From an uncultured Candidatus Saccharibacteria bacterium (GTDB lineage: Bacteria > Patescibacteriota > Saccharimonadia > Saccharimonadales > CAZDQS01), in contig CAZDQS010000001.1 of the NCBI GenBank assembly GCA_964507855.1, positions 230,121-294,120 on the forward strand: 64,000 nucleotides of DNA. Direction: 5' to 3'. Each line of letters opens with the position of its first letter. Within the stretch, counting starts at the first letter, position 1. Positions 1-64,000 of this stretch are shown here, piece by piece. The position numbers and the translations under genes were made by a program. The notes under the pieces were generated by a model. It had not been told where the DNA came from and did not search any database. It saw only the letters and a list, made by a program, of their open reading frames with translations.

Positions 1-303
1 TAAAAGCAGTAAGTCATTGATACCGGATGCACGAATCTGTTCGAGACGCTTACTGTAAGCAATCTCGAGGCCTCTGGCGTTGAGTAAGCCTGTTAGGTCA
101 TCATGGGTCGCCATATAATTGAGTCGTTCGTTTTCTTCTCGCAGCTGCAAGTTTTCCCAGGCTCTTTTGCCGGCGTTGTAGGCCGTCTTGTAGACCGACT
201 GCTCGATGTGTGAAGCTCCAGGGAATGGCGTAGAGCTATCAAGCTCCTTGGGAGACTGAACGAAGGGCTGGTTGTCTGGATTAGGGATATGTTGTTCGGG
301 CAT
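1..303 (-). CDS. GGDEF-domain (diguanylate cyclase-like) protein, N-terminal 101 codons; continues past window start
   Basis: Own minus-strand translation from ATG at 303: MPEQHIPNPDNQPF...RAWENLQLREENERLNYMATHDDLTGLLNARGLEIAYSKRLEQIR. The DxLTGLxNRR block is the canonical start of GGDEF domains. Not in the ORF track because it is open at the window edge. Confidence 0.55.
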   Translation of the reverse strand, partial: MPEQHIPNPDNQPFVQSPKELDSSTPFPGASHIEQSVYKTAYNAGKRAWENLQLREENERLNYMATHDDLTGLLNARGLEIAYSKRLEQIRASGINDLLLL

Positions 304-729
304 ACTGTAAATTATAACAATATTAAATACTTGACTATGGTTTTAGATAATAAGGCGCGGGCAGCACGAGGCTTTCTTGATATAGGAACTGTATAGTAAA
401 CCAGACTGAGAGCTATCATCAAAGTCGTACTCGCCAGGCTCGGGTAGGGGCTCAAGATTGTACCGTGATGGGATATCGGACATAAATTTTACTATACAAA
501 ATTAAACTGAATAGCCAATAATCTTAAGAGATTTGCAAGAGATGTGAGTATGGCGTTAACATCATTACGCTATAATCTAATTATAACATAAAAGTTATGT
601 TTATGTCAACATATTAAGTGTATTGATGGCTTCAAAGAGTCTTAAACAAACAAACGTGCGCCTAACAGATGCGTTAGATGGAAAGCCTGCAGGTTCTGTG
701 AATTTTCTGTTGTGGTATAGTTGTGCAGA

Positions 730-1563
730 ATGAGGATAGCTATAATCTCGAAGCGCAAGTCGCCCAATACACTTGATCTGATACATGCAGCAAAGACACG
801 GAATATAACCGCCAAGGTGCACCCGCTGCGCGAACTGGCACTTGAAATTGAACAGCTACCTGAACATGAATTCTTCTCATATGACGCATATATATTTCGC
901 GGCTACAATAAGAATTACGCACTTGCCCAGGCGCTCGTACAGCTACTTATAGCACGCGGAAAAATTGTTCTCGACGGCGTATTAGCCAAAAACTTCATCC
1001 CTTCCAAGCTGCATGAAGCATTGGTGTATAAACAAAATAATATACCGCATATCCCCACCTACTACGCAGGAAGCGTCAGCGCTTGGCAGGCCTCGAATGT
1101 ACGATTAGCTTTCCCGGTTATTGTAAAAGACGTTGATTCACAGCAAGGCAAAGGTGTGCGGCTCTGTCGGAACGAAGCAGAGCTTTTGTCAGAAATTGAG
1201 GCAAAAAACACGAAAATAATAATCCAGCAATTTATCAACATGCAGTTTGATATACGGGTTATTTGTGTAGGGGATAAAGTCATAGGGGCTATAAAGCGTG
1301 AATCGGCAGGTACTGATTTCCGTACAAATATTTCCCAGGGCGGAATTGCGCAAGCATACACGCTCAGCGATGAGGAGCGTTCGCTTGCGTTTCGGGCTCA
1401 CAAGAGTCTGGGTTATGATGTTTCTGGAGTAGATATTACGCGCGATAACGACGGAAACCTCTGCGTAATAGAAACCAATATTACACCTGAATGGCAGGGA
1501 TTTAAGCAGGCCACAGGTATTGATGTGGCAGATATAATAATCCAACACACTATGGAGAAATAA
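730..1563 (+). CDS. RimK-family ATP-grasp ligase, paralog 1
   Basis: ORF 721..1563. ATG at 730 (MRIAIISKR) preferred; it lies 8 nt after TGgTATAGT. ATP-grasp blocks PVIVKDVDSQQGKGV, IIQQFI, DIRVICVGDKV, RTNISQGG, GVDIT..VIETN. Confidence 0.8.
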   Translation: MRIAIISKRKSPNTLDLIHAAKTRNITAKVHPLRELALEIEQLPEHEFFSYDAYIFRGYNKNYALAQALVQLLIARGKIVLDGVLAKNFIPSKLHEALVYKQNNIPHIPTYYAGSVSAWQASNVRLAFPVIVKDVDSQQGKGVRLCRNEAELLSEIEAKNTKIIIQQFINMQFDIRVICVGDKVIGAIKRESAGTDFRTNISQGGIAQAYTLSDEERSLAFRAHKSLGYDVSGVDITRDNDGNLCVIETNITPEWQGFKQATGIDVADIIIQHTMEK

Positions 1564-2498
1564 TGGCAAAATTACGCATTGGATTTTTTAAAGCAGTACA
1601 GGGCTCTTTTACGGCAGAGCGAATAGCCGACATAAAAAGACGTCTCGCTGAAGACTACGGTCACGAAATCGTTGAAGCTGACTTTAGGGAAGGAGTACTT
1701 ATCGACGGTAAAGTATACGTCGGAGAGGTGTGCCTTAATGAAGTGGACGTGTATTTTTGGCATGATACAATCTGGCCTTCGCGTACCGGGGCAGACAGTT
1801 ACTATCTGCATCTGCTGCGTGCTTTAGAGCATGATGTCAAGGTTATAAATACAGCTGCTGGTACAGAGGCAGCTAATGATAAACTTCGCGCACACTCTCT
1901 ACTTCGTGCCGCTGAGCTGCCAGTGGCAAGGTTTGCGCTTGTGAGGAGTGATGACCGTGACGGCATGCAGCGGGCATTCCGGGAACTCGATAGCAAGGTA
2001 TTGATCAAGCCTCGATTTGGTGGCTGGGGGACGGGTATTGTCAGGTGCCAAACCCTTGATGACTTATACGGATTTACCGAGCTCTCAGCAGCTATGAGCG
2101 GTCAGCACCAACAGTTTCTTCTTGAACAGTTTTACGATAATGACCCATCTGGCTGGATATCAATCAGTATGATTGGGCAACAGCCCGTGATTGCCTACAG
2201 GAAGCCACTTTCGCTGGGCGGATCCGACTGGAAGGTGTACGACCCTGACAAGCAGGATGGTAAAGGCGCACAGTCTGAGTACGTTGAGCCGCCGGAAGCG
2301 CTGGTTGCAGTAGCGCAACGTGCGCAACAGGCAATAGGGAAAGATATAATCGGTTTTGACCTTATCAATACGGCCGAAGGTTACAAGATTGTTGACGAGA
2401 ATGGCCGGCCTGGTCTGTATGAGCATTGTCTCCAGCAAGCCAACGCTAGCATTGTTGATCTGGTTACTGAGCTGATCATAAACAAGATAGAAGAATAA
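1563..2498 (+). CDS. Divergent ATP-grasp ligase, paralog 2
   Basis: 311 aa ORF. Start overlaps the upstream stop (TAATG). Blocks LIKPRFGGWGTGIV, LLEQFY, GFDLI..IVDENGRPG fit an ATP-grasp fold. Confidence 0.7.
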   Translation: MAKLRIGFFKAVQGSFTAERIADIKRRLAEDYGHEIVEADFREGVLIDGKVYVGEVCLNEVDVYFWHDTIWPSRTGADSYYLHLLRALEHDVKVINTAAGTEAANDKLRAHSLLRAAELPVARFALVRSDDRDGMQRAFRELDSKVLIKPRFGGWGTGIVRCQTLDDLYGFTELSAAMSGQHQQFLLEQFYDNDPSGWISISMIGQQPVIAYRKPLSLGGSDWKVYDPDKQDGKGAQSEYVEPPEALVAVAQRAQQAIGKDIIGFDLINTAEGYKIVDENGRPGLYEHCLQQANASIVDLVTELIINKIEE

Positions 2499-2547
2499 GC
2501 ATACATAGTATTGAAATTAGTCAAGTAAAATGTTATAATATATAGTT

Positions 2548-2982
2548 ATGGTCTATAGTTCCGAAAAAAAACATATCGGCCCCGTAGAGAAAGTATCTTT
2601 TCCAGATCTTGGCGAAGATATTATTACTGCGCGTATTGATACGGGTGCACAGACATCTGCAATCTGGGCAAGTGAAATAGGTTTTGAGAAAGACCAGCTT
2701 CGCGTGGTATTTTTTGGAGAGGGACACCCCGCGTACACGGGTAAAAGTTTGTATTTTGATCAATTTTCACGCACAAAAGTTATCAGCTCTAACGGCCAGT
2801 CCGAATTGCGTTATAAGATTCCATTGCGCATAGTAATAGGTGGAAAAATAATTCGCAGCCGCTTTACGCTTGCAGATCGCAGCGCACAGAGATATCCGGT
2901 TCTCGTGGGTCGGAATACATTGCGCGGAAAGTTCATCGTGGATGTATCAAAAGATTCACCGCTGCTTAATCGAGGAGAATAA
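2548..2982 (+). CDS. Retropepsin-like aspartic protease of the RimK-associated (DUF785 / RimB-like) family
   Basis: 144 aa. ARIDTGAQTSAIW carries the D-T-G aspartic protease signature. Ends YPVLVGRNTLRGKFIVD. Sits directly upstream of rimK, as in known rimB-rimK pairs. Confidence 0.7.
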   Translation: MVYSSEKKHIGPVEKVSFPDLGEDIITARIDTGAQTSAIWASEIGFEKDQLRVVFFGEGHPAYTGKSLYFDQFSRTKVISSNGQSELRYKIPLRIVIGGKIIRSRFTLADRSAQRYPVLVGRNTLRGKFIVDVSKDSPLLNRGE

Positions 2983-2985
2983 CGA

Positions 2986-3888
2986 ATGAATATCATAATT
3001 TTATCGAAAGGCCCGGGGAATTACTCCACCAAGCGGCTGAAGGAAGAAGCCAAAAAGCGCGGACATAATGTGCGCATTGTTAACTATGCCCGTTGCTATG
3101 TGACGCTGGAAAGCGGCAACCCTGTTGTCAGGTATGAAGGTGAGGAAATCCGGGACGTTGATGTCATCATCCCGCGGATTGCCGCCAGCCTGACCAAGTA
3201 CGGCTCATCCATTGTGCGGCAGTTTGAGATGCAGAATGTTTTCACGACGACAAGCTCGATTGCGATTGTCCGTTCCCGTGACAAGCTGCGGAGCATGCAA
3301 TTGTTTTCAAAGGCCGGGGTCGGTATCCCGAAGACGGTGTTCGCGCGTGAAACTGACGAAGTAGATGACCTTATCGAACAGGTTGGCGGTGCGCCGGTGA
3401 TTATCAAGGTTGCCCGCGGCACACACGGCAAGGGTGTGGTCTTGGCTGAGACCCGCAAGGCCGCCAAGGCGGTAATGCAGGCCTTCTACGTGGAAGGCGT
3501 GAACTTCCTGGTCCAGGAGTATATCGAGGAATCTGCAGGTACTGACATCCGTGCCTTTGTGGTGGGCGGCAAGGTTGTTGCCAGTATGAAACGGCAGAGC
3601 CTTGACGATGACTTCCGCTCTAATCTTCATCAGGGCGGCGAAGGTACACCAGTCAAACTGACGGACGAAGAGCGCAAGACAGCACAAAAGGCTGCCAAGG
3701 CCATGGGTCTATCAATCTGCGGTGTTGATATGATGCGCTCCAGCCGCGGGCCGCTGGTGCTTGAAGTCAATGCCAGCCCTGGATTTGGTATAGAGAAAGT
3801 AACCGGGCGGAATGTTGCTGAAAAGATTATTGACTATGTGGAGCAGAACGCGAAAGGCAAGCGCAAAAAAGACAAAGTCGGTGCGTAA
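2986..3888 (+). CDS. rimK: Ribosomal protein S6 glutamate ligase RimK (ATP-grasp)
   Basis: 300 aa. MNIIILSKGPGNYSTKRLKEEAKKRGH.., PVIIKVARGTHGKGVVL, LVQEYIEES.GTDIRAFVVGGKV, RSNLHQGG, GVDMM..LVLEVNASPG. Confidence 0.9.
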   Translation: MNIIILSKGPGNYSTKRLKEEAKKRGHNVRIVNYARCYVTLESGNPVVRYEGEEIRDVDVIIPRIAASLTKYGSSIVRQFEMQNVFTTTSSIAIVRSRDKLRSMQLFSKAGVGIPKTVFARETDEVDDLIEQVGGAPVIIKVARGTHGKGVVLAETRKAAKAVMQAFYVEGVNFLVQEYIEESAGTDIRAFVVGGKVVASMKRQSLDDDFRSNLHQGGEGTPVKLTDEERKTAQKAAKAMGLSICGVDMMRSSRGPLVLEVNASPGFGIEKVTGRNVAEKIIDYVEQNAKGKRKKDKVGA

Positions 3889-4315
3889 GTACACACAAAC
3901 TCTCTTGAAAATTGCCGCAATAACGCTTGTTGTTGGGGCAATTTTTGTTATCGGCAGTCACCATGATAACGGGGTGCGGTTTGGTACTCGTACTTTGCAG
4001 CTTGAGCGGGTCGATACGGAGGCAGCACGTATTCGTGGCCTATCCGGACGGCAGGGCTTACCAGAGGGACAGGGAATGCTCTTTGTCTTTGACGGGCCGG
4101 GACATCACTGCATGTGGATGAAGGACATGAATTTTGCTATTGATATTGTGTGGCTGGACGGCCATAAGAACGTTGTGCATGTTGAAGAGCGCGTTACGCC
4201 GGAAACATACCCCGAGTCATTTTGCCCGCCGGTTCAGGCGAAGTATGTTATCGAGGTCTCGGACGGCTTTGTCCAGGAATCCGGTCTGGCAACCGGCCAA
4301 CATGTAGATTTTTAG
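3881..4315 (+). CDS. DUF192 family protein with N-terminal membrane anchor
   Basis: ORF 3812..4315. A GTG at 3881 overlapping the rimK stop is the more likely start. GMLFVF..HCMWMKDMNFAIDIVWLD..V matches the DUF192 core. Confidence 0.65.
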   Translation: MRKYTQTLLKIAAITLVVGAIFVIGSHHDNGVRFGTRTLQLERVDTEAARIRGLSGRQGLPEGQGMLFVFDGPGHHCMWMKDMNFAIDIVWLDGHKNVVHVEERVTPETYPESFCPPVQAKYVIEVSDGFVQESGLATGQHVDF

Positions 4316-4316
4316 C

Positions 4317-6560
4317 TCAATTGCCGTAACGAGAAATCACGATGCTAAGGTCAATACCGTTGATACTTCCGTTGCCGTCCAGGTCGCCATTACCTGAGGT
4401 CTTGCCATAGTTTCTGAGCACAATATTTAGGTCGGTAGCATCGACGTGGCCGTCTCCATTGACATCGCCGCTGTATTCTTGGGGCGGTGGTGTAGTGGTG
4501 TCAGGGTAGGATAATTCGTAGTAGCGGGGAAGTTCGACCTCTTTGAGCGCAGTAGGAGTGGAGAAGTCAAATTGCGGTATTGTTGTTACTTTGCCGGTAC
4601 CGTCAATTTTGTAGGCGCTACCGTCACGGCGCTGGACCTCGATGAGCATACCCGGCTGTAATACCGACAGGTTGAAATCGCTTGGCTCGAGGTCGCGTGT
4701 ACCATTGACGAGCACGCGGATAAATTGATGATGCAATGGGTGGTTGGGGTTGTTCTTTTCGTTGATGGCGATTGGTTCCAGTCGTGATCCGCCCACCCAA
4801 GAATCTTTGACGACGCGAGGGTGTTTGCCGTCTGCATTGCCACTGCCCAGGAGTACTGAATGGTCGTTGACCCCATTGGCATTAAACACGACCCGTTCGT
4901 AGCGCTGGTAGAAGCCGTTTGCGTCAGGGGCTTTGGAGTTAGCGACAAACTCTATGTCCATCTTGGCGTTACCAAATGTGATTGAATCCTCGTGGGCGTA
5001 TGAGTTGCTGTAGGCGCCTTGCCGGATGCCCTTGTTGTTGTGGTAGTACGCAGCGTGCTTGATGACTGGCGGTGGCCCGACGTTAGACCAGATAAAGGTA
5101 CCAAGCGCGGCGTTATTGTGGGATATGGTTCGCTCTTGTTCCCATTCACCGAAGTCTGCGGACGGTGTCCACCAGATGCCGGAAGCGTCTACCGTGCCTT
5201 GGACGCCGACGGCTACGGAGTCACGTAGCATAAGGCCGGTGCCCTTGGTCAGCTTAAAGCCGGTGACCGTAAATTTATCGCCGTTTGGATCATCAATGTC
5301 CGGGCCGCCTGGTGATACCTTGGCAGCGACAGCTCGCTCATAGGTTATGTCGTGGCTCTGCTCTTCTACTCCTTGATCCCACCAATATGCATCAGCCTGG
5401 ACGTCAAAGGCTATGGTGTTACGGAACGTGATACCATGGCTGGCGTGGGCCACGAAGGTGTGCGAGCCAAAATCGCGCCCGACTACGCCTTCTACGATAG
5501 AGCCGCGGCTGCCATCCATAGCATGGTGGAAGTGAATACCCCAACGACCTAATATTTTGCCGTCTTCACCAGGCTTGCCTTCTCTCCAGACCTGGAATTT
5601 ACGTGGTCCGAAGTGCCGGGCGGTGAAATATTTCAGACTTTGCGGCTTGGTAGAGCGCATGAACAAGTGCGAGCGCTTGCCGGGAGTCCCCTCGATCCGG
5701 ACATTCCGTGAGAGGTTGAGGACTTCGGCTGTCCACTTGTTGTTTACTTTGGGGTGGGGATATGACACGCCTTGGTTGAGAGTTATGGTCGCACCGTTGA
5801 CAGCAGTAATGGTTCGCGTGTCAAAGCTTTGGGTGTAGGATCTGTCATCTGGGTTGCCTGGATCTGGTGATTGAGTCGGCGTAATGGTGATTTCGTCGCC
5901 AACTTGCCAGCCTACCGGGGCATTCTTAAGTGTAATTTGGGTTGCTCCCTGCGGTATGCTCTCCGCTGCCCAATCCCACGAAGTTTTGGTGGTGCCGTGG
6001 ATGTCCAGTTCGCCATTGCCCATGACCCACACGCCAACGTCATCCGGTATGGGATCCATGCCGCCGCCAACTACTTTATTTTCGTCAATATTGACTAGCT
6101 GGATAAAGTGTTCGACATCTGCGCTCGCCGGCCGCATGACCATTGTGCCTGTAATAATGATGTTACGTTCGGTAATTAACTTTACGTCTTTGTTGGGCGC
6201 AAATACCAATGTGCCCATCACATGCATTTCGCCAAGTGTTGGGCTTTGCGGGAGGTCGTAAGTGACGGTGTGGTTGGTGTTGATGCCTATGGTTTCCCCG
6301 GCTTTGGGGACTTGACCGGTGCTCCAGACACTCGCGTCACTCCAGTTGCCGCTCTTGACGGTCGTGAGTGAAAAAGCAGCTCGAGTAGAAGCAACCCAAT
6401 ATCCGATACCGGTTGCGACTGTCAGTACAAATAGTAGAGTTATCAGGCCATAGTGGCGCCGAGACCAGGATGGTGATCGTGGTAGCAAGCCAAAAGCCGA
6501 CTGTGTTTGTCTGCCGGAGCGTGCGTTACGCCTGCGCTGCGGGCCTGTGTTTATGTTCAT
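4317..6560 (-). CDS. Membrane-anchored/secreted G8-domain, beta-helix protein with C-terminal type I dockerin repeats
   Basis: ORF 4317..6608. ATG at 6560 (MNINTGPQRRR, AAGGA 8 nt upstream) preferred. TM helix LITLLFVLTVATGIGYWV. G8-like start SGNWSDASVWSTGQVPKAGETIGI. C-terminal GDVNGDGHVDATDLNIVLRNYG..GDLDGNGSINGIDLSIVISRYG is a dockerin pair. Confidence 0.65.
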   Translation of the reverse strand: MNINTGPQRRRNARSGRQTQSAFGLLPRSPSWSRRHYGLITLLFVLTVATGIGYWVASTRAAFSLTTVKSGNWSDASVWSTGQVPKAGETIGINTNHTVTYDLPQSPTLGEMHVMGTLVFAPNKDVKLITERNIIITGTMVMRPASADVEHFIQLVNIDENKVVGGGMDPIPDDVGVWVMGNGELDIHGTTKTSWDWAAESIPQGATQITLKNAPVGWQVGDEITITPTQSPDPGNPDDRSYTQSFDTRTITAVNGATITLNQGVSYPHPKVNNKWTAEVLNLSRNVRIEGTPGKRSHLFMRSTKPQSLKYFTARHFGPRKFQVWREGKPGEDGKILGRWGIHFHHAMDGSRGSIVEGVVGRDFGSHTFVAHASHGITFRNTIAFDVQADAYWWDQGVEEQSHDITYERAVAAKVSPGGPDIDDPNGDKFTVTGFKLTKGTGLMLRDSVAVGVQGTVDASGIWWTPSADFGEWEQERTISHNNAALGTFIWSNVGPPPVIKHAAYYHNNKGIRQGAYSNSYAHEDSITFGNAKMDIEFVANSKAPDANGFYQRYERVVFNANGVNDHSVLLGSGNADGKHPRVVKDSWVGGSRLEPIAINEKNNPNHPLHHQFIRVLVNGTRDLEPSDFNLSVLQPGMLIEVQRRDGSAYKIDGTGKVTTIPQFDFSTPTALKEVELPRYYELSYPDTTTPPPQEYSGDVNGDGHVDATDLNIVLRNYGKTSGNGDLDGNGSINGIDLSIVISRYGN

Positions 6561-6646
6561 GGATATAATCCTTAAGGTTAAAGTACGCTTACGTACATCA
6601 ACTGTCAAGAGAGGTCGAGAAAAGGTGCTTATGCTATCATGAGCAT

Positions 6647-7132
6647 ATGATTGGCTATGTAATCCTCGGCCTGGTGCTGGGCTTGCCGCTGCTCCTTGGT
6701 ATTCTCCTGCGGGTTAATGTTTCATATCTGTTTTTTGCCCTCATGGCGGGCGAGTTGCTGGCCCGTTACTTTGGTGATGATGCCGAAGTGGTCATGGGGC
6801 TGGTGACCAAGGATGAGGTGGTGCTACGGTATGCGGAAGTGGTGGTGTTGCTCCTGCCGATAGTCCTGACGGCGCTCGTGCTCAAGCACACTATTTCGCA
6901 TGGCAAGCTGTTTGTTCAGCTGATACCGATGGTTGTTACCGGTGTCGTGCTGGCGGCATTCCTGCTGCCGATGCTGCCGGACGGATTACAGACCGAAGTC
7001 CGTTCTACCCAAATTGGCGGGCAATTATTGAAAGACAGTGATTTCATCATCGGTGCGGTGGTGATGCTCCAGATTGTCTCTCTCTGGTTGCTTCAGCGGA
7101 GCAAAGAGGGGCACGGGAAGAAGAAGCATTAG
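6647..7132 (+). CDS. Hypothetical polytopic membrane protein
   Basis: 161 aa, 4-5 hydrophobic helices. ATG lies 6 nt after TGcTATCAT. Confidence 0.6.
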   Translation: MIGYVILGLVLGLPLLLGILLRVNVSYLFFALMAGELLARYFGDDAEVVMGLVTKDEVVLRYAEVVVLLLPIVLTALVLKHTISHGKLFVQLIPMVVTGVVLAAFLLPMLPDGLQTEVRSTQIGGQLLKDSDFIIGAVVMLQIVSLWLLQRSKEGHGKKKH

Positions 7133-7166
7133 CCGTAAACTACTTTGAAGTGAAACTGGGTATGAA

Positions 7167-7300
7167 TGGGCCCACTGGACTAGCGCACATCTGCACTCGT
7201 CCTCGAAGCAGGCTTCTGCGGGCGAGCTTGAAGACCGAACCCAGGACTTGCAGATTTTCTAAAGAAAATCCGCGTCCTGATTTCGAGGCACAATAGACTG
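7167..7300 (-). repeat. Degenerate tRNA-Lys 3' third with a 57-nt T-loop insert (type II module)
   Basis: Minus strand reads ..CAGGACGCGGATTTTC TTTA GAAAATCTGCAAGTCCTGGGTTCG[57 nt]TCCAGTGGGCCCA. Homologous to 62666..62804. Confidence 0.55.
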
Positions 7301-7338
7301 CCAATGAAAAAGCCCCACCGTTGGTGAGGCATTTTCAT

Positions 7339-7497
7339 TGGAGGGCCCACTGGGATTCGGTCACCTTTGGCGACCCCGGAACTTCACGATTGGCAGCGTA
7401 GCTGCCATCGGAAGATTCCCTTGCGACATGTCACCGGCACGTCTCACCCAGGACACGCGCACGCGTCCTGATTTTGTATCTCGAGTAAGTGCTCCAC
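7339..7497 (-). repeat. Partial tRNA-Lys copy (12 nt + 21 nt exact) split by an 86-nt three-hairpin core (type I module)
   Basis: 7446-7457 and 7339-7359 are identical to tRNA-Lys positions 7552-7563 and 7530-7550. The 86-nt insert at 7360-7445 is homologous to 42316..42434 and 34866..34972. Confidence 0.6.
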
Positions 7498-7498
7498 G

Positions 7499-7523
7499 AA
7501 AAAACTCCACACAAGGTGGAGTT
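7499..7523 (-). terminator. Rho-independent terminator after tRNA-Lys(UUU)
   Basis: Minus strand CTCCAC CTTGT GTGGAG followed by TTTTTT. Confidence 0.7.
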
Positions 7524-7529
7524 CATTCG

Positions 7530-7606
7530 TGGAGGGCCCACTGGGATTCGAACCCAGGACACGTGGCTTAAAAGGCCACTGCTCTAACCAACTGAGCTAT
7601 GGGCCC
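7530..7606 (-). tRNA. tRNA-Lys(UUU), CCA encoded
   Basis: Minus strand GGGCCCA TA GCTC AGTTGGTTA GAGC A GTGGC CTTTTAA GCCAC GTGTC CTGGG TTCGAAT CCCAG TGGGCCC T CCA; clean cloverleaf. Confidence 0.95.
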
Positions 7607-7718
7607 ATGATGAGACAAACCTACGGTTTTTCTCATCGCTCGTCGGCGAAGCCGAGTCGCTGAAGCGACCAAGCTCGCTGCTCTTTTCCCCTTAAGCGAG
7701 CTTCCGAAAACTCCGTAT

Positions 7719-7747
7719 ATTATCTGGTTTTTGGGGTAAAAAGTCAA
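7719..7747 (-). promoter_or_regulatory. Candidate promoter of tRNA-Lys(UUU): TTGACT-17-GATAAT
   Basis: Minus strand TTGACT (7747-7742), 17-nt spacer, GATAAT (7724-7719). This leaves a hairpin-rich leader of about 105 nt before the tRNA. Confidence 0.45.
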
Positions 7748-7807
7748 TTTCTCTTGTAGCCAAGTTTATGATTGGCATTTATAAAGTATATTAACTATTA
7801 TTCAGGT

Positions 7808-9244
7808 ATGGAAGGTCTGATTCATCATAAGTTCCGGCGCACGACACTGATTTCGGTGGGGTTGGCGGCATTCTTGCTTGGACTTGTCGCTGCTCGGCAT
7901 GTGGTGGTGCCCGGCTTCTCTTGGCTGTTTTTGCTTCTGCCCTGTGTCGTGATAGTGCGCCGGAAGACGTTGGTTGCGTTGATGGCGGTTTGTCTCATTG
8001 GCCTATCACTCGGTGTGGCGCGCGGTAGCACGGTGATGGTGGCGGTGTCCGAATACCAGCAGTTCTATAATCAGGAAATTGCGGCGCAGGGTGTGGTGAT
8101 TGATGATCCGGTGTATGACGATAATGGGCAATTTGACTTTCGGGTGGGCCGCGTTAGGATTGATGACACAAAACTGCCGGGCCAGGTGCGGGTACGGGGG
8201 TTTGTCACTGATATCCGTCGTGGTGATGCGGTGCGGGTGGCGGGGAGGCTGCAAGACGGGTTTGGCAATTACCAGGCGGAAGTGCGGTTTGCTGATATAG
8301 CTGTTGTCAGCCGGTCGGGTAGTTGGCTGGAGAAAACCAGGCGGGAATTTTTTGCCTCTACCTATAATGTGTTGCCTGAGCCTCAAGCGAGTTTGGGTTT
8401 GGGGTTTCTGGTTGGCTTGCGTTCGGCGCTGCCGGAAGATTTTGATGAGCAGTTGAGGATTGCCGGACTGACGCATATAGTCGTTGCATCCGGCTACAAC
8501 TTGACTATTCTCGTGCGATTGTCCCGGCGGCTTTTGGTCAAGCACTCCAAGTATCAGGCCTTCATGGGTTCCGTGCTGCTCGTATTGGGGTTCTTGGTTA
8601 TTACGGGCGCTAGTCCGTCAATTACGCGTGCGGCTGTCGTGACGCTGCTCAGTCTCGGGGCATGGTACTACGGGCGACGGATTCATCCGATACTGCTGAT
8701 TTTACTCGGCGCGGCGCTGACAGCTGGGGTCAATCCGCTCTTTATCTGGCATGACCTTGGCTGGTGGTTATCGTTCTTGGCATTTACCGGTGTGTTGGTG
8801 CTCGCGCCGTTACTAACGAAACGTTTATGTGGAGATAAGCAGCCAAAGTTGCTTGCGCAAGTGGCTATTGAAACAATTGCCGCGCAAGTTATGGCGACGC
8901 CACTTATCATGTTTGTATTCGGTGAATTTTCCCTTGTGGCGCTGCTTGCCAACCTGGCGGTTGTGCCATTTATCCCGCTAGCGATGTTGTTTACTTTTGT
9001 TGGCGGCTCGGTCGGGTTCGTCTCGCCGGTACTTGGCAGTTGGTTGGCGTTGCCTGCGCAGTGGGTTCTTGGATATATCGTCTCAATTACCCGGCTGCTC
9101 GCCTCGCCCTCGTGGGCACAGCAGTCTGTTGCGCTAGGTGCCGGCGGTCTTGCTGTTTTGTATGGGGTGGTGGCTATGGTGGCTGTTGTTTTGTACCGCA
9201 AGACAAAGCTTCGATTTCACCACGTGCCGGCTGTCGTCGAATAG
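7808..9244 (+). CDS. comEC: ComEC/Rec2 DNA-uptake channel (DUF4131 + competence domain, no C-terminal metallo-beta-lactamase domain)
   Basis: ORF 7772..9244. ATG at 7808 lies 6 nt after TATTAT. Many TM helices; GLTHIVVASGYNLTIL and SPSITRAAVV blocks are typical of ComEC. Confidence 0.8.
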   Translation: MEGLIHHKFRRTTLISVGLAAFLLGLVAARHVVVPGFSWLFLLLPCVVIVRRKTLVALMAVCLIGLSLGVARGSTVMVAVSEYQQFYNQEIAAQGVVIDDPVYDDNGQFDFRVGRVRIDDTKLPGQVRVRGFVTDIRRGDAVRVAGRLQDGFGNYQAEVRFADIAVVSRSGSWLEKTRREFFASTYNVLPEPQASLGLGFLVGLRSALPEDFDEQLRIAGLTHIVVASGYNLTILVRLSRRLLVKHSKYQAFMGSVLLVLGFLVITGASPSITRAAVVTLLSLGAWYYGRRIHPILLILLGAALTAGVNPLFIWHDLGWWLSFLAFTGVLVLAPLLTKRLCGDKQPKLLAQVAIETIAAQVMATPLIMFVFGEFSLVALLANLAVVPFIPLAMLFTFVGGSVGFVSPVLGSWLALPAQWVLGYIVSITRLLASPSWAQQSVALGAGGLAVLYGVVAMVAVVLYRKTKLRFHHVPAVVE

Positions 9245-9298
9245 GAAAAGCATGGTATAATAACAGATATAGAAACGTGTTTTTGAAGGATTTTTATT

Positions 9299-10024
9299 AT
9301 GGCAGGTCACAGCAAGTGGGCGCAGATCAAGCGCCAAAAGGGAGTTAATGACGCCAAGCGTGGTGCTCTATTCACGCGCCTTGGTAACCAGATAGCTATT
9401 GCAGCGCGTAGTGGTACTGATCCGGCCATGAATCCATCACTTGCTATGGCCGTCGAAAAGGCCAAGGCGGCCAACATGCCGCTGAGTAACATTGAGCGGG
9501 CAATCCAGCGTGTTAAGGATAAGTCGGCAGCGGATCTCCAGGAGGTCATGTACGAAGGATATGGTCCGGGGGGTGTGGCGATTTTGGTTGAGTGCGCGAC
9601 TGATAACTTAAACCGCACGTATCCGGAAGTACGCCTTGCTTTCAGCAAGCACGGCGGCAGCATAGGCGAAAAGGGCTCGGTTGCCTTTCAGTTTGAGCGC
9701 AAGGGTATGATCCGGGTGAAGGGCAGCGGTGATGAGCTGGTGCTGACAGCACTCGATGCCGGCGCGGAGGATGTGCAGGAGGAAAGTGAAGAATCAGTTG
9801 TCTACACCGACCAGAAGGAACTGGCTCGCGTCCGTGACGGGTTAAAAGAAGCGGGCGTTGAAGTGGTCGAGGCGGAGCTTACCTATGTCCCGAACAACAC
9901 GATAGAGGTCACCGATAAAGAAACAGCCGGCAAAATCATGCGCCTTATGGATGCGCTTGATGATCTGGATGATGTCACTGCGACACACACAAACTTTGAC
10001 ATAAGCGACGACATTACGCTGTAA
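9299..10024 (+). CDS. yebC: YebC/PmpR family DNA-binding regulator
   Basis: MAGHSKWAQIKRQKG.. N-terminus and full-length YebC-like sequence. TGgTATAAT at 9251-9259. Confidence 0.95.
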   Translation: MAGHSKWAQIKRQKGVNDAKRGALFTRLGNQIAIAARSGTDPAMNPSLAMAVEKAKAANMPLSNIERAIQRVKDKSAADLQEVMYEGYGPGGVAILVECATDNLNRTYPEVRLAFSKHGGSIGEKGSVAFQFERKGMIRVKGSGDELVLTALDAGAEDVQEESEESVVYTDQKELARVRDGLKEAGVEVVEAELTYVPNNTIEVTDKETAGKIMRLMDALDDLDDVTATHTNFDISDDITL

Positions 10025-10043
10025 GTATTCTATAACCAGCATT

Positions 10044-10072
10044 TTGACGTGAATAAAACCTAAGCGTATTAT
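10044..10072 (+). promoter_or_regulatory. Candidate promoter TTGACG-17-TATTAT placed 7 nt before the ATG at 10080 (leaderless)
   Basis: TTGACG 10044-10049, 17-nt spacer, TATTAT 10067-10072, ATG at 10080. Confidence 0.5.
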
Positions 10073-10079
10073 TCACATT

Positions 10080-11636
10080 ATGAACAGGTTGTTCTGTTTG
10101 GTGCTGCTATTTGGAGGGACATTGTTGTTGCCTCTTGTGCCGCAGACAGCCTACGCCGCAGATGAACCGCGGCTATTTATTAGCACAGTCAAGACAAGCG
10201 GTGGGAATACGAGCGAGAAAACAGTTGAGTATATTGAGCTGTATAACGCGGGGCTTGCGGACGTTTCTCTGGATGGGTGGTTCGTTGAGTATGCCAAGCC
10301 GTCAAGTGGGCGAGGGCCAGAAAGCTGTGGTACTGATCCGTGGGATAGTCCGGATCTTACGGTAACAGAAGTCACGTTAAGCGGGACGGTTTTTTGGCAC
10401 GATGCTTTGCGGGTACCGCTCAGAATGAATGACAATGTAGCCGGTAGTCTCCGCCTGGTGCGGCGGGTTACGGACGATTCGGTAGTCGTGCATGATGTTG
10501 TGGGGTGGGGGAGCGAAACGTCGGTTGCTTACTGCTTTGAAGGGACTGCTGCTGTAATTCCAAAAGGCGATACAGCGCTCATGCGCTGCACGGTGGATGG
10601 CATCCCAGACGATGTAAATGATAACTCGAGAGATTTTCAGCTTATTGCAGTGGGCGATGGCCCAGAGCCGTGCGAGCCGCCGCTTGTTGATGAATCGGAT
10701 GAAGACGAAACGCTCGATCCTATTGTGTACTATCCAGTTGAGATTACAGAGCTACTACCCGATCCTGGCGCAGGGTTGCTCGATAGCGAGGATGAGTTCA
10801 TTGAGCTGTATAATCCGAATGAATTTGCCGTCAACATAGAAGGTTACAGACTCTTTACAGGGAGTGCCAGCAAGTCGTATGAGTACGCGCTGCCGGATCT
10901 AACGCTGGCGCCGAAAGCCTATGTAGCCCTCTACGCACGCGATACGAAATTATCGCTTGTGAATACAACCGGCTATGCGTGGATTGAAGCGCCTGACGGG
11001 ACGCTGCTGTCCGAAACGCATTGGTATGAGAATATAAAATCCGATATCGCGTGGGCGCTGATTGATAACGCATGGGTGGCAACCAATCAGCCGACACCCG
11101 GTGCTGCAAACAAAGCATCTCTTATCGATGAAGCGGCGGCAAAAGCGGCCAACACCGAGTTGCCACCATGTGGCGAGGGACGATATCGTCATCCTGAAAC
11201 CAACCGCTGCCGGAATATCGAAACAGCTACCAGTGAACTGGTGCCATGCCGCGAAGGTCAAGTCCGCAATCCCGACACCAACCGGTGCCGCGCTATCACG
11301 ACAGCAAGTTCTGATCTAACACCGTGCCGCCCTGGCCAAGAGCGTAATCCTGAAACCAACCGCTGCCGAAACGTGGCGGCTGCCACGACCGAGCTGAAAC
11401 CCTGCCAGGAGGGGTATGAGCGCAACCCCGAAACCAATCGTTGCCGCAAGATAGCCGTGAACACAGCTGCGGCTTTGGCGGGTGAAACCACCCAAGCAAG
11501 ACCCGACTATACACTTATCGGTATCGGCTTGGCGGCTGCCTTTGGCTACGCTGCATATGAGTACCGGCAAGACTTTGGCAATGCACTTCATAAGATTCGC
11601 ACCCAACGCACTATCAACAAAAGTGCAGGCAAGTAG
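10080..11636 (+). CDS. Surface protein with two lamin-tail (LTD) domains, four Cys-rich 26-aa repeats and a C-terminal TM anchor
   Basis: Signal peptide MNRLFCLVLLFGGTLLLPLVPQTAYA. LTD-like EYIELYNAG..DVSLDGW and EFIELYNPN..NIEGY. 4x PCxxGxxRNPETNRCR. TM helix LIGIGLAAAFGYAAY. Confidence 0.7.
   Translation: MNRLFCLVLLFGGTLLLPLVPQTAYAADEPRLFISTVKTSGGNTSEKTVEYIELYNAGLADVSLDGWFVEYAKPSSGRGPESCGTDPWDSPDLTVTEVTLSGTVFWHDALRVPLRMNDNVAGSLRLVRRVTDDSVVVHDVVGWGSETSVAYCFEGTAAVIPKGDTALMRCTVDGIPDDVNDNSRDFQLIAVGDGPEPCEPPLVDESDEDETLDPIVYYPVEITELLPDPGAGLLDSEDEFIELYNPNEFAVNIEGYRLFTGSASKSYEYALPDLTLAPKAYVALYARDTKLSLVNTTGYAWIEAPDGTLLSETHWYENIKSDIAWALIDNAWVATNQPTPGAANKASLIDEAAAKAANTELPPCGEGRYRHPETNRCRNIETATSELVPCREGQVRNPDTNRCRAITTASSDLTPCRPGQERNPETNRCRNVAAATTELKPCQEGYERNPETNRCRKIAVNTAAALAGETTQARPDYTLIGIGLAAAFGYAAYEYRQDFGNALHKIRTQRTINKSAGK
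11163..11470 (+). repeat. Four tandem 78-bp coding repeats (PC..G...RNPETNRCR units)
   Basis: Units start near 11163, 11241, 11319 and 11397. Each carries a conserved cc(t/c)gaaaccaaccgctgccg core. Confidence 0.8.
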
Positions 11637-11668
11637 CATACGGCGTGCGAATAGGCGATAATAAGGCG

Positions 11669-12139
11669 ATGAGAATTCTTGGCATTGATCCGGGCACTGG
11701 CATATTGGGGTTTGGGGTTATTGACGCTCAAGGACCAAAAGCACAATTGGTAGACGCCGGTGTCATCCGTACACCGGTAAAGGAAGATGACGCGGTGCGG
11801 CTGGTGACCATTTATGATGAACTGACGGAAATTATCAAACAGACCAAACCGACAGAAATGGCCGTCGAAAAACTGTTCTTCGCCCAGAACGTCACAACTG
11901 CGATGACCGTGGCGCAGGCCCGAGGGGTGGTGTTGCTCTGCGGCATGCAGGCTGGACTCAAGATAGCTGAATACACACCACTGCAAATCAAGCAGGCGCT
12001 GACTGGCTACGGCCGGGCAGAGAAGCGGCAAATCCAAGAAATGGTCCGCGTCATTCTGCAGCTCAAGGATGTACCGAAACCTGATGACTGCGCCGACGCG
12101 CTGGCCGCTGCCATCTGCCACTCCATGACTGTGCGATAA
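11669..12139 (+). CDS. ruvC: Holliday junction resolvase RuvC
   Basis: MRILGIDPGTGILGFGVI.., EKLFFAQNV.. ATG at 11669 lies 6 nt after GATAAT; the ORF track starts at 11645. Confidence 0.9.
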   Translation: MRILGIDPGTGILGFGVIDAQGPKAQLVDAGVIRTPVKEDDAVRLVTIYDELTEIIKQTKPTEMAVEKLFFAQNVTTAMTVAQARGVVLLCGMQAGLKIAEYTPLQIKQALTGYGRAEKRQIQEMVRVILQLKDVPKPDDCADALAAAICHSMTVR

Positions 12140-12191
12140 CTACAACAGGCGCTCATGGCGTCCGCAAGAGGAGTACGGTACAATATTGCTA

Positions 12192-12779
12192 ATGATTGCA
12201 ACACTTACTGGCGTCGTAAGCGAAAAATTGGGGGAATTAGTTATCCTCGATGTCCGAGGCGTGGGCTACGGTCTGCTGGTGACTGCCGAGGATTATGGCC
12301 GGCTGAATGTTGGCGAGAGTGCTAAAGTCTATGTGTATGAACATCTTCGAGAGAATATGCATGACTTGTTTGGCTTTGTGAATCTTGATACGAAAGCGCT
12401 GTTTGAGCAACTGCTGAGCGTGAATGGCGTGGGGCCAAAAATGGCGCTGAGCATCCTGAGCGTTGGCAACACCGGCGAAGTACGAACGGCAATTGCTGGT
12501 GGTGACACCAAATACATCCAACGGGCATCAGGCGTTGGTAAACGGGTAGCCGAGAGAGTGGTAGTTGATCTCAAGGACAAAGTAGGCCTTGCTGGTGTTG
12601 ACCTCAGCCTGTCAAGCATGCTGCAGTCCGACGCGGTGCTTCGACAAGATGAAGCGGTCGAGGCACTTGTCGCACTTGGGTATTCTCCCCAGGATGCAGC
12701 GCACGCCTTAAGCAGTGTTGATGACAGTCTGCCGACTGAAGAGCGTATTAAGCGGGCGCTCAAAGGAGTGGTGAAATAA
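12192..12779 (+). CDS. ruvA: Holliday junction branch migration protein RuvA
   Basis: [17 protein letters not shown].., [16 protein letters not shown] (HhH). ATG at 12192 lies 7 nt after TACAAT. Confidence 0.9.
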
Positions 12780-13813
12780 TGGCGATTGAGCGCATTGTAA
12801 ATACCGGTGCAGACGAGGGCGACGTCCAGGAGCAGGAGTTGGAAGTAACACTTCGGCCGCGTGATTTTGCCAATTATATAGGCCAGGAGCGGCTCAAGAA
12901 AAACTTGCAACTGGCCATAGCCGCTGCCAAAAAACGCAGCGAGCCGCTGGACCACGTCTTGCTTTATGGACCACCGGGGCTGGGCAAGACGACCATGGCA
13001 AGTGTTATTGCGAATGAAATGGGTACGAGCATCCGGATTACCAGTGGACCGGCAATCGAACGGGCCGGCGATCTGGCCAGCTTGCTGACCAACCTCCAGG
13101 ACGGTGACGTATTATTTGTGGATGAAATCCATCGCCTAAGCCGCACCGTAGAAGAGGTGCTGTATAGCGCGATGGAGGATTTCAAGCTGGACATTATGCT
13201 TGGCAAGGGGCCATCCGCCCGGAGCCTGCGGCTTGATTTACCAAAGTTTACGATAATTGGCGCGACAACCCGAACCGGTGCGTTGGCAGCGCCATTGCGA
13301 GACCGGTTCGGTATGATACACCGGCTGGAATTCTACTCGCCTGAGGAGGTGCAGCATATTATCAAGCGGGCAGCTTCAATCCTTAATATCAAAATCGACG
13401 ATGAGGCTGCGGCTGAGCTGGCTCGTCGGGCGCGCCTGACGCCCCGAATCGCCAACCGGTTACTGAAGCGCGTTCGGGACTACGCTGATATTAACGGCGA
13501 CGGCATCATCGATACGCAAATCAGTACGCAAGCTATGGCCCTCCTGGAAATTGATGACCTAGGGCTTGATCCGGGTGACCGTATGTTGCTTGAGGCGATT
13601 ATCGAGCACTACGAAGGCGGCCCGGTAGGGGTGGAGACGCTGGCTGCCATTACAGCCGAGGAACGCAGCACCATTGAAGATTTTTATGAACCGTATCTCA
13701 TGCAAATAGGCTTACTGGAGCGTACATCGCGCGGTCGCAAAGTTACCCACAAGGCCTACGAGCATCTCGGAAAACCCCGCAAAAAATCCTCCTCCCAAAC
13801 CCAGATTATCTAA
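12779..13813 (+). CDS. ruvB: Holliday junction helicase RuvB
   Basis: [39 protein letters not shown]; start overlaps the ruvA stop. Confidence 0.97.
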
Positions 13814-13998
13814 AAGTCAGTAGTCCCGAGCTAGAGCTCTCCGCTTGAGCGTAGTATCGTCGTTCTTGCCGCAGCCCGCAACGAGCCGTACAAAAGTACG
13901 GTGAGTGAGGACTACAGGCAAAACGGCGATAATGCGCCAAGAGGGCTTTGGAAAGTTTTGGGCTTTGCCCAAAAGTTGGCAAAGCCTGGCGGAGTGCT

Positions 13999-15405
13999 CT
14001 AGTCGAAGACGCGCATATAGCCACGCTTCACCCAGGTCGTCACGAGATTATCACTCCCTGGCACCGAAGCGGTAAAGTTGATGACCGCATTGTTGCCAAG
14101 GTCAATCGTCTGCCCGGTGACGGCGCCAATCGCCCCATTGTTGGCGACGCGCACCCTTGACCAGTGTGACCAGAGGATAGTATGTGAGGCGCTGCCGTTA
14201 TTATCGAGGCTGATGGTTAGTACATTTTGGCTGTTAGCCAGATCAGGGCCGGTGACGGTCGTGCACTCCGGCGAACATGCGGCAGCACTCCAGAAGGTGA
14301 CAACCTGCACCCCGGTATTGCTGGAGTTGGGAACAATTTGTGCATTGTTACCAAACCTAAAGCCGCCCGTACCGGATGTATTGCCGCCATCAACCATAAT
14401 TGTCGGACGCGTTGTTCCGAGCGTGTTCGAAACAATAAACCTCGAGTTATTACCCATATTCACGTTGCCGGTAATCCATACGTCACCGGTAATGGTTATC
14501 CGACAGTTATTGCCCATATTCACGTTGCCAACAATCTTTACGTTTGCTGGCCAGGTTTTATTGCCGTTATTGCCGCAGGAAACGGAGCTATGGTTAGAAG
14601 CGACCGTGGTTGCGACGGCGTTTTTGTGCGCGGTACGGTCATAAGCGGGGAGCGTTATGGGTGCGACTGTTTCGCCAGCAACAAGACCAGGATTGTACAT
14701 CCTTGTGCCATTGGTTTGATTAGTGGCTCGAACGTCAGCATAAATTTTGGCATTATTTCCCATGCTGATTGGCTGACCATTGCCCGGCCCGCAGGCTTGG
14801 GGGTAAGAGGCATCCGGCGGTTGCGGACAGCTCTGATGCGCAACCCGGACGTTGACCGGGTTAGTCGTCAGGCCAATCTGGGAATTATTTCCCATGGTTA
14901 TCTTACCGTTTACGACGACATCACCGCCTGAAATCTTGGCATTGTTAGACAGGATTAAGCCGCCAACACCAGTAACGACGGACGAAGCGCCGGTGCCAGA
15001 CGTTACGGCCTGGATGTCGACCTCGTACTTACGGGTGAGTTTAGGGGTAGGTGCATCGACCGGCGAGTACGTACGAGCCGTGACGGCAAGGATTTTATGA
15101 TCGTCTGAATTACCAGAAAGTACTTCCGTTTCGTATGTTGTCTTTATATTGCTGGCATTCATGAGCTCAATTTCGCCCCCGGTACCCGTCCAATCAGGGT
15201 CTATGTTGAGCTCGGTAAGGCCGGCATCGAGGCCAGCATCGGCAGCCAGTTGGGCATTTACCCGGTATGTTTCTCTTGTCGCAAGGTTGTAGGTGGTTAG
15301 CGACAGTGAGCCAACAAGCGCAATAAGCGTCACAATGAATATAACAGTAAAAAGTAGTACGGGGAGAATGTAGCCTTGTTGGTTAGCTGCGTGTGAACGT
15401 CTCAT
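13999..15405 (-). CDS. PilX-N-like pilus-associated protein with beta-helical GNN repeats (putative tip/adhesin subunit)
   Basis: N-terminus MRRSHAANQQGYILPVLLFTVIFIVTLIAL..TYRVNAQLAADAGLDAG resembles PilX N-terminal domains. Repeated xMGNNxxI motifs. Last gene of the pilin block. Confidence 0.6.
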   Translation of the reverse strand: MRRSHAANQQGYILPVLLFTVIFIVTLIALVGSLSLTTYNLATRETYRVNAQLAADAGLDAGLTELNIDPDWTGTGGEIELMNASNIKTTYETEVLSGNSDDHKILAVTARTYSPVDAPTPKLTRKYEVDIQAVTSGTGASSVVTGVGGLILSNNAKISGGDVVVNGKITMGNNSQIGLTTNPVNVRVAHQSCPQPPDASYPQACGPGNGQPISMGNNAKIYADVRATNQTNGTRMYNPGLVAGETVAPITLPAYDRTAHKNAVATTVASNHSSVSCGNNGNKTWPANVKIVGNVNMGNNCRITITGDVWITGNVNMGNNSRFIVSNTLGTTRPTIMVDGGNTSGTGGFRFGNNAQIVPNSSNTGVQVVTFWSAAACSPECTTVTGPDLANSQNVLTISLDNNGSASHTILWSHWSRVRVANNGAIGAVTGQTIDLGNNAVINFTASVPGSDNLVTTWVKRGYMRVFD

Positions 15406-15407
15406 CT

Positions 15408-16094
15408 TTAGTAATTCCTCAGCGTCGTTTGGATAGAATTATTAAACGTAATGGTGCTGCCGAATGTCCGCCGAGACATGCTCACGGTGACTAATGCAGA
15501 CCGGGCCTGGGTCGGGTCGGCGGTTTCGTCGTTATTCTCATCATAGAAGGTAAAGGTAAGGTCATCTATGTCGGCGGTGTAGTTGCGGTCCGTCGGACAC
15601 GAGCCACTTGCCGAGGCAGCGGGACAGGTTGTAATGGCGTCATTGTCGGGGGCGTTTTCATTCTTGAGAATACGCTTGTGGAGTGTCCTGTCCTCGATGA
15701 AGTAGATAAGATGGTTGCGGTAAGGGTAGCCTGTTAGCGGGTCATAGATGATCCTATCGCTGCTATCAGTTGCGGGTGAATCGATGATGAGCACATTGTT
15801 GTCATCGCTTGTTGCCCAGCCGCCAGCTGGAGCATTGGCATCCTCAAGGGCGCTAACTTGGCTTAATCCGTCGGCCAGCCGCATATCTTCGACGATGGTG
15901 CGAAGCACAAAATGCGACTCGACTGCCAGTTCGGCCGTAACGCGGCTTCGCACGGTTTCACCGAAGTAAAAGAGCGATATCGTGACCAATACGCCAGACA
16001 ATACTGTCGCGATGCCAATAGATACCATGAGTTCGACCATAGTGAACCCGGCTTGGGCGCGGTTACGGAGGGGTGAGACACTACGGTCGGTCAT
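15408..16094 (-). CDS. Minor pilin (prepilin-type N-terminal cleavage/methylation domain)
   Basis: Leader ..NRAQAG|FTMVELMVSIGIATVLSG. Confidence 0.8.
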   Translation of the reverse strand: MTDRSVSPLRNRAQAGFTMVELMVSIGIATVLSGVLVTISLFYFGETVRSRVTAELAVESHFVLRTIVEDMRLADGLSQVSALEDANAPAGGWATSDDNNVLIIDSPATDSSDRIIYDPLTGYPYRNHLIYFIEDRTLHKRILKNENAPDNDAITTCPAASASGSCPTDRNYTADIDDLTFTFYDENNDETADPTQARSALVTVSMSRRTFGSTITFNNSIQTTLRNY

Positions 16095-16489
16095 TGGCCT
16101 ACTCCTAGTTCGCTGATGATGGTTTTGTAGGTTTGCGTGCGAGGCTCTCCATAATCTTGGTACGTGATGGTGATGACCGCCTCGAGGATGCCCGCCGAAG
16201 GATTAGAGATTGTATAGGTGGCACTTTTCGGCGCGGCAAGTTCAGGTGGAAGTTCGGCCGTAAAATCAACTGTGCCGACGCTAAGGCTATTGAATCCTGC
16301 ACTTCGTATCTGTTCGGCCTTACTCTCGGCAATAAGATTTGTCAGGGCCAGGTCGCGCGAGCGATTATTGATGCTCATAAGGTTCTGGACACCTGCCGTA
16401 AGAGCAGTAATAACAACCGCAAAGACACCGATTGCAATCAGAAGTTCTAACAGGGTAAAACCGTGCTCATCCCTTCGAGCGTGTAGCAT
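16091..16489 (-). CDS. Minor pilin (prepilin-type N-terminal domain)
   Basis: MLHARRDEHG|FTLLELLIAIGVFAVV. ATGs at 16495 and 16507 are alternative starts. The track ORF to 16672 is an over-extension into the divergent gene. Confidence 0.75.
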   Translation of the reverse strand: MLHARRDEHGFTLLELLIAIGVFAVVITALTAGVQNLMSINNRSRDLALTNLIAESKAEQIRSAGFNSLSVGTVDFTAELPPELAAPKSATYTISNPSAGILEAVITITYQDYGEPRTQTYKTIISELGVGQ

Positions 16490-16535
16490 AAGCATATTGT
16501 ACAGCATTGCGGGCGAGAAGGGGCGCCCCAAGAGC

Positions 16536-16544
16536 TGGTATAAT
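16536..16544 (+). promoter_or_regulatory. Extended -10 (TGgTATAAT) 6 nt before the ATG at 16551
   Basis: tggtataat at 16536-16544, then ggcgat, then ATG. Confidence 0.45.
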
Positions 16545-16550
16545 GGCGAT

Positions 16551-17141
16551 ATGCAGCAAAAACCACCATCCAATCTCTCGGGTATTGGCCGACGTTTCTT
16601 TGAACTTATTGAGTTTGATGAAGATGAGCAGCTTATTACTGAGATCCGAAAACACCCGTTTGGCCTTGCCATAACCTATATAACCGGAGGCTTGGTCATC
16701 GCTGCGATACTCCTCATTGCCGCAGTGCTTGTCTCGTCATCGTCAGTCAATAGCGTGACAGGCATGGTGGGTGGCGGCAATCTCGATGCACTTGTCATTA
16801 TCGCGGCGACTGTGCTAGTGCTGCTGACCGCCGGTGTGACTATAATCGGCGCCATCCTTTATGAAAGTAATGTTGTTTTCGTGACGAATGAGAAAATTGC
16901 CCAAGTTCTCTACACGAGCATATTCAACCGCAAAATCTCGCAGCTCAATATTGGCAACGTGCAGGATGTTACGGTGGATCAGAACGGATTTTTTGCTCGG
17001 ATTTTTGACTACGGAACGCTCACAATTGAGACAGCCGGGGAGCAAGTAAACTACGTATTTACGTTTGCGCCCAAGCCCTACCTCTGTGCGCGGCACATTA
17101 TATCGGCGCACGAAGCATACGAAGAGAAGTACGGAAACTAG
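16551..17141 (+). CDS. Membrane-flanked bacterial PH domain (bPH_2/DUF304, YdbT-like) protein
   Basis: MQQKPPSNLSG..FDEDEQLITEIRKHPFGL + 2 TM helices + ..VTVDQNGFFARIFDYGTLTIETAG. Opposite strand, inside the pilus cluster. Confidence 0.65.
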   Translation: MQQKPPSNLSGIGRRFFELIEFDEDEQLITEIRKHPFGLAITYITGGLVIAAILLIAAVLVSSSSVNSVTGMVGGGNLDALVIIAATVLVLLTAGVTIIGAILYESNVVFVTNEKIAQVLYTSIFNRKISQLNIGNVQDVTVDQNGFFARIFDYGTLTIETAGEQVNYVFTFAPKPYLCARHIISAHEAYEEKYGN

Positions 17142-17169
17142 CTGCGTTTTACTCGGAAGGTAGAACTCT

Positions 17170-17469
17170 CTATTCCTGGAAGGGGTTCTCGCGGCCGTTG
17201 TCAAAGAGGGCTTCAAGTGTAATGTTGCGGTCCTCTAGCTCTTGTATCTGTCGGATAGCATCCTCGTCGATTTTGACGCGCTTGACCTCTTGGACTTTCT
17301 CGTCAATCTGCATTTGGCTCGGCTCTATGTTGGCAAGTACGTTAATGCGGTGGAGCATGAAGCCGAATACACCGGCGCTAACCACGATAAAAAGTATTAC
17401 CCTGTGTCGGTACGCGAGGCGGCGGAGCGGTGCAATTTTCTCGAGGTAAGTAACTAGTTGGTCTTTCAT
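17170..17469 (-). CDS. Small single-TM protein of the pilus operon
   Basis: 99 aa with one TM helix (VILFIVVSAGVFGFML). Start overlaps the upstream stop. Confidence 0.55.
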   Translation of the reverse strand: MKDQLVTYLEKIAPLRRLAYRHRVILFIVVSAGVFGFMLHRINVLANIEPSQMQIDEKVQEVKRVKIDEDAIRQIQELEDRNITLEALFDNGRENPFQE

Positions 17470-18119
17470 GGTTTTACAAAGATAGTTAGGTTAACGCTAA
17501 AGTCAAATTCGCCCTCACCTTGGTTGGTTGGGGTTATGGTAACTTGGGAAACTTGCATGGTGCGGCGGTTGAGTTCGAGTTTTTGCAGGAATTGCTGGAA
17601 CCGCTCAAAGGTAATCGGCTGGTTTGGCGCTGCCTTATCGAACCCAACAGAAGCGGAGATGCCGAGTACTCCACTGATGCCTTCGACTGGTTTGGCCTGG
17701 GTCACGGCATTGGTAGCTTGCGATTGTGTTTGCGGCTGCGCGCCTTCAGTGGTTGTCTGCGGCTTGGCAGTTTGTGTCTTGCGGCCAAGTTCAGAGGTGG
17801 GGAAAGTGATGTTGGTGATGCGAATGCCGCTTTCCTCGGCAATAGCAAACAGTTCTCGTATGGCACGAGCTTGATCTTTGTCCTGGGGCAGGATGCGATC
17901 AATGCTGGCTTTGAGTTCTTCGTGCTGTTTCAGCTCATTGCGGGAGCGGACAAAGGTGCTTTCTTTGGCTTCGACGCCGGCAAGCTCTGCTTTGATACTG
18001 GCAACATTAGCGGCTTTTGTTTGAAGATATTGGTTAGAGAAGTAAGCAACCGCACCGCCCGTGACAACGAGCAGCGCCAGAACGCCCATCATCAGATAGT
18101 TAAATCGTTTTGCATTCAT
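17466..18119 (-). CDS. pilO: PilO-like pilus assembly protein
   Basis: N-terminal TM helix plus coiled coil; position after pilN; overlapping stop/start. Confidence 0.6.
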   Translation of the reverse strand: MNAKRFNYLMMGVLALLVVTGGAVAYFSNQYLQTKAANVASIKAELAGVEAKESTFVRSRNELKQHEELKASIDRILPQDKDQARAIRELFAIAEESGIRITNITFPTSELGRKTQTAKPQTTTEGAQPQTQSQATNAVTQAKPVEGISGVLGISASVGFDKAAPNQPITFERFQQFLQKLELNRRTMQVSQVTITPTNQGEGEFDFSVNLTIFVKP

Positions 18120-18721
18120 TGGGCGTTATCTCCAAGTGAATTGAGGAACAGGAAGGTAGCATCTTTCTTATATAAAGCTCGGATGCTGACTTCACATGGA
18201 TAGGCGGTTGTGGCGGTCTCGCCTTCAGCCGCACAGGTTAGGGAAACAATGTCAGCTTCTTCAAACAGTTGATTGGCGGGGTCGGTGAAGTTGACTTGGG
18301 TTTGGGCGGCGGTTTTTTCATCGCGCGTGCCTACCATGAGATCGAGGGCAACATCCTCAGGTGTTAACGTCAAACCAGTCAGTACAGCGCCTTCCGGCAA
18401 GGCCGCTCCCAGGTGCGGGATAAGTTGCGAGAATAGCACCTGCTTGGACAATATCTGCATAACGGTGCGGACGCCGTTTGCAAGCTCTGTGTATTCCTTC
18501 TGGCTCTCGGGTAGTTTTTCGCGTTCGATTCGTTGGTTGGTCGAGTCGACTGTCAGGCGCAGGTTCTTCTCGCTGTTGCTGATATAGAAATGCCCGAAAA
18601 ACGCCGTTACGCACAGGCCGGCAATCACGCAAAATACCGCAACACACCAGTGTAGCAGTATGCGGTTACGGCGGGCGTAGCGCATTTGCTCTTTCAGGTC
18701 GGTCGGTATGAGGTTGATCAT
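18116..18721 (-). CDS. pilN: PilN-like pilus assembly protein
   Basis: MINLIPTDLKEQMRYARRNRILLHW + TM helix is the typical PilN N-terminus. Confidence 0.7.
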   Translation of the reverse strand: MINLIPTDLKEQMRYARRNRILLHWCVAVFCVIAGLCVTAFFGHFYISNSEKNLRLTVDSTNQRIEREKLPESQKEYTELANGVRTVMQILSKQVLFSQLIPHLGAALPEGAVLTGLTLTPEDVALDLMVGTRDEKTAAQTQVNFTDPANQLFEEADIVSLTCAAEGETATTAYPCEVSIRALYKKDATFLFLNSLGDNAQ

Positions 18722-19782
18722 TGCATCTCCTCTCCCGGTTCTAACATAGCGAGTCCAGCCACAGTAACATACATGGAGCGCTCGACTGCGTTTGGCGGCT
18801 GCAGGTCGTGGAACTTGATGGCTCTCCAGGGACTGGCCATTCGCGTGGGAAGGCGCAATTGGTCGGTGATGTAGTCGCTGAGCCCCGGCATGTTTGCGCC
18901 ACCACCGAGGGTGATAACCTGGCCGATTTTACTTTGGGAATTTTCGCGGTCGTCGTAGTACCGCACCATTTTTCGGATTTCTTTGACGAGCCGGTCGAGT
19001 GAGGGCTTGAGTGTCTCGATGATTTCTGCCTGTTTCTTGCTCTTGTCAAGACCGTATTTTGTCTTGATGGTGTGGGCAACTTGTCGTGAGACGCCAAGTT
19101 TTTGAGCGATGAGGTCGGTGAAGTTATCTCCGCCGCCTGCAACCGTACCGGTGACAATAATGGTTTTGTCGATAATTGTTATGTCAGCCGAGACCGATCC
19201 GAAGTCAATCAAAATTGTAGGGGTATCGCCCGGTTCTGTATTCTTGACTAAGCGACTGGCGGCACTAATAGTTGTCTCGAGTGAACACAGCTCCAAACCC
19301 ATAACATCACAGAGGGCGACGTATGAATCAACGAGCTTCTTTGGTGCTGCGACGACAAGTAGCTCTAGCTCCTTCCCGTTGTCAGCCGTGATTTCATAAT
19401 CTATGTAGAGGTCATCTACGGGCATGGGGATATATTGCTCTGCTTCGGAGCGTACTGCGGCGTCAATGTCCTTTTTGTCGAGCTTCGGTAACTTCATGGT
19501 CCGGCTAAAGACTCGGGCCGCCGGTACCGTTAACGCGACGCGGCGGGTGCTGATGGTGCCGATAAGGCTGTGCTCGAAAAGCTCCTTTGTTGCTTTGGCG
19601 ATAATTTCAGGTTTCACAATGACGCCGTTATTAACTGCGCTTGGGTCAAAACTGGCAATACCGTAGCCGGCTACCGCGGCCGAGGCCGCACCCATGTCCT
19701 CGATCTGCATCACTTTGACAGTGCTAAAGCCCAGGTCAAGGGCGAAAATGGGCTTGTCTTTATACAGAAGCGGTATATTCAT
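18718..19782 (-). CDS. pilM: Type IV pilus assembly protein PilM (actin-like ATPase fold)
   Basis: 354 aa; ALDLGFSTVKVMQ.., IDFGSVSADITI, TLGGGANMPGL. Confidence 0.85.
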   Translation of the reverse strand: MNIPLLYKDKPIFALDLGFSTVKVMQIEDMGAASAAVAGYGIASFDPSAVNNGVIVKPEIIAKATKELFEHSLIGTISTRRVALTVPAARVFSRTMKLPKLDKKDIDAAVRSEAEQYIPMPVDDLYIDYEITADNGKELELLVVAAPKKLVDSYVALCDVMGLELCSLETTISAASRLVKNTEPGDTPTILIDFGSVSADITIIDKTIIVTGTVAGGGDNFTDLIAQKLGVSRQVAHTIKTKYGLDKSKKQAEIIETLKPSLDRLVKEIRKMVRYYDDRENSQSKIGQVITLGGGANMPGLSDYITDQLRLPTRMASPWRAIKFHDLQPPNAVERSMYVTVAGLAMLEPGEEMQ

Positions 19783-19863
19783 ATGAAATTTATATTCCCG
19801 AGCTCAAATCTTATGTTCAGTATAGCAAAATGCTCACGGTTATCCCAATCTATTCGACGTGGT

Positions 19864-19897
19864 AAAACGAAACCGCCCCCAGGAGTTGAGGGCGGTT
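19864..19897 (-). terminator. Rho-independent terminator after pilA
   Basis: Minus strand ACCGCCC TCAACTCCTGG GGGCGGT followed by TTCGTTTT. Confidence 0.65.
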
Positions 19898-19918
19898 TTG
19901 GTAATCATGCTGAGCAGA

Positions 19919-20407
19919 TTAGTTATTGTTCAGACCAAGCTTGACGTACGGGTTCGTTGTCGTTCCGGACGGACGCTCAATGTACGTCTTGAGCACGTAA
20001 CCGGTACAGCTTGTGCCGTCACAGCCGTATGGCACGTACAGGTAGCTTGCACCACCGTCGGTGTCGCTGGCTGGTGCAGCAACTGCATTGGCTGCATCTT
20101 CGTCAGCTACAGCAGCATTGATGCTAATGCTGTCACCACCTGTTGGGTCTGTCATCGCACCTGCATCCATACCAGGGAAGGTGTCAGCAGTGAACGTGCT
20201 TGGATAGTGACTGTTGTCGTTGTAATACTCTTCCAGCTTGCTATGCAATGTGTTGACATCGGTTACGCGCTGTGTGTCGCGTGCCTTCGCCTGTGCACCC
20301 TGGAAGTTGTTGAGCACAAGCATTGCCAAAGCAATGATGATGGCGATCACGATAAGAAGTTCGATAATCGTGAACCCTTCTTTTGCTTTCTTGATTTGTT
20401 GAAACAT
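19919..20407 (-). CDS. pilA: Major type IV pilin PilA
   Basis: ATG at 20407 preceded by AAGGAGGG. MFQQIKKAKEG|FTIIELLIVIAIIIALA. Track ORF to 20551 is over-extended. Confidence 0.9.
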   Translation of the reverse strand: MFQQIKKAKEGFTIIELLIVIAIIIALAMLVLNNFQGAQAKARDTQRVTDVNTLHSKLEEYYNDNSHYPSTFTADTFPGMDAGAMTDPTGGDSISINAAVADEDAANAVAAPASDTDGGASYLYVPYGCDGTSCTGYVLKTYIERPSGTTTNPYVKLGLNNN

Positions 20408-20568
20408 AGAAGCCCACCCTCCTTGTTTTAGTGAACTGAATAAAGCCTGTTTGTTAATGTTTTTTATATATGGCTTATGCTTATACACTATCATAAGCTC
20501 TTTAAGATGCAATAGTTTGCGATGAAAAAATACACTGACAAGATAGAACAAAAATGTATAAAAAGCGT

Positions 20569-21792
20569 CTAGAGCTGTGTAGAGAGATTGCTGATTGGCC
20601 CAATGACGGCAGCAGCGATGAGCCCAACCATACCACCCATAACGACAATCATGATGGGCTCAATAATGGAACTCATACTGTCCACGATGGCATCTACTTC
20701 TTCCTCGTAGAAGTCAGCGACTTTTACGAGCACGGTATCGGTTTTACCGGTTTCTTCGCCAATGGAGAGCATCTGACTGACGATTGGGGGAAAGGTGGGG
20801 CTGCTGGCGAGTGGCACGGAGAGCTGTTGGCCGTTCGCGACTGCCTTGGACGCGCTCATGAGCTCGTCCTCAATAACAGAATTACCGATGGCCTTTGCGG
20901 TTACTTCAATTGAGTCCAGGACTGTCACGCCGGCGCTCATCAGGGAGGCGAAGATACGGGCAAACCGGGCGATGGCGACCTTCTTTATAACAGTTTTCAG
21001 TACGGGGATTTTTAGCAAGAACTCGTCTTTTTTGCGTCTCCCGCCCGGGGTCTTGATGTAGCGGCGAAGGAAAAAGCCGCCGATGAGTGCACCGCCAACG
21101 ATGATGTACCAATGTGAGGTCATGAAGCCACTAATGCTGAGCATGATTTTGGTCAGGGTTGGCAGTTCGGCGTCCGGGCCGGCCAGATCGGTAATCATAA
21201 CGCCGATGCGCGGCATAGCGATAAGCATCAGGCCGAAGAACACCGCTGTTGTGATGGTAAGTAGTACGATCGGGTATGTCATGGCGCTCTTGAACTTGCC
21301 GCGGATGTGGGCGTCTTTTTCTTGCTGGGTTGCTAGTTTGCGCAAGATTTCATCCAAAATACCGCCAGCCTCGCCAGCTCGGACCATGTTGACGTAGATG
21401 GGCGAGAAGACGTTCGGGTGTTTCTCGAGCGCATCGGCGAACGCGCTCCCACCCTCGACATCTTTGGCGACTTGATTAATGTGCTCGCGGAGCGTTTGGT
21501 TCTCGGTTTGGGCCTGGAGGGTGGCAAGTGAGCGGGCCAGGGGTACGCCAGCATTAATCATAGTAGCCAACTGCCGTGTAAAGATGACGAGGTCTTTGAG
21601 CTTTACTCTATTGCCGCCGATATTAAGGTTCAAGTTGCCGAGCATACCGCCCCCCTTGGAGGCGCTGATAGTGAGCGGCCTGAGTTCACGACGTTGGAGC
21701 GTCTGGCTGGCGGAGAACTGGCTCGAGGCGTCGATAGTACCGGTAACGCGCTTGCCTGATTTGTCGAGAGCGGTGTATACGAATTGGGCCAT
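20569..21792 (-). CDS. pilC: Type IV pilus platform protein PilC (GspF family)
   Basis: 407 aa; duplicated GspF domains, FTRQLATMINAGVPL. Confidence 0.9.
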   Translation of the reverse strand: MAQFVYTALDKSGKRVTGTIDASSQFSASQTLQRRELRPLTISASKGGGMLGNLNLNIGGNRVKLKDLVIFTRQLATMINAGVPLARSLATLQAQTENQTLREHINQVAKDVEGGSAFADALEKHPNVFSPIYVNMVRAGEAGGILDEILRKLATQQEKDAHIRGKFKSAMTYPIVLLTITTAVFFGLMLIAMPRIGVMITDLAGPDAELPTLTKIMLSISGFMTSHWYIIVGGALIGGFFLRRYIKTPGGRRKKDEFLLKIPVLKTVIKKVAIARFARIFASLMSAGVTVLDSIEVTAKAIGNSVIEDELMSASKAVANGQQLSVPLASSPTFPPIVSQMLSIGEETGKTDTVLVKVADFYEEEVDAIVDSMSSIIEPIMIVVMGGMVGLIAAAVIGPISNLSTQL

Positions 21793-21795
21793 ATC

Positions 21796-23550
21796 CTATT
21801 CCCTCGTAACCCTTAGGATTTCTTCTATGCTTGTCATACCCAAGAAGGCTTTGACAAGCCCGTCCAGCTGCATTGTGGACATGCCTTCCTCTATGGCTTT
21901 GGTCTGAATTTGCTCACTGGTGCCATTGGAGACTATCAATTTTTGGATTTCCGGCGAAACATCCAATACCTCATAGATACCCATGCGTCCCTTGTAGCCA
22001 GTGTGGCCTTCACCGAGATCACCCTTTGGTCGCCAGAGCGTGAGCTTGCTTGATTTTGGCTTGCCGAACGCTTCTTGGGCTTCACCGACAAGCTCTTGGA
22101 CACGCTTCCATTCAGCGTCGGAGTCAATGCCGAAAACACGGGCAAGCTCCTTCAGCTCTTTGTCGTCGGGGGTGTACTCTTCGCACTCTTCCGGTACGAG
22201 GCGGCGAACGAGGCGCTGGCCGATGACGACACGTACAGTGCTGGCAATCAAGAACGGCTCAATACCCATGTCTAAAAGACGCGGCAGACAGGTTGCGGCA
22301 TTGTTGGTGTGGAGCGTTGAAAAGACCAGGTGGCCGGTTAACGCAGCCTGGACGCCCAAGCCTGCGGTTTCACCGTCGCGGATCTCACCAACCATGATGA
22401 TGTTCGGATCTTGGCGCAGCAGTGCACGCAGGCCGTTTGCGAATGTCATGCCGGCGATTGGATTTACCTGTGTCTGATTGACGCCCTCCAGCTTGTATTC
22501 GACGGGATCTTCGACGGTAGAGATGTTGACGTCCGGTTTGTTGAGGATGTTGAGCACGCTGTGCAAAGTTGTTGACTTACCGGAGCCGGTCGGACCGGTG
22601 ACGAGAATCATGCCGTGTGGTTGGACGATGGCATTGTTGATATTGCGGAGCGCCAGACCCCAGAAGCCCAGCTGCTCCAAGGAGAGTGGCTCGCTTGATT
22701 CGTCGAGCACGCGCATGACGACTTTCTCGCCGTCGGCTATTGGGAGCGTAGAGACACGGAAGGCAAACACGCGGCCGTTCATGTTGATCTTGAAGCGGCC
22801 GTCCTGTGGCGCGCGTCGTTCGTCAATCTTGAGGTTGGAAAGGATTTTGATGCGCGAGACGAGTGCCGCCATGGTGCGCTTCGGCAGCTTATTGGCTTCG
22901 CGTAACACGCCGTCGACACGGTAGCGTACCAGGACAAATTTGGCGCGCGGCTCGATGTGGATATCGCTGGCGCCGGATTTTACGGCATATTCGATAATCA
23001 GGTTGACCGTCTGAGCGATCGGCGAATCTTCGCTGAGGTCTTCTTCGTCGACTTCTTCTTCGTCAATGCCTTCGCCGTCCTCATCAGTCATGACTTTGCT
23101 GATTTCGCTTGAAATGTTGCCGCGGTACTGGTCCAGCGCTGCAAGGATATTTGTCCGGGTTGCCGCGGATATCTTCAGGTCCGCACCAAGCTGTTTCTGC
23201 AGGAAGCTAATTGCCTGGACATCATCCGGATCGAGCATGGCGATCTGGTGCGAACCGTTCTCGGCGATGCCAAAGACGACAGCGTTGTACTGACGGGCGA
23301 TGCGCTCGGGAATGAGCTTGAGGATATCGCGCGGGATAGATTTAGGGTCCAGCTCGACAAAGGGAACGTCAATTTCTTTGGCGTAGGCTTTGGTGGCTTC
23401 AGTTTCCGACAGCAAGTTTGAAGCAACAGCTAACTCAAGCAGCGGCTTCTTGTCACTTTTAGCCTGCGCCTTGAGGTCTGCAATTTGCTCTTTTGTGACT
23501 TTGTCATTCTTATCGAGCAATTGCTCCACAAAAGTATCGGATATACGCAT
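21796..23550 (-). CDS. pilB: Type IV pilus extension ATPase PilB (GspE family)
   Basis: ATG at 23550 (MRISDTFVEQLL). Walker A GPTGSGKSTT, VGEIRD, HLVFSTLHTN. Confidence 0.9.
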   Translation of the reverse strand: MRISDTFVEQLLDKNDKVTKEQIADLKAQAKSDKKPLLELAVASNLLSETEATKAYAKEIDVPFVELDPKSIPRDILKLIPERIARQYNAVVFGIAENGSHQIAMLDPDDVQAISFLQKQLGADLKISAATRTNILAALDQYRGNISSEISKVMTDEDGEGIDEEEVDEEDLSEDSPIAQTVNLIIEYAVKSGASDIHIEPRAKFVLVRYRVDGVLREANKLPKRTMAALVSRIKILSNLKIDERRAPQDGRFKINMNGRVFAFRVSTLPIADGEKVVMRVLDESSEPLSLEQLGFWGLALRNINNAIVQPHGMILVTGPTGSGKSTTLHSVLNILNKPDVNISTVEDPVEYKLEGVNQTQVNPIAGMTFANGLRALLRQDPNIIMVGEIRDGETAGLGVQAALTGHLVFSTLHTNNAATCLPRLLDMGIEPFLIASTVRVVIGQRLVRRLVPEECEEYTPDDKELKELARVFGIDSDAEWKRVQELVGEAQEAFGKPKSSKLTLWRPKGDLGEGHTGYKGRMGIYEVLDVSPEIQKLIVSNGTSEQIQTKAIEEGMSTMQLDGLVKAFLGMTSIEEILRVTRE

Positions 23551-23775
23551 AGTGTTCCTACGAATTATACATAAATAACCATAAACACTACAGGACTTAC
23601 GCACCAGCCAGCTTTCCAATTTGCTTAGTTGCCCTAATTGTAAAAGACACGGGTGTTTACCAGGAAAAGCTGGAAGGGTTGTCAAGTAGGTTGTACACTA
23701 CTTTTATCATAGCCGCAAAGTTGATATACTGGCACTTGAAGCATGAGAGTGCTAACGAAAGAGGGAGGATAAGGT

Positions 23776-24795
23776 ATGGCTGAGGCAAAAGACAGCAAGC
23801 AGGGTGTGTCCGAGGGTAAGAGCAAGGCATTAGGGCTAGCACTCGACCAGATAGAAAAACAATTTGGCAAGGGCTCGATTATGAAGCTCGGTGAGGCCCA
23901 CAAGGTCAATGTCGAGACGATTCCGACTGGCAGTATCTCGCTTGATTTGGCGCTGGGCGGCGGTATTCCAAAAGGAAGGATTGTTGAAATTTACGGCCCG
24001 GAAAGCTCCGGCAAGACAACGTTGACACTGCACGCTATCGCTGAAGTGCAACGTAACGGCGGTACGGCCGCGTTTATTGATGCCGAACACGCCCTTGATC
24101 CTGCCTATGCCAAGCGCATCGGCGTAGATGTCGAAAACCTGTTGCTTTCACAGCCGGACAATGGTGAGCAGGCGCTGGAAATTGTTGAGACGCTGGTGCG
24201 TTCCAACGCCGTTGATTTGATTGTCGTTGACTCGGTAGCTGCGCTGGTGCCGCGGGCTGAAATCGAAGGCGAAATGGGCGATAGCCACATGGGGCTCCAG
24301 GCGCGGTTGATGAGCCAGGCGTTGCGCAAGCTGACCGGTATTATCAACAAGTCCAAGGGCACAGTCATATTCATTAACCAGATCCGTATGAAGATTGGTG
24401 TGATGTTTGGCAACCCGGAGACGACGACCGGCGGTAATGCGCTGAAGTTCTACGCTTCGGTTCGCATGGATATTCGCCGTACCTCGCAAATCAAGCAGGG
24501 CGAGGAAGTCATCGGTAACCGTACGCGAGTGAAGGTAGTCAAGAACAAGATTGCGCCGCCATTCCGCCAGGCTGAATTCGACATCATGTACAACAAAGGT
24601 ATTAGCCGCTCCGGCGATGTGCTGGACATGGCCGTGGATCGGGGTATTGTTGAGAAGTCCGGCGCCTGGTTTGCCTACAATGACGGCAAAATCGGCCAAG
24701 GCCGCGAAGCCGCCAAGAACTATCTAGAAGAAAATCCCAAAACCATGGAAGAAATAGCCAAGAAAGTAGCCGAAGCCGCCGCCAAGGAGGAATAG
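23776..24795 (+). CDS. recA: Recombinase RecA
   Basis: [19 protein letters not shown]; SD GGGAGGA upstream. Confidence 0.98.
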
Positions 24796-24797
24796 CA

Positions 24798-25178
24798 ATG
24801 GACAAACCAAGACCACATATACCGGAATGGTCAGATCGGGGCGCAGATATAGCAGATATAGAGGAGAGATCCGATCCGCCCATGCCGCGTGAGTATCGGG
24901 AAGATTACACGGGTACAGGCACCTATGTGGCTATTGCTCCATCTCCTGATACGCCATCATGGGTTCGGGAGACCTTAACTGGACCTACTGAAGAAGTAGA
25001 GGCATCTACGAGAGTCAATGAGTATATTGCCGGCACTCCCGAAGTGAGGGCCCCACGACCATTTCCACTAGACGGTACCGAAAAGCCAGGAGAAGTCTAT
25101 GCCTTTTCTTTACCTCCACAACTTCCAGCGGCATGGATGCGTAAGCGTATTGAAGAGATTCGCAACAGATCTAAGTAA
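24798..25178 (+). CDS. Hypothetical Pro/Glu-rich protein co-transcribed with recA
   Basis: 126 aa ORF starting 2 nt after the recA stop; no recognisable domain. Confidence 0.5.
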   Translation: MDKPRPHIPEWSDRGADIADIEERSDPPMPREYREDYTGTGTYVAIAPSPDTPSWVRETLTGPTEEVEASTRVNEYIAGTPEVRAPRPFPLDGTEKPGEVYAFSLPPQLPAAWMRKRIEEIRNRSK

Positions 25179-25222
25179 GGCTCTAAGGCCGAGAATTGCC
25201 ACGAAAGAGTAGAATGTAAGCC

Positions 25223-25684
25223 ATGACTGGCATAAACCATGTGATGACGGGTGCAGTTATTGCACTGGCAGTAAAGCAACCCGCGGTGGCACTACCCTTG
25301 GCATTCCTTTCTCATTATGCCCTTGACGCCTTACCGCACTTTGGATACGACAGGAGTATTTTTGAGCGCAATAAAAAGAAGCTTTTCTGGACTGTTTTAG
25401 GATTCGATGCCGTTCTTACTGTGGTCGTCATGGGTATTGCATTCTTTCAGGTCTTAACGGGCGAGTTAGCATGGCCGGTACTTGCGGGTATGCTTGCGGC
25501 ATTTGCACCAGACGGGGCATGGATATATAGATTCGCGGTAGAAATTCGCACTAAAAAGTTCGCTCCTCCCAATCGCATTAACGCTTTCCATGCTTGGATC
25601 CAATGGTGTGAGCGGCCCTGGGGACTGGTTGTTGAAATAGTGTGGCTAGTATTAGTGGTCTTTTTCTTCAAACAGCTTGCTTAA
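25223..25684 (+). CDS. YdjM/DUF457-like inner-membrane putative metal hydrolase, copy 1
   Basis: MTGINHVMTGAVIAL..LSHYALDALPHFGY + TM helices; paralog of the next gene. Confidence 0.55.
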   Translation: MTGINHVMTGAVIALAVKQPAVALPLAFLSHYALDALPHFGYDRSIFERNKKKLFWTVLGFDAVLTVVVMGIAFFQVLTGELAWPVLAGMLAAFAPDGAWIYRFAVEIRTKKFAPPNRINAFHAWIQWCERPWGLVVEIVWLVLVVFFFKQLA

Positions 25685-25717
25685 AAGTAAACACGCGCCA
25701 CCTGTTAAACTAAGCAT

Positions 25718-26167
25718 ATGACGACCGCCAACCACATTATTTCGGGCGCAGTCATCGCTGTCGCTATCCAGCAGCCGTTGCTTTCTATACCACTTGCGTA
25801 TGCCTCCCATTTTGTATTGGACGCTATCCCACATTTTGGTTACGAGCAGAAAGGCTACGGGGCGGCACTTCGGCAAAATTTAACATACTTCTGGATGCCA
25901 ATAAGCGTTGCTGGCATGGTTTTTGTGCTGTTTTTGCTAAGAGACCAAGGGTTCTTCGTATGGTTGGCAGGTTTATTAGCTGTTTCGCCAGACCTGCTGT
26001 GGCCGTATCGGTACTTGTTTTACGAAAGGCGAGGCACGGATCCGCCGCCAGCTGGTCCAATTACACAATTTCATCAAAGGATCCAATGGTGTGAGCGGCC
26101 GTGGGGGCTGATTGTCGAGGCTGTCTGGTTCGTCGCGATGCTCGCCATATTGCAAAGGCTAGTATGA
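25718..26167 (+). CDS. YdjM/DUF457-like inner-membrane putative metal hydrolase, copy 2
   Basis: MTTANHIISGAVIAV..ASHFVLDAIPHFGY. Shares a 20-nt exact block atccaatggtgtgagcggcc with copy 1. Confidence 0.55.
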   Translation: MTTANHIISGAVIAVAIQQPLLSIPLAYASHFVLDAIPHFGYEQKGYGAALRQNLTYFWMPISVAGMVFVLFLLRDQGFFVWLAGLLAVSPDLLWPYRYLFYERRGTDPPPAGPITQFHQRIQWCERPWGLIVEAVWFVAMLAILQRLV

Positions 26168-26766
26168 AAATAACTGACATCAAGCAACAGGTTAAAAACC
26201 AGAGTCGATACTCAATTTTTGTTGATGGAAAATATAGCTTTTCTTTGAGCGAGCTGGCGCTTATTAATAGTGGCTTGCATACCGGGCAGGAAGTTACCAA
26301 AGAAGAGCTGGAGAGCCTGAAAGACACGGCCAAGCTTGATAAGGCATACAACCGCGCGTTGGCACTGGTTGCCAGGCGGTCCAGGAGCGAATGGGAGCTG
26401 CGTGATTATCTGAAGCGCAAAGAATATGATGAGCCAATCATCACAGAAATACTTAACAGGTTAAGTAATTATGGTTATGTGGATGACGAAGCATTCGCGC
26501 GTATGTGGGTGGAAAACCGCCGCTTATTAAAATCCACAAGTAAACGTCGGCTGGCACAGGAGTTGCGGCAAAAACGTATCAGTTCTGAAATCATCGATAA
26601 AGTCTTGGCCGAGGATGAGACGGACGAACTGGAGGTCCTGCGCGAGCTTGTAGCCAGCAAGCGCAAACTTCCCCGCTATCAAGACGACCTAAAGCTCATG
26701 CAATACCTCGCCCGCCAGGGATTCTCCTATGACGACATAAAAGCCGTATTGCATGGTCCTGAGTAG
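26164..26766 (+). CDS. recX: RecA regulator RecX
   Basis: ATG at 26164 overlaps the upstream TGA (ATGA). MKITDIKQQVKNQSRYSIFVDGKYSFSLSE.., three-helix repeats, ..LMQYLARQGFSYDDIKAVL. Confidence 0.85.
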   Translation: MKITDIKQQVKNQSRYSIFVDGKYSFSLSELALINSGLHTGQEVTKEELESLKDTAKLDKAYNRALALVARRSRSEWELRDYLKRKEYDEPIITEILNRLSNYGYVDDEAFARMWVENRRLLKSTSKRRLAQELRQKRISSEIIDKVLAEDETDELEVLRELVASKRKLPRYQDDLKLMQYLARQGFSYDDIKAVLHGPE

Positions 26767-26848
26767 GGGAGAGCAGCCGGAGCATCCGGCTTTGCCGGTG
26801 CGCCGCGCGATGAGAGGGGATGTTCCCCTCTCATAAGGCGTAGCCGCC

Positions 26849-26914
26849 CTTATGCAATACCTCGCTCGCCAAGGGTTTTCGTACGACTTGATTAAGCAGG
26901 TGCTTAATGATTAA
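26849..26914 (+). pseudogene. Displaced second copy of the recX 3' end (last 21 codons plus stop)
   Basis: Encodes LMQYLARQGFSYDLIKQVLND*, compared with LMQYLARQGFSYDDIKAVLHGPE* at 26695-26766. Differences are mostly synonymous third-position changes. Confidence 0.7.
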
Positions 26915-26925
26915 ATCCGTTTACA

Positions 26926-27330
26926 ATGACAGAGACTAGTGAGGGCGTGAGACCTGCTGAGCGGTTCGAGATTTCTGATGAAGACCGTGATAGAATTCTG
27001 CGCGATTTAGGGGGCTTTACGCTAGCAATGAGCAGCTTTGAGCGTAGAATAGCCGCCAACTATCCTCAGGGGTTTCTGGGCAAAATCAGACACCCTCGTC
27101 AGCATCGTCATGCTCGCAGGGAAGAGGCATTACTCCGGGTCGCCGGGCTAGACAAAGTGGAGTCCTTGAGCCGGGCGGCTGAACTTGCAGTTAAGGGGCA
27201 AATAGATGTGCATTTCTATGATTCGTTCCTGCGTACTACGAACTGGCCGTGGCTTCAAACATTGGCTCGGAGTTTAGATCCGGCCTTAGAGTCTGCAGCA
27301 CAAACGCAAGAAGAAACGGCGACTCCCTAG
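26926..27330 (+). CDS. Hypothetical protein
   Basis: 134 aa ORF; no recognisable motif. Confidence 0.5.
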   Translation: MTETSEGVRPAERFEISDEDRDRILRDLGGFTLAMSSFERRIAANYPQGFLGKIRHPRQHRHARREEALLRVAGLDKVESLSRAAELAVKGQIDVHFYDSFLRTTNWPWLQTLARSLDPALESAAQTQEETATP

Positions 27331-27893
27331 GTAGCCGGCGCAGCCTCGATTGCCGGGGTGTTCTCGGCTTCCCCGGCTTTAAGCGGCTGGAGGGGATCGT
27401 TGATGACGATTTTCTTGTCGGTTATCTCAACGATTTGGTTTCTGTCGACAGACAGTGATCCGCCGCTAATGCTCTTGAGAAAGGACTGAGCAACGTAGAG
27501 TTTTTGAATGTAAAAGGTGTTCATCTCCACAGCATAGTCATTGACTTTACCAAGCTTCTTTTTGTTAACCGTGACAACCTGCTTGCCAAGCGGGTCGAAG
27601 GCAATTTCAATCGGCTCCTTGAGGCGCACCAGCTCTTCGGGGTCGGACAGGACTTCATAATCATTGACGACAATACCTTGCGGCAGAATGTCGCGGACGT
27701 CTTGCGTTTGGAGGATAAGAGTAGTGTTTTTCTTGAATTTGTCGGCGCAGAACCAGCCCTCAATCTTGAGGTTGTTAGGGTTGATGAGCGGCTGCAAGGC
27801 GGTTGCAACCGGCCCTCCAGTCCGCAGGCTCATGACTGGTCGATCCATGAATGTCTTACTGAGCTGAAGCATACTGCTTGTAGTATAAGCCAT
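27327..27893 (-). CDS. PRC-barrel domain protein (two barrels)
   Basis: 188 aa; ..RPVMSLRTGGPVA.. and ..LGKVNDYAVEMNTFYIQKLYV.. resemble PRC barrels. Confidence 0.5.
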   Translation of the reverse strand: MAYTTSSMLQLSKTFMDRPVMSLRTGGPVATALQPLINPNNLKIEGWFCADKFKKNTTLILQTQDVRDILPQGIVVNDYEVLSDPEELVRLKEPIEIAFDPLGKQVVTVNKKKLGKVNDYAVEMNTFYIQKLYVAQSFLKSISGGSLSVDRNQIVEITDKKIVINDPLQPLKAGEAENTPAIEAAPAT

Positions 27894-27955
27894 CCGAGAA
27901 CGCGCTGCAGCTTACGATGTTGCAAACAGGGGTGGTGCAGAGTAGTATACGGGGG

Positions 27956-28426
27956 ATGCATACGAAAAAGACGCTGGAAATTCGTTCCAATAGCCCTCAT
28001 CAGACCGAGCAGGTAGCCGAAGAGATTGGCACGCGGCTTAAAGGCGGTGAAGTCATTGAACTCGTGAGTGACCTGGGTGGCGGCAAGACGACGTTTGTGC
28101 GCGGCTTGGCGCGGGGCATGGGGAGTGACGACCGGGTCGCGAGCCCAACGTTTACGGTAAGTAAGGTGTACCAAGCGGATGAGCGGGAGTTGCACCACTT
28201 TGACTTTTACCGCTTACATGAGGCGGGCGTGGTCGCCCATGAGCTGGCTGAGATGACCCAAGACCCACATGTCGTCACCGTTGTTGAGTGGGGTGAAATT
28301 GTGGCCGATGTATTGCCGCCGGAACGGTTGACAGTCAAGATATCACGCACTGGCGACGAGAGCCGCCAGCTTGTGCTGCAGTACCCCGAAAACTTGGAAT
28401 ATCTGATGGAAGGAGTGCGGATATAA
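27956..28426 (+). CDS. tsaE: tRNA t6A biosynthesis ATPase TsaE
   Basis: GEVIELVSDLGGGKTTFVRGLARG, SPTF.., HFDFYRL. ATG at 27956 lies 7 nt after TAGTAT. Confidence 0.85.
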   Translation: MHTKKTLEIRSNSPHQTEQVAEEIGTRLKGGEVIELVSDLGGGKTTFVRGLARGMGSDDRVASPTFTVSKVYQADERELHHFDFYRLHEAGVVAHELAEMTQDPHVVTVVEWGEIVADVLPPERLTVKISRTGDESRQLVLQYPENLEYLMEGVRI

Positions 28427-28818
28427 TGCTCGTGCTGACAATTCGTACCGACAAGCCGGAAGCAGAAATAGGATTGTTTGAGAACGACAAGCAGCTGGCG
28501 TATGAAACATGGGAAGCCCATCGGCAGTTGTCGGCGACGGTACATACCAAAACTGACTCGCTGCTGCAGGGTAATAACAAAAAGCTGCAGAACATCGGCG
28601 GCATCGTGGCCTTCAAGGGCCCGGGTAGTTTTACGGGTCTGAGAATTGGTTTGAGCGTCGCCAACGCGCTTGCCTACGGGCTCAACATTCCGATAATCAG
28701 CCAAGAAGGGGATGGTTGGATCGAAGCGGGCATTAAGCGCCTGCTTGAGGGGGAGTCGGAACCTGTTGCGTTGCCGTCATATGGCGCGCCGGTTTTCACG
28801 ACCAAGCCCCGAAAGTAA
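28426..28818 (+). CDS. tsaB: Short TsaB-like protein (N-terminal domain only)
   Basis: MLVLTIRTD..IVAFKGPGSFTGLRIGLSVANALAY; 130 aa. Confidence 0.75.
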   Translation: MLVLTIRTDKPEAEIGLFENDKQLAYETWEAHRQLSATVHTKTDSLLQGNNKKLQNIGGIVAFKGPGSFTGLRIGLSVANALAYGLNIPIISQEGDGWIEAGIKRLLEGESEPVALPSYGAPVFTTKPRK

Positions 28819-28981
28819 CATTGACCTTTTGACAACTGAAAGCGTATATTAAGGCTTAGGATTTTGAGTTTTTGGGAAATCAATCCTGTCAATAAGTTAA
28901 TGCGTATGTCGGATATGGCACAGGCTAATGAAGTGATAGTGATTGCCGCTGCCACATCTGTTCGGAATAGAAAGGAAATCT

Positions 28982-30496
28982 ATGGAACCGATTACCATCC
29001 TGCTGGTACTCGCCGGTGGTGCTGTTGGCTTTGGCGCCAATACGGTACTGACCAGGCAAAAAATTGGCTCAGCAGAGGAGCAGGCTGAGAAGGAACTAAA
29101 GAAAGCCAAAAGGGAAGCTGACAAAATCGTCGGCGAAGCTCGGGAGCAGGCTGCGGAAATCGCAGAAACAGCCCGCAAGGAAGAGGCTACCCGTCGCCGT
29201 GAATTCAAAGAAGTTGAACAGCGATTATTGGGACGCGAAGAGGCGCTTGATAAGAAGCTGGACGACCTTGATAAGCGTACCGAAAAACTGCGTAGTGCCG
29301 AGGATGAGGTTGAGGCGCTGAAGCAGGAGATCCGTGACATTCGCGGCAAGCAGCAGGAGAAGCTGGAGAAGATTGCCAAGCTTTCTAAGACTGAAGCAGC
29401 CGAAAAGCTCATGCAGATGACAGAACGCGATATTAAGGGCGACCTAACTAATCTTGTCGCCAAGCTGCAGAATGAAGCCCGCGAAAACGCTGAAGATCAG
29501 GCGGCATATATTATCACCGCTGCTATGGAGCGTATGGCTAGCGAAGTGACAGCCGAGCGCACCGTGACGGCCGTTAAGCTTGAAGATGAGGAAATGAAGG
29601 GCCGCATCATCGGTAAGGAAGGCCGCAACATTCAGGCGCTGCAGCGTGCGACCGGCGTGGATATCCTGGTTGATGACACGCCCGGCTACGTGGTGCTCTC
29701 CAGCTTTGACCCGGTACGCCGCGAAGTAGCTCGGCAAGCGCTTGAGATGCTGCTTAAGGATGGCCGTGTCCACCCAGGGCGGATTGAAGAAGTTGTCGAG
29801 AAGGCACAAAAGAATGTACAGAAAGAAGTCTTGCGCGCCGGTGAAGATGCTGCCCGTGAAGTGGGTATCATCGGTATTCCGAAAGAAATCTTGCAGTTAC
29901 TTGGCGAACTGAAGTTCCGTACTTCATACGGCCAGAATGTGCTCAAGCACAGTACCGAGATGGCGCACATCGCCGGTGTTATCGCCGAAGAGCTGGGTGC
30001 GAATGTCAAGGTCGCCAAGTACGCTGCACTGGTGCATGATCTCGGCAAAGCCTTGACGCACAAGATCGAAGGCAAGCATCACCACATCTCTGGTGAGATG
30101 CTGCGCAAATACGGCGCACCAGAAGAAATTGCCCATGCCGCCGAGGCGCACCATGATGATATGGAAGCAACGACGGTCGAGGCGCTCATTGTTCGTGTGG
30201 TTGATGCTATCAGCGCTGCCCGGCCTGGCGCCCGCAACATTAGCGCTGAAAATTTTGCTGAGCGCATGAAAGATCTCGAAAATGTTGCGACCAGCTTTAA
30301 CGGCATTGAGAAGGCTTACGCCATCAGTGCCGGCCGCGAAGTACGCGTCTTCGTCAAGCCAAGCCAGGTTGATGACCTGACGGCTATCAAGCTTGCCCGT
30401 GACATTGCTACCAAGATTGAAAGTACGATGCAGTATCCCGGCACCATCAAGGTAAACGTCATTCGCGAAACCCGCGCAATAGAGTTCGCCAAATAG
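28982..30496 (+). CDS. rny: Ribonuclease Y
   Basis: N-terminal TM helix, long coiled coil, KH (GRIIGKEGRNIQAL), HD (LVHDLGKA). ATG at 28982 follows AAAGGAA. Confidence 0.95.
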   Translation: MEPITILLVLAGGAVGFGANTVLTRQKIGSAEEQAEKELKKAKREADKIVGEAREQAAEIAETARKEEATRRREFKEVEQRLLGREEALDKKLDDLDKRTEKLRSAEDEVEALKQEIRDIRGKQQEKLEKIAKLSKTEAAEKLMQMTERDIKGDLTNLVAKLQNEARENAEDQAAYIITAAMERMASEVTAERTVTAVKLEDEEMKGRIIGKEGRNIQALQRATGVDILVDDTPGYVVLSSFDPVRREVARQALEMLLKDGRVHPGRIEEVVEKAQKNVQKEVLRAGEDAAREVGIIGIPKEILQLLGELKFRTSYGQNVLKHSTEMAHIAGVIAEELGANVKVAKYAALVHDLGKALTHKIEGKHHHISGEMLRKYGAPEEIAHAAEAHHDDMEATTVEALIVRVVDAISAARPGARNISAENFAERMKDLENVATSFNGIEKAYAISAGREVRVFVKPSQVDDLTAIKLARDIATKIESTMQYPGTIKVNVIRETRAIEFAK

Positions 30497-30512
30497 GTGT
30501 AGAATGGTAGGT

Positions 30513-30821
30513 ATGGCAGATTCCGTAACAAAAGCAGATGTTCAAGAGATTGTTGACAAGGCCGTTGCCCGGGTTGTTGACGACTTGTCTGAGGTGATTC
30601 ATTCTTTTGCAGGGCAAGTAGACGAGCGGTTTAATCGGATCGAGGAAAGAATGGATCGGGTTGAGAAAAACCTTGATCGTCTGACAAACACGATAGATGG
30701 TTTCGTAAAACGGCTTGATGATATCGAAGCTGACAACACAGCCCGTGACGCCCAGTTGGCGCGTCTCGAGCGATGGATAGAACAGGTTGCTAAAAAGGCG
30801 GGCGTCAAACTTGAGTATTAA
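30513..30821 (+). CDS. Hypothetical coiled-coil protein
   Basis: ORF 30504..30821. ATG at 30513 lies 7 nt after TAGAAT. Confidence 0.5.
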   Translation: MADSVTKADVQEIVDKAVARVVDDLSEVIHSFAGQVDERFNRIEERMDRVEKNLDRLTNTIDGFVKRLDDIEADNTARDAQLARLERWIEQVAKKAGVKLEY

Positions 30822-30857
30822 CGATTCTAAAGCCCGCGCGATCGAGTACGCCAAGTA

Positions 30858-31349
30858 ATGCCGGTATACTCCTTGGATGAACAGCGGCGGTGGCATAACG
30901 GCCTGCCCTCAAAGCGGATGGGCGCGAGCGTGCTGCTGCATGACTCCGAGGGGCGGCTCTTGATTGTTAACCCAAACTATCGCGAGCAGTGGTCTTTGCC
31001 GGGTGGCGTAGTCGACGAAGCGGAGTCGCCGCGAGATGCGGTCATGCGTGAAGTCCGGGAAGAGCTAGGACTGACAATCGCGCCGGAGCGGTTGAAGCTA
31101 CGCCTCATTAATTATCATTGTGCTGATGATGGATTCCAGGATTCGGTGTATATGATTTTCGACGGCGGTAGGTTGACCGAAGAAGAGATAAGCGGCATTA
31201 CGCTGGCTGAAGACGAGCTTGATGAGTACCGGTTTGCATCTATGGAAGAAGTGGAGCAGTTGCTGGCCGGATGGCGGGCGCATTTGGTGAAGCTGTGCGA
31301 AGATGATCCCGATAAGGTGTGGTACACCGAAAACGGAGTCCCGGCGTAG
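30858..31349 (+). CDS. NUDIX hydrolase
   Basis: Nudix box GGVVDEAESPRDAVMREVREELGL. Confidence 0.85.
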   Translation: MPVYSLDEQRRWHNGLPSKRMGASVLLHDSEGRLLIVNPNYREQWSLPGGVVDEAESPRDAVMREVREELGLTIAPERLKLRLINYHCADDGFQDSVYMIFDGGRLTEEEISGITLAEDELDEYRFASMEEVEQLLAGWRAHLVKLCEDDPDKVWYTENGVPA

Positions 31350-31382
31350 CGCTAACCTGCACAACTCCGCTACAATACGTCC

Positions 31383-32018
31383 ATGAAGCTTACCAAATTT
31401 GTCCACGCCTGCGTGCTTGCCGAAGAGAATGGCCATACTGTTTTATTTGACCCGGGTAACTTCAGCTGGGATGCGGGGCTGTTTAAGGTAGACGACATAG
31501 AGCGTCTGGATACGACTGTTATTACGCACGAACATACCGACCACTTCCATCTGCCGTTTGTCCAAGCCTTGGTAGCAAAATTCCCCGAAGCCACAATCGT
31601 AACAACGCCGAGTGTCGCGCATAAGCTTCAGGAAGCCGGTATCCAAAATGCAACGACGACTTCACGTGATGATGTACAGATATTTTCGGCTGCTCAGCAT
31701 GCACCGCTTGAGCCGCTCGGTGAGGCGCCGGAAAATATCGCTGTGCATTTCGCGGACCGGTTGACGGTTGGCGGTGATCGTCATGATCTTGAAGAATCTA
31801 AGGAGATCCTCGCGCTGACTGTGACCGCACCGTGGGGCTCGATGATGGCGGCCGTGGATATGGCACTTCGCCTTCAGCCGAAGACAATTTTTCCGATACA
31901 TGATTGGCATTGGAGTGAGGCGGCGCGCCAGCAGGCATATGAGCGGCTGGAGGCATTCTTTGCCCAGCATGCAATCCGGTTCATTAAGCCGCGTGACGGT
32001 GAAACGGTTGAGGTGTAG
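31383..32018 (+). CDS. MBL-fold metallo-hydrolase
   Basis: VITHEHTDHF motif. ATG lies 6 nt after TACAAT. Confidence 0.75.
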   Translation: MKLTKFVHACVLAEENGHTVLFDPGNFSWDAGLFKVDDIERLDTTVITHEHTDHFHLPFVQALVAKFPEATIVTTPSVAHKLQEAGIQNATTTSRDDVQIFSAAQHAPLEPLGEAPENIAVHFADRLTVGGDRHDLEESKEILALTVTAPWGSMMAAVDMALRLQPKTIFPIHDWHWSEAARQQAYERLEAFFAQHAIRFIKPRDGETVEV

Positions 32019-32021
32019 CCA

Positions 32022-32819
32022 GTGAACATTCTCTACATCGGCGATATTATGGCCAGGCCCGGGATTGAAGTAGTTGCCCGTGTGCTGCCGGACTTGCGCC
32101 GTGAGCATGCGATTGATCTGGTGATTGCCCAGGGCGAGAATGTCAGCGGCGGCAAAGGACTGAGTAAACAAGACTACACACATTTAAAAGAACATGGCGT
32201 TGACTGCTTTACTGGCGGCAACCATACGCTTGCGAATGAGGAGCTGCATCCGTTTTTGGATGATGCTAACGAGCCGGTCGTGCGTCCGGCAAACTATCCG
32301 GACGATGTGCCCGGTCAGCGCTGGAAGTATGTCTTAACACCACACGGAAAAGTTTTGGTTGTGAGTCTGCTGGGTTCAATTGTTGGCAAGGACGCCGGTC
32401 GGGAAATGCATAACCCTCTCCAAGTTATCGATGAAATCTTAGAAGAAAACAAAGGCATTGAGCGAGCGGCGACAATCGTTAACTTCCACGGGGATTATTC
32501 GAGCGAAAAGGTCATTGCCGGGTACTATCTCGACGGCCGGGTGACGGCGGTCATTGGCGATCATTGGCATGTGCCCACAGCTGACGCAAAAGTGCTGCCG
32601 CAGGGCACGGCCCATATAACGGATGTCGGTATGTGCGGTGTATTGCACTCCAGTCTCGGTGTTTCGTTTGACGCGGTCATTCCACGCTGGCGGGATGGCA
32701 AAGTCACGCCGAATGAGCTGGAAACTTCAGGGCCGTTCCAGTTCAACGCCGTACTTATCAAGTCCACCACTTCCGGCCTCGCCCAATCAATCCACCAGAT
32801 CCAAAAGATTTTAGATTAG
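32022..32819 (+). CDS. ymdB: YmdB-family metallophosphoesterase (2',3'-cyclic nucleotide phosphodiesterase)
   Basis: (GTG)NILYIGDIMARPG.., AQGENVSGGKG, GNH; classic rny-linked synteny. Confidence 0.85.
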   Translation: MNILYIGDIMARPGIEVVARVLPDLRREHAIDLVIAQGENVSGGKGLSKQDYTHLKEHGVDCFTGGNHTLANEELHPFLDDANEPVVRPANYPDDVPGQRWKYVLTPHGKVLVVSLLGSIVGKDAGREMHNPLQVIDEILEENKGIERAATIVNFHGDYSSEKVIAGYYLDGRVTAVIGDHWHVPTADAKVLPQGTAHITDVGMCGVLHSSLGVSFDAVIPRWRDGKVTPNELETSGPFQFNAVLIKSTTSGLAQSIHQIQKILD

Positions 32820-32829
32820 GGAAGCCTAA

Positions 32830-33018
32830 TTAGATCTCTTTTTTGCCGGTGAAGCCGATGGCGGCCAGAAGAACGCTGGTGAGCATGTTGATGATGACGA
32901 TGCGGATGAGCGGCAGATCAGGCTCGATAGCGAGCAAGATGGCGCTGCCGATCCAGATGATGGCGATGATGCCAGCAGTGTAGGGGTATTTGATAAAAAG
33001 GATTACTTCTTTAAACAT
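32830..33018 (-). CDS. Small two-TM membrane protein
   Basis: 62 aa; overlaps the stop of the ABC1 kinase gene by 8 nt; ends ..AIGFTGKKEI. Confidence 0.5.
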   Translation of the reverse strand: MFKEVILFIKYPYTAGIIAIIWIGSAILLAIEPDLPLIRIVIINMLTSVLLAAIGFTGKKEI

Positions 33019-34552
33019 TGGTACTCTCCTCGACGACCGGAATGGTCTTTGCTTTTAGATTAATACGAGATGTGAGTTGGCGAAAGAGGGCCGGGTCACG
33101 GTCGGCGACACGCTCCAGCCAATTGCTGACCGTCTCTAGCGCATCGGAAATGCTGATGGAATCTTCTTGCTCATGCATCAGGTGCGGATGGTCGTGCCGG
33201 ACTTGTGCGACGACATCACCAAACACGCGGGGCAGAACGGTACTGCGTCGGCCGAGGCTGTCTACAAGTGTGAGGTACGTTTGGGCGGCGCGCAGGATTT
33301 CTGATGCCTCAAGCCGCATGACGAGGCCAAAACGGTTGTCTTTGTTGATCATTTGGTTCAGTAATTGGAAAATGCGGCCGTCAGCGAGGATGGCCCGCAC
33401 ATCACTTTCACCGACAATCTTGACGAACGATTCTTGGGCGACTTTGCCGACTTCTGTAGTGAAGTTGGCCTGTGCCTCTGGCTTATGAGCGAGGGCGCTG
33501 AGCCGCTTGAGCGAACGGTAGAGGTCGCTCACAAAGAACCGGATAAACTGCTCGAAGAGCGCGGTGATGTTGTCGCTGTTGGTGTACATGCGGTTCCATT
33601 CTTCAAGCAGGCCGAAGAACGCGGATTTGTCGTGCGGGGTGCGGGCGGCAATACCAAAGTCAATCAGGCCGACTTTGTTATCCGGCATGAGCTTGATGTT
33701 GCCAGGATGCGGATCGCCCGGGATGCGGTGGAGGTTGAAGATGCCGTTTAAGGCCTCAAACCCGAGGGTGTAGAGCTGCTCGTCCAGGTCTGATCCCAGC
33801 TGATCTTTGACGTATTGGTATGGATTGACGCCCTGTTCCTGGAGCTTGACCAGGTAGGCAACCGAGATGCCGTCGACATATTCCTGGACAATGATGTGCG
33901 ATGTACACAGTTCAGTGAACGTTTCCGGAATGACGAGGTGCGGATGGTCTTTGTAGGTTTCGTATAGCTCGGCGGCAAATTCTGCCTCGGCATTGTAGTC
34001 GGTCTCATGCAGGGTTGCTTCGCGGAATTCTTTGATAGCGCCGTTAATGTTCACATCCATGTTTTTGTACAACTTGACGAAAAAGCTGCGGGTGAACGCG
34101 CTCAAGAGTCGCAAATCATAGCGAAGCAGTTCCCGCACCATTGGCCGCAGCACTTTAATGATAATCGGTTTGCCGCTAACATGCTGGCCGTAATACACCT
34201 GCCCAAAACTGCCCGCGGCGAATGGCTGCGGCTGAACCATGGTGATTTGCGCCAGTTTTTCAGGCGGTAGTTCTTTTCTGAGGATGCCAACGACGTCGAG
34301 CGGTTCGGTCTCCAGGTTTTCGAATATCTTCAGCCGTTCCGGGTTGTGCCACCGTCGCATAATTTGGCTCTTGAGCATAACACCCTGGAGGAACTTGATG
34401 TACACGCCGCCTAGGCTCATGAATTCATTACAGACAATGGTATACATTCGGTCTTCACGGCCGCGGCGACGCAGGTAGTAAGCTCGGGTAATGAGCTTCG
34501 CGAGGCGCGCGGTCCGGTTCCGTTTGATCGCGTTGATTGAGCTGGCGCGCAT
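33011..34552 (-). CDS. ABC1/UbiB (AarF) family atypical kinase
   Basis: 513 aa; AAGSFGQVY, IIKVLRP, PGDPHPGNI, LIDFG. Confidence 0.85.
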   Translation of the reverse strand: MRASSINAIKRNRTARLAKLITRAYYLRRRGREDRMYTIVCNEFMSLGGVYIKFLQGVMLKSQIMRRWHNPERLKIFENLETEPLDVVGILRKELPPEKLAQITMVQPQPFAAGSFGQVYYGQHVSGKPIIIKVLRPMVRELLRYDLRLLSAFTRSFFVKLYKNMDVNINGAIKEFREATLHETDYNAEAEFAAELYETYKDHPHLVIPETFTELCTSHIIVQEYVDGISVAYLVKLQEQGVNPYQYVKDQLGSDLDEQLYTLGFEALNGIFNLHRIPGDPHPGNIKLMPDNKVGLIDFGIAARTPHDKSAFFGLLEEWNRMYTNSDNITALFEQFIRFFVSDLYRSLKRLSALAHKPEAQANFTTEVGKVAQESFVKIVGESDVRAILADGRIFQLLNQMINKDNRFGLVMRLEASEILRAAQTYLTLVDSLGRRSTVLPRVFGDVVAQVRHDHPHLMHEQEDSISISDALETVSNWLERVADRDPALFRQLTSRINLKAKTIPVVEESTNV

Positions 34553-34564
34553 AAATTAGATCCG

Positions 34565-34723
34565 TTACTTCTTGGAGAATCCAATTAAGAATAAAACAAC
34601 AGTAGAGCCCGTAACGGCCAGGTAAAGTTCAAAGACTTCTTTGGCTTCTCGCCGGGTCAGCGCCATGAGGATAATGGCAAACCATATCAATAGGATGGTA
34701 AAGAAGATGGAAGCATACTTCAT
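34565..34723 (-). CDS. Small two-TM membrane protein
   Basis: MKYASIFFTILLIWFAIILMAL..VVLFLIGFSKK. C-terminal tail resembles that of 32830..33018. Confidence 0.45.
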   Translation of the reverse strand: MKYASIFFTILLIWFAIILMALTRREAKEVFELYLAVTGSTVVLFLIGFSKK

Positions 34724-34842
34724 TAGGAGTCTAATTATATCATATTTACATTTTATATCCACATTACTAACAGAGGTAGCTTTTTGCAAGAAAATACGGT
34801 ATAATTTTCCAGTCGTATCCCTTATTGAAGGGAAAAGAGCAG

Positions 34843-34865
34843 CGGGGATTGGCGCAGTTGGCTAG
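34843..34865 (+). pseudogene. Orphan 5' 23 nt of tRNA-Pro (acceptor 5' strand + D arm)
   Basis: cggggattggcgcagttggctag is identical to 35017-35039. Confidence 0.8.
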
Positions 34866-34972
34866 TGTGAGAACTGCCAGTGGCAGTTCGGAAACGAATC
34901 TTCTCTTGCAAACTTGTTTGCAAAGATGAAGTTCGGGGGTCGCGGAACGTGACCGCGGGTACCGCGCGCAGA
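34866..34972 (+). repeat. Type I three-hairpin module fused to the tRNA-Pro 5' fragment
   Basis: TGTGAGAACTGCCAGTGGCAGTTCGGAAACGAATCTTC[TCTTGCAAA CTTG TTTGCAAAGA]TGAAGTTCGGGGGTCGCGGAACGTGACCGCGGGTACC. Collinear with 42316..42434 and 7360..7445(-). Confidence 0.6.
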
Positions 34973-35016
34973 CATTCCGACAGTACTTTAAAATATAGAC
35001 AGTCAGTTACATACGA

Positions 35017-35093
35017 CGGGGATTGGCGCAGTTGGCTAGCGCGCGCGGTTTGGGACCGCGAGGTCGGAGGTTCGAGTCCTCTATCCCCGACCA
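35017..35093 (+). tRNA. tRNA-Pro(UGG), CCA encoded
   Basis: CGGGGAT TG GCGC AGTTGGCTA GCGC G CGCGG TTTGGGA CCGCG AGGTC GGAGG TTCGAGT CCTCT ATCCCCG A CCA. Confidence 0.95.
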
Positions 35094-36751
35094 CGTTCGA
35101 AATTTTTAGATTTAAGGAACTCTGCATAGGGTTCCTTAAGTTTTATATCGACTACTTTCCATCTGGTAATCTTGTTTTTTGGTGGTACAAATTCACCCTC
35201 TACAACAAGGTTCGAGATGAACTTTTCAAGGATTTTATTAAAGACCGTAACGCTCGTTGTTGACCGAAGTAAATCAGCTACATTATCGAATAGTTCGAGA
35301 TACTTTTCGTAAGTAGGTATGACAGTCTTCAAACGTTCTCGTTCAGCTTTAGCAATTTTATGAGCGTTCCTGAGTCTCTTTAGTTCAGCCCTGTAATCTT
35401 TCAGGTCTTCTTTGTAATGCTCTGCCAGCTCCTTATCTTCACCTGATACTATTAGCTTGGCTCTATTGTAATCACGTTGTGTATCTGTAATTTGTTTATT
35501 CAATGAACTGATTATGGAATAAAGCTGTCTAAGTCGAGCTTCTCTACTCTCTGCTACTTCTACGGCATAATTATCATAGTTGCTCTTAGTTGTGAAACGG
35601 TATTTATCTAGGTAGTCGATTGCATAGTCTGTAATCACTTTAGCTCTAGGTCCCTTGTCTTTCATAATACAACCGTCTGTCTCGCACCTATATCGGTAGT
35701 AGTTGACATCTTTCTTAACAGTGATGCCCGAAGATAAGGATTTACCACAAGCCTTACAGAATACTTTTCCAAGCAGAAGGTTGGCTTTTACTTGATCGGA
35801 GGGGGCTGTTATCGATGACTTAAATTTACTCGACATAAAGTCTTTGGCTTGATTGATTTTCAGGAAGTCTTCGGCACCGATTGCAGGTGTAAATCCATAC
35901 TTCTCGATTATATTGACGACACCACCACTGTATCTAATTATTCCTGCATAAGTCGGGTCGCTTAAAATATTGGAAACACTGTCTTTATCCCACTTATATG
36001 CAAAATGACCATCTTGTTTGTATTTGAATACTCTGTAATCACTTCTACCGTTCAAGTAACGCAAAATGTTAGCCTGAGACTTGCCCTCAATACGCATGTC
36101 AAAAGCATGCTTAATAATATTGTAGTTTTCGCCATCAGGGTACAGTTTGCCTTTCTCGGTTTTTAGATACCCGTGCAAAAAGCTACGCAAGAACTTGCCA
36201 CTAAGCGTCTTACGTTTGTTCCCACGAGTAACTACTTCACTCTGGTGTTCTGAAAATTGTTTAGCAAGTACGAAGGACATGCCCAGCAACATCTTACCTG
36301 CTGGATTGTTTTCAAAAGTTGATGTGGCGAAACGTAAATCTTTGATAATACCCTTGTCGAGCAGGTCTATGATTTCGCCAGCTTCTTTCATGTTTCTTGC
36401 AAGCCTGTCGGGGTGATACGAGATTATGCCGTCGTACTTGCCACTAATGACATCATCAAGCATCTTACGAAATAAAGGACGTATATCAGGCTCTTTAGCT
36501 GAACCATCCTCTTTAATAATGTCATTCTCGTCAAGTGATATACCGTCATATCCGACTACTCGTTCTTTACATTCGGCTATCTGGTCTTCTTTAGATTTTG
36601 CTTGCCGAGTTTCGTCAGTCGTTGATTTACGAGCATATAAGACATAGCGCAGGTTTTCTGGTTTGTAGAACTCCTCCTCAGCTTGAGTAGAGGATTGTAG
36701 CATTTCAAAGAGTTGTTCAAGAGGAGTACTGTTTGGTGCTAAGTCTGACAT
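35081..36751 (-). CDS. Large serine recombinase (resolvase catalytic domain + recombinase domain + zinc ribbon + coiled coil)
   Basis: YVLYARKSTTDE (catalytic Ser), ..HPDRLARN.., CKACGKSLS..YYRYRCETDGC zinc ribbon, long C-terminal coiled coil. The last 4 codons and stop lie inside the tRNA-Pro 3' end. Confidence 0.9.
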   Translation of the reverse strand: MSDLAPNSTPLEQLFEMLQSSTQAEEEFYKPENLRYVLYARKSTTDETRQAKSKEDQIAECKERVVGYDGISLDENDIIKEDGSAKEPDIRPLFRKMLDDVISGKYDGIISYHPDRLARNMKEAGEIIDLLDKGIIKDLRFATSTFENNPAGKMLLGMSFVLAKQFSEHQSEVVTRGNKRKTLSGKFLRSFLHGYLKTEKGKLYPDGENYNIIKHAFDMRIEGKSQANILRYLNGRSDYRVFKYKQDGHFAYKWDKDSVSNILSDPTYAGIIRYSGGVVNIIEKYGFTPAIGAEDFLKINQAKDFMSSKFKSSITAPSDQVKANLLLGKVFCKACGKSLSSGITVKKDVNYYRYRCETDGCIMKDKGPRAKVITDYAIDYLDKYRFTTKSNYDNYAVEVAESREARLRQLYSIISSLNKQITDTQRDYNRAKLIVSGEDKELAEHYKEDLKDYRAELKRLRNAHKIAKAERERLKTVIPTYEKYLELFDNVADLLRSTTSVTVFNKILEKFISNLVVEGEFVPPKNKITRWKVVDIKLKEPYAEFLKSKNFERGRG

Positions 36752-37013
36752 AACTTAATTCTACATGTCTTAAGCAGTAAGCTGAAAAGTCAAAATAAGA
36801 CCATGCTTATAGTTGTAAGGATTACATCAATAATTGGCCAAAAATTATAAAGGTGCCAGCATATACGTCAAATAGTGAAAAAGATGAACAGAACTCATTG
36901 CTAAAAGCCCCTTTGGACGCATTTCTAGCGGGCTGGACGAGCTCTTATGTCAAATTTGATGACTATAACCCATCCTTGTGGCTAATGCTATTTATCCCTG
37001 TTATGATATAGCT

Positions 37014-37646
37014 ATGAAACTCCCCGAAATTAGAATTAGCTTTGCTTGGTTGCTCTTTTATGGCGAATCACAATCCTTAGCTGAAGCTCACGACTTTAAG
37101 CTTGAGTCATACGACCATTATGACCAAAAGACGGCAGAGTACAGAAAGGCTTGGAAGAAGCATGAGAAACAAATAATTCACGGGCTTCAAACATCATTGG
37201 GAGTGGAATTCTATAAGCCTGTTATTGACGTAAGTTGTACACCTTATTTCATACCAAAAAGTGATCCGCTAATTATGAACTTCAAGGAAACGCCTGACCA
37301 GTTTATTGACGTTTTGACCCATGAGCTTTGCCATGTATTGCTTACGGACAATAATAAGCACCAGAGTAATGGTGAAAATCCTAAAATGGATTTGATTGCA
37401 GTATGGAAGAAGATGTTTAACGGCGAAAAAGACTTCAATGTACTAGCACACATTCCAGTTCACGCTCTATGTAAATATATTTACCTTGACGTGCTTAAAG
37501 AGCCTTCACGATTAGAGCGAGATAAAAAAGCTGTAGAGGAATGGGACAATAGTGGTGCTTACAAAACCTCATGGGCTTACGTGGAAAGTCACGACTATAA
37601 GGAAATTATTGAAAAGCTAAAAGAATCTTACGAGGTACATAAATAA
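37014..37646 (+). CDS. Hypothetical HExxH-motif protein (possible zinc metallopeptidase)
   Basis: DVLTHELCHVLL. ATG at 37014 lies 6 nt after TGtTATGAT. Confidence 0.5.
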   Translation: MKLPEIRISFAWLLFYGESQSLAEAHDFKLESYDHYDQKTAEYRKAWKKHEKQIIHGLQTSLGVEFYKPVIDVSCTPYFIPKSDPLIMNFKETPDQFIDVLTHELCHVLLTDNNKHQSNGENPKMDLIAVWKKMFNGEKDFNVLAHIPVHALCKYIYLDVLKEPSRLERDKKAVEEWDNSGAYKTSWAYVESHDYKEIIEKLKESYEVHK

Positions 37647-38266
37647 TGTCTCTACCATGTGATATTGTTTTGCTGCCCTCAATAGAACTAGCGAACAAGG
37701 CTATTGAAGCTAGTAAAGCAACCAATAAATACGAGAGCTTCTTCACGCTAGAAGATGGTAAGTTCTATCCCCACATGTCTCTGTATATGTTCCAGCTTGA
37801 TGAGACTGATATATCTAAGGTCGAAGAAGTACTTACAAGAATTGCTAATGATACGAAAGTTATTACAGCTAAGGCAACAACTTACAGTTTGGGTACAGGG
37901 TTTGGTGTTGGTTATGTTGATCCTGAGTACGAAGTAACTGAAGGACTAAGCAGCTTACAAGATAAAGTAGTAGAAGCGGTCAATCCAATTCGAGCAGGTA
38001 TGCGTGAAAGTGATATTAAGAAAATGCAGGACGCCGAAGGTATTAAGCTGGAGAATCTACAAAAGTATGGGTATCCAGCAATCGGTGAATTGTTTAGACC
38101 CCACATTACCCTTACTAGATTGAAAGAACATAATCCTAAGGTCTTAGAGTTATTACCGCAGGATGTAACTTCATTTAGTGGTGTCTTTGATAGACTAGGG
38201 TTATTTGAAATGGGCGAGAACGGCACTTGTATAAGGAAAATAGCAGAATTCCCACTCTCAAATTAG
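37646..38266 (+). CDS. 2H phosphoesterase superfamily protein (LigT / cyclic phosphodiesterase-like)
   Basis: Two HxS/TL motifs about 105 residues apart: YPHMSLYMF and FRPHITLTRL. Start overlaps the upstream stop (TAATG). Confidence 0.65.
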   Translation: MSLPCDIVLLPSIELANKAIEASKATNKYESFFTLEDGKFYPHMSLYMFQLDETDISKVEEVLTRIANDTKVITAKATTYSLGTGFGVGYVDPEYEVTEGLSSLQDKVVEAVNPIRAGMRESDIKKMQDAEGIKLENLQKYGYPAIGELFRPHITLTRLKEHNPKVLELLPQDVTSFSGVFDRLGLFEMGENGTCIRKIAEFPLSN

Positions 38267-38414
38267 ACCAAAACCCATTATTGTATAATATGTTTTCTAA
38301 CAGGGGTCGGCGAAAATAACACTAGCACTTGACAGGCCCATATGTCGCTAAAAATCAGGGCCTACCCCTGTTAGGGTATGACCGACAACGTACATTGTGC
38401 GACACAAATTTAAC

Positions 38415-39197
38415 TTACTTTACTTCAGGAAATTGAAGATTGTCGTATCTTTCTGACTTAAAAGTAAATGATTCTAGCGGATAAATCTTAAATGACTTTT
38501 GGACTTTATCTTCACTAATTTCAGCAGTCAGTACTTTGTCTGATAATACTTTAACCACCAATTCTTTTCTGTCATTTGTAAGATAGACGTTGTCCCGCTT
38601 AAGAGCTGTACTCTGTCCTAAATAGTAAACACCCTGTAATAAAAAGAGGAATATGAATAAGTAGGTAACGAACCCACCTGGCAATTTGGATATGTAGCCA
38701 CCTATAATATTTGGCGTTTTGTCGTTTGAAAATGCTTGCTGGTGTCTTTCTTCTTCGGCAGCAACTTTGTTTAGATAACCCTTTACTTTGCGTTGGGAAG
38801 CTATGGGCATAATAAAGTCAGCAATAAGCACAGTTGCAAGTAATATAACGCCAAATGCAGGTATTGCACCCGACCTTTGCGTATCAGCAAATATTAGCTT
38901 CAGAAATATAAAGTAAAGCAAAGCCATAAAGAGACGAATCAATGGATATTGTAGGGATTTCCTGGCTAAGGTATGGAGCTCATAGAATTTAATGATAACG
39001 ACAACAAAGACTAACAATATAGACATTGCTGCTAAAGATTTAAGTACTGACTGTATGGTTATCTCAATAAAGTCATTTGATAACCCAAAGACGCTGTTGT
39101 AGCCCTGCTCGTACAGAAAGACCAGACCGTATGCAATTAAAGGCACGATGGCAACTGCAACATTAAATCTATCAAAAAAGACAGGTTCTTTTTTCAT
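38415..39197 (-). CDS. Hypothetical polytopic membrane protein
   Basis: 260 aa; about 6 TM helices plus a soluble C-terminal tail. ATG lies 6 nt after TGtTAGCAT. Confidence 0.6.
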   Translation of the reverse strand: MKKEPVFFDRFNVAVAIVPLIAYGLVFLYEQGYNSVFGLSNDFIEITIQSVLKSLAAMSILLVFVVVIIKFYELHTLARKSLQYPLIRLFMALLYFIFLKLIFADTQRSGAIPAFGVILLATVLIADFIMPIASQRKVKGYLNKVAAEEERHQQAFSNDKTPNIIGGYISKLPGGFVTYLFIFLFLLQGVYYLGQSTALKRDNVYLTNDRKELVVKVLSDKVLTAEISEDKVQKSFKIYPLESFTFKSERYDNLQFPEVK

Positions 39198-39298
39198 ACC
39201 TATATGCTAACATCCGTGCTTATTAAAGGGTAAAGCTTAAGCTTCTGGGTCTATGCCGTTGTCTTCAAGCCAAGCGTCACCTCTACTATGATGAAGTG

Positions 39299-39841
39299 CT
39301 AAAGCTTCTCAATAATCTTGTTGAGTTTAGTGGGCGAAAGTTGGTATACGGCTTCGGTTCTTAAGTCGCCAGCGATGTCTATTGTAATTAGCTCAATTCT
39401 ATCAAACATGCTCGACGGTATATCCTTGTGATTGGCAGTCATGATAAGCATGTCGTTGTTCCTGTATTTGTAAGCAACTGAGCACAATAAAGCATCTGTG
39501 TAGCTTGGACCCTTGTCACCTTTTGCAGAAAAGGCTTTGGCATAAGCAATTCGGAATACAGGCTCCTTCTCTACCATCTCCTCTACTCTTGGTAGCACTG
39601 TTATATTAAGGGTTTTGATGAATTCCTGTCGTTCGTTGTAACCAGTAATTGTATTTGCGTTACGAGTAAATTCGTAGACAACGGAAGGTATAGTTACAAG
39701 ACCACATCCTGCCGATGACAATTCAGACATAAGAGCCAAGAACTCATCCGATTTCGAAGCGTTAATCAGTACAGTTGTATCAAGTAGTAAGTGTTTACTG
39801 CTAAGGTCTGCTGCCAGTGTAGAGGTGTGTTGAAGTTTCAA
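39299..39841 (-). CDS. PIN-domain nuclease (VapC-like toxin candidate)
   Basis: LLLDTTVLINASKSD (first acidic residue), ..EFTRNA.., ..YTDALLCSVAY.., ..IMTANHKDIP. Confidence 0.7.
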   Translation of the reverse strand: MKLQHTSTLAADLSSKHLLLDTTVLINASKSDEFLALMSELSSAGCGLVTIPSVVYEFTRNANTITGYNERQEFIKTLNITVLPRVEEMVEKEPVFRIAYAKAFSAKGDKGPSYTDALLCSVAYKYRNNDMLIMTANHKDIPSSMFDRIELITIDIAGDLRTEAVYQLSPTKLNKIIEKL

Positions 39842-40010
39842 TAGGATAGTCCTCGACGGTCTTTCGGATTTCTTTGGCTAGTTTTTTCAGTTTTGTAACG
39901 TCTGGCTTTGCAGCCTTTTTCTGATCCAGTGAATCTGAGTAATCAGGCTTACTAATCTGACGTTCAAGTTCTTTGATTTTCTTTTCGTTAATCATAGCGG
40001 TTATCTCCAT
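39801..40010 (-). CDS. Small charged protein upstream of the PIN gene (antitoxin candidate)
   Basis: 69 aa; overlaps the PIN start by 41 nt. Promoter TGtTATACT with a 7-bp inverted repeat AACAAAG-N9-CTTTGTT at 40023-40045. Confidence 0.45.
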   Translation of the reverse strand: MEITAMINEKKIKELERQISKPDYSDSLDQKKAAKPDVTKLKKLAKEIRKTVEDYPIETSTHLYTGSRP

Positions 40011-40122
40011 AAGTAGTATAACAAAGCTAAAATTACTTTGTTGATGATAATTCTCACACCACTTGAATAACTATAGTTCGAGGGGTTTATTCTTTATAGA
40101 TAATAACGTCGAAAATAAGAGG

Positions 40123-40395
40123 TCAGGAGGTCTTTTTCTTTTTGTCTTTGGCTTTCATTTTTTCGATTTGTTTCAACGTAAGCCCACCTTCTGCTTCGGG
40201 CCTAATTAGCTCAACATCTCTACCACTACTGTCTTTGAGTTTAGTTGGATTTGCCAGTTCTTCTGGCGACTTATCTAGCTTAATAGCATTACCGAACTCA
40301 TCAATAAGGGTGTCGCCGAAAACAACATTTCCCTCTGTTACGGCAATCTCACGTGCTTCTTCAAGTAGCTCGGCAGTCTCGCTATGATTACCCAT
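40123..40395 (-). CDS. Hypothetical acidic/lysine-tailed protein
   Basis: 90 aa ORF in the island. Confidence 0.45.
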   Translation of the reverse strand: MGNHSETAELLEEAREIAVTEGNVVFGDTLIDEFGNAIKLDKSPEELANPTKLKDSSGRDVELIRPEAEGGLTLKQIEKMKAKDKKKKTS

Positions 40396-40634
40396 TTTGC
40401 ACCCTGTTCATATAAGAAATTATAGCATTACAAGTGCTTCATCCTTTGGTTCAAAGCTACGTATTGCTTCAAGCTCTTTGCATAAATTACTGTAGTGGTC
40501 AGATGTATCAATGATAAAATTGTACAGTTCGAGGACACTCGGTTGCTCTCGACCAATGAAAGAAGCCTCTTTGTGGGGGCTTTTTTCATTCTAACTTCCC
40601 GGGACTACAATAAGAGTATTAAGAGGAGGGGGAT

Positions 40635-40781
40635 ATGAAGGACAAACTCATCAATGATTATTGGGTGGAGTATTTACGGTACTGGAAACAAAATCCCGGT
40701 GCTGGCGAAAAATACCCAACGGAAGATGGCTTTTGGCGTTGGTTTGCGGACGTACACATTGAAGTTGAATCAGACGATTAG
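40635..40781 (+). CDS. Small hypothetical Trp-rich protein (48 aa)
   Basis: Own translation MKDKLINDYWVEYLRYWKQNPGAGEKYPTEDGFWRWFADVHIEVESDD*. AAGAGGAGGGGG RBS 5 nt upstream. Below the ORF-track size cutoff. Confidence 0.4.
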   Translation: MKDKLINDYWVEYLRYWKQNPGAGEKYPTEDGFWRWFADVHIEVESDD

Positions 40782-40852
40782 CGAAGTTGTGAAGCGGGGC
40801 ATGCTTCACGCTGTTCGTTGAAGTAAAATTTGATAAAATACAGGAAAGTTAT

Positions 40853-40928
40853 CGGGGTGTGGCGCAGTTGGTAGCGCGCAGCGTTCGGGACGCTGAGGTC
40901 GTGAGTTCAAGTCTCGCCACCCCGACCA
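40853..40928 (+). tRNA. tRNA-Pro(CGG), CCA encoded
   Basis: CGGGGTG TG GCGC AGTTGGTA GCGC G CAGCG TTCGGGA CGCTG AGGTC GTGAG TTCAAGT CTCGC CACCCCG A CCA. Confidence 0.93.
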
Positions 40929-40964
40929 TTCCTTGTTTCATCGCCGAGTAGTACAATACTCCTT

Positions 40965-41600
40965 ATGATAATCGTGCTGCTATTTGCAGTTATTTTCGGC
41001 ATATTGTTGATTTCTGAACTTTTGTGGCGCGGAAAGTTTCTGCGCGGCGAAGCCGGCCGGAAGTTTGTGCACATTACGGTTGGGGCCTTTGTGGCCAGCT
41101 GGCCACTGTTTGTTGATATGCGAACCATCGTGCCGATGAGTGTGGCGCTCTTGGCGGTGGTATATGTATCGAAGCGATACCTTGTCTTCCATGGCGTACA
41201 CGGGGTGCGCCGTAAAACGTGGGGAGAACTGATGTTTCCCATAGGTATTGGCGCCGCCGCGCTCTTGAGTCCCAGTCCGTGGGTGTTTAGTGTCGCCATC
41301 TTGCATTTATCAGTTGCGGATGGTTTGGCGGCAGTGTTTGGTGAACGATATGGCAAAGGCAACCGCTACAAAGTGTTTGGCGAAACACGCTCGGTCATCG
41401 GAACCATGGTGTTTTATCTGGTGTCGCTTGCCATTGCCGGGGGCGTGGTGCTTCTGAAGCCCTCAATGTTTAGCCAAGCAGCGGTACCCGTACTGTTTGC
41501 ATTACCTGCCATAGCAACGACTGTCGAGAACCTGTCACCACGTGGTACGGATAATGTTACGGTGCCGCTTTTGGTGGTTGCCTGCCTGCGGTTAATTTGA
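40965..41600 (+). CDS. CTP-dependent polyprenol/phytol/diacylglycerol kinase-like membrane protein (CdsA/DolK superfamily)
   Basis: 6-7 TM helices; GRKFVHITVG and ADGLAAVFGERYG motifs. ATG lies 7 nt after TACAAT. Confidence 0.55.
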   Translation: MIIVLLFAVIFGILLISELLWRGKFLRGEAGRKFVHITVGAFVASWPLFVDMRTIVPMSVALLAVVYVSKRYLVFHGVHGVRRKTWGELMFPIGIGAAALLSPSPWVFSVAILHLSVADGLAAVFGERYGKGNRYKVFGETRSVIGTMVFYLVSLAIAGGVVLLKPSMFSQAAVPVLFALPAIATTVENLSPRGTDNVTVPLLVVACLRLI

Positions 41601-41601
41601 C

Positions 41602-41949
41602 CTACCGTCGGCGACGCTTGGTGACGACTGTCTCGGTTGCTTCATCATCGGTAGAATCTGCAGCTGAGCTGACCGCATTAATCACTGCGACGAGCAGGAG
41701 TGCCAAGATTGCGTACATGAGCATGGCAAACAATGTCGTAAGCTCGAGTACGTACCGGTTTTCAAACACCTGTGAGGGGAAGATACCGCGGAATGGCGCA
41801 AGCAGCGGCTGGCTCATTTCGTAGATCCAGTTCACAAACCCCGTATCATTGGCGCCAAAGAGTTTGAGCAAGAATCGCAGGCCAAGAATGCCTTCAACGA
41901 CAGCGGTAAATATATTGATGAGATTAACGGCCAGAGCTCTGATTCGCAT
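41602..41949 (-). CDS. YggT family membrane protein
   Basis: ILGLRFLLKLFGAN..FVNWIYEMSQPLLAPFRGIFP; AAGGAG RBS. Confidence 0.7.
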   Translation of the reverse strand: MRIRALAVNLINIFTAVVEGILGLRFLLKLFGANDTGFVNWIYEMSQPLLAPFRGIFPSQVFENRYVLELTTLFAMLMYAILALLLVAVINAVSSAADSTDDEATETVVTKRRRR

Positions 41950-42035
41950 AATATCTCCTTTAGGGTATTAACTATACGGTGAAGTATAAGTGCCGCCCAA
42001 TTGCTCGGCTGTAGGTTTTCTAACACATCTGTTGA

Positions 42036-42044
42036 TGGTATAAT
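42036..42044 (+). promoter_or_regulatory. Extended -10 (TGgTATAAT) upstream of the tRNA-Gly/tRNA-Arg pair
   Basis: tggtataat at 42036-42044, 20 nt before tRNA-Gly. Confidence 0.45.
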
Positions 42045-42064
42045 TGCATCTGTTTTCCCCTTAT

Positions 42065-42139
42065 GCGGGTGTGGTATAACGTTTATTATTCCTGCCTTCC
42101 AAGCAGGCGACGCGGGTTAGACTCCCGCCACCCGCACCA
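42065..42139 (+). tRNA. tRNA-Gly(UCC), CCA encoded, atypical D arm and T loop
   Basis: GCGGGTG..CCTGC CTTCCAA GCAGG CGAC GCGGG TTAGACT CCCGC CACCCGC A CCA. D region TGGTATAACGTTTATTATT lacks the GG dinucleotide. Confidence 0.7.
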
Positions 42140-42225
42140 CGTTTTGTGGCTGGCGCGTAGAAGCTTTACAGTTTTAATGTATGACGCTTCGCTTGTGGCT
42201 ACAAAACAGTTCACCGAACTGTTTT

Positions 42226-42302
42226 GCCCCGGTAGCTCAGCTGGATAGAGCAGAGGACTTCTAAGCCTAAGGTCGTAGGTTCGAATCCTACCCGGGGCGC
42301 CA
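42226..42302 (+). tRNA. tRNA-Arg(UCU), CCA encoded, weak anticodon stem
   Basis: GCCCCGG TA GCTC AGCTGGATA GAGC A GAGGA CTTCTAA GCCTA AGGTC GTAGG TTCGAAT CCTAC CCGGGGC G CCA. Pairs 27:43 and 31:39 are mismatched. Confidence 0.7.
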
Positions 42303-42315
42303 AGATACGATATCA

Positions 42316-42434
42316 AAGGTTGGGGTGAGACATGCCGGTGGCAGGTCGCAGGGCAATCTACTCTTCAAAACTTGTTTTGAAAGATGTAGTTGCGGGCCCG
42401 CCGGTAGGCGGGTCGAGTCCCTCCCGGGGTACCA
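42316..42434 (+). repeat. Type I three-hairpin module inside a degenerate tRNA-Arg-like 3' third
   Basis: AAGGTTGGGGT[GAGACATGCCGGTGGCAGGTCGCAGGGCAATCTAC..TGTAGTTGCGGGCCCGCCGGTAGGCGGG]TCGAGTCCCTCCCGGGGTACCA. The track ORF covering this region is an artefact. Confidence 0.6.
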
Positions 42435-42439
42435 GAATT

Positions 42440-42982
42440 ATGCAAGTAGTATTCGTAACCGGTAATCAGAATAAACTCCAGGAGGCCCAGGCGATTTTGC
42501 CAGGGCAGCTTACCTCTGAGAAACTTGACCTGACCGAAATCCAGAGCCTTGATATCGAGGAAATTGTCAGGCATAAGCTAAAAGAGGCGTACGCCATACT
42601 AAAGAAGCCGGTTATTGTCGAGGATGTCAGTGCTGAACTCGCTTCCCTGAACGGTCTGCCCGGGCCGTTTGTGAAGTTTTTTGAAGAGCGGCTGGGGAAG
42701 GGCGCGCTGCATAAACTCAGCAAAGTCGAGCATGATCGCGTGACGATTACGTGCTGTGCCGGATACTTCGATGGCGAGCGCGAAGAGATAGTGAAGGGTG
42801 TTATTGAGGGAACAATTGTGCCGCCGCGGGGTGAGGATGGGTTTGGCTTTGATTTTGTGGTCGTGCCAGACGGGCATACAAAGACCATGGCCGAGATGGG
42901 CCGGGCTGAGAAAAACACCCTGAGTCACCGGTATGTGGCATTTAAAATGCTTGCCAAAAAACTCAAAATGAATCAAGCTTAA
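42440..42982 (+). CDS. rdgB: Non-canonical purine NTP pyrophosphatase RdgB/HAM1
   Basis: MQVVFVTGNQNKLQEAQAIL.., GLPGPFVKFF, FGFDFVVVP, SHR. Confidence 0.9.
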   Translation: MQVVFVTGNQNKLQEAQAILPGQLTSEKLDLTEIQSLDIEEIVRHKLKEAYAILKKPVIVEDVSAELASLNGLPGPFVKFFEERLGKGALHKLSKVEHDRVTITCCAGYFDGEREEIVKGVIEGTIVPPRGEDGFGFDFVVVPDGHTKTMAEMGRAEKNTLSHRYVAFKMLAKKLKMNQA

Positions 42983-43139
42983 CGAACCCATCGTAAACCT
43001 TATTTCTGCACTGCAGTCTAAATTATCGGAAAACTAGCGGTTTTTTGCTTCGCTCCATAGCTTAAAGCTATGCTTTGTCGCAAGAAAACCGCTATTTTTC
43101 TCGTCAATTTAGTCTTCGAAAACCAGAAAAAGGTATACA

Positions 43140-43376
43140 ATGGATTCAGTGAAAACTTTTGCTCGTTGGTTTCTCGGTCTGCTCGTTGGCGTTGTTGCCG
43201 TCCTGATTGTGCAGGGCTTAGTGCGGCAGCAGATGCAGTATAGCTATTACATAGAATGTATGCGCGGTGAGGAAACAATTATAGACACAACGCCGCAGCA
43301 GTGCGTACCGGAAGGCGGCGGTCCACCAATAGAAGCGCCGTATCCATTTCGACACTATGTGTTACTCGGCCTCTAG
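43140..43376 (+). CDS. Small secreted/membrane hypothetical protein
   Basis: 78 aa; N-terminal TM helix, 2 Cys. Confidence 0.45.
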   Translation: MDSVKTFARWFLGLLVGVVAVLIVQGLVRQQMQYSYYIECMRGEETIIDTTPQQCVPEGGGPPIEAPYPFRHYVLLGL

Positions 43377-43399
43377 ATAGGGCTGCTTGATGTGTAGTA

Positions 43400-43855
43400 T
43401 CAGGTAGCAAGCGCTTTTTGGCGGCCGATTTTTTCGAGTTTTTTATCAATAATCTCCAGATAGCTGTTCATTACCCACATTGCTTTAGTGGCCGTAGCTT
43501 CGAGATGCTTGTCTTTTACCTTCTCGGTAGCGCCGCGGATAATCGACCAGTGCGCGGCCGATGCGGCGACAAAGAAGCTGAGCCATTCCAGAAGCTCTAT
43601 CGGGTTATCCCAGTGGTTACCCACGTAGGCTTCCATCATGCTACGTAGTTTTTTGGTGGACTTATCAGCCTTTTTATGTGTGGTATCCGTGCCTGCTCGG
43701 GCTGCCTCATCGGCAAAACTTTCCATGTAGTGTACGAACTCATCGCTTCTGTCGAGTGCCTTATCGAACGTTGTGCCGGCGCGTTCACGAAATTCTTTGC
43801 CTATTCGCGCAAAGGCGATGACCTCACCCAGTTTTTGTGCAACGAAATCATTCAT
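43400..43855 (-). CDS. Hypothetical helical protein
   Basis: 151 aa; GGGAGG RBS; no motif recognised. Confidence 0.55.
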   Translation of the reverse strand: MNDFVAQKLGEVIAFARIGKEFRERAGTTFDKALDRSDEFVHYMESFADEAARAGTDTTHKKADKSTKKLRSMMEAYVGNHWDNPIELLEWLSFFVAASAAHWSIIRGATEKVKDKHLEATATKAMWVMNSYLEIIDKKLEKIGRQKALAT

Positions 43856-43957
43856 ATCTATATACCTCCCAGTATGTATGGTAGTGAGTAGTGGAAATGT
43901 TTGCTGTTAGTTATTTATGTGCACCAGTGGACAAGAATCTACGTGACGCACAATACG

Positions 43958-43986
43958 TTGTAAAAAACAGAGGTAAATGATATAAT
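43958..43986 (+). promoter_or_regulatory. Candidate promoter of tRNA-His: TTGTAA-17-(TGa)TATAAT
   Basis: TTGTAA 43958-43963, 17-nt spacer, TG at 43978-43979, TATAAT 43981-43986. Confidence 0.5.
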
Positions 43987-44033
43987 CGCACATGTCGTTT
44001 CGCTGTTAAAACAGCAAAGCCCAATGAAAACAT

Positions 44034-44111
44034 GGCGGATGTAGCTCAGTTGGTTAGAGCGTCGGATTGTGGCTCCGAAGGCCGTGGGTTCAAATCCCAT
44101 CATTCGCCCCA
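44034..44111 (+). tRNA. tRNA-His(GUG) with encoded G-1 and CCA
   Basis: G GCGGATG TA GCTC AGTTGGTTA GAGC G TCGGA TTGTGGC TCCGA AGGCC GTGGG TTCAAAT CCCAT CATTCGC C CCA. Confidence 0.93.
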
Positions 44112-44147
44112 GTGAAAGTGCCGGTCTTTATGGCCGGCTTTTTCACT
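44112..44147 (+). terminator. Terminator hairpin after tRNA-His
   Basis: AGTGAAAGTGCCGG TCTTTATGG CCGGCTTTTTCACT. Confidence 0.6.
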
Positions 44148-44196
44148 GGGTAATGCGAGGGGGATTTGAACGGGAGCAACCCGGAAGGGTGTCTTT

Positions 44197-44205
44197 TGTT
44201 ATGAT
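44197..44205 (+). promoter_or_regulatory. Extended -10 (TGtTATGAT) 6 nt before the ATG at 44212
   Basis: tgttatgat, then gggtgc, then ATG. Confidence 0.45.
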
Positions 44206-44211
44206 GGGTGC

Positions 44212-46224
44212 ATGCATGAGCACCATCACCACCAAGCGGGGCATGAGGGACATCAAGAACATGACAAGCACGCTGGTCATTCGGTAGATATGTTCAAGAG
44301 CAAATTTTGGCTTTCGCTGGTGCTTACCATTCCTGTCCTCGCCTATTCGGAAATGATCCAGAGCTGGCTCGGCTTTGCACCGCCGGCATTTACCGGTTCA
44401 GAACACGTACCGTTCGTATTCAGCACCATCATTTTTCTGTATGGTGGGTTGGTTTTCCTCAAGAGTGCACGGCATGAGTTTGTGACCAGGCGGCCTGGCA
44501 TGATGACGCTGATTAGTATGGCGATCATCGTTGCCTATGGGTATAGCGTGGCGGTGCAGTTCGGCCTGCCGGGCGAGCCGTTCTTTTGGGAGTTGGCCAC
44601 GCTCATAACTATTATGTTGCTCGGACATTGGCTGGAAATGGCATCAGTAGCACGGGCGCAGGGAGCGCTCGAGGCCCTCACGAAGCTTTTGCCTGACAAG
44701 GCGGAAAGACTGGTGCGCGGCAAGCCCCAGCAGGTGTTGGTAAGCGAGTTAAGCGCCGGTGACCTTATCCTGATCCGTCCCGGCACCAGCGTTGCTGCCG
44801 ACGGGGTGGTGGTCGAAGGTGTATCGGCAGTCAACGAAGCGGCAATCACGGGTGAATCAGAGCCAGTGACGAAGGGGGAGGGCGATGAGGTCGTAGCCGG
44901 TACAATCAACCAAAACGGCTCACTCACCATTAAAGTCACCAAGACAGGTGACGACACAACACTTGCAGGCATCATGCGCCTGGTAGCTGAAGCGCAGGCC
45001 TCAAAATCCAATACCCAAGTGCTGGCAGACAAAGCGGCATTTGGACTAACAGTGATCGCGCTTGCGGCTGGTGCGGTAACCTTCCTGGCATGGCTGCTCC
45101 TCAGGGACGCTAACTTCGCACTGGAGCGCATGGTGACGGTACTCATCATTGCCTGCCCGCATGCACTCGGGTTGGCTATACCGCTGGTTGTTTCAATCTC
45201 TACGGCACTGTCGGCGCGTAACGGTCTGCTGGTACGCCAACGGCTGGCGCTTGAATCGGCGCGCGATGTTGAGTGGGTGCTGTTCGACAAGACCGGTACA
45301 CTGACCAAGGGTGAACACGGCGTGACTGATATTTGGCCAGCCAAGGGTTATTCTGAGGAGGAGATTCTCGGTATGGCCGCAAGTCTGGAACAGCACAGCG
45401 AGCATATAGTAGGCAAGGGAATCGTCAGGCATGCCGAAGAGAAGCAGCTCAGCCTACGTAAGGTTACGGGCTTCAGCATCCTGCCTGGTCTCGGAGTTAA
45501 GGGCAAGCTGGGCAGCAGCAACTTTGTCGCAGCCAGCCGTCGGTATATTACGGAACACAAGCTAAGCATACCGGCGGAAATCACTTCCCGCAGCAAGCGG
45601 GCAGCCAAAGAGGGTAAGACAGAGGTGTATCTTATCAAAGGTAATAAGGTCATCGGTGCAATTGCACTTGCCGATATTATCCGCGACGAATCTGTGCAGG
45701 CGATCGATACCTTGCAACTTCTTGGCATCAAGACAGCGATGATCACCGGCGATTCTCAGGAAGTGGCTGACTATGTGGCCAAAAAATTACAAGTGGACCA
45801 GTACTTCGCGGAAGTTCGCCCTGAGGATAAGGCAGCAAAAGTCAAAAAGTTGCAGGCCAGCGGCGCGCGGGTGATGATGGTCGGTGATGGTATCAACGAT
45901 GCACCGGCATTGACCCAAGCTGATATCGGTATTGCCATTGGTGCAGGCACTGACGTGGCTATAAAGTCAGCTGATATTATTCTCGTAAAGAGCGATCCGC
46001 GGGATGTCGTGAAGATAATTCGTCTGTCCAGGGCCGCCTACCGTAAGATGCTTCAAAATCTGGCGTGGGCAACTGGCTACAATATATTGGCAATCCCACT
46101 CGCGGCTGGCGTGCTGTACAGTGCGGGCATAGTTCTAGCACCGGCAGTTGGCGCCGTCCTCATGTCACTTTCGACAGTCATCGTGGCAGCCAATGCACAG
46201 CTGCTGCGCAGGCAAGTGCTGTAG
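44212..46224 (+). CDS. copB: Copper-translocating P1B-type ATPase, CopB-like (His-rich N-terminus, CPH motif)
   Basis: MHEHHHHQAGHEGHQEHDKHAGH, IIACPHALGLA, DKTGTLT, MVGDGINDAP. Confidence 0.9.
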   Translation: MHEHHHHQAGHEGHQEHDKHAGHSVDMFKSKFWLSLVLTIPVLAYSEMIQSWLGFAPPAFTGSEHVPFVFSTIIFLYGGLVFLKSARHEFVTRRPGMMTLISMAIIVAYGYSVAVQFGLPGEPFFWELATLITIMLLGHWLEMASVARAQGALEALTKLLPDKAERLVRGKPQQVLVSELSAGDLILIRPGTSVAADGVVVEGVSAVNEAAITGESEPVTKGEGDEVVAGTINQNGSLTIKVTKTGDDTTLAGIMRLVAEAQASKSNTQVLADKAAFGLTVIALAAGAVTFLAWLLLRDANFALERMVTVLIIACPHALGLAIPLVVSISTALSARNGLLVRQRLALESARDVEWVLFDKTGTLTKGEHGVTDIWPAKGYSEEEILGMAASLEQHSEHIVGKGIVRHAEEKQLSLRKVTGFSILPGLGVKGKLGSSNFVAASRRYITEHKLSIPAEITSRSKRAAKEGKTEVYLIKGNKVIGAIALADIIRDESVQAIDTLQLLGIKTAMITGDSQEVADYVAKKLQVDQYFAEVRPEDKAAKVKKLQASGARVMMVGDGINDAPALTQADIGIAIGAGTDVAIKSADIILVKSDPRDVVKIIRLSRAAYRKMLQNLAWATGYNILAIPLAAGVLYSAGIVLAPAVGAVLMSLSTVIVAANAQLLRRQVL

Positions 46225-46228
46225 AGTG

Positions 46229-46759
46229 TTAGGAAATCAGCCGGTCAAGGACGCTACCAGCACCGTACGAGATAACGGCGGCGGCAACACCAAGACCAAA
46301 TGATTCAAGCGTTGTACGCAAGCGGTTAACCTTGCTGACGTGGCCGCGTACGTAGCCGATGGCTGCAAAGGTGAGGAGCGTCAGAGTGACAGACAGCTCA
46401 AAGGTGTAGTCAATGTTCCAGCCCAAAGCGTAGTCAAGTGTATAGAGAGCGAGCGGTACGAATCCGACGAGGATGAATGACAAGAAGGTGGCTACGGCCG
46501 CACCGAGCGGTGACTCATAATCTTCCTCGCTCATCGTGCCTTTGCTGACCGCCAGTTGCTGGTCGCTCTTCTCGGACAGGAACGAGCCGACTGCCATAGA
46601 GAAGCCATCAGCCAGCACGTTGGCAAAGCCCAGGACGATAATGACATTTTCGCTAAAGCCGGCACCGACAGCACCGGTTACGACGGCAAATGTAGTAACG
46701 GCGCCGTCCATGCCGCCATAAACGAACTCACGTAGGTTGTTTTCAATTTTTTTAAGCAT
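46229..46759 (-). CDS. VIT1/CCC1 family Fe/Mn transporter (short form)
   Basis: EFVYGGMDGAVTTFAVVTG.. plus 5 TM helices. Confidence 0.7.
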   Translation of the reverse strand: MLKKIENNLREFVYGGMDGAVTTFAVVTGAVGAGFSENVIIVLGFANVLADGFSMAVGSFLSEKSDQQLAVSKGTMSEEDYESPLGAAVATFLSFILVGFVPLALYTLDYALGWNIDYTFELSVTLTLLTFAAIGYVRGHVSKVNRLRTTLESFGLGVAAAVISYGAGSVLDRLIS

Positions 46760-46819
46760 GTATATAGTATCTCAGAAATTATGAGTGACTGCAATTACAG
46801 GGGTAGTTGGAGCTACATT

Positions 46820-46852
46820 AAACGGGTACGCATTGTTCTCGCGTACCCGTTT
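46820..46852. terminator. 12-bp perfect hairpin downstream of the surface-protein gene
   Basis: AAACGGGTACGC ATTGTTCTC GCGTACCCGTTT. Confidence 0.5.
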
Positions 46853-46872
46853 GGTCTTTTGAGCGCTAAGCG

Positions 46873-48876
46873 TTATTGCTGCTTTGTCGCGTAGGTGACT
46901 GCACCGATGATACCGATCATGCTTAGTGCAGCAAAGATCGCCACGCTTGCTGAACTGCCGGTGTCAACGAGCGCCTTTACCTCGGCGGCCGGCTGTACTT
47001 TTGGTTGCTCGGGCTGCTTGGGGGGTGTGACCTCGCCGAGGACTTGCGGTTGGAAGTTGCCAAAGTTAGCGATGCAAATCTGGCCATTGAACGATATGAC
47101 CAGCTCATAGCAGTCGCTGCCACTAGGCAAGGTGCGGACCCATCCTTGTTGCTGGCTTTCACATACAAGATATGTGCCCGCAGCCAGGTCATCGAATAGA
47201 TATGCGCCGGAAATGTCTGTTTGGGTAGTAGCAACGAGATTGTTAGGATCGGTTTGTGCGCCATGACCGCCCCGGTATAGGGTTATAGTCCAGCCGGAAA
47301 GTGTGGGCTCGCCTGTGTCGTGCTTGCCGTCGCTGTCGCGGTCATGGAACTTCACACCTTTAATGATTCCTTTTACGGTAGGTAGCGGACCACCACCGCC
47401 TCCGCCATCTTTTTTGTCGTTCTCGAACTTACACTCGACATCTTCGCCCGCCTTCAGTTCTACCCGAAGCGTACGCTTATCAAGGTCGATCCAAACGCGA
47501 TCATCATCGATGTCATCACAGTCAATGTCGTCCAGCTCCCAGCCATCAACTTCTGACTCGGTAACGGTGTACTCGCCGGGTTGTAGGCCGGTGAAGGTAA
47601 TCCGGTCTTGGAGTGTGTCGTCATCGCCATTGTCATCGTCAAGGTAGAATTCGCTCGGGTTCAGGCCACCGGTAGTGGTGAAATGGAAGTCCTGGGGGTC
47701 GCTTGGGTCAGCGTCCTTGCGGATGGTTAATGTTGCTGGTTTTGGCTGCGGTTGATCCTTTTTCTTCTTGTTCACAAAGGTACAGGTAACATCCTGACCA
47801 GCTGCAAGGTTGATGGTCAGCTTGTTCTGGTCAATCTGTACGCCAGTCTGCGTGTCACACTTGATTTCTTTAAGCCTCCAACCGTCTGTTGGTGTTTCGG
47901 TTACGGAGTATTCGCCGGCCTGGAGGTTGCTGAACGTCTTGGTGTCGCTGAGTGCGTTTGTCGTGTCGCCATCGTCATCGAGCAAGAAGTTGCTAAGCCC
48001 GGAGCCAGTTGTAGTGAAAGAGAAGTCCTGTTCGTGATTGGTTGGCTTAGCTCGTTTCTTGATAGTAATTGAGCCGGTAGGCTGAGGGGTCGAGTCCTTT
48101 TGGTTGCAGAGCGTTATGCGGCGTGTCTGGTTTTTGACGATCGTAAAAGCAGCAGGCAGCGTCGTGCCGCTGGGGTTGTCACAGCTGCCCTGACCGGTGG
48201 TGTAGTACCAGCCGACGAAACTGTAACCGTCAACCGCCCCTTCAGTAACAGTATGGTTACCAACCGAAACGTCAGCGACGGTAGACCCCATTGCGCGATT
48301 CGGGGTTTCGCTGTCAAGCCCCCAGGTAAATCCATGCTGGTTGCCGTCGACCCAGCCATTGCCCTCGTTAACTTCTTTGTCGACTTTGAGCGAACCGGTA
48401 TCTGGTGCTGGCTCACCCTCGCAGTGTGAATCACTGATTGTCAGTACAAAATTGCCTTGTCCATTTCCAGTGTAGTCAAAGGTAACTGAAGCAGACGTTA
48501 CGGTGTCCGGCACCGGCCGGGTGACATTAAAGTGCATAGCACCGTTGCCACCACCGCCTGGGAAGGTGCCAGCCGTAGAGGTAGTTGAGCCGCTTTGGTA
48601 GGTGACATCCAGTTCGCCGGAGAGGAGCGTGTTATTTCCGCCAGGAGTGAGAATCCAGTGCCAATGAGAGGTTTGGCCGTCTTGGCAGCCTGGGTTGGCG
48701 TTCTCGGAGCCGTTGCCTGACCACTGTATAGTTTTGGTTGTTGGCGTATCGCTGCCGCCATCTGCTGACACAACAGGAGCTGCAAATACGAGTTGGCTGC
48801 TGGCCAGCAGGGCAGCCATAAATGCACTTACGATTCGTTTTGGTATCCTCGGCCGCTTCAGCTGGAACATAGACAC
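46873..48876 (-). CDS. Sortase-anchored surface protein with tandem SpaA/prealbumin-fold and SdrD-B-like domains
   Basis: Signal peptide. Two repeats of about 105 aa (..DFSFTTTG../..DFHFTTTG..). C-terminal LVDTG + hydrophobic helix + KQQ tail. AAGGAG RBS. Confidence 0.8.
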   Translation of the reverse strand: MSMFQLKRPRIPKRIVSAFMAALLASSQLVFAAPVVSADGGSDTPTTKTIQWSGNGSENANPGCQDGQTSHWHWILTPGGNNTLLSGELDVTYQSGSTTSTAGTFPGGGGNGAMHFNVTRPVPDTVTSASVTFDYTGNGQGNFVLTISDSHCEGEPAPDTGSLKVDKEVNEGNGWVDGNQHGFTWGLDSETPNRAMGSTVADVSVGNHTVTEGAVDGYSFVGWYYTTGQGSCDNPSGTTLPAAFTIVKNQTRRITLCNQKDSTPQPTGSITIKKRAKPTNHEQDFSFTTTGSGLSNFLLDDDGDTTNALSDTKTFSNLQAGEYSVTETPTDGWRLKEIKCDTQTGVQIDQNKLTINLAAGQDVTCTFVNKKKKDQPQPKPATLTIRKDADPSDPQDFHFTTTGGLNPSEFYLDDDNGDDDTLQDRITFTGLQPGEYTVTESEVDGWELDDIDCDDIDDDRVWIDLDKRTLRVELKAGEDVECKFENDKKDGGGGGGPLPTVKGIIKGVKFHDRDSDGKHDTGEPTLSGWTITLYRGGHGAQTDPNNLVATTQTDISGAYLFDDLAAGTYLVCESQQQGWVRTLPSGSDCYELVISFNGQICIANFGNFQPQVLGEVTPPKQPEQPKVQPAAEVKALVDTGSSASVAIFAALSMIGIIGAVTYATKQQ

Positions 48877-49044
48877 TCCTTCACGTTATTAATGTTAATA
48901 TTCCTAAACGTTGGCCTTTGCTTTTACTATAGAAAATCTCACACCACGGATATTTGTTTACTGAACTTAATTATTAACCAAAATAACAGCTGCGCAAGTA
49001 CTTTGTTTAAGTAAGCCCAAAGCGCAACGGCTTATAATAGTGGT

Positions 49045-49629
49045 GTGGCGAGACGTTTCCTCCGGCTAAAAGTCTTTAACGATATCCTGACGGTCCTGAA
49101 TATCGGGCTGGCAGTGTATATCTTAGTGTTTCCGTTTCTGCCAAACCTCAAGTGGTGGGTGCAGCATGACGCACCAATACGTATAGGTGCTCCGGCTCAG
49201 GTTACGGTGCCTACAAGCGGCAGCGTAGAGATTGATAATACGCTGTTTATCCCATCAATTGGCCTGACAGAAGTAGTCCATGAAGGAAATCATCCCAGCA
49301 TGTTGGACCAGGGCGCCTGGCGTCGGCCGCAGACCAGTATGCCGGATGGGGGCAGCAATACGGTAATTGTTGCTCACCGCTTTGCATACGGAGGCGGTGG
49401 CGGAGTGTTTTATCACCTTGATAAAGTAAATAAAGAAGATGCAGTCGCGGTGCATTGGGAGGGCAAAACGTACATGTATAAGGTTGTCGACAAACGCGTT
49501 GTGCCGGCCACAGCTGTCGAGGTAGAGGCGTCAACCGAGGAGCAAACACTGACGCTCTATACCTGCACACCGCTCTGGAACCCGAAAGACCGCTTGGTTA
49601 TCACGGCACGGCTAACGGAGGTTTTATAG
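49045..49629 (+). CDS. Sortase (transpeptidase)
   Basis: N-terminal TM helix; VIVAHRF (His), TLYTCTP (TLxTC Cys), VITARL (Arg). GTG start 6 nt after TATAAT. Confidence 0.8.
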   Translation: MARRFLRLKVFNDILTVLNIGLAVYILVFPFLPNLKWWVQHDAPIRIGAPAQVTVPTSGSVEIDNTLFIPSIGLTEVVHEGNHPSMLDQGAWRRPQTSMPDGGSNTVIVAHRFAYGGGGGVFYHLDKVNKEDAVAVHWEGKTYMYKVVDKRVVPATAVEVEASTEEQTLTLYTCTPLWNPKDRLVITARLTEVL

Positions 49630-49630
49630 G

Positions 49631-49744
49631 ATGAAAGAATGGCACCGGACGGTAGTATTAGTCGCAGTGCTTATCTTTGCGCTCGTATTCATCTACTGGA
49701 TGCAGCATTCGTACGACACAAACTTCGTCGACTCGTTACGGTAA
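49631..49744 (+). CDS. Small single-TM protein (37 aa)
   Basis: Own translation MKEWHRTVVLVAVLIFALVFIYWMQHSYDTNFVDSLR*. GGAGG 12 nt upstream, inside the sortase 3' end. Confidence 0.35.
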   Translation: MKEWHRTVVLVAVLIFALVFIYWMQHSYDTNFVDSLR

Positions 49745-49750
49745 GCCAGC

Positions 49751-51271
49751 TTACAGTTCGTGAATGACGGTGATGCGAGCCCCGAGGGAGTTCAGCCGGG
49801 CGGCCAGGTCCTCGTAGCCGCGGTTGATGGAGTAGACGTTCCGGAGCATTGAGACGCCTGGTGCGACCATCATGGCTATCAGCAGCAAGGTCGCGGGGCG
49901 CAGCGCTGGCGGACAGACGACGTCGGCAGCACTGAAACGGGTCGGGCCGTCAATATAGGCGCGGTGCGGATCGGCAAGTGTGATGTTGGCGCCCAGTTTG
50001 CGCAGCTCGGTGTAGTAGAGCGCCCGTTCTTCATACACCCAGTCGTGAATAAGCGTGCGGCCCTTGGCCACGGCTGCAATTGGGACAAAGTAGGGAAGAT
50101 TGTCGATGTTTAGGCCAGGGAAGGGTCGGGCGTAGATCTTCTCTTCAAGCGCGACGAGGTTGCCGTCGTGCTTGTGGATGGTGATGTCAGCCAGGTTGGT
50201 GTGGCCGTTGTCTGCCTTATAGTACGGCGAGACGTCGTGCTTCAGGCCCATTTTCGCAAGCTTCATGAGTTCCAGCTCGAGGAATTCAATTGGCGCCCGG
50301 CAGACGGTGATTTGCGAATTGGTCGTCACGGCCGCGGCAATGAAAGTCATCGCCTCGACTGGATCTTCGCTCGGGTAGTAGGTGACGTTTTTCTTGATCT
50401 CTTTGACGCCGCGGATACGGAGCGTGGTCGTACCGATGCCTTCGATCTTGACGCCGAGCTTTTTCAGGAAGAAGCACAGGTCCTGGACCATGTAGTTGGC
50501 GCTGGCCATCTTAATGACCGTTTCTTGCTCGAAGCGGGCAGCAGCCATGATAGCGTTTTCGGTTGTGGTGTCACCTGATTCATAGAGCACAATTTGTTCA
50601 GGGTGCTTTTTGTTGACGGATACATGGTAAAAGCCGGTTTTGGCAACAATATCGACACCAAATTCTTCCAATGCATAGAGGTGCGGCTTGACGGTGCGTG
50701 TGCCAAGCTTGCAGCCGCCCGCGTAGGGGATCTTGAAGTCTTTCATAAGGTGCATCATCGGGCCGAGCATCATGAGCACGCTACGGGTTTTGCGGGCAGC
50801 TGTGCTGTTTATCTTGGACATGGTAAATTCGGCCGGCGGCTTGATCTCAAGGTCGTTGCCGGGCAGCCACTTGGTATGGACACCAATGCTGTTCAGTACC
50901 TCAATAATGCGGTTGACTTCTTCAATCCGTGGCATTGATTTGAGCCGGGTTGTGCCTTTGTTCAGTAGCGAGGCGAAGAGCAGACAAACAGCAGCGTTCT
51001 TGGAGACTTTTGTCGTTATGGTGCCGTGGAGCTCCTGTCCGCCTTCGATCCGCAGGTTCACGGCCCCGCCGGAAATACTGATAATCTGCTTGTTGAGCGC
51101 ATCGCTGATGCGGGCGAGGGTCTCAAGACTGAGGTTTTGCTTGCCATGCTCAATGCGGTTGACGGCTGATTGGCTGGTGCCGAGACGGCGGGCAAACTCT
51201 GCTTGTGTCAGGCCACGTTCTTGCCTTATTTGATAAATTAACTGTCCAATTTTCTCATTCGTAGTGCTCAT
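49751..51271 (-). CDS. murA: UDP-N-acetylglucosamine 1-carboxyvinyltransferase MurA with N-terminal XRE-type HTH domain
   Basis: ATG at 51271 lies 7 nt after TATAAT. HTH IRQERGLTQAEFARRLGTSQSAVNRIEHG. MurA body KVSKNAAV.., catalytic-loop GGCKLGTRTVKPH. Confidence 0.85.
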   Translation of the reverse strand: MSTTNEKIGQLIYQIRQERGLTQAEFARRLGTSQSAVNRIEHGKQNLSLETLARISDALNKQIISISGGAVNLRIEGGQELHGTITTKVSKNAAVCLLFASLLNKGTTRLKSMPRIEEVNRIIEVLNSIGVHTKWLPGNDLEIKPPAEFTMSKINSTAARKTRSVLMMLGPMMHLMKDFKIPYAGGCKLGTRTVKPHLYALEEFGVDIVAKTGFYHVSVNKKHPEQIVLYESGDTTTENAIMAAARFEQETVIKMASANYMVQDLCFFLKKLGVKIEGIGTTTLRIRGVKEIKKNVTYYPSEDPVEAMTFIAAAVTTNSQITVCRAPIEFLELELMKLAKMGLKHDVSPYYKADNGHTNLADITIHKHDGNLVALEEKIYARPFPGLNIDNLPYFVPIAAVAKGRTLIHDWVYEERALYYTELRKLGANITLADPHRAYIDGPTRFSAADVVCPPALRPATLLLIAMMVAPGVSMLRNVYSINRGYEDLAARLNSLGARITVIHEL

Positions 51272-51351
51272 GCAAAACATTATATATCGCAAACGGTATT
51301 TTGCTAGTACTTTTTGGGGTTTTGCCTGTGGATAGGTAGAATGAGATTATG

Positions 51352-51391
51352 TTGTAGCACAGCCAAACGATTAGACGTATTGTAGCACAGC
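51352..51391 (+). promoter_or_regulatory. Perfect 12-nt direct repeat TTGTAGCACAGC x2 in the glyA 5' region
   Basis: Copies at 51352-51363 and 51380-51391 (28 bp start to start), downstream of a TAGAAT box at 51336-51341. Confidence 0.3.
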
Positions 51392-51429
51392 GAATACCAG
51401 TTATGTGGCGTAATGACAGGAGCAGGTCA

Positions 51430-52707
51430 ATGGCAGATACGAAAATACAACAGTTGATCAAAGACGAAGAACAGCGGCAGCGCGAAGGATTGGAGTTGAT
51501 TCCAAGCGAGAACTACGTGAGCCGGCCGGTGCTTGAGGCGCTCGGCAGCGTGTACACCAATAAATATTCCGAGGGCTATCCGGGCCGGCGGTACTACGGC
51601 GGCCAGGAATTTACGGACCAGGTAGAGCAGCTGGCGATTGACCGGGCTAAGCAGCTCTTTGGTGCAGACCATGCCAATGTGCAGCCGCACTCCGGCGCAC
51701 CGGCAAATGTCGCCGTGTACTTCGCTTGGCTTGAGCCAGGGGATACGGTCATGGGCATGAAGCTCGATCAGGGCGGGCACTTGACGCACGGTCACCCCGT
51801 GACGACGATGGCCAAGCTTTATAACTTTGTGCGTTACGGCATGAAGGATCCGGAGACGGGCGAGATTGACTATGACGAGATGCGCGAGATTGCGCTTAAA
51901 GAAAAGCCGAAAATTATTCTTGCCGGCTTCAGTGGCTATCCGCGTAATTTGGACTATGCCAAGTTCGCTGAGATTGGCAACGAAGTTGGGGCGATGCTGA
52001 TGGCTGACATGGCGCATATCGCCGGGCTGATTGCGGGCAAGGCCTTGCCAAATCCGTTTGACTACGGCTTCCACGTAATAACAACAACGACGCACAAGAC
52101 CTTGCGCGGTCCGCGCGGCGGCATGATTCTTTCTAAGGGTAAGGTGGGTAATCCGTTGAAGGCGCCAGATAAGACGCTGGAAAACTTGCCAACACTGATT
52201 GACCGCGAAGTCTTCCCAGGCTTCCAGGGCGGGCCGCACATGAATAATACGGCTGCCAAAGCAGTTGCTCTCGGCGAGGCGCTGCAGCCGGAGTTTCAGG
52301 ACTACGCACAACAAGTATTGAAGAACGCCAAACGGCTAGCTGACGAGCTGATGAAGCGCGGGTTCAAGCTGGTCACGAACGGCACAGACAACCACCTGAT
52401 CCAAGTTGACATGATGACGTCTTACAAGGTCAACGGGCGAGAAGCGCAAGACGTGCTCGACAAGATTGGCCTCAGCGCAAACTGCAACTCCATTCCTGAT
52501 GATCCGTTGCCGCCGTTTAGGCCAAGCGGGCTGCGACTCGGTACGCCGGCGATTACCACACGCGGCCTGCGCGAAGAGCATATGGATATACTTGCTGAGT
52601 GGATGCAAAAGGCTATAGAGGGTCGAAATAATGAGAAAGTACTTAACGCGTTAAGTAAAGAAGTAAAAGAACTTGCGACGCAATTCCCGCTCCCGAGTGA
52701 CAGCTAA
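51430..52707 (+). CDS. glyA: Serine hydroxymethyltransferase GlyA
   Basis: LELIPSENY, TNKYSEGYPGRRYYGG, TTTTHKTLRGPRGG. Confidence 0.97.
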   Translation: MADTKIQQLIKDEEQRQREGLELIPSENYVSRPVLEALGSVYTNKYSEGYPGRRYYGGQEFTDQVEQLAIDRAKQLFGADHANVQPHSGAPANVAVYFAWLEPGDTVMGMKLDQGGHLTHGHPVTTMAKLYNFVRYGMKDPETGEIDYDEMREIALKEKPKIILAGFSGYPRNLDYAKFAEIGNEVGAMLMADMAHIAGLIAGKALPNPFDYGFHVITTTTHKTLRGPRGGMILSKGKVGNPLKAPDKTLENLPTLIDREVFPGFQGGPHMNNTAAKAVALGEALQPEFQDYAQQVLKNAKRLADELMKRGFKLVTNGTDNHLIQVDMMTSYKVNGREAQDVLDKIGLSANCNSIPDDPLPPFRPSGLRLGTPAITTRGLREEHMDILAEWMQKAIEGRNNEKVLNALSKEVKELATQFPLPSDS

Positions 52708-52753
52708 AATTACTTAACAAGTTAAGTTTCTTGGGCGACCGAAATTCCCAAAC

Positions 52754-53836
52754 TTATTCAGCTGGGATATAAACAGGCACAGATGCCTCACATTCAAAGT
52801 GGGATGGTTGTTCCCAGGCATCGAGATATGCTGGTGTTGTTACTAACTGCGCCGCTCCCGTAGTGAATCCTGTACCTTTATTTACCATAGTGCCTTGTTC
52901 ATCCTGGTCGATAATCTCGTCATACTCTTCGCCATCGGCAGAGCTGCCGGTAATAGTCAGATAGAGGTCACCGGAAGTAGTATCAAAAGCATAGCTTTTC
53001 TGAAGCTCATCCGTACTCGTACGGAAGGAAGACCCCTCGGTGACGACTGCTGCCACTTTGCCCTCTGGCGTTACTATCGGTGCGCCGCTCATGCCGGAAA
53101 CGACGTCATCGTGCTCGTCTTCTCCTATGCCAGTAATCAAGTGAATGCGATCGCCCATTCTGTGCTGAACGATTACAGGGAAAACAACAGCCTCATCGAA
53201 GCTCGTTCCGTCCTTTGGCGCGACTACGTAGAGTACATCGCCAGGCTCTGTGAAGCTCGAGTCGAACTCATACTCAAGCGAAGTCTGCTTGGGTGATAGA
53301 TTGTCAACGCTGATGTTGGCAATATCTGTCGTTGGGGAGACTACTTCATCTAGCTCGATCTTGCCCCTGCTATAGAGTTTGCGGGTGATATCAAAATCAC
53401 CGTCGTACGCTGCACTTCGTCCGAATACCTCGACATCTCCGTGGCGAGGGAAAACAAATATATCCGAACATGGCGGTAGGTATGCACCGTCAGGCCAAAG
53501 CTCAGATATGACATGCCCGGCCGTCAGCACGCTACCGATACGATCCCGCGTCTCGCCCGCCATAACTCCACTACCTTGGTGGTAGTCTGCGGTGGCTATT
53601 CGTACCAGCGAAGCCACGGTGCGTTGTGCTATTTTTTCGGCAAGCGGGGGAATGGCGCTAATATCAACCTGGACTTCTGGCATGGAGGAGATTGATACGT
53701 CGTCGTAGTCGTAACTATCTGCACCAACTTCATAAAGAGCAGGCTGGCTGGTCCCGCCTTCTCGTTCAGCGCCCATGCAGCCCGTGGATAGAAGCGCAGT
53801 TGCAATAACAGAGGCAGAACCTCGTCCAAAACGCAT
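52754..53836 (-). CDS. Lipoprotein-type trypsin-like serine peptidase
   Basis: LLSTGC lipobox-like signal; TAGHV (His), SGMSGAPIV (Ser). ATG lies 8 nt after TGgCATAGT. Confidence 0.6.
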   Translation of the reverse strand: MRFGRGSASVIATALLSTGCMGAEREGGTSQPALYEVGADSYDYDDVSISSMPEVQVDISAIPPLAEKIAQRTVASLVRIATADYHQGSGVMAGETRDRIGSVLTAGHVISELWPDGAYLPPCSDIFVFPRHGDVEVFGRSAAYDGDFDITRKLYSRGKIELDEVVSPTTDIANISVDNLSPKQTSLEYEFDSSFTEPGDVLYVVAPKDGTSFDEAVVFPVIVQHRMGDRIHLITGIGEDEHDDVVSGMSGAPIVTPEGKVAAVVTEGSSFRTSTDELQKSYAFDTTSGDLYLTITGSSADGEEYDEIIDQDEQGTMVNKGTGFTTGAAQLVTTPAYLDAWEQPSHFECEASVPVYIPAE

Positions 53837-53900
53837 AATCCGTTACTATGCCAATATCTATACGTATTGTCAATAATTAAGGGAGATATATCTAGGCTAG

Positions 53901-62857: not shown

Positions 62858-63319
62858 ATGAACTCGCCTACATTGTTTCAGTACTGTCAAAAACTTATAG
62901 TACTTTCAGATGACAAAACAAAAGTTTTATTAGCAAAACGCAAGGGTGAAGCTGATTACGATGGTGTTTACTCATTCATTGGCGGAAAGATGGAAACGAC
63001 AGATGAGACACTTTTGGCAGGTATGAAGCGGGAAAAAGATGAAGAAATCGGCAAAGATGCAAAAATAGCAGTATTGCCCAATGAAACGTACAATCTGCTT
63101 TTTCGCAAAAAAGATGGAAATTGCATGGTCTTACCTCACATTGCTAGTATTTTTGTTTCAGGCGATATTAAACTGAACGAAGAATACAGCGACTACAAGT
63201 GGATTACATTGGACAAACTTGAAGAATTTCAGCCAAAGATCGAAAATATCCCTGAGCTTGCAAAATGGGCTCATAAGAAGCTACAAAACCTAAAGATTGA
63301 TCAGCTGGTACAAATATAA
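62858..63319 (+). CDS. NUDIX hydrolase (low-GC cassette)
   Basis: Nudix box GGKMETTDETLLAGMKREKDEEIG; about 38% GC by eye. Confidence 0.8.
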   Translation: MNSPTLFQYCQKLIVLSDDKTKVLLAKRKGEADYDGVYSFIGGKMETTDETLLAGMKREKDEEIGKDAKIAVLPNETYNLLFRKKDGNCMVLPHIASIFVSGDIKLNEEYSDYKWITLDKLEEFQPKIENIPELAKWAHKKLQNLKIDQLVQI

Positions 63320-63410
63320 CTTCTTGGATTACTCATAAGATTAGTAGAGACTGAATCTACTACAGCCCTCCATACAAAATGCCTCACGATAAGTGGGGCT
63401 TTTTGTATGG

Positions 63411-63553
63411 CAAGACTACAAGCTGGGATTCGAACGGGTTTGCCGGTGGCAAACCCCGGACCCGAAGCCACAAAGTTGCTGGTAGCAAGTTTGCGGTGGA
63501 GTAGGCCAGCACATTTTGTGCTCGGCCCCAGGCGAATCCCATATGGCCCTCCA
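63411..63553 (+). repeat. tRNA-Lys-derived module with an inverted T-arm copy at the 5' end and a direct 3' end copy
   Basis: CTGGGATTCGAAC.. (reverse complement of the T arm) ... hairpins ... GGCGAATCCCATATGGCCCTCCA. Confidence 0.5.
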
Positions 63554-63614
63554 AATTGATTCATTTAAATTATACGAGTTCCCAAAATGGCCCTCCAGGC
63601 ATAAGAACTATGAA

Positions 63615-63638
63615 TACCTCGTCTCTGAGGTATTTTTG
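63615..63638 (+). terminator. Terminator hairpin after the last GGCCCTCCA copy
   Basis: ACCTC GTCTCT GAGGT ATTTTTGTTT. Confidence 0.55.
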
Positions 63639-63655
63639 TTTGCTACCATATACGT

Positions 63656-64000
63656 ATGGTAGATATCTTTGTAGAGGAAAATTGCAACAACGCACCAAAA
63701 AAGCAATTTGTGAAAGACTTCTTAATCGCTATTGCGACCTCAGACCTTGAAGCAGTCGCGAATATGCTTGATGATAATGTCACCCTGGAAGCGGTGGGCC
63801 ATAAGATGATTAGTGAAAAAGAATCTGTAATGCGGGCATTGGTTGAAAATAATACATTGAGAGGGGTATTTAAGCTGACTGTTCGCAACATACTCAGTCA
63901 TGGTAACAAATGCGCAGCCGAGGGTGTCATGAGTTATAAAGATGGTAGTGAAGTTGCGTTCTGTGGCATTTACACATTTACGAGCCACAGTAAAGATGCA
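63656..64000 (+). CDS. SnoaL/NTF2-like fold protein, N-terminal 115 codons; runs off the window end
   Basis: Own translation MVDIFVEENCNNAPKKQFVKDFLIAIATSDLEAVANMLDDNVTLEAVGHKMISEKESVMRAL..AAEGVMSYKDGSEVAFCGIYTF. ATG lies 6 nt after TGcTACCAT. Confidence 0.5.
   Translation, partial: MVDIFVEENCNNAPKKQFVKDFLIAIATSDLEAVANMLDDNVTLEAVGHKMISEKESVMRALVENNTLRGVFKLTVRNILSHGNKCAAEGVMSYKDGSEVAFCGIYTFTSHSKDA

Follow-up and report, generated by a model that had tools for sequence, protein, structure and literature searches.

Saccharibacteria are tiny, symbiotic bacteria. In a 64,000-nt stretch of the genome of one uncultured member (the window) a rimB-rimK gene pair is preceded by two further ATP-grasp genes, here termed grA and grB. 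While the RimK/RimB pair for glutamate tails is already known, grA-grB beside it is a lineage-specific addition, a pair known here from bacteria of the candidate phyla radiation (CPR). This arrangement raises the question of what three ligases and a peptidase make, and whether they form one system. The initial annotation had listed three different ATP-grasp genes, a RimB-like protease gene and a DUF192 gene. We found the coordinates of this set to be right and the family matches far above chance, and the divergence of the grA, grB and rimK ligases from each other was borne out. The cluster spans positions 730–4315 of the window (Table 1).

Table 1. Features of the locus in window coordinates.
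Feature	Position	Strand	Basis or remark
GGDEF diguanylate cyclase gene, first 101 codons, cut by window edge	1..303	-	translation; weak DgcN/SiaD matches (NCBIfam)
Predicted sigma-70-like promoter toward GGDEF gene	580..609	-	TTGACA-18-TATAAT with TG; 12/12 consensus matches only
grA, CPR-specific RimK-family ATP-grasp ligase, 277 aa	730..1563	+	Pfam RimK domain E=1.4e-39
grB, divergent CPR-specific ATP-grasp ligase, 311 aa	1563..2498	+	Pfam RimK domain E=3.9e-9, 36.8 bits
Predicted internal promoter	2511..2539	+	TTGAAA-17-TGtTATAAT; 11/12 consensus matches plus TG
rimB-like retropepsin-type aspartic endopeptidase, 144 aa	2548..2982	+	PF05618 E=9.5e-20
rimK, canonical poly-alpha-L-glutamate / S6 glutamate ligase homologue, 300 aa	2986..3888	+	RimK domain E=1.1e-59, Rimk_N E=3.9e-35
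DUF192 protein, N-terminal membrane anchor or signal sequence	3881..4315	+	PF02643 E=5.3e-29
G8/dockerin gene	4317-6608	-	in this genome, separates rimK/DUF192 from small membrane protein
Small membrane protein, 161 aa, 4-5 hydrophobic segments, basic C-terminal tail	6647..7132	+	downstream synteny

A canonical rimB-rimK pair

The view that rimK and the protease gene are a known pair was upheld by NCBIfam models, by full-length RimK matches and by the RimB catalytic motif. The rimK product is matched over its full length by Pseudomonas RimK (7qyr, 331 bits) and E. coli RimK (290 bits); in NCBIfam it scores 327.9 bits against NF007764 (cutoff 331) and 260 bits against TIGR00768. More than 120 clusters share 83–89% identity with it, those with a named source being Saccharimonadales, Saccharibacteria or Patescibacteria. 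For the rimB product the best NCBIfam match is RimB (63 bits), followed by RloA3 (56 bits). The protein has no signal peptide and is cytoplasmic. Its D31-T-G motif is intact, D31-T-G-A is invariant in 12/12 CPR homologues, and D31 is the catalytic residue in Pseudomonas RimB (PMC11957791). S6 and free poly-Glu are substrates of both RimK and RimB (PMC11957791). The S6 gene, rpsF, is absent from the window and from every locus compared.

The RimABK system of Pseudomonas consists of the glutamate ligase RimK, the retropepsin RimB and the EAL phosphodiesterase RimA (PMC4741518, PMC11957791, PMC10092738). The window resembles it in the position of rimB directly upstream of rimK, in the close full-length homology of rimK, and in a rimB product that likewise has the catalytic D31-T-G and lacks a signal peptide; in some genomes a cyclic-di-GMP enzyme gene also adjoins. 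In contrast to RimABK, the Saccharibacteria loci lack RimA/EAL and have instead a GGDEF cyclase, in only 3 of about 10 loci. They further differ by two CPR-specific ATP-grasps or other ligase cassettes on the 5' side, by DUF192 and a small membrane protein on the 3' side, and by a predicted leaderless-type promoter of their own for rimB-rimK.

Two further ligases of the RimK/LysX clade

According to NCBIfam all three ligases fall into the RimK/LysX/MptN clade and not among D-Ala-D-Ala ligases or carboxylases, and RimK sequence and structure comparisons placed the two extra ones likewise. grA and grB are two more ATP-grasp amide ligases, both probably active. Solved members of this clade act on protein C-terminal carboxylates, RimK on S6 and LysX/ArgX on LysW.

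The grA product exceeds the cutoff of TIGR00768 (160 versus 143 bits, NCBIfam), and Pseudomonas RimK (7qyr) aligns with 95 bits over residues 128–274 only. Judged from its sequence, the protein is RimK-like in the C-terminal half and diverged in the N-terminal domain. The DxR, RxNxxxG, GVD and ExN motifs are kept. Some 39 clusters of orthologues exceed 130 bits; after a gap in the scores, canonical RimK comes next at ~104 bits. As the start codon ATG 730 is most likely; TTG 721 was set aside.

The grB family comprises 85 clusters, and all matches with a named source are Patescibacteria; at E<=1e-30 only 40 representatives were found among 1.84 billion proteins. An AlphaFold2 model (pLDDT 92.7) has its best structural matches in LysX, RimK and ArgX (TM ~0.7). 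The protein retains its motifs for ATP and Mg (DK, KPRFGGWG, E, FD, DEN) and is without DxR and RxNxxxGG. Since the acceptor-side motifs of RimK and grA are thus replaced, a different substrate is suggested for grB.

Weak matches to graspetide maturases and to LysX would also fit a graspetide, a peptide natural product of ribosomal origin, or the biosynthesis of amino acids on a carrier protein in the manner of LysX/ArgX. Either is highly improbable: maturase models give 25–39 bits at cutoffs of 350–425, there is no conserved small ORF, the only candidate (483..343, minus strand) being unique to this genome, and no locus contains LysW, LysZ, LysY, LysJ or LysK genes.

A separate promoter for rimB-rimK

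We read the gene junctions from the sequence. The tight coupling that had been proposed applies to grA/grB, where a TAATG overlap with an upstream GGAG Shine-Dalgarno (SD) sequence marks grB as translationally coupled to grA, and to the 3-nt gap between protease gene and rimK, which has a GAGGAG SD. It does not apply to the 49-nt gap between grB and the protease gene (20% GC), which contains a conserved promoter and is not mere spacer. In 8/8 Saccharibacteria loci with grA-grB, TTG and TGnTAnAAT do not vary and the ATG follows 6–9 nt downstream; no SD was found upstream of rimB. Because the promoter ends 8 nt before the rimB ATG, a leaderless transcript is implied; rimB-rimK probably has its own transcript, leaderless, from a conserved extended -10 promoter. 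As rimB-rimK has this promoter of its own, the five genes are not one obligatory, tightly coupled operon.

The promoter agrees with an explanation that we consider unlikely, namely that two unrelated systems adjoin. Here rimB-rimK would modify S6 as in Pseudomonas, grA-grB would make or modify another compound, for instance a small peptide or a glutamylated metabolite, and their adjacency would be frozen gene order in a reduced genome. In line with this, GC3 shifts at the rimB/rimK boundary (0.38–0.47 for grA, grB and rimB versus 0.62 for rimK), rimK identity is discordant with the neighbor genes (84–86% to loci without grA-grB versus 74% to the closest relative, L003), and each half occurs alone: rimB-rimK is far commoner in Saccharibacteria than grA-grB, and grA-grB is found without RimK in other CPR. 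Against it, a search for a terminator between grB and rimB found none, and the gene neighborhoods described below also disagree.

Gene neighborhoods across CPR

In every locus reaching far enough, about 20 distinct loci, grA lies directly 5' of grB, and in all ~20 of them grA-grB adjoins a peptidase of one of three kinds (RimB, RloA or MATCAP-like carboxypeptidase). Saccharibacteria combine grA-grB with a stand-alone RimB plus RimK, other CPR with a 7TM protein, an RloC::RloA fusion and further ATP-grasps. The extra genes within the non-Saccharibacteria clusters are all ATP-grasps, of four kinds and at two positions. All 9/9 distinct Saccharibacteria loci carrying grA-grB have it in synteny with rimB-rimK. 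Given this synteny, the RimK/LysX clade membership and the ATP-grasp and peptidase neighbors in other CPR, the possibility that the extra ligases are ordinary biosynthetic enzymes not syntenic with rimK elsewhere can be dismissed. Unrelated genes (dnaJ, comEC, yebC, ruvC) also keep their order in these small genomes, so that synteny inside Saccharibacteria alone is weak evidence. What argues against two unrelated systems is that grA-grB always adjoins a peptidase, usually together with other ATP-grasps, in three architectures, and that the genes directly 5' of rimB-rimK in Saccharibacteria are always amide ligases of varying type.

The Saccharibacteria locus has rimB-rimK and a membrane protein of ~165 aa as its core, usually with DUF192, and an interchangeable upstream slot. 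Between dnaJ and rimB this slot always holds amide ligases: some loci have grA plus grB, others a lone ATP-grasp, others again an ATP-grasp of L-amino-acid-ligase (LAL) type or a Mur ligase together with an ATP-grasp. At least five ligase cassettes are interchangeable at this place, and grA-grB is just one of them. In L041 the ATP-grasp directly upstream of rimB-rimK ends in EEEEEEE; no other ORF in the ~400 kb of DNA examined has a poly-Glu C-terminus. Such a run is what RimB cuts, and Glu tails are what RimK extends.

In 8/9 non-Saccharibacteria loci the cluster is followed by a gene for a class A penicillin-binding protein (PBP). Together with the morphology and osmotic defects of Pseudomonas rlo mutants (PMC11957051), this could point to ligases building a peptidoglycan side chain, a cross-bridge or an envelope peptide. 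We judge this quite improbable, as the PBP gene is part of a conserved origin-proximal order (PBP-dciA-dnaN-dnaA) and does not occur in the Saccharibacteria loci, Ddl models with cutoffs of 243–246 give the ligases 27–41 bits, and all proteases lack signal peptides.

A possible modular ligase-peptidase system

The explanation that we prefer, and whose chances we rate as evenly balanced, is one modular ligase-plus-peptidase system that would build and trim a glutamate-rich peptide chain. RimK would lengthen an alpha-linked Glu chain at a C-terminus, with ribosomal protein S6 as default acceptor by homology. RimB would trim the chain back and may stimulate RimK as in Pseudomonas, and grA and grB would start, cap or branch this chain with one or two residues of another kind. 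As the ligase slot before rimB-rimK is exchangeable between genomes, product composition would differ by lineage; its different occupants in relatives suggest that the peptide built by Saccharibacteria may be more complex than the tail described so far. Transcription of grA-grB would accompany or follow that of dnaJ, and rimB-rimK would rely on a leaderless promoter of its own, so the two halves could be regulated separately. Because each half is found without the other, each can work alone. This and the conserved promoter between grB and rimB count against a modular system. A variable ligase slot suits a conserved target such as S6 poorly, which is a further point against it.

In Methylorubrum, MyfA and MyfB build the polyglutamate side chain of methylofuran, one ATP-grasp priming and a RimK-like one elongating with Glu (PMC8141765), a precedent for a sequential initiator and elongator. 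By the described roles, the likeness lies in two different ATP-grasps acting in sequence on one chain; the Myf system differs in having a cofactor as acceptor and no peptidase. We know of no methylofuran production in CPR bacteria.

Downstream genes and a possible polyamide product

The DUF192 gene had been described as overlapping the rimK stop. This is the case with ATG 3812, the start of the longest ORF (77 nt), or GTG 3881 (8 nt), but not with TTG 3905. GTG 3881 or TTG 3905 is more likely the start than ATG 3812; homologues begin 18–24 nt past rimK. DUF192 follows rimK in 7/12 loci (window, L003, L004, L005, L040, L041 and the P0331 locus) and is missing in five (L006, L019, L025, L042, L043). 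As a member of the system it is hence a frequent neighbor but not a constant one. The small membrane protein family (~165 aa) is found downstream in 10/10 Saccharibacteria loci reaching that far, and this synteny makes it a putative member of the ligase system. By hhalign it has no homology with the 7TM domain of RloB type (probability 0.6%).

Cyanophycin synthetase CphA1 (TIGR02068) unites an ATP-grasp ligase for the backbone, a Mur-type ligase for the side chains and a peptidase activity that generates primers. A comparable free or non-protein polyamide is a possible but doubtful product here: RimK would make a poly-alpha-Glu backbone, the endopeptidase RimB would create new ends and recycle the polymer, and exchangeable ligases (grA/grB, Mur ligase, LAL-type ATP-grasp) would decorate side chains or ends, the product being stored or passed to the envelope via DUF192 and the small membrane protein. 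Pairs of ATP-grasp and Mur ligase, beside rimB-rimK in L042 and with a grB-like ATP-grasp in L038, are reminiscent of the cyanophycin synthetase G and M domains, and G-domain-like ATP-grasps (171 bits) occur in three CPR grA-grB clusters. Moreover, a variable cassette is easier to reconcile with a product that varies than with a conserved target on the ribosome, an exported DUF192 protein is a frequent and the membrane protein a constant neighbor, and Pseudomonas RloABC has envelope phenotypes (PMC11957051). On the other hand, we recognized no exporter, the membrane protein has no relation to the 7TM domain of RloB, DUF192 is not constant, and rimK nearly reaches the S6-ligase equivalog score. 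The window proteins also differ from CphA1 in being separate, with RimK-clade ligases, no Mur ligase and 30–87 bits against TIGR02068 (cutoff 850).

Comparison with other ligase-peptidase systems

In the tubulin tyrosine ligase/MATCAP cycle of eukaryotes, an ATP-grasp ligase puts residues onto an acidic C-terminal tail and a MATCAP-family (PF08014) carboxypeptidase takes them off. MATCAP-like PF08014 genes lie downstream of grA-grB in L009/L023 and on its upstream side in L005 and L032, but the window has none. RloABC of Pseudomonas aeruginosa comprises the secreted retropepsin RloA, the inactive transglutaminase-7TM protein RloB and the ATPgrasp_ST protein RloC (PMC11957051). In non-Saccharibacteria CPR grA-grB adjoins 7TM_transglut (PF14402), an RloC-type ATP-grasp (TIGR02291, 295 bits) and an RloA-type retropepsin; these versions lack the transglutaminase domain and have two to three additional ATP-grasps, and the window is without any Rlo-specific part. 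Their retropepsin is fused to the ATP-grasp C-terminus and therefore cytoplasmic, whereas RloA is secreted. Finally, a RimBK hybrid protein is known from Desulfotalea psychrophila (DP2392, PMC11957791). RimB::RimK fusions also occur in Saccharibacteria (P0419, P0425, P0434, L043), while rimB and rimK are separate genes in the window.

The GGDEF neighbor

A GGDEF gene upstream, transcribed divergently from grA, is present as initially annotated, although the window holds only 101 of its 239 codons and the GGDEF motif lies outside. The full gene is found on a longer contig of the same genome (L001, 2042-2761, minus strand, 239 aa); its product matches PF00990, with the GGDEF motif intact and an RxxD site. 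Pseudomonas RimK is stimulated by cyclic-di-GMP (PMC10092738), and the neighboring diguanylate cyclase may supply cyclic-di-GMP to RimK in this sub-lineage. Such a link, which the initial annotation had offered as an inference, stays one: no EAL/RimA homologue is present, and the synteny is modest, the GGDEF gene occupying the identical position in 3 of about 10 Saccharibacteria loci. Its 4-nt tail-to-tail overlap with dnaJ is, like its position, shared by two other Saccharibacteria loci.

Gene content of the locus

ORF listing and profile searches of the window bore out the gene content proposed in the initial annotation, namely three ATP-grasp ligases, a retropepsin-like protease and a DUF192 gene beside a GGDEF gene. 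Two of the ligases are specific to the candidate phyla radiation (CPR, Patescibacteria) and are named grA and grB here. The junctions also match the earlier description: grA and grB share a TAATG overlap with a GGAG Shine-Dalgarno (SD) sequence, a 49-nt gap with 20% GC separates grB from the peptidase gene, and a 3-nt gap with a GAGGAG SD lies between the peptidase gene and rimK. The DUF192 gene, which had been said to overlap the rimK stop codon, is present, but its start is ambiguous (ATG 3812, GTG 3881 or TTG 3905). The hydrophobic N-terminus of its product suggests that the protein is exported or membrane-anchored. A literature search on DUF192, a family without known function, gave nothing informative.

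Ligase locus and adjoining genes at the start of the window (window positions)
Feature	Position	Strand	Description
grA	730-1563	+	277 aa; Pfam RimK E=1.4e-39; TIGR00768 160 bits (cutoff 143)
grB	1563-2498	+	311 aa; Pfam RimK at only 36.8 bits
rimB-like peptidase	2548-2982	+	144 aa; PF05618, retropepsin-like
rimK	2986-3888	+	300 aa; Rimk_N and RimK domains
DUF192 gene	ends 4315	+	PF02643, 100.6 bits (gathering cutoff 27)
GGDEF gene	303..1	-	N-terminal 101 residues inside the window; gene cut by the window edge

Three ligases of the RimK/LysX clade and a RimB-like peptidase

The initial annotation had suggested that the ligases build a peptide tail or a small peptide metabolite. By NCBIfam scores, each of them belongs to the RimK/LysX/MptN clade and is well separated from Ddl, carboxylases, glutathione synthetase and cyanophycin synthetase. 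Judged by its sequence, rimK encodes a canonical RimK. It scores 327.9 bits against the equivalog model for 30S S6--L-glutamate ligase (NF007764, cutoff 331) and 260 bits against the subfamily model TIGR00768 (cutoff 143), and full-length alignments reach 331 bits with the sequence of the Pseudomonas RimK structure and 290 bits with E. coli RimK. Both domains are recognized (PF18030 (Rimk_N), E=3.9e-35; PF08443, E=1.1e-59) and the ATP, Mg and acyl-phosphate motifs are retained (DK, K-G-rich loop, DIR, RSNxxxGG, GVD, EVN). GrA aligns to RimK over the C-terminal half only (95 bits with the Pseudomonas RimK structure sequence) and retains every catalytic and acceptor-side motif. Its orthologues comprise about 39 clusters, beyond which there is an abrupt fall in score to ordinary RimK.

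The most divergent ligase is GrB. Among solved structures, T. thermophilus LysX and RimK are nearest to it in sequence, at about 33 bits, and its AlphaFold2 model (pLDDT 92.7) superposes best on LysX, RimK and ArgX (TM about 0.7, 15-20% identity), enzymes that acylate the C-terminal region of a protein. The signature elements KPRFGGWG, FD and DENGRPG are present; DxR and RxNxxxGG are replaced, including an insertion. Because the ATP and Mg motifs are thus retained while these two are replaced, GrB is probably active on a different substrate. The family is small: it comprises 85 clusters at 90% identity, with all source-named matches belonging to Patescibacteria, and merely 40 representatives at E<=1e-30 among 1.84 billion proteins. 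Distant GrB-like proteins (30-37% identity; fetched loci L017, L018, L021, L033 and L035-L039) are solitary or stand beside other ligases (GCS2+FGase, a Mur ligase or another ATP-grasp) and were left out of the pair counts below.

The peptidase matches PF05618 at 71 bits, and its putative catalytic Asp lies in D31-T-G-A, invariant in 12/12 CPR homologues aligned. With 63.4 bits it stays below the cutoff of 200 of the RimB equivalog NF052261, which is still its top-scoring model, followed by RloA3 at 56 bits. The protein is predicted to be cytoplasmic; it has no signal peptide or hydrophobic N-terminus, its domain starts at residue 10 and its gene lies directly upstream of rimK. In Pseudomonas RimB the catalytic role of D31 was shown by mutation, and the enzyme is an endopeptidase that trims poly-Glu off S6 and cleaves internal runs of Glu; it also stimulates the synthesis of free poly-alpha-Glu by RimK (PMC11957791).

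The grA-grB pair adjoins peptidases across the CPR

We surveyed synteny in 43 fetched loci (L001-L043; L001 is a longer contig of the same genome). In all loci that are long enough, about 20 distinct ones, grA is located immediately upstream of grB, overlapping or abutting it. The gene neighborhood that had been proposed for comparison across the CPR recurs in nine distinct Saccharibacteria loci, in which grA-grB stands beside rimB-rimK in the order dnaJ - grA - grB - rimB - rimK - (DUF192) - small membrane protein. A second architecture was found in nine distinct loci of other CPR: yebC - ruvC - 7TM_transglut - a fusion of an RloC-type ATP-grasp with an RloA-type retropepsin (RloC::RloA), continuing with [extra ATP-grasp] - grA - grB - [extra ATP-grasp] - PBP1. 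The genes inserted here are ATP-grasps without exception, of four kinds, one of them resembling the cyanophycin synthetase G domain (171 bits). In the third architecture (L009, L023 and L024) grA-grB is followed by a MATCAP-like metallocarboxypeptidase (PF08014); MATCAP-like genes were also found upstream of grA in L005 (Saccharibacteria) and L032. A literature search for bacterial MATCAP/DUF1704 proteins together with ATP-grasps gave no informative paper.

The titled records of the second architecture are Parcubacteria or Moraniibacteriota MAGs, apart from four with unverified proteobacterial or Bdellovibrio-like titles. These four (L007, L008, L013 and L014) show CPR-type gene order with grA-grB, yet are titled Pseudobdellovibrionaceae, Micavibrio, Pseudomonadales and Bdellovibrionales. 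Either these MAGs are mislabeled, or predatory or epibiotic proteobacteria share the system.

A peptidase therefore always adjoins the pair, in three different builds among the loci, and further ligases usually adjoin it as well. This cross-lineage pattern is stronger evidence of functional linkage than the synteny within Saccharibacteria, because there the unrelated dnaJ, comEC and yebC-ruvCAB are equally conserved as neighbors.

An exchangeable ligase slot upstream of a conserved rimB-rimK block

For RimK of the window, cluster-level relatives at 83-89% identity number more than 120, far more than for GrB, and those with a named source are Saccharimonadales, Saccharibacteria or Patescibacteria. 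The constant block consists of rimB - rimK - (DUF192) - a membrane protein of about 165 aa and lies between dnaJ and comEC-yebC-ruvCAB. The genes directly upstream of rimB vary by genome: a 394-aa protein of no known family together with an L-amino-acid-ligase-like ATP-grasp in L040, a single ATP-grasp of 310-319 aa in L041 and in the locus of protein P0331, and a divergent ATP-grasp with a Mur ligase in L042. In L043 a RimB::RimK fusion is adjoined by a divergent ATP-grasp_4 and a glycosyltransferase. Thus grA-grB is one cassette among at least five, and in the loci examined Saccharibacteria rimK is always accompanied by swappable extra amide ligases.

Between Saccharibacteria genomes with 74-76% identical DnaJ, RimK is 84-86% identical, and it is more conserved than DnaJ, YebC and RuvC. 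The window RimK is 84-86% identical to that of loci lacking grA-grB, compared with 74% to that of L003, which is the closest relative by DnaJ, GrA, GrB and RimB. GC3 amounts to 0.38-0.47 in grA, grB and rimB, whereas rimK has 0.62 and the housekeeping genes on either side have 0.59-0.68. The RimK identities are thus discordant with those of its neighbors, and this as well as the difference in GC3 fits a recombination event that swapped either the cassette or rimK.

The ATP-grasp directly upstream of rimB-rimK in L041 (4569-5528) ends in ...QEEEEEEE; no other ORF in the roughly 400 kb of DNA examined has a poly-Glu C-terminus. RimB is known to cut poly-Glu runs and RimK to extend Glu tails (PMC11957791), and this ligase is possibly a built-in substrate of the two.

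Several other proteins were noticed at these loci. The 394-aa slot protein of L040 (4931-6115) contains 'FGANMAPGSL', presumably resembling the YGSN motif of gamma-glutamyl cyclotransferase-like enzymes, and has no supporting profile match. A 286-aa class-II aminoacyl-tRNA-synthetase-like protein is encoded two genes past RimB::RimK (L043, 8257-9117), and a Peptidase_S51 protein of the cyanophycinase/dipeptidase E family lies between yebC and ruvC (L019, 16159-16797).

Transcription and the GGDEF neighbor

The 49-nt gap between grB and rimB contains TTGAAA-17-TGtTATAAT, ending 8 nt 5' of the rimB ATG. TTG and the extended -10 element are invariant in 8/8 Saccharibacteria grA-grB loci, where the ATG always follows 6-9 nt downstream and no SD is present. 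An invariant promoter so close to a start codon that lacks an SD makes it very likely that rimB-rimK has a leaderless transcript of its own. No terminator-like site was found between grB and rimB in the window, so that read-through from grA-grB may occur. As grA follows dnaJ by 10-19 nt in related genomes, the grA-grB pair probably shares a transcript with the chaperone genes.

In this genome dnaJ and grA are separated by the GGDEF gene, which runs in the opposite direction and overlaps dnaJ tail-to-tail by 4 nt. The complete gene product on L001 has 239 aa and matches PF00990, both the GGDEF and the RxxD motif being intact. The same arrangement recurs at two other loci, which carry different cassettes (about 3/10 overall), the proteins being just 33% identical. 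The initial annotation had drawn a parallel to the cyclic-di-GMP control of RimK through RimA in Pseudomonas. This parallel is plausible, but only weakly supported here. A RimA/EAL gene is absent from the window region and from every related locus. An acidic 46-aa ORF (343-483, minus strand) and a perfect sigma-70-like promoter (580-609, minus strand) lie in the AT-rich DNA that separates the GGDEF gene from grA.

Comparison with known systems

As in RimABK, rimB lies directly upstream of rimK in the window; the difference is that the EAL phosphodiesterase RimA is missing and a GGDEF cyclase is found in some loci. From RloABC the window differs in lacking RloB (an inactive transglutaminase with 7TM), an RloC-type ATPgrasp_ST and a secreted RloA; Rlo-type parts do accompany grA-grB in other CPR. 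Cyanophycin synthetase unites N, G (ATP-grasp) and M (Mur-ligase) domains in one protein, whereas the window lacks a Mur-ligase domain and its proteins score 30-87 bits against a cutoff of 850; a likeness in working principle may remain.

Other readings were rejected. A LysX/ArgX carrier pathway is contradicted by the lack of LysW-like and LysZ/Y/J/K genes in the window and 40 related loci, and by LysX model scores of 63-148 bits, under the cutoff of 276. For a graspetide, the maturase models TIGR04187 and TIGR04185 give 24-39 bits against cutoffs of 350-425, and no conserved small ORF was found as precursor. The acidic 46-aa ORF (483..343, minus strand) was ruled out as precursor or carrier, being unique to this genome. 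PADLOC gave no match to anti-phage defense for six proteins, and a role in the cell wall was dismissed as well.

RimK-RimB and RimBK fusions (PMC11957791) as well as RloABC (PMC11957051) have been described previously, and RloB is 96% proteobacterial according to the latter study. A link of RimK or ATP-grasp clusters with the CPR was not found in the literature searched. Features that look undescribed are the pairing of grA with grB throughout the CPR, the clusters with an RloC::RloA fusion and the exchangeable slot before a highly conserved Saccharibacteria RimK; all three vary a type of system that is already known and do not amount to a new one.

Proposed function

We propose that the genes would cooperate on one Glu-rich chain, which RimK would elongate and RimB would trim and possibly prime, while GrA and GrB would add other residues. 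ATP-grasps acting in sequence, an initiator before an elongator, have a precedent in MyfA and MyfB (PMC8141765). By homology S6 would be the default acceptor; its gene rpsF was not found in the window or any fetched locus. A free or envelope-directed polyamide is also in play as product, in line with the changing cassettes, the putatively exported DUF192 protein and the constant membrane protein.

To our knowledge, no well-studied bacterial system other than RimK/RimB retunes translation by attaching amino acids to a ribosomal protein and taking them off again. The high conservation of RimK, the swappable ligases and the CPR-wide occurrence of grA-grB beside peptidases suggest that these ultra-small symbionts may invest in a richer peptide-ligation chemistry than the known simple Glu tail. 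If confirmed, this idea would provide two enzyme families specific to the CPR, and possibly DUF192 as well, with their first known function.

A further reading, which we regard as unlikely, is that the CPR use a variable 'tail code' or else synthesize a mixed polyamide of a new type: RimK would add alpha-linked Glu, RimB or MATCAP-like peptidases would erase it, and the swappable ligases (grA/grB, Mur ligase, LAL-type ATP-grasps) would add non-Glu caps or branches. The ribosome (S6) could then serve as acceptor, as could the ligases themselves, one of which ends in EEEEEEE, or a free polymer resembling cyanophycin. If true, prokaryotes would have their own counterpart of the tubulin glutamylation/tyrosination cycle, or a new class of poly-amino acids made without ribosomes, and such chemistry would occur in organisms with almost no biosynthetic capacity.

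Further features of the flanking regions

Between the DUF192 gene and the small membrane protein the window encodes a 763-aa protein with G8, CEMIP beta-helix and dockerin domains (4317-6608, minus strand). As it is absent from this position in all related loci, its gene appears to have been inserted in this lineage and to encode a surface or secreted protein. Members of the small membrane protein family (window 6647-7132; L003, L004, L005, L006 and L040-L043) always end in a basic tail that carries a His close to its terminus (KKKH, RKKH, NHR, HHG or GKH), and the final His is invariant in the first five sequences aligned. The 161-aa window member was ruled out as a cut-down RloB 7TM domain (PF14402; hhalign probability 0.6%).

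A 518-aa protein with lamin-tail (LTD) domains is encoded between yebC and ruvC (window 10080-11636), and in L041 an LTD protein is also located downstream of comEC. Further downstream, the region 34500-40200 has a GC content of about 0.39 compared with a window mean of 0.50. This island starts at a tRNA gene (35017-35090), encodes a large serine recombinase (35081-36751, minus strand) and is probably an integrated mobile element.

Follow-up and report, generated by a model that had tools for sequence, protein, structure and literature searches.

Short structured modules stacked behind a Saccharibacteria tRNA-Lys(UUU) gene: candidates for protein-less insertions into tRNA loops

Genomic islands and the tycheposons of Prochlorococcus (bioRxiv 10.1101/2020.12.28.424599) insert, also in tandem, into tRNA and tmRNA genes and bring a replacement for the gene end that they cut off, while the displaced end persists as a direct repeat and repeated events stack older ends outward. 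The locus analyzed here, a tRNA-Lys(UUU) gene on a Saccharibacteria contig, is followed by two short modules that share these traits: a direct repeat accompanies a restored tRNA gene (21 nt at this locus; ∼30 loci), and a tRNA gene with a group I intron is occupied too (locus L007; a tmRNA gene as the target there was considered and rejected, the target being the intron-bearing tRNA). However, the modules hold no integrase, and no cargo genes lie between the repeats of the tRNA-Lys(UUU) layers. Unlike tRNA-targeted islands, a module measures only ∼180–190 nt, carries a covarying core within a copy of the T-loop, belongs to a core family spread over at least 14 tRNA identities, and has mirror-image counterparts (5′-type modules) that bring a promoter and a tRNA 5′ part.

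Two further groups of elements invite comparison. Integron cassette arrays likewise grow at a fixed site from small units, with older units outward, and the site of a module would, like attC, be a folded single strand that is defined by structure and has a variable central part. Yet neither intI nor attI nor Pc was found, the head of the array being a tRNA gene whose flanks encode no tyrosine recombinase, and no pair of GTTRRRY cores (R″/R′) occurs at the module junctions. The terminal structure of attC is variable, whereas the type-1 core described below is conserved in sequence, and most modules, unlike integron cassettes, are devoid of an ORF. MITEs, REP/BIME and Correia-type repeats are, as the modules are, short, protein-less, structured, multi-copy and intergenic. 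Instead of terminal inverted repeats with a short target-site duplication, however, the modules show a duplicated target of 21–54 nt of tRNA, and in place of many near-identical copies per genome there are three full type-1 cores in 64 kb that are 64–70% identical. A strict tie to tRNA loops and the partial duplication of the target gene set them further apart from MITEs. The lack of terminal inverted repeats and of near-identical copies within a genome also distinguishes the modules from active miniature transposable elements, which counts against the explanation we prefer. By analogy, the modules resemble the accretion of tRNA-targeted islands, and the logic of their arrays appears integron-like; what we rate as new is a protein-less, structured, tRNA-nested insertion module. 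We give about even odds (a probability of roughly 0.5) to the locus consisting of two small, cargo-less, loop-targeted insertion modules stacked in the 3′ part of tRNA-Lys(UUU).

The intact tRNA-Lys(UUU), with its CCA encoded, lies on the minus strand at 7606–7530 of the window, i.e. of the whole 64-kb stretch of DNA that was analyzed. It is the only tRNA called by ARAGORN in this region, as a sequence-only reading of the locus had claimed, and the Rfam tRNA model agrees (73.9 bits); a permissive cmscan of 6500–8200 with E-values up to 10 returned nothing besides it. The promoter scan placed a sigma-70-like promoter (TTGACT and GATAAT, 17 nt apart) at 7719–7747 on the same strand, leaving a leader of ∼110 nt, and a matching promoter motif precedes tRNA-Lys(UUU) in the syntenic loci L042–L045. 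The 21 nt of the tRNA 3′ end, CGAATCCCAGTGGGCCCTCCA, occur in two exact copies (7550–7530 and 7359–7339). Besides, CGTGTCCTGGGT has a second copy at 7457–7446, where 86 nt (7445–7360) replace T55 of the T-loop ahead of the 21-nt copy. Both the exact 3′-end copy and the 12-nt repeat with its 86-nt insert in place of one T-loop base had been pointed out in the sequence-only reading and were recovered by our repeat search. Allowing up to one mismatch, CCAGTGGGCCC is confined to the three tRNA-Lys 3′ ends within the 64 kb. The two terminators that the reading had proposed are well supported: T1 (7534–7492, minus strand; inverted repeat I2) is an extended hairpin whose outer pairs take in the CTCCA end of the tRNA, and T2 (7341–7301, minus strand; inverted repeat I1), whose core was called by the terminator scan (7330–7312 plus T-run), pairs in the same way with the CCA of the first layer. 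Both hairpins have 19-nt arms that include the CCA end, with folding energies of −28.2 kcal/mol for T1 (z-score −6.9) and −26.2 kcal/mol for T2 (z-score −7.7), and the 451-nt stretch as a whole reaches a folding z-score of −10.8 relative to shuffled versions. The genes around the array encode a G8/dockerin protein, a 161-aa membrane protein, ComEC and YebC.

Both modules are read on the minus strand. Module 1 opens with a 5′ hairpin (7474–7446; repeat families D7 and D1, predicted fold), in which a box, AAATCAGGACGCG (7474–7462), pairs with the copy of CGTGTCCTGGGT (7457–7446), itself a copy of tRNA positions 44–54. The type-1 core of 86 nt (7445–7360), with helices P0/P1, P2 and P3, follows between T54 and C56 of the T-loop copy; it matches our covariance model with 103.5 bits and was included in an alignment of 34 cores. 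The module ends in the displaced tRNA 3′ end of layer 1 (7359–7339; repeat family D3), an exact 21-nt copy of positions 56–76 including CCA. The 5′ hairpin of module 2 (7287–7235; D7 and I8, predicted fold with a z-score of −5.1) comprises the box CTCGAAATCAGGACGCG, a copy of tRNA positions 47–57 (GTCCTGGGTTCG) and an inner hairpin (GATTTTC/GAAAATC). It leads into a type-2 core of 55 nt (7235–7181), which is placed after the TTCG (G57) of the T-loop copy and has homologues with compensating stems. At its outer edge lies the oldest displaced 3′ end, GTCCAGTGGGCCCA (7180–7167; D2), which is degenerate and has neither CCA nor terminator, as the earlier reading had described for the CCA, and which is 35 nt away from the stop of a convergent gene. 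The two modules are built alike: both are headed by the exact 13-nt box AAATCAGGACGCG (7474–7462 and 7283–7271), in both the box and the copy of the variable-loop/T-stem region pair into a hairpin, and the distance from CCA to the next box is exactly 55 nt in both spacers. The layers span 191 and 180 nt and contain no plausible ORF. The ends of the core (GAGAC… and …GTGAC(C)) are not inverted repeats of each other, and its junctions read GGT/GAGAC and GAC/CGAAT. The box can best be understood as the sense T-loop and the 3′ strand of the T-stem, to which the variable region is joined in reverse complement; its T-loop sequence is uninterrupted, and it contains no copy of the core.

Homologous cores exist elsewhere in the window. 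The start of the type-1 insert, GAGACGTGCCGGTGACATGTCGCA, was found again behind tRNA-Arg(UCU) (42327–42350), and the type-2 core pattern GCAGAAGCNTGCTTCGAGGACG has two copies where none is expected, the second lying behind tRNA-Lys(CUU) (62743–62764), a gene that is also followed by cargo cassettes; in 100 shuffles neither pattern matched. The covariance model detected three full type-1 cores, at 7453–7347 (minus strand), 42319–42425 (plus strand) and 34861–34966 (plus strand), which are 64–70% identical among themselves, as well as weak remnants at 57677–57721 and 63437–63455; a core remnant adjoins tRNA-Arg(UCG). The module at tRNA-Arg(UCU) sits inside an operon with no terminator ahead of it, and its T-stem copy and tail match each other and not the adjacent tRNA, resembling instead a tRNA-Arg(UCG)-type end from another genome. 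At tRNA-Pro(UGG) the arrangement is reversed, with the core (34861–34966) upstream of the gene: 23 nt that copy the tRNA 5′ end exactly come first, then the core, a promoter-like sequence and the intact tRNA.

Beyond the window, 17 loci matched when 185,579 species genomes were scanned for an exact pattern, 14 of them labelled Saccharibacteria, Saccharimonadales or Saccharimonas; one more was a true copy on a metagenome-assembled ‘Thiothrix’ contig and two were chance matches. Scanning metagenomes with exact patterns added 17 further loci. This distribution makes a Saccharibacteria origin of the window very probable. In all true matches the core lies within a loop copy of the adjoining tRNA. 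Overall, cores occur at ∼30–40 loci, and the tRNAs next to them have at least 14 identities, among them Val, Arg, Lys, Met, Ser, Tyr, His, Leu, Ala, Gln, Glu and Pro. The covariance model found 40 cores in total, at least 24 of which start 62–96 nt past a tRNA end and have tails almost identical to the 3′ end of that tRNA; second-layer cores start 239–261 nt past the tRNA end, while seven of the 40 precede a tRNA by 29–51 nt and follow a duplicated tRNA 5′ part. Wherever a tRNA lies within 700 nt of a core, the two share one strand. Some tRNA genes are occupied on both flanks (Val in L001, Ser in L015), one T-loop (L031) contains a type-1 and a type-2 core, each at its usual position, and in L033 a core occupies the loop of a hairpin that is no tRNA, next to an unoccupied copy of that hairpin. 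No Rfam 15 family matches either core type at the tRNA-Lys(UUU) locus or related loci, and a scan of L007, L029, L033 and L039 at gathering thresholds reported only tRNA and group I intron, both outside the modules. Distant blastn searches of phages and plasmids matched the tRNA part only, exact core-pattern scans of viral contigs gave no match, and no autonomous copy of the modules turned up in these searches. A full-text search of the literature yielded no description of the modules. Apparently, then, a module family that flanks many Saccharibacteria tRNA genes has so far gone undescribed, and its type-1 core is a candidate for a new RNA or single-stranded-DNA motif.

The core fold is well supported. 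Across 34 structurally aligned type-1 cores (helices P0/P1, P2 and P3), 24 of the 34 base pairs show compensatory double changes, a number reached in 0 of 500 shuffles, and 97.3% of cells are paired as compared with 76.5% in shuffles (0/500 reach the observed value) and 28–48% with slid partners. Sequence varies freely in P2 and P3 while pairing is kept. At two pairs (columns 83–92 and 79–96) G·U is the commonest combination, in 24 and 17 of the 34 sequences; this conservation of G·U pairs assigns the fold to the strand with the sense of the tRNA, in the form of RNA or of single-stranded DNA. Type-2 cores (n = 4) also have compensating stems, namely a hairpin with GAAG/CUUC or GGAG/CUCC and a second stem with CUCG/CGAG, CACG/CGUG or GACG/CGUC. 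Several known structures were considered and set aside: double-stranded protein-binding palindromes, given the free sequence of P2 and P3 with pairing, including G·U, maintained; hammerhead, hairpin and hatchet-type ribozymes, whose models do not match; ends of the IS200/IS605 type, the two end hairpins being mutually unrelated; and split or permuted tRNA halves, as 5′- and 3′-type modules share one core instead of having complementary cores. Like the cores, the group I introns in tRNAs of Patescibacteria (PMC13011429) and the non-canonical introns of archaeal tRNAs (in D-, variable and T-loops) are covarying RNA-type folds placed at defined loop positions of tRNA sequences, and the former are common in the same bacterial group. 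However, the cores do not interrupt a complete tRNA in need of splicing but reside in truncated copies beside an intact gene, and they do not match the group I model.

As is typical of structured non-coding RNAs, the type-1 core undergoes compensatory changes on one strand. The main rival to insertion modules is indeed a host-beneficial non-coding RNA that is inherited vertically and has a scaffold taken from a tRNA (the stem of a T-arm or D-arm), being co-transcribed with the tRNA or reached by read-through of the terminator and then processed, with the tRNA-like parts as scaffold or processing signals. Strong covariation with conserved G·U pairs on the tRNA-sense strand, the invariable orientation along the tRNA, the terminator-free position of the tRNA-Arg(UCU) module in its operon, the preservation of stems in pseudo-tRNA arms with shortened loops, and the conservation of module 1, compensatory changes included, in syntenic position beside a protein of just 44% identity would all suit such an RNA. 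There are precedents for RNAs of this kind, such as tRNA-spacer RNAs (from the 3′ external transcribed spacer), tmRNA, YrlA and mascRNA, which share with the modules tRNA units and T-arm/acceptor-like sequence with CCA; unlike these, the modules have no 5′ strand of the acceptor stem and no Rfam match, and terminators stand between the tRNA and most of them. Strong terminators likewise speak against co-transcription, and the promoter scan gave no promoter for the modules on that strand. In addition, at one and the same locus the module is degenerate in L043, reduced in L042 and absent from L044, the tRNA-Pro sites of L046, L047 and L049 are empty, the similarity of cores is decoupled from tRNA identity, and outer tails and some cores have been left to decay. 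We hold a host RNA to be rather unlikely. Covariation alone is insufficient to dismiss it. The compensatory changes between the syntenic copies in the window, L006 and L036 fit long-term selection on a host RNA and selection at the level of the element equally well, which counts against our preferred explanation. Modules behind strong terminators may be untranscribed altogether.

Comparison of loci brings out layering and decay. The sequence-only reading had proposed that displaced ends stack outward, more decayed with distance from the live tRNA, and that each layer has its own terminator; both claims stand, and similar layering is present in other genomes. Two layers are found in L001, L017 and L032, and a truncated second layer in L006; in L032, an exact tandem copy of a 175-nt module is followed by an older, slightly different terminator. 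Outer tails are degenerate while the cores beside them are intact in module 2 of the window, L001b, L007 and L012, and pseudo-tRNA 5′ parts have likewise decayed in L001, L013 and L030, with the remaining loops of these arms shortened and the stems kept. Because outer tails degenerate while cores remain intact, the tRNA-derived ends are scars and the cores are not. At the syntenic locus L006, where an orthologue of the 161-aa protein (44% identical) adjoins the array, module 1 retains its architecture with a core that is 83% identical and differs by five compensatory pairs, and the architecture is also kept in the syntenic copy L036; the second layer of L006, however, consists of a truncated duplicate of module 1 in place of a type-2 module. 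The gene order RimK, DUF192, 161-aa protein, variable region and ComEC is common to four more syntenic loci. Among them, the module is degenerate in L043 (47 bits) and reduced to a remnant of the P3 helix and tail in L042, while L044 has no core and instead carries cassettes of genes (for a GGACT-family protein and DUF4234 proteins, plus small ORFs); repeats of the tRNA-Lys 3′ end together with its flank enclose at least two of these cassettes. Syntenic loci range from an intact module through a remnant to cassettes, which makes the 3′ flank of tRNA-Lys(UUU) an insertion hot spot of long standing, subject to turnover. The differently occupied versions of the locus that the sequence-only reading had hoped for do exist. 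It had also held that conserved ends at orthologous loci would speak against scars, and here the outcome is divided: L006 and L036 preserve module 1, while L042, L043 and L044 do not preserve it intact and the second layer differs between genomes. Exact-protein look-ups around the locus returned only identical contigs, and there was therefore no strain-level polymorphism to compare.

These loci also bear on the interpretation put forward in the sequence-only reading, namely that the ends are inert scars of successive ordinary, integrase-bearing islands whose genes were later deleted. Direct repeats of a tRNA 3′ end that decay outward are what such islands would leave, the cassettes of L044 are bounded by such repeats at the same tRNA, and a serine integrase is encoded at tRNA-Pro in the window. 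Deletion remnants, however, would not be expected to have a constant architecture and length with an exact 55-nt spacer twice, nor a core that is conserved, covaries and keeps one position in the T-loop across ∼40 loci and at least 14 tRNA identities. What is found are complete, cargo-less modules of ∼180–190 nt with conserved and covarying cores; a type-1 module persists at L006, next to a protein that has diverged to 44% identity; and no integrase, transposase or reverse transcriptase family recurs among the 129 ORFs flanking modules. The inert-scar interpretation is already largely contradicted, and we consider it very unlikely.

Several relationships point to mobility. The nearest relatives of a core mostly reside at other tRNAs, some in the opposite configuration: the cores of L036 (Lys, 3′-type) and L030 (Gln, 5′-type) are 93% identical, and those of L006 (Lys), L032 (Leu) and L031 (Arg) 90–91%. 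At tRNA-Pro, the related genomes L046, L047 and L049 are empty; in the window the D-loop is filled, and in L048 the T-loop, there following 54 nt that duplicate the tRNA 5′ part exactly. The two insertions are independent events. We read the two cores in one loop of L031, the non-tRNA hairpin of L033 and the mismatched tail of the tRNA-Arg(UCU) module as further signs of movement. The modules are thus presumably mobile now or were so recently. As to an enzyme, no recombinase, transposase or reverse transcriptase family recurs among the 129 ORFs that flank modules, and no integrase is encoded in the 5 kb beyond the window end. The sequence-only reading was right that no integrase is left near the array (none within 5 kb), yet a large serine recombinase gene, the only recombinase gene in the window, lies 27 kb away at tRNA-Pro (35084–36751, minus strand). 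Its homologues at the four loci examined are 69–88% identical, and at each of these loci the 3′ end of the gene abuts tRNA-Pro, with or without a core; a protein-based scan of viral contigs with this recombinase gave no match. The evidence does not support it as a general inserting enzyme, since it is tied to tRNA-Pro and also occurs at sites that lack the core; it has the appearance of an integrative element specific to tRNA-Pro and not of the enzyme behind the modules.

Insertion might also have passed through RNA: a core RNA could have been ligated into a cleaved tRNA loop, or joined to it by a template switch during reverse transcription, with the chimera copied back into DNA and the box arising from snap-back priming. 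Junctions in single-stranded tRNA loops (D-loop, variable region and T-loop), the sense-strand specificity of the core fold and the inverted copy of an adjacent tRNA segment ahead of the direct copy would agree with this route. No reverse transcriptase is encoded near any locus examined, however, the box holds uninterrupted T-loop sequence and not a copy of the core, and promoters and terminators within modules are unexpected in cDNA copies, all of which makes an RNA-mediated origin highly improbable. Least credible to us, to the point of being barely tenable, is that no element exists and that parts of tRNA genes were duplicated locally in tandem, with independent expansion of hairpin loops as in rRNA intervening sequences. 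L032 does contain an exact tandem duplication, and direct repeats of 21–54 nt would favour unequal crossing-over; yet the 86-nt core recurs with 80–93% identity at many unrelated tRNAs and genomes, and even in the non-tRNA hairpin of L033, and is therefore not explicable by local expansion. As sole explanation, local duplication is contradicted; as a mechanism of amplification within arrays it is likely.

For the preferred reading, i.e. loop-targeted insertion modules, we envisage the following. A module of ∼180–190 nt consists of a hairpin (an inverted copy of the variable-loop/T-stem region, the box, plus a short direct copy), a folded core in the T-loop, and a replacement tRNA 3′ end with its own terminator. 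Type 1 is placed between T54 and C56 and type 2 after G57. The tRNA would stay intact after insertion into its T-loop because the module provides the missing end, while the previous end would be pushed outward and decay next to the core. Under such layering, the 3′ part of the live tRNA-Lys(UUU), from C56 onward, would have been supplied by the newest module. A 3′-type module would thereby bring tRNA positions 56–76 and a terminator, and a 5′-type module a promoter and the tRNA 5′ part. The fold of the core on the tRNA-sense strand, as RNA or single-stranded DNA, would be the part that persists and spreads, and we infer that it is needed for insertion or for its tolerance. The tails of first layers are identical to the live tRNA, which under our explanation requires gene conversion, re-insertion or selection and weighs against it.

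Two candidate routes of insertion can be drawn up, either of which might follow natural transformation. In one, a recombinase would act in trans on the universal T-arm core GGTTCGAATCC. The junctions (GGT/core/CGAAT) fall inside GGTTCGAATCC, which could be why a single family of cores is able to use many tRNAs. The other would be looping out and Campbell-type re-entry via the tRNA repeats of 21–54 nt, which would account for tandem copies and for spread between naturally competent cells but not for the colonisation of new tRNAs. The box, which can pair with the direct copy and, at several of the loci, also with the opening bases of the tail beyond the core, may in this way mimic the uninterrupted duplex of the target.

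A bolder version of the insertion reading, which we regard as unlikely, would make the cores a new class of mobile elements that depend on structure, do without a protein and are aimed at the universal T-loop and other loops of tRNA genes. They could work either as RNA (self-cleaving, self-inserting or guide-like) or, imported by competence, as folded single-stranded DNA. Each core would build its own spare part from the target, and most tRNA genes of a streamlined genome would end up with leader-proximal arrays that grow outward.

Partial tRNA copies and repeats of this kind explain the contig breaks seen here and can mislead predictors of tRNAs and islands in genomes of the candidate phyla radiation. 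The 86-nt core is a new structured motif, well supported by 34 sequences and 24 covarying pairs, and a concrete candidate for the role of ribozyme, guide or recombination site. The host genomes are ∼1 Mb in size, with modules at half or more of the tRNA loci encountered. Should the modules be mobile, insertion into an essential gene would be tolerated in these bacteria by way of a replacement end, an expression signal and a folded core, and without any protein gene.

Downstream of tRNA-Lys(CUU), an array on the plus strand of the window (62632-63660) comprises a type-2 module (62670-62806), whose core is homologous to the 55-nt one found behind tRNA-Lys(UUU) after G57 of the T-loop copy, and a NUDIX ORF (62858-63319) that has tRNA 3'-end remnants on both sides. 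The same array contains a third kind of T-loop insert at 63420-63553, which terminates in CGAATCCCATATGGCCCTCCA, and an additional AATGGCCCTCCA at 63587-63598. A type-1 module, with a core homologous to the 86-nt one behind tRNA-Lys(UUU), lies immediately 3' of tRNA-Arg(UCU) (42303-42432, plus strand); it is without a terminator, and only 8 nt separate it from the next ORF, whose start is MQVVFVTGNQNKLQEA and which, reading by eye, we take to encode a putative RdgB/HAM1-like protein. The T-stem copy of this module agrees with the module's own tail; in other genomes both find their match in a tRNA-Arg(UCG)-type end, and neither matches the adjacent tRNA-Arg(UCU). On the same strand, a decayed type-1 remnant was seen downstream of tRNA-Arg(UCG) (57640-57760), as was a vestige downstream of tRNA-His (44160-44200) that consists of the box only, with GGGGGATTTGAAC representing the inverted T-loop.

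Wherever a terminator follows the tRNA in the window, namely after tRNA-Lys(UUU), tRNA-His, tRNA-Arg(UCG) and tRNA-Lys(CUU), it is of one shared design: a U-tract plus UGG pairs with the CCA and an A-rich run, an arrangement that encloses the tRNA's CCA end within the stem.

Other observations come from comparison loci in Saccharibacteria genomes and metagenomes. In L007, two stacked modules with differing core types follow a tRNA (6565-6757, minus strand) that bears a group I intron (Rfam RF00028, 79.7 bits) and that was missed by ARAGORN. Downstream of tRNA-Lys(UUU) in L044 (4420-5700, minus strand), gene cassettes encode small membrane proteins and a member of the GGACT family; at least two of the cassettes are flanked by direct repeats made up of CTCCA and ~60 nt of 3' flank, and TAGTTGCAATAGTT is found at two cassette ends. 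In L033 (430-830, plus strand), two type-1 cores interrupt incomplete copies of a hairpin that resembles a terminator and does not derive from a tRNA; an unoccupied copy of this hairpin (GGGT|GGGCA) lies downstream of the filled ones. In the genome-contig copies of L003 and L015, runs of N mask both module flanks; L032, a metagenome copy free of such masking, shows that the runs in L003 hide the tRNA together with a module repeat that is exact and in tandem.

Upstream of the intact tRNA-Pro(UGG) (35017-35093), a 5'-type module (34843-34990, plus strand) copies the tRNA-Pro 5' end exactly over 23 nt and carries a type-1 core at the D-loop position (94 bits), followed by a mini anticodon-stem hairpin, a promoter-like TATAGA and then the intact tRNA. 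The leader of this pseudo-tRNA-Pro (34830-34844, plus strand) has the 15-nt GGGAAAAGAGCAGCG in common with that of tRNA-Lys(UUU) (7676-7690, minus strand), against a chance expectation of 0.09 matches, and the 110-nt tRNA-Lys(UUU) leader may itself hold a decayed 5'-type layer. The 3' end of tRNA-Pro(UGG) is overlapped by the 3' end of a gene for a large serine recombinase with Resolvase and Recombinase domains (35084-36751, minus strand). Homologues in other Saccharibacteria (69-88% identity, four loci examined) occupy the equivalent position at tRNA-Pro(UGG or GGG), and the genes that lie 5' of them vary. The recombinase probably represents a tRNA-Pro-specific integrative element.

Follow-up and report, generated by a model that had tools for sequence, protein, structure and literature searches.

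The 3' end of recX occurs twice in the genome of an uncultured Saccharibacteria bacterium, and the DNA between the two versions is, judging by covariance-model matches, a complete member of a small, conserved, multi-copy module of ~75-105 nt, here called M. The same layout recurs at the same recX boundary in two other genomes, the two ends differ from each other in the manner of coding sequences, and the site is empty in most relatives. With confidence somewhat better than even, we propose that a foreign recX tail together with M was recombined into the gene, probably via natural transformation, with a crossover in the conserved LMQYL block and displacement of the resident tail. Gene-end replacement by incoming DNA is already known for phages and genomic islands; new here is that the carrier would be a tiny non-coding module without a recombinase, found at the same recX codon in unrelated Saccharibacteria.

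The two recX 3' ends in the window

The window (the whole 64,000-nt stretch of DNA that was analysed), which belongs to a soil-type Saccharimonadales (Patescibacteria/CPR) genome, carries, from recA to rny, the genes recA, three small ORFs, recX, the orphan ORF o134, a convergent PRC-barrel gene, tsaE, tsaB and rny; recA and also type IV pilus genes lie next door to recX. RecX has 4233 homologues, almost all of which are unnamed or carry the label Saccharibacteria, and the nearest is 77% identical. An initial annotation of this DNA had described a recX 3' end that is present twice, a spacer with two hairpins and an out-of-frame second copy, and all of these were recovered in our analysis (Table 1). 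The homology of copy 1 to copy 2 covers 26695-26754 and ends after about codon 20, and the last three codons of recX with the stop codon (GGT CCT GAG TAG) already lie inside the inserted module. Copy 2 follows at a start-to-start distance of 154 bp; it is shifted to frame +1 with respect to recX, a stop codon stands 4 codons before it, and all the conserved RecX residues are retained. Copy 2 is followed by o134, whose stop overlaps that of the convergent PRC-barrel gene (CTAG). Its composition is weakly gene-like, it belongs to no Pfam family, and a search of 5.8 billion proteins returned o134 itself as the only match. Spacer, copy 2 and o134 together make up the gap of ~560 bp that separates recX from the PRC-barrel gene in the window. 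Logan assemblies from two different runs (SRR7082966 and SRR7082982) are 100% identical to the window across the structure, and because these two independent assemblies match it completely, the structure is not a mis-join or an assembly artefact.

Table 1. Features at the recX locus and further copies of module M, in positions of the window
Feature	Position	Strand	Basis or remark
recX coding sequence, 200 aa	26164..26766	+	ORF list; Pfam RecX_HTH1/2/3
Copy 1, in-frame functional recX 3' end, LMQYLARQGFSYDDIKAVLHGPE and stop	26695..26766	+	last 23 codons
14-nt block ATGCAATACCTCGC, identical in both copies	26698..26711, partner 26852-26865	+	putative crossover site
Module M at recX, full copy, ~92 nt including the 5' hairpin	26757..26848	+	covariance models, fold
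M at recX, 5' hairpin P0	26757-26770		
M at recX, 5' motif GGGAGAGCAGCC	26767-26778		
Spacer between the copies, 82 bp	26767-26848		
M at recX, HP1, GCCGGA-GCA-TCCGGC	26776-26790		perfect hairpin
M at recX, HP2, GAGAGGGGA-TGT-TCCCCTCTC, within GCGCGATGAG-HP2-CTCAT	26812-26832		perfect hairpin
M at recX, HP3, GGC-GTA-GCC	26837-26845		third small hairpin
Copy 2, displaced recX 3' end, LMQYLARQGFSYDLIKQVLND and stop	26849..26914	+	HMM E=2.6e-11
Orphan ORF o134, between copy 2 and the PRC-barrel gene	26926..27330	+	
Convergent PRC-barrel gene	27327..27893	-	
Second full M copy, 5' leader of tRNA-Lys(ttt) (7530-7606)	7592..7693	-	covariance-model matches
Truncated M, 5' motif GGGAAAAGAGCAGC only	34827..34843	+	fused to 23-nt duplicate of tRNA-Pro 5' end

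The divergence between the two ends is of the kind expected of coding sequences. Over the first 19 codons, 11 differ only at synonymous sites and 2 change the amino acid, as had been counted before, and over 21 codons the differences fall 4/3/13 on the three codon positions (binomial p=0.0037). For the three carriers of the layout the counts are 4/3/13, 6/2/13 and 4/3/13, which places 39 of the 61 differences at third positions (p=1e-6). Because this bias is seen in three genomes, both copies appear to have been shaped by protein-level selection, which is what the initial annotation had proposed; duplication followed by decay of one copy therefore does not fit, and the in-frame copy is best read, again because both copies carry this signature, as an allele that was imported and took the place of the resident 3' end. 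The idea of an incoming allele, put forward at the outset, is thus supported. When compared with orthologue pairs from 77 related species over the homologous 57 nt, the similarity of the window copies is unevenly distributed. At the left edge 16 of 17 nt are identical, a level matched in only 1.6% of the pairs (mean of random pairs, 11.0 of the first 17 nt), and over the next 40 nt identity is 23/40, which is ordinary between-species divergence (pair mean 25.8/40), so that identity drops sharply from 94% to 57% after 17 nt. In each of the other two carriers, L205 and L056, the same 17-nt stretch is identical at 12 of 17 positions and the 14-nt block is absent. The window and L205 share 17 of 19 residues in copy 1 and only 12 of 19 in copy 2, and their two versions of copy 2 differ by 6, 5 and 15 changes at the three codon positions, again with a third-position bias (p=0.009). 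A repeat pair of a diversity-generating retroelement was considered and rejected, since mismatches involve all four bases in both copies.

Module M: structure, contexts and duplicated flanks

The assignment of the spacer to M is based on two covariance models, R1 and R2, which match 26759-26852 with E=4e-17 and 2e-13, respectively. Copies elsewhere were found by BLAST and by a covariance model built from four copies, and a motif-pattern scan of metagenomes gave at least 120 M loci; among the matches listed, 77 pass a combined hairpin and motif filter, 74 of them are unique and 70 have an analysable flank. The suggestion that the hairpin segment be sought elsewhere was thus borne out, also by the further copies within the window. 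The consensus reads aGGGAAAAGAGCAGCC, then a variable hairpin HP1, then GGCGCGATGAGAAAAACCGTAGGTTTGTCTCAT, with two optional common parts, namely an upstream half-hairpin that pairs with GGGAA and a small 3' hairpin such as GGC-GWA-GCC. Compensatory changes are frequent, with both sides altered in 10 of 17 consensus pairs in an alignment of 75 sequences (pair 19-57, for example, is CG in 40, GC in 19 and AU in 8). The window copy and a canonical copy are predicted to adopt the same four-hairpin fold, with z-scores against shuffled sequences of -3.9 and -5.6. A subtype with a G-rich HP2 comprises the recX copy of the window and copies in L205, L058, L151, L158 and L179. The module also occurs in L056, and in L058 it lies between pilC and a pilin gene. 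In L033 the intergenic region from recX to the PRC-barrel gene is homologous to the spacer; the hairpin stems differ in sequence, and the motifs GGGA..GAGCAGCC, GCGCGATGAG and CTCATAAGGCG.A.GCCGC are common to both.

Only tRNAs reach the Rfam 15 gathering threshold in the window, nothing relevant was found around either M copy at E<=10, and a full-text literature search for the M sequence found no paper. M is apparently an undescribed family that is conserved across Saccharibacteria. Several candidate identities were dropped along the way: the resemblance to group II intron domains V/VI, hammerhead and SRP found no match in the respective Rfam models, and a small ORF within M was rejected on the grounds that reading frames are inconsistent between copies and HP1 varies by compensatory changes. 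An apparent enrichment of stop codons at the 5' edge of M was likewise dropped, as it amounts to ~40% against roughly 37% expected (hand count on the alignment). A consensus scan of 26767-26848 detected neither an intrinsic terminator nor a promoter, HP1 being followed only by TTTG.

The genomic contexts of M share a consistent orientation, the module usually lying directly 5' of tRNAs, 5S rRNA, pieces of 23S rRNA or the starts of genes. Among the matches listed, 21 of the 70 copies are followed 3-11 nt downstream by a tRNA on the same strand, and none (0/70) has an opposite-strand tRNA just downstream; where a long ORF follows, it is co-oriented with M in 38 cases vs 17 in the opposite orientation. 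Four copies lie before 5S rRNA and another five before segments of 23S rRNA (same matches). M is a multi-copy module with up to 4 copies within 2.4 kb, as in the rRNA operon of L088, where the four copies resemble intervening sequence (IVS) sites, and it is also found between genes of ribosomal-protein and ATP-synthase operons. In 24 of the 70 listed copies M starts at the end of a same-strand ORF, which is the situation at recX. Some other loci have a Shine-Dalgarno sequence at the 3' end of M, and the presence of rny, recA and tsaE beside M copies marks the metagenome contigs as Saccharibacteria. In the window, a promoter-like site (TTGACT-17-GATAAT) lies upstream of the copy at tRNA-Lys. 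Because the co-orientation with downstream units is so strong, a function of M in RNA is suggested: going by context, the most likely role of M is that of a transcribed leader or spacer RNA, and possibly that of a processing or stabilising signal. If M does mark RNA processing sites, it bears on the maturation of stable RNAs in these reduced genomes. These contexts also bear on the likeness to tRNA loci that had been drawn for recX. It holds insofar as M leads tRNA-Lys(ttt) and a truncated M precedes the tRNA-Pro fragment, but the tRNA-Pro locus holds a genuine serine-recombinase island and in this respect differs.

Duplication of flanking sequence is a trait of the M family. By local alignment of the 120 nt upstream with the 120 nt downstream (score >=12), direct repeats flank 18.6% of M copies vs 2.2% of same-locus controls among the matches listed, which is about nine times the control rate (Fisher p=1.3e-7, odds ratio 10). 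In the copies tested these repeats are 12-43 nt long and 82-100% identical, and when the recX loci are included the overall range is 3 to 66 nt. Near-perfect examples are found in L110 (38/38), L141 (42/43) and L196 (19/19), and the duplicated sequences include the gene junctions rplQ/rplM (L196), rplC/rplD (L133) and atpG/atpD (L163), as well as the start of msrA (L110). Frame and stop are kept in the second copy even of diverged repeats, as in the C-termini ATRQEP/STRQEP, RMGGK/RLGGK and VLVKGATK/VLVKGAK. In compact operons the duplicated stretch consists of the end of the upstream gene together with the ribosome-binding site and start of the downstream gene, and because this stretch serves both genes, only insertions that duplicate it would survive there.

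The recX site in relatives and the origin of the second end

Gene order around recX is conserved in 80 species-representative genomes: pilB on the minus strand, recA, a variable stretch, recX, the convergent PRC-barrel gene, a second variable stretch, tsaE, tsaB and rny. In most relatives the site is empty and the recX and PRC-barrel stops overlap by 4 nt, and four more close relatives, including the closest (P0002, 77%), have an empty site as well. A motif scan of the loci from the 80 species-representative genomes found no second recX C-terminus, and an HMM search then detected one in L056. The site is filled by M in 4 genomes and empty in about 80. The recX-M-recX' layout of the window is present in L205 and L056, and in both of them copy 2 starts at the same L-M-Q-Y-L codons. 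In L205, whose RecX is 71% identical to that of the window, recX (ending in LIQYLSRQGFSYDDIKAVLHED and stop) is followed by an M of the window's subtype and by LMQYLSRQGYNYDDIKAAMEEQE and stop, with the PRC-barrel stop 6 nt later. In L056, recX (ending in LMQYLAGQGFGYDDIKTSLDELGKEQPD and stop) reads into M, after which comes FVQYLARQDFKYEDIKTALGESDNN and stop. L033 has M after recX with a TAG/CTAG duplication (3-4 nt) only and no relic copy. With respect to recX, the frame of copy 2 is +1 in the window and 0 in L205 and L056; copy 2 is intact in the window and in L205, and in L056 invariant residues are altered (G to D, M to V).

None of the six genes compared (recA, rny, recX, tsaE, tsaB and the PRC-barrel gene) groups the carriers as closest to one another, and a single ancestral insertion common to a clade was therefore rejected. 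Nor do the data agree with one ancient event after which copy 2 decayed neutrally: since copy 2 is intact in the window and in L205, there must have been independent, fairly recent events, or else copy 2 was refreshed from naive alleles. The comparison of recX loci among relatives, which the initial annotation had recommended, thus gave two further cases of the layout and many empty sites, but no donor.

According to the import model, the DNA would come from a donor that already carries a recX-M-recX' cassette, that is, the model starts from an existing cassette. The left exchange would take place in the long homology within recX, and the right-hand join would be made at the conserved LMQYL block (ATGCAATACCTCGC), where homology would be supplied by the second recX fragment of the cassette. 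Because this fragment gives a short right-hand homology, the cassette could enter any recX, each time at this codon. Copy 1, as the imported tail, would then complete RecX and run into M, which would supply the last codons and the stop, and the resident tail (copy 2) would be pushed downstream as a dead relic. The most likely route would be homeologous recombination following natural transformation. Natural competence is documented for Saccharibacteria, namely in S. epibionticum (PMC10633639). The model accounts for a diverged imported tail fused to M with an intact resident tail directly after M, and also for a boundary codon that stays constant across three genomes, the drop from 94% to 57% identity in the window and the patchy distribution among species. 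Three observations stand against it. The right-hand homology of 60-70 nt at ~65% identity, with its 14-nt perfect block, is well below the usual RecA-dependent need; L205 and L056 lack the 14-17-nt identity block; and the intact copy 2 of the window and L205 demands the independent recent events or refreshing mentioned above. The direction of import, the crossover site and the transformation/RecA machinery are what we infer from this pattern, the direction because the window genome lacks close relatives and no donor genome was found. Since o134, which comes next after copy 2, is an orphan, the resident flank is only provisionally assigned.

A close rival of the import model, unlikely in our estimate although far from negligible, is that M was inserted in situ near the recX 3' end with a target duplication, giving two identical copies, and that later either homologous recombination with a diverged, likewise M-bearing lineage replaced the recX allele up to a crossover inside M, or copy 2 was overwritten from naive alleles. 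The many identical or nearly identical flank repeats (L110, L141 and L196) do resemble fresh target duplications, L033 has a duplication of only 3-4 nt (TAG/CTAG), and M, as the best-conserved stretch of the region, would make a good crossover anchor. But two events would be required in each of three genomes, and the 16/17-identical left edge of copies that are otherwise 57% identical is not explained by this scenario itself. We also know of no bacterial mechanism by which an element without terminal inverted repeats makes target duplications of 3 to 66 nt, and the variability of the duplications therefore counts against it. Quite improbable is what the initial annotation had favoured, namely that the locus is the almost empty footprint of a larger element: an integrative element (phage, ICE or island) whose attP mimicked the recX 3' end and which was mostly deleted, leaving attL and attR 82 bp apart. 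A restored gene next to a displaced end is indeed the classical layout of 3'-end-replacing integration, the 14-nt block common to both copies might represent a core site, and the genome hosts the tRNA-Pro island with its large serine recombinase. However, this gene (35081-36751, ~8 kb from recX, at tRNA-Pro) is the only recombinase seen and none lies between recA and rny; the 82 bp are a complete dispersed module and no mix of element arms; and L205 and L056 show the same minimal structure without element remnants. Four viral-contig scans for elements bearing the spacer or a recX 3' fragment gave nothing beyond chance matches within coding sequence and a single full-length recX relative. Because there is no recombinase near recX, no remnant and no viral carrier, a decayed integrative element is unlikely.

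Two further explanations concern copy 2 itself. That it is under selection, as a translated 20-residue peptide starting from the Met of LMQYL or as part of the 5' region of the ORF that follows, seems to us highly improbable. Its intact frame with all conserved residues in the window and L205, the third-position bias between these two copies and the Shine-Dalgarno sequence at the M 3' end of other loci would agree with selection, but the ATG in the window has no good ribosome-binding site upstream, L056 is altered at invariant positions, L033 lacks a copy 2 altogether, and the frame relative to recX varies among carriers. As the two copies are direct repeats 154 bp apart, one might suspect a local tandem duplication whose spare copy decayed neutrally, or else an error of assembly. 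This explanation is effectively refuted by the third-position concentration of the differences, in the window as well as over three genomes, by a divergence that equals the between-species level, by a spacer that is a member of a foreign family and contains no duplicated local sequence, and by the complete agreement of two independent assemblies.

Beyond recX, there is a broader and more tentative reading, in which M, as a structured leader RNA element of ~100 nt, might be a new kind of non-autonomous mobile module of Patescibacteria that spreads inside genomes and from one genome to another with 'prosthetic' copies of gene ends by way of host competence and recombination, with no recombinase of its own. 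Insertion would then restore the target gene, and the relic end might serve as a homology arm for the next transfer. If M does move with gene-end duplicates, this would be a new way in which gene ends turn over and mosaicism arises among ultra-small, naturally competent bacteria, and M would offer a practical landmark for detecting recombination in such genomes.

Comparison with known systems

In E. coli, phage 21 and e14 integrate at the icd 3' end, ICESt1 and ICESt3 integrate into fda, and many islands integrate into tRNA genes. In these systems, as at recX, the incoming DNA brings its own 3' end, which keeps the gene intact, and the resident end is displaced. As with phage 21 and e14, the two versions of the recX end differ mainly at synonymous sites. 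The e14/icd case is discussed in PMC6379469. Elements of the phage 21/e14 type are kilobases long, encode an integrase and have a defined core, whereas at recX only ~150 bp lie between the crossovers and no recombinase is nearby; there is also no adjoining recombinase gene, element-sized DNA or remnant between the repeats. Furthermore, the recX insert, unlike these elements, is a non-coding structured module that is also present at many unrelated sites.

In size and form, M resembles the Correia elements of Neisseria, BOX and RUP of pneumococcus, and REP/BIME and ERIC of enterobacteria, all of which are, like M, ~100 nt long, non-coding, hairpin-forming and multi-copy. Those elements are intergenic, occur in transcripts and can alter mRNA ends. 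M differs from them in lacking terminal inverted repeats as well as any fixed short target duplication, in being oriented with downstream tRNAs and rRNA pieces, in the long and variable gene-end duplicates of its flanks, and in being conserved across the whole phylum, whereas they are conserved within a species. With MITEs, M has in common the many dispersed copies (at least 120 metagenome loci) and the occurrence of filled and empty sites among relatives; but its two ends (GGGAAAAGAGCAGCC... and ...GTCTCAT) do not form an inverted repeat, and its flank repeats are of widely varying length. Variable target duplications of tens of bases are also made by insertion sequences of the IS1634/IS1549 type. 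These are autonomous, measure ~1.6-1.9 kb and have a transposase as well as inverted ends, both of which M lacks.

By its covarying secondary structure and its consistent orientation to transcription units, M has the features of a structured non-coding RNA. Like the IVSs and spacer processing elements of rRNA, it lies immediately 5' of mature stable-RNA ends, and its positions in 23S rRNA match known IVS sites (helix 25 and helix 45). Classical IVSs are, to our knowledge, single extended stem-loops that are cut by RNase III and never occur in mRNA operons or 3' of protein genes. M, by contrast, is found in mRNA operons and downstream of protein genes too, and its processing is putative.

With respect to mechanism, the recX case is close to homology-facilitated illegitimate recombination, which in Acinetobacter and pneumococcus combines a long homologous anchor with a join at (micro)homology during natural transformation. 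At recX, too, a long anchor plus a very short join would admit foreign DNA. Illegitimate joins, however, fall at arbitrary sites, whereas in three genomes the recX join falls on one and the same codon, suggesting that the cassette carries its own right-hand anchor.

Open reading frames around recX

The open reading frame o134, a putative gene that separates the second copy of the recX 3' end from the convergent PRC-barrel gene, has no homologue but itself in a collection of 5.8 billion proteins and matches no Pfam family. The stop codons of o134 and the PRC-barrel gene overlap as CTAG, just as the recX stop does in relatives. On the other side of recX, the two membrane-protein paralogues share a 3' stretch of 55 nt that is 80% identical, and in only some relatives is such an ORF present between recA and recX, there as a single copy.

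Features of the tRNA loci and of the recX neighbourhood (window coordinates)
Feature	Position	Strand	Remarks
Partial second copy of tRNA-Lys(ttt) with ~95-nt segment	7339-7470	-	3' part, split in T-loop
Two tandem paralogous membrane-protein ORFs	25223-26167	+	153 and 149 aa; between recA and recX
ORF o134 (putative gene)	26926-27330	+	134 aa
Partial second copy of tRNA-Pro with ~95-nt segment	34866-34960	+	5' part
tRNA-Pro(tgg)	35017-35093		
Large serine recombinase gene	35081-36751	-	556 aa; Resolvase, Recombinase and zinc-ribbon domains
tRNA-Pro(cgg)	40853-40928		
tRNA-Lys(ctt) with degenerate 3'-end copies	62555-63600	+	

Partial tRNA copies and possible attachment-site scars

Each of the partial copies of tRNA-Lys(ttt) and tRNA-Pro is joined to a segment of ~95 nt. 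Sequence is conserved between the two segments (GAGA.CTGCC hairpin ... GAATCTTC hairpin GATGAAGTTC.GGGGTCGC..AA.GTGACC), with compensatory changes, and they may represent a second family of small structured elements. The 3' end of tRNA-Pro is overlapped by the serine recombinase gene, which heads an AT-rich run of hypothetical genes, with low-GC DNA extending to about 40.8 kb; recombinase and AT-rich stretch together look like a genuine integrated island. Downstream of tRNA-Lys(ctt), its 3' end recurs in degenerate form at least twice more (62785-62807 and 63533-63555), with a Nudix gene in between. Each of these copies carries an insert where the T-loop would be and has a terminator-like hairpin of its own. 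The arrangement resembles a series of old attachment-site scars in tandem.

The hairpin module M in protein-coding and rRNA operons

The small structured module M lies between pilC and a pilin gene at one locus (L058), where it is bracketed by an inverted repeat matching at 18 of 21 positions as counted by eye (1265-1285 vs 1416-1436; arms GGCCCCGCTTCGCTTGCCCAT / ATGAGCAAGCGAAGCGTGGCT); no such repeat was noticed at other M copies. Inside ribosomal-protein operons of metagenome loci (L196, L133, L094 and L086), a short upstream ORF reads through M, e.g. MVVSRREKSSQSEKSHFFALRDEKNREVCLITVKEAK*, and terminates where a TAATG stop/start overlap is duplicated, an arrangement that seems to keep translational coupling to the downstream gene.

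M is also found directly upstream of the 5' ends of 23S and 5S rRNA and at internal 23S positions (L088, an rRNA operon contig, and L139, L109, L144, L174, L099, L112 and L149). Its presence both at these 5' ends and at internal positions of the intervening-sequence type suggests that 23S rRNA is fragmented or processed in the Saccharibacteria that carry it there. The internal positions match the helix-25 and helix-63 regions, which harbor intervening sequences in other bacteria.

Follow-up and report, generated by a model that had tools for sequence, protein, structure and literature searches.

An integrative element at the 3' end of a Saccharibacteria tRNA-Pro gene, with a predicted attP site inside its own serine recombinase gene

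Background

How does the gene of a large serine recombinase come to end inside a tRNA gene, and what does this arrangement mean for the enzyme? The question is raised by a stretch of 64,000 nucleotides from the genome of an uncultured Candidatus Saccharibacteria bacterium (GCA_964507855.1, CAZDQS010000001.1:230121-294120; hereafter the window, with positions counted from its first nucleotide). Serine integrases are the main tools for the insertion of large DNA, and the sites they use are commonly seen as idiosyncratic and as lying in protein-coding genes; it is tyrosine integrases that are regarded as targeting tRNA genes. Saccharibacteria and other Patescibacteria have very few genetic tools.

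Comparison of the window with related sequences makes the following explanation, taken as a whole, highly probable: a large serine recombinase would have placed a 5.46-kb integrative element of this Candidatus Saccharibacteria (Patescibacteria) genome at the very 3' end (CGACCA) of tRNA-Pro(UGG), leaving the tRNA intact; attP would lie inside the recombinase open reading frame (ORF), its P' arm being the ~30 nt with which the conserved coding sequence closes and its P arm coding for ~42 more residues; and in the attL state this tail would be cut off, the ORF stopping after a few antisense-tRNA codons.

Results and discussion

Boundaries of the element

The tRNA-Pro(UGG) gene (35017..35093, plus strand) is intact by ARAGORN and Rfam, with CCA encoded, and its T-arm and the 3' strand of its acceptor form the B arm of the predicted attL. 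A preliminary description, made from the window alone, had reported a 556-aa serine recombinase reading towards this tRNA, and the ORF is indeed there (36751..35081, minus strand), with Resolvase and Recombinase domains. Its overlap with the tRNA, described as four codons plus stop at 35081-35095, is correct to within two bases: 13 nt (35081-35093) lie inside the tRNA and comprise the stop, three full codons (G-R-G) and one base of the preceding Arg codon, so that antisense tRNA sequence supplies G-R-G and the stop. The sharp fall in GC content reported at the tRNA 3' end is also present (0.52 to 0.39 at about 35100); GC content rises again around 40600-40900, and the mean for the island is 0.391, against 0.522 and 0.521 in the flanks.

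The far end had been sought at a second proline tRNA, where no matching repeat was seen. The right boundary is in fact at 40550-40555, about 300 bp (297 nt) upstream of tRNA-Pro(CGG), and a repeat does exist, albeit one of only 6 nt: the attL core CGACCA (35088..35093), in which the two final acceptor-stem nucleotides are followed by the discriminator and CCA, and at whose edges identity with other loci stops, recurs as the attR core (40550..40555). The island thus spans approximately 35094-40555 (5,463 bp core to core). Host DNA begins again at 40556 with the B' arm, the hairpin that originally served tRNA-Pro(UGG) as terminator (40556..40589, plus strand; RNA fold dG -19.6, z = -3.0); the island sits between the tRNA and this displaced terminator, which is now 5.5 kb from its tRNA. 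Comparison with an island-free relative, as the preliminary description had proposed, agrees with this assignment: in L092, tRNA-Pro(UGG) is followed directly by a hairpin homologous to 40556-40589.

On the element side of the attR core lies the P arm of the former attP (40420..40549, minus strand), which holds 42 codons of recombinase tail (EQPSVLELYNFIIDTSDHYSNLCKELEAIRSFEPKDEALVML) plus a stop, with a GAAC motif 19 nt from the core. This far arm is near-identical in the window and in two loci of other hosts (L011 and L097); the identity ends exactly at the core (TGGTCG on this strand), beyond which each of the three hosts has its own terminator hairpin. Since the far arm ends at a core equal to the last 6 nt of the tRNA, the suggestion of a crossover at or within the recombinase gene's 3' end is borne out. 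The crossover must fall within CGACCA, and the symmetry of the GAAC motifs makes the terminal CA the probable crossover dinucleotide. The predicted empty site would read CTATCCCCGACCA joined to ATGAAAGAAGCC, and the predicted circle junction TTTCGAACGTGGTCG joined to AGAGCAACCGAG.

The recombinase

The short, integrated form of the enzyme (35081..36751, minus strand, 556 aa) is identified as a large serine recombinase by Pfam (PF00239 Resolvase, E = 2.9e-17; PF07508 Recombinase, E = 1.2e-9), by a PHROG integrase match (E = 6e-62) and by invariant residues: the catalytic Y-x-R-x-S is kept, and Y39, R41, S43, R49, D115, R116 and R119 are invariant in alignments of 37 and 60 sequences. The zinc-ribbon match is weak (PF13408, 19.5 bits, under the 25.3-bit cutoff), and C332, C335, C356 and C361 are invariant in the alignment. 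The AF2 model of the body is confident, with paired long helices at 389-436 and 440-475, and the nearest solved structure is that of the SPbeta integrase (E = 5e-10). The protein thus combines a catalytic domain bearing the serine and arginine residues with a recombinase domain, a zinc ribbon and a coiled coil, as serine integrases do. A promoter-like site found by consensus scan, TTGACG-16-TATAAT (36844..36871, minus strand; 11/12 matches), lies upstream of the gene. Tyrosine recombinases (Phage_integrase domain) are absent from all ORFs of the island, and the large serine recombinase, to which we attribute the putative attP x attB recombination, is the sole recombinase in the window.

Cargo and accessory genes

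The cargo begins with a 222-aa HExxH protein (36978..37646, plus strand), which has no Pfam match and a weak PHROG metalloprotease match (E = 0.003), followed by a 206-aa 2H phosphoesterase of LigT/DUF1045-like type (37646..38266, plus strand; PF06299, E = 1e-9; PF02834, E = 2e-6). Next is a conserved non-coding block (38273..38404, plus strand) without an Rfam match, in which TTGACA-17-TAAAAT is flanked by an 11-bp inverted repeat (TAACAGGGGT/ACCCCTGTTA); by blastn it is 72-91% identical in L011, L097, L098, L016, L035 and L157/158/160, and it is common to elements whose recombinases are only 33-39% identical. On the minus strand are a 260-aa polytopic membrane protein (38415..39197), with only a sub-threshold MFS-like Pfam match, and a pair of ORFs (39299..40010): a PIN-like ORF of 180 aa (39299-39841) and an overlapping upstream ORF of 69 aa (39801-40010).

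The cargo had been described as an HExxH protein, a 2H phosphoesterase, a membrane protein and a PIN toxin-antitoxin pair, with no phage structural genes. This inventory stands apart from the last pair: the PIN match (E = 0.0067, 17.5 bits) is under the 23.6-bit Pfam cutoff, so a toxin-antitoxin pair is not established, and PADLOC and PHROG searches gave no match to either ORF; the two may nonetheless constitute such a pair. Virion, packaging and lysis genes were not found (PHROGs match only the integrase and, weakly, the metalloprotease), nor were transfer or replication genes (Pfam, PHROGs).

After the tail-coding arm, on the same strand, lies a small ORF of 90 aa (40123..40395, minus strand). 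Its family, with the motifs DNLTD... and SDGxxVTLG, occupies the same position in most relatives (alignment; survey of 46 elements), and the region has 72-89% nucleotide identity in L097 and L011. The analysis identified no recombination directionality factor; the 90-aa protein is a candidate accessory protein, which might act as a cofactor or regulator of recombination.

Related elements and mobility

The same design recurs in about a hundred related elements of this bacterial group, which are 3-11 kb long and have no phage or conjugation genes. A convergent tRNA gene overlaps the end of the recombinase ORF in 78 of 84 full-length relatives, with 16 isoacceptors represented. Far arms were sought by a pattern consisting of the tRNA end (core), N19 and GAAC: 52 matches lie upstream of recombinase genes, representing 49 distinct far arms, and none on the host side. 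Other spacers gave 0-2 matches, except a spacer of 14, whose 13 matches are attributed to other tRNA genes. To judge from the literature searched, these small and common elements are the first mobile elements of Saccharibacteria and other Patescibacteria to be delimited precisely.

The island could instead be a fixed, decayed and immobile remnant, its tRNA overlap a historical scar. The integrated form alone is seen in each of the five Logan samples and in the NCBI contig, neither an excised circle nor an empty site was found for this strain, and the lack of transfer and replication genes is in keeping with immobility. Against this, the recombinase ORF is intact, as are its catalytic residues, the two arms, the frame of the tail and the small ORF; elements with 80-90% nucleotide identity occur in different hosts with different flanks and cargo; and the same tRNA in related species holds other elements (L095, L023) or is empty (L092, L094). 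We regard a remnant as unlikely.

Exchange of the recombinase tail

When the island ends are joined in silico, the 556-aa ORF becomes one of 597 aa, in frame, which supports the suggestion in the preliminary description that the C-terminus is a hybrid created by integration. Because both the P' and P arms are coding, the gene in the attP state runs on to about 597 aa, and because attP is inside the gene, insertion replaces the last ~42 aa with a few tRNA-encoded residues; only residues past 555 are exchanged, and all recognised domains stay whole. Long homologues of 589-605 aa with related tails exist (P0006, P0244, P0241, P0015, P0019, P0068, P0077 and P0105). Identical recombinase length in non-integrated copies would have spoken against the hybrid; the opposite is seen, as forms that are at least 90% identical and fall in a single 90%-identity cluster include both 559-aa, tRNA-ended versions and versions of 597-605 aa. 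In the protein collection searched, neither the exact 597-aa product nor the ORF predicted for the empty site occurs, and IMG/VR lacks the P-arm sequence.

Might the open tail frame be a by-product of a P arm that is conserved solely because protein binds its DNA, with the long forms as tandem-array accidents and the functional enzyme always short? GAAC at +19 is the only invariant feature of the P arms; the long forms with readable context are all at tandem-array junctions (L011, L178/L179; the context in L010 and L177 is unresolved); AF2 models the tail as a single long helix with moderate confidence (pLDDT 59-73); and tblastn similarity between tails is weak (E = 0.19). Yet 46 of the 49 distinct far arms are open for 44-57 codons in exactly the tail frame, far past a binding site of ~28 bp, whereas other frames are open for a median of 11; and the tail types, which end in hydrophobic or aromatic residues, show conservative substitutions common to recombinases only ~45% identical (LLELF.YIIDN; FEHCLE.I..WS.NRY). 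We regard a by-product as improbable.

In the circular form, the recombinase promoter would read over attP into the tail and the conserved small ORF; we infer that the long form is expressed from the free circle. With the promoter reading across attP in this way, the long recombinase and the small protein would be made only in the unintegrated state or at tandem-array junctions, so that the element would carry within itself a record of the state it is in. A more tentative extension, about which we are rather doubtful, is that DNA state sets two forms of the recombinase, a long one (with a C-terminal helix of ~42-55 residues and accompanied by the DNLTD/SDGxxVTLG protein) made only with intact attP and a clipped one made from attL; that this switch sets the direction of, or competence for, recombination; and that together with reading of GTΨC it forms a self-contained system of targeting and directionality that can be retargeted to other tRNAs. 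For example, the long form might integrate, and the clipped form be locked, or excise without a separate directionality factor; a locked clipped form would be a mild bacterial counterpart of the archaeal 'suicidal' integrases, and tandem insertion of a neighbour would give the resident enzyme its tail back. Should the tail influence activity, the dependence of the enzyme's form on the state of the DNA is directly testable.

A hairpin within the coding sequence

The P' arm contains a conserved hairpin (35108..35143, plus strand), followed on the tRNA strand by a U-rich tract. The perfect 9-bp dyad that had been reported here is exact (TTAAGGAAC at 35112-35120, N10, GTTCCTTAA at 35131-35139), and of the two roles proposed for it, terminator and pair of att half-sites, the first fits: as RNA of the tRNA strand the dyad forms part of a longer stem, of 16 bp (dG -20.5 kcal/mol, z = -3.9). 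The second, half-sites around the crossover, was rejected, as the dyad lies wholly within one arm, inside the codons for LKEPYAEFLK, and behaves as a terminator hairpin. These minus-strand codons are conserved, and the paired ones are CCC in 23 of 25 cases and GGG in 24 of 25, against backgrounds of 20% and 12%; other clades have a different palindrome in the same place. With its own terminator displaced, the tRNA probably relies instead on this hairpin within the coding sequence of the recombinase.

Target recognition

GAAC is the antisense of the tRNA sequence GTTC (GTΨC; G53-T-T-C56). It stands 14 nt from the core in tRNAs, 19 nt from the core in the element arm, including five unrelated P-arm sequences, and 23 nt from the other core edge in P', where the proximal half of the hairpin supplies it. 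The att sites therefore have a 6-nt core with GAAC 5 bp closer in attB than in attP, a shift of motif known for serine integrases (Rutherford et al. 2013, PMC3783163). GAAC is absent from the B' arms examined, and attB is consequently asymmetric. This geometry suggests that the target is recognized by the serine-integrase rule, with GAAC as the motif of the zinc-ribbon domain, placed 5 bp nearer to the crossover in attB than in either arm of attP. The tRNA feature so recognized, GTΨC together with the acceptor end, is universal, which would account for the spread of this serine integrase lineage to at least 16 tRNA species; such a tRNA-hopping family offers natural material for the study of how an integrase comes to accept new targets.

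A crossover deeper in the tRNA, with the element bringing its own copy of the tRNA 3' end and the C-terminal codons being element DNA, is the usual way of tRNA 3'-end islands with tyrosine integrases (PMC5704250; PMC7192596) and would fit the retention of G-R-G across Pro-targeting relatives, but it is very improbable here: the far end carries no tRNA 3' fragment beyond the 6-nt CGACCA, attP-configured junctions are tRNA-like only in TGGTCG and then diverge, and the residues after G-R-G change with the host tRNA sequence.

Comparison with known systems

The recombinase resembles the large serine integrases of phages and integrative conjugative elements (A118/LI, Bxb1, phiC31, SPbeta SprA/YokA) in having resolvase, recombinase and zinc-ribbon domains with an embedded coiled coil, in the same order, and in using short att sites without a long repeat, whose motif is 5 bp more centre-ward in attB than in attP (PMC3783163). 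It differs from the model serine integrases, which use protein-coding genes or intergenic sites and a symmetric attB, in that the target is a tRNA, the B' arm lacks GAAC, and attP is inside the integrase ORF, so that integration changes the protein; GAAC is also 3-4 bp farther out than the motif of the Listeria A118 integrase, and the elements, unlike phages and integrative conjugative elements, are of 3-11 kb without phage or conjugation genes. In 2020 the targeting of tRNA genes by serine integrases was called previously unreported, with 14/297 computational candidates only (PMC7192596).

Like Islander-type islands and integrative mobilizable elements with tyrosine integrases, the element is inserted at a tRNA 3' end, keeps the tRNA functional, has an adjoining integrase gene and mixed accessory and defence cargo, and belongs to a family that forms tandem arrays at one tRNA; unlike them, it uses another enzyme family and a 6-nt core with no duplicated tRNA segment, where the tyrosine integrase leaves tens of nucleotides. 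Broussard et al. reportedly described, in 2013, integration-dependent immunity in the mycobacteriophages BPs, Brujita and Charlie, in which attP is in the 3' end of a phage gene, so that the protein loses a C-terminal segment, and behaves differently, once the phage has integrated into a tRNA gene. The clipped gene there is said to be that of the repressor, which loses a degradation tag, the recombinase to be a tyrosine recombinase, and the crossover to share a long tRNA segment; removal of a C-terminal segment by tRNA-gene integration is common to both systems, whereas here the clipped gene is that of the recombinase itself.

There is also a parallel with the SSV1-type 'suicidal' tyrosine integrases of archaeal viruses and plasmids, which likewise have att in the integrase gene, a tRNA target and an ORF altered by integration. 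In that type the state of the DNA decides which protein can be made, and an att site in the element's own recombinase gene has been reported exclusively in Archaea (PMC8371274). There, integration breaks the tyrosine recombinase gene into two inactive parts; the change to this bacterial serine recombinase is milder, only the last ~42 residues being exchanged.

The recombinase gene and its tRNA target

A tRNA-Pro(UGG) gene with an encoded CCA end occupies 35017-35093 on the forward strand (ARAGORN and Rfam), and the end of a convergent 556-amino-acid recombinase ORF (36751..35081, reverse strand) overlaps it. On all sequence criteria the enzyme is a large serine recombinase: it matches the Resolvase (E = 2.9e-17) and Recombinase (E = 1.2e-9) domains, a zinc ribbon at sub-threshold level and a PHROG integrase family (6e-62), and its nearest solved structure is the SPbeta integrase (E = 5e-10). 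Its C-terminal codons, R-G-R-G-stop, are the reverse complement of ...CTATCCCCGACCA, so the stop, three codons and one further base lie inside the tRNA gene. The GC content of the island is 0.391, compared with 0.52 in each flank. The place of the tRNA, the recombinase overlap, the drop in GC content and an exact 9-bp dyad, all reported in the preliminary description, are confirmed. All nine tRNA genes of the 64-kb window encode CCA; tRNA-Pro(UGG) at 35017-35093 is the sole one occupied by a member of the family described here, and no second recombinase of the family's type was found elsewhere in the window (1-64000).

Boundaries of the island

Comparison of the window with related loci by blastn indicates that similarity to two of them, L011 and L097, stops at approximately 40557-40563. 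Read on the recombinase strand, the far junction consists of host ...GAGGCTTCTTTCAT, core TGGTCG and element arm AGAGCAACCGAGTGTCCTCGAACTGTAC... in the window; of host ...CCGGGCCTTGTAT, core TGGTCG and element arm AGAGCAACCGAGTGTCCTCGAACTGTAC... in L011; and of host ...GTGGACTCTTTCAT, core TGGTCG and element arm AGAGCAACCGAGTGTCCTCGAACTTTAC... in L097. The element arm is common to all three, and past TGGTCG each host has its own terminator-like hairpin, which in the window is a 15-bp hairpin at 40556-40589 (dG -19.6). TGGTCG is the reverse complement of CGACCA, the final six bases of the tRNA; the island therefore spans core to core, from 35088-35093 to 40550-40555, a length of 5,463 bp. A GTDB scan with the ABC1 kinase found no island-free close relative, the nearest homologue being 71% identical. 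In L092, an island-free relative with an ABC1 kinase 71% identical, tRNA-Pro(UGG) is followed directly by ATCAAAGAGTCCACAGCAATGTGGGCTTTTTGATT; the window reads ATGAAAGAAGCCTCTTTGTGGGGGCTTTTTTCATT from 40556.

The far end had previously been placed near tRNA-Pro(CGG), and the right boundary is here corrected to 40550-40555. A boundary at tRNA-Pro(CGG), or carriage of this tRNA by the element, is rejected because homology to L011 and L097 stops at 40555; also against this boundary, L008 and L009 extend from the cargo past 40556, reaching 40811 and 40901. The 48-aa ORF and tRNA-Pro(CGG) to the right of the island are host DNA. The same tRNA pair encloses different family elements in two other species (L095 and L023) and is unoccupied in L092 and L094.

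An island-wide repeat search returned nothing resembling an att repeat, the core being just 6 nt long; it did pick up the similarity to tRNA-Pro(CGG), which is ordinary tRNA homology, and a 23-nt fragment of the tRNA 5' end. Rfam found nothing on the island but the two tRNAs. The fragment, which matches the start of tRNA-Pro(UGG) exactly, is found at 34843-34865, 174 nt upstream of the intact tRNA, and the orthologous locus L095 has a longer one (positions 1-28 and 37-55 of the tRNA, at 9688-9744) at about the same distance. Such fragments are absent from the empty-site relatives L092 and L094 and from approximately 50 other family elements; since only the window and L095 have one, a family-wide att scar is rejected. 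The fragment may be a scar left by an earlier event at tRNA-Pro(UGG), or a lineage-specific partial duplication. Farther right, Logan contig L006 (SRR7082966) is 99.8% identical to window 40872-42139. At position 1268/1269 of L006, exactly at the 3' end of tRNA-Gly(UCC) (42139), it departs into an epimerase gene and clpB, both absent from the window; the two explanations are an assembly jump via the shared tRNA and a second structural polymorphism at a tRNA end.

Integration rewrites the C-terminus of the recombinase

When 35094... is joined in silico to ...40555, the P arm of the former attP, located at the far end, continues the recombinase in frame to yield a 597-aa protein that ends ...NFERGR-EQPSVLELYNFIIDTSDHYSNLCKELEAIRSFEPKDEALVML. 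The map predicts an attP junction of TTTCGAACGTGGTCGAGAGCAACCGAGTG and an empty-site junction of CTCTATCCCCGACCAATGAAAGAAGCCTC. Tails of this kind are found on homologues of 589-605 aa (P0006, P0244, P0241, P0015, P0019, P0068, P0077 and P0105), and a single 90%-identity cluster holds 559-aa tRNA-ended members together with members of 597-605 aa. In this family, integration changes the C-terminal end of the element's own recombinase; the earlier interpretation of a hybrid end created by integration is thus supported by the in-frame 597-aa join and the shared arm ending at the core. There are at least three types of tail (LLELY/F-x-Y-I-I-D/E; FEHCLE-x-I-x-x-WS-x-NRY; NEP-x-L-x-TL), each common to recombinases just ~45% identical to one another. 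The tails end in hydrophobic residues, which might act as degradation signals. In the AlphaFold2 model of P0006, which has a confidently modelled body, the tail is one long helix (residues 556-588, pLDDT 59-73). Similarity between tails is too weak to be used alone: tblastn of tail peptides against the window placed the correct site third (E = 0.19).

A family-wide pattern, consisting of the first six bases of the antisense tRNA, 19 unspecified bases and GAAC, was searched upstream of each recombinase gene and matched 52 times in 716 kb. Other spacers from 10 to 29 gave 0-2 matches each, except for 14; tRNA genes themselves show this spacing, so its 13 matches are attributed to other tRNA genes upstream. 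The pattern had no match in the 684 kb searched on the tRNA's host side. The recombinase phase is open for 44-57 codons in 46 of 49 distinct arms, compared with a median of 11 in the other two phases.

Exact look-ups in the protein collection found neither the reconstructed 597-aa protein nor the predicted empty-site ORF, the P-arm sequence had no match in IMG/VR, and no excised circle or empty site of the window strain was present in the protein collection, IMG/VR or Logan contigs; the contigs recovered from Logan by exact-protein look-up all break inside tRNAs. The long-form contigs are not closed circles: none has overlapping ends, two are tandem arrays, and L177-L179 were judged non-circular by their truncated end genes. 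The resolved long forms are junctions within tandem arrays.

At L111, L137, L175, L179 and L011 the "host side" is formed by the P' arm of a further recombinase, indicating a tandem array. A single tRNA holds two or three elements in a row at L011 (6690-11770), L178/L179, L137, L111 and L175; in L178/L179, two small genes come after the long form P0241, and next a second recombinase of 28% identity whose end lies in tRNA-Pro(GGG). The internal junction of an array has the attP configuration (a P arm and the P' arm of the next element), and the inner recombinase regains a long tail, implying that attL or attR is usable as a target.

Architecture of the attachment sites

GAAC lies exactly 19 nt out from the core in five otherwise dissimilar P arms and 14 nt out in the tRNA (B) arm, where it is the antisense of the universal G53-T54-Ψ55-C56. 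In P' arms it lies 23 nt from the opposite core edge and derives from the G-F codons GGGTTC. Setting the P and P' distances equal would centre the site on TG, that is, on the CA of the CCA end; GAAC would then occupy positions 25-28 of attP, after 24 nt, and positions 20-23 of the tRNA half of attB, after 19 nt. By themselves, the data place the crossover within the 6-nt core and no finer. In the Listeria A118 integrase, the zinc-ribbon-domain motif lies 5 bp further inward in attB (PMC3783163), and the GAAC offset between attB and attP in this family would be the same 5-bp inward shift. B' arms have no GAAC motif, and recognition of attB seems, from the sites compared, to rest on the tRNA half. 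A symmetric TTCGAA was rejected as a half-site marker because the centre would then fall outside the core.

The 9-bp dyad (35112-35120 and 35131-35139) had been read as either an att half-site pair or the tRNA terminator. Its coordinates are exact, and it is located entirely inside the P' arm, within the codons of the conserved LKEPYAEFLK; it is not a pair of half-sites around the crossover. Codon choice at the paired positions is skewed: CCC encodes Pro in 23 of 25 distinct genes, against a background of 20%, and GGG encodes Gly in 24 of 25, against 12%. The genes are related, so that p-values overstate their independence; this bias points to selection on the nucleic acid beyond the protein alone. 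Other clades have a different palindrome, CCACCA...TGGTGG, in the same place, and a U-rich tract follows the hairpin on the tRNA strand. Because integration removes the tRNA's own terminator, the most economical reading of the hairpin is a putative replacement.

A family of elements at tRNA 3' ends

The recombinase has about 900 homologues. Nearly all of those 44-100% identical to it terminate in ...NF-x-G-R-G and then a stop, DRT, ERT or ERTRTSDLxVPNxAR, endings that are translated antisense tRNA. In GTDB genomes and JGI metagenomes, 84 loci have a match that reaches at least residue 540 with 90 nt or more beyond it; a convergent tRNA gene lies at the end of the recombinase ORF in 78 of them, and in nearly all 78 the stop is 8-118 nt into the tRNA. 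Sixteen isoacceptors are targeted: Pro-UGG (38 loci), Pro-GGG (8), Pro-CGG, Met, Gly, three Leu, His, two Ile, two Glu, Asp, Gln and Ala. Elements measure 2.9-11 kb core to core, and the hosts among related GTDB loci are Candidatus Saccharibacteria and other Patescibacteria. Remoter serine recombinases, which match over the N-terminal 350 residues only, have no such tRNA at the ORF end. The window island is one member of a large family of serine-recombinase elements that target tRNA ends. A phmmer search of the C-terminal 110 aa against 1.8 billion representatives added little (48 matches). Two IMG/VR contigs classed as viral (L180 and L181) contain family members, at 40% identity, whose ends lie in tRNA-Gly(GCC); L180 itself terminates at this tRNA and resembles a provirus boundary call.

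Small ORF, cargo and a conserved non-coding block

In most elements a small ORF of 38-100 aa lies directly past the tail stop on the same strand (90 aa in the window, 40395..40123, reverse strand), with the motifs K-DNLTD-L/V... and then V-x-SDG-x-x-V-TLG. This small-protein family, found at the equivalent position in approximately 30 related loci, has no Pfam, PHROG or PADLOC match. In the attP configuration, the small ORF would lie downstream of the recombinase gene; integration would part it from the predicted recombinase promoter (36871-36844), and the host terminator would then bound it. Since no promoter-like site is predicted in between, we infer that the long recombinase and the small protein would be co-expressed only from the unintegrated state.

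The cargo of the window island comprises an HExxH protein, a 2H phosphoesterase, a membrane protein and a PIN-like ORF; the preliminary descriptions of these genes hold except for the PIN call, which is below the Pfam threshold. The cargo has no PADLOC match and no PHROG match beyond a weak one to a metalloprotease (E = 0.003). Related elements often carry defence-like cargo: a Z1-domain protein together with a C5 DNA methylase, AbiTii, and AAA_14/DUF4143 (L010 2503-5705; L011 7171-8226; L095 4205-5674).

A non-coding block of ~130 nt is 72-91% identical across elements whose recombinases are only 33-39% identical (window 38273-38404; L011 8269-8400; L098 5073-5200; L097 1290-1413; L016 7065-7202; L035 6624-6768; L158 7018-7150) and which target different tRNAs (Pro, Gly, Leu and Gln). 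It contains an extended -10 (TTGTATAAT) and a consensus promoter (TTGACA-17-TAAAAT) between the halves of an 11-bp inverted repeat (TAACAGGGGT / ACCCCTGTTA); a second hairpin comes next. The block has no Rfam match, and its stems, being invariant, show no covariation. Possible identities are a small RNA gene, a promoter flanked by operators, or some other DNA site.

Comparison with known systems

As far as the literature could be searched, the family has not been described before: the full-text literature searched contains no description of tRNA-targeting serine recombinases in Patescibacteria, an absence that is not proof. Serine recombinase elements have been described as inserting within protein genes (PMC5704250), whereas the window element targets a tRNA gene. 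A 2020 paper (PMC7192596) stated that serine integrases had not been reported before to use tRNA genes; 14 examples, out of 297 computational cases, still awaited proof. A second feature sets the element apart: attP lies within the recombinase ORF, and in the window only the tail is exchanged. Unlike model serine integrases, the family is implied by its tandem arrays to use attL or attR as a target. Integration-dependent immunity in mycobacteriophages, in which integration clips the repressor, is a further analogue; there the repressor is clipped, whereas here it is the recombinase.
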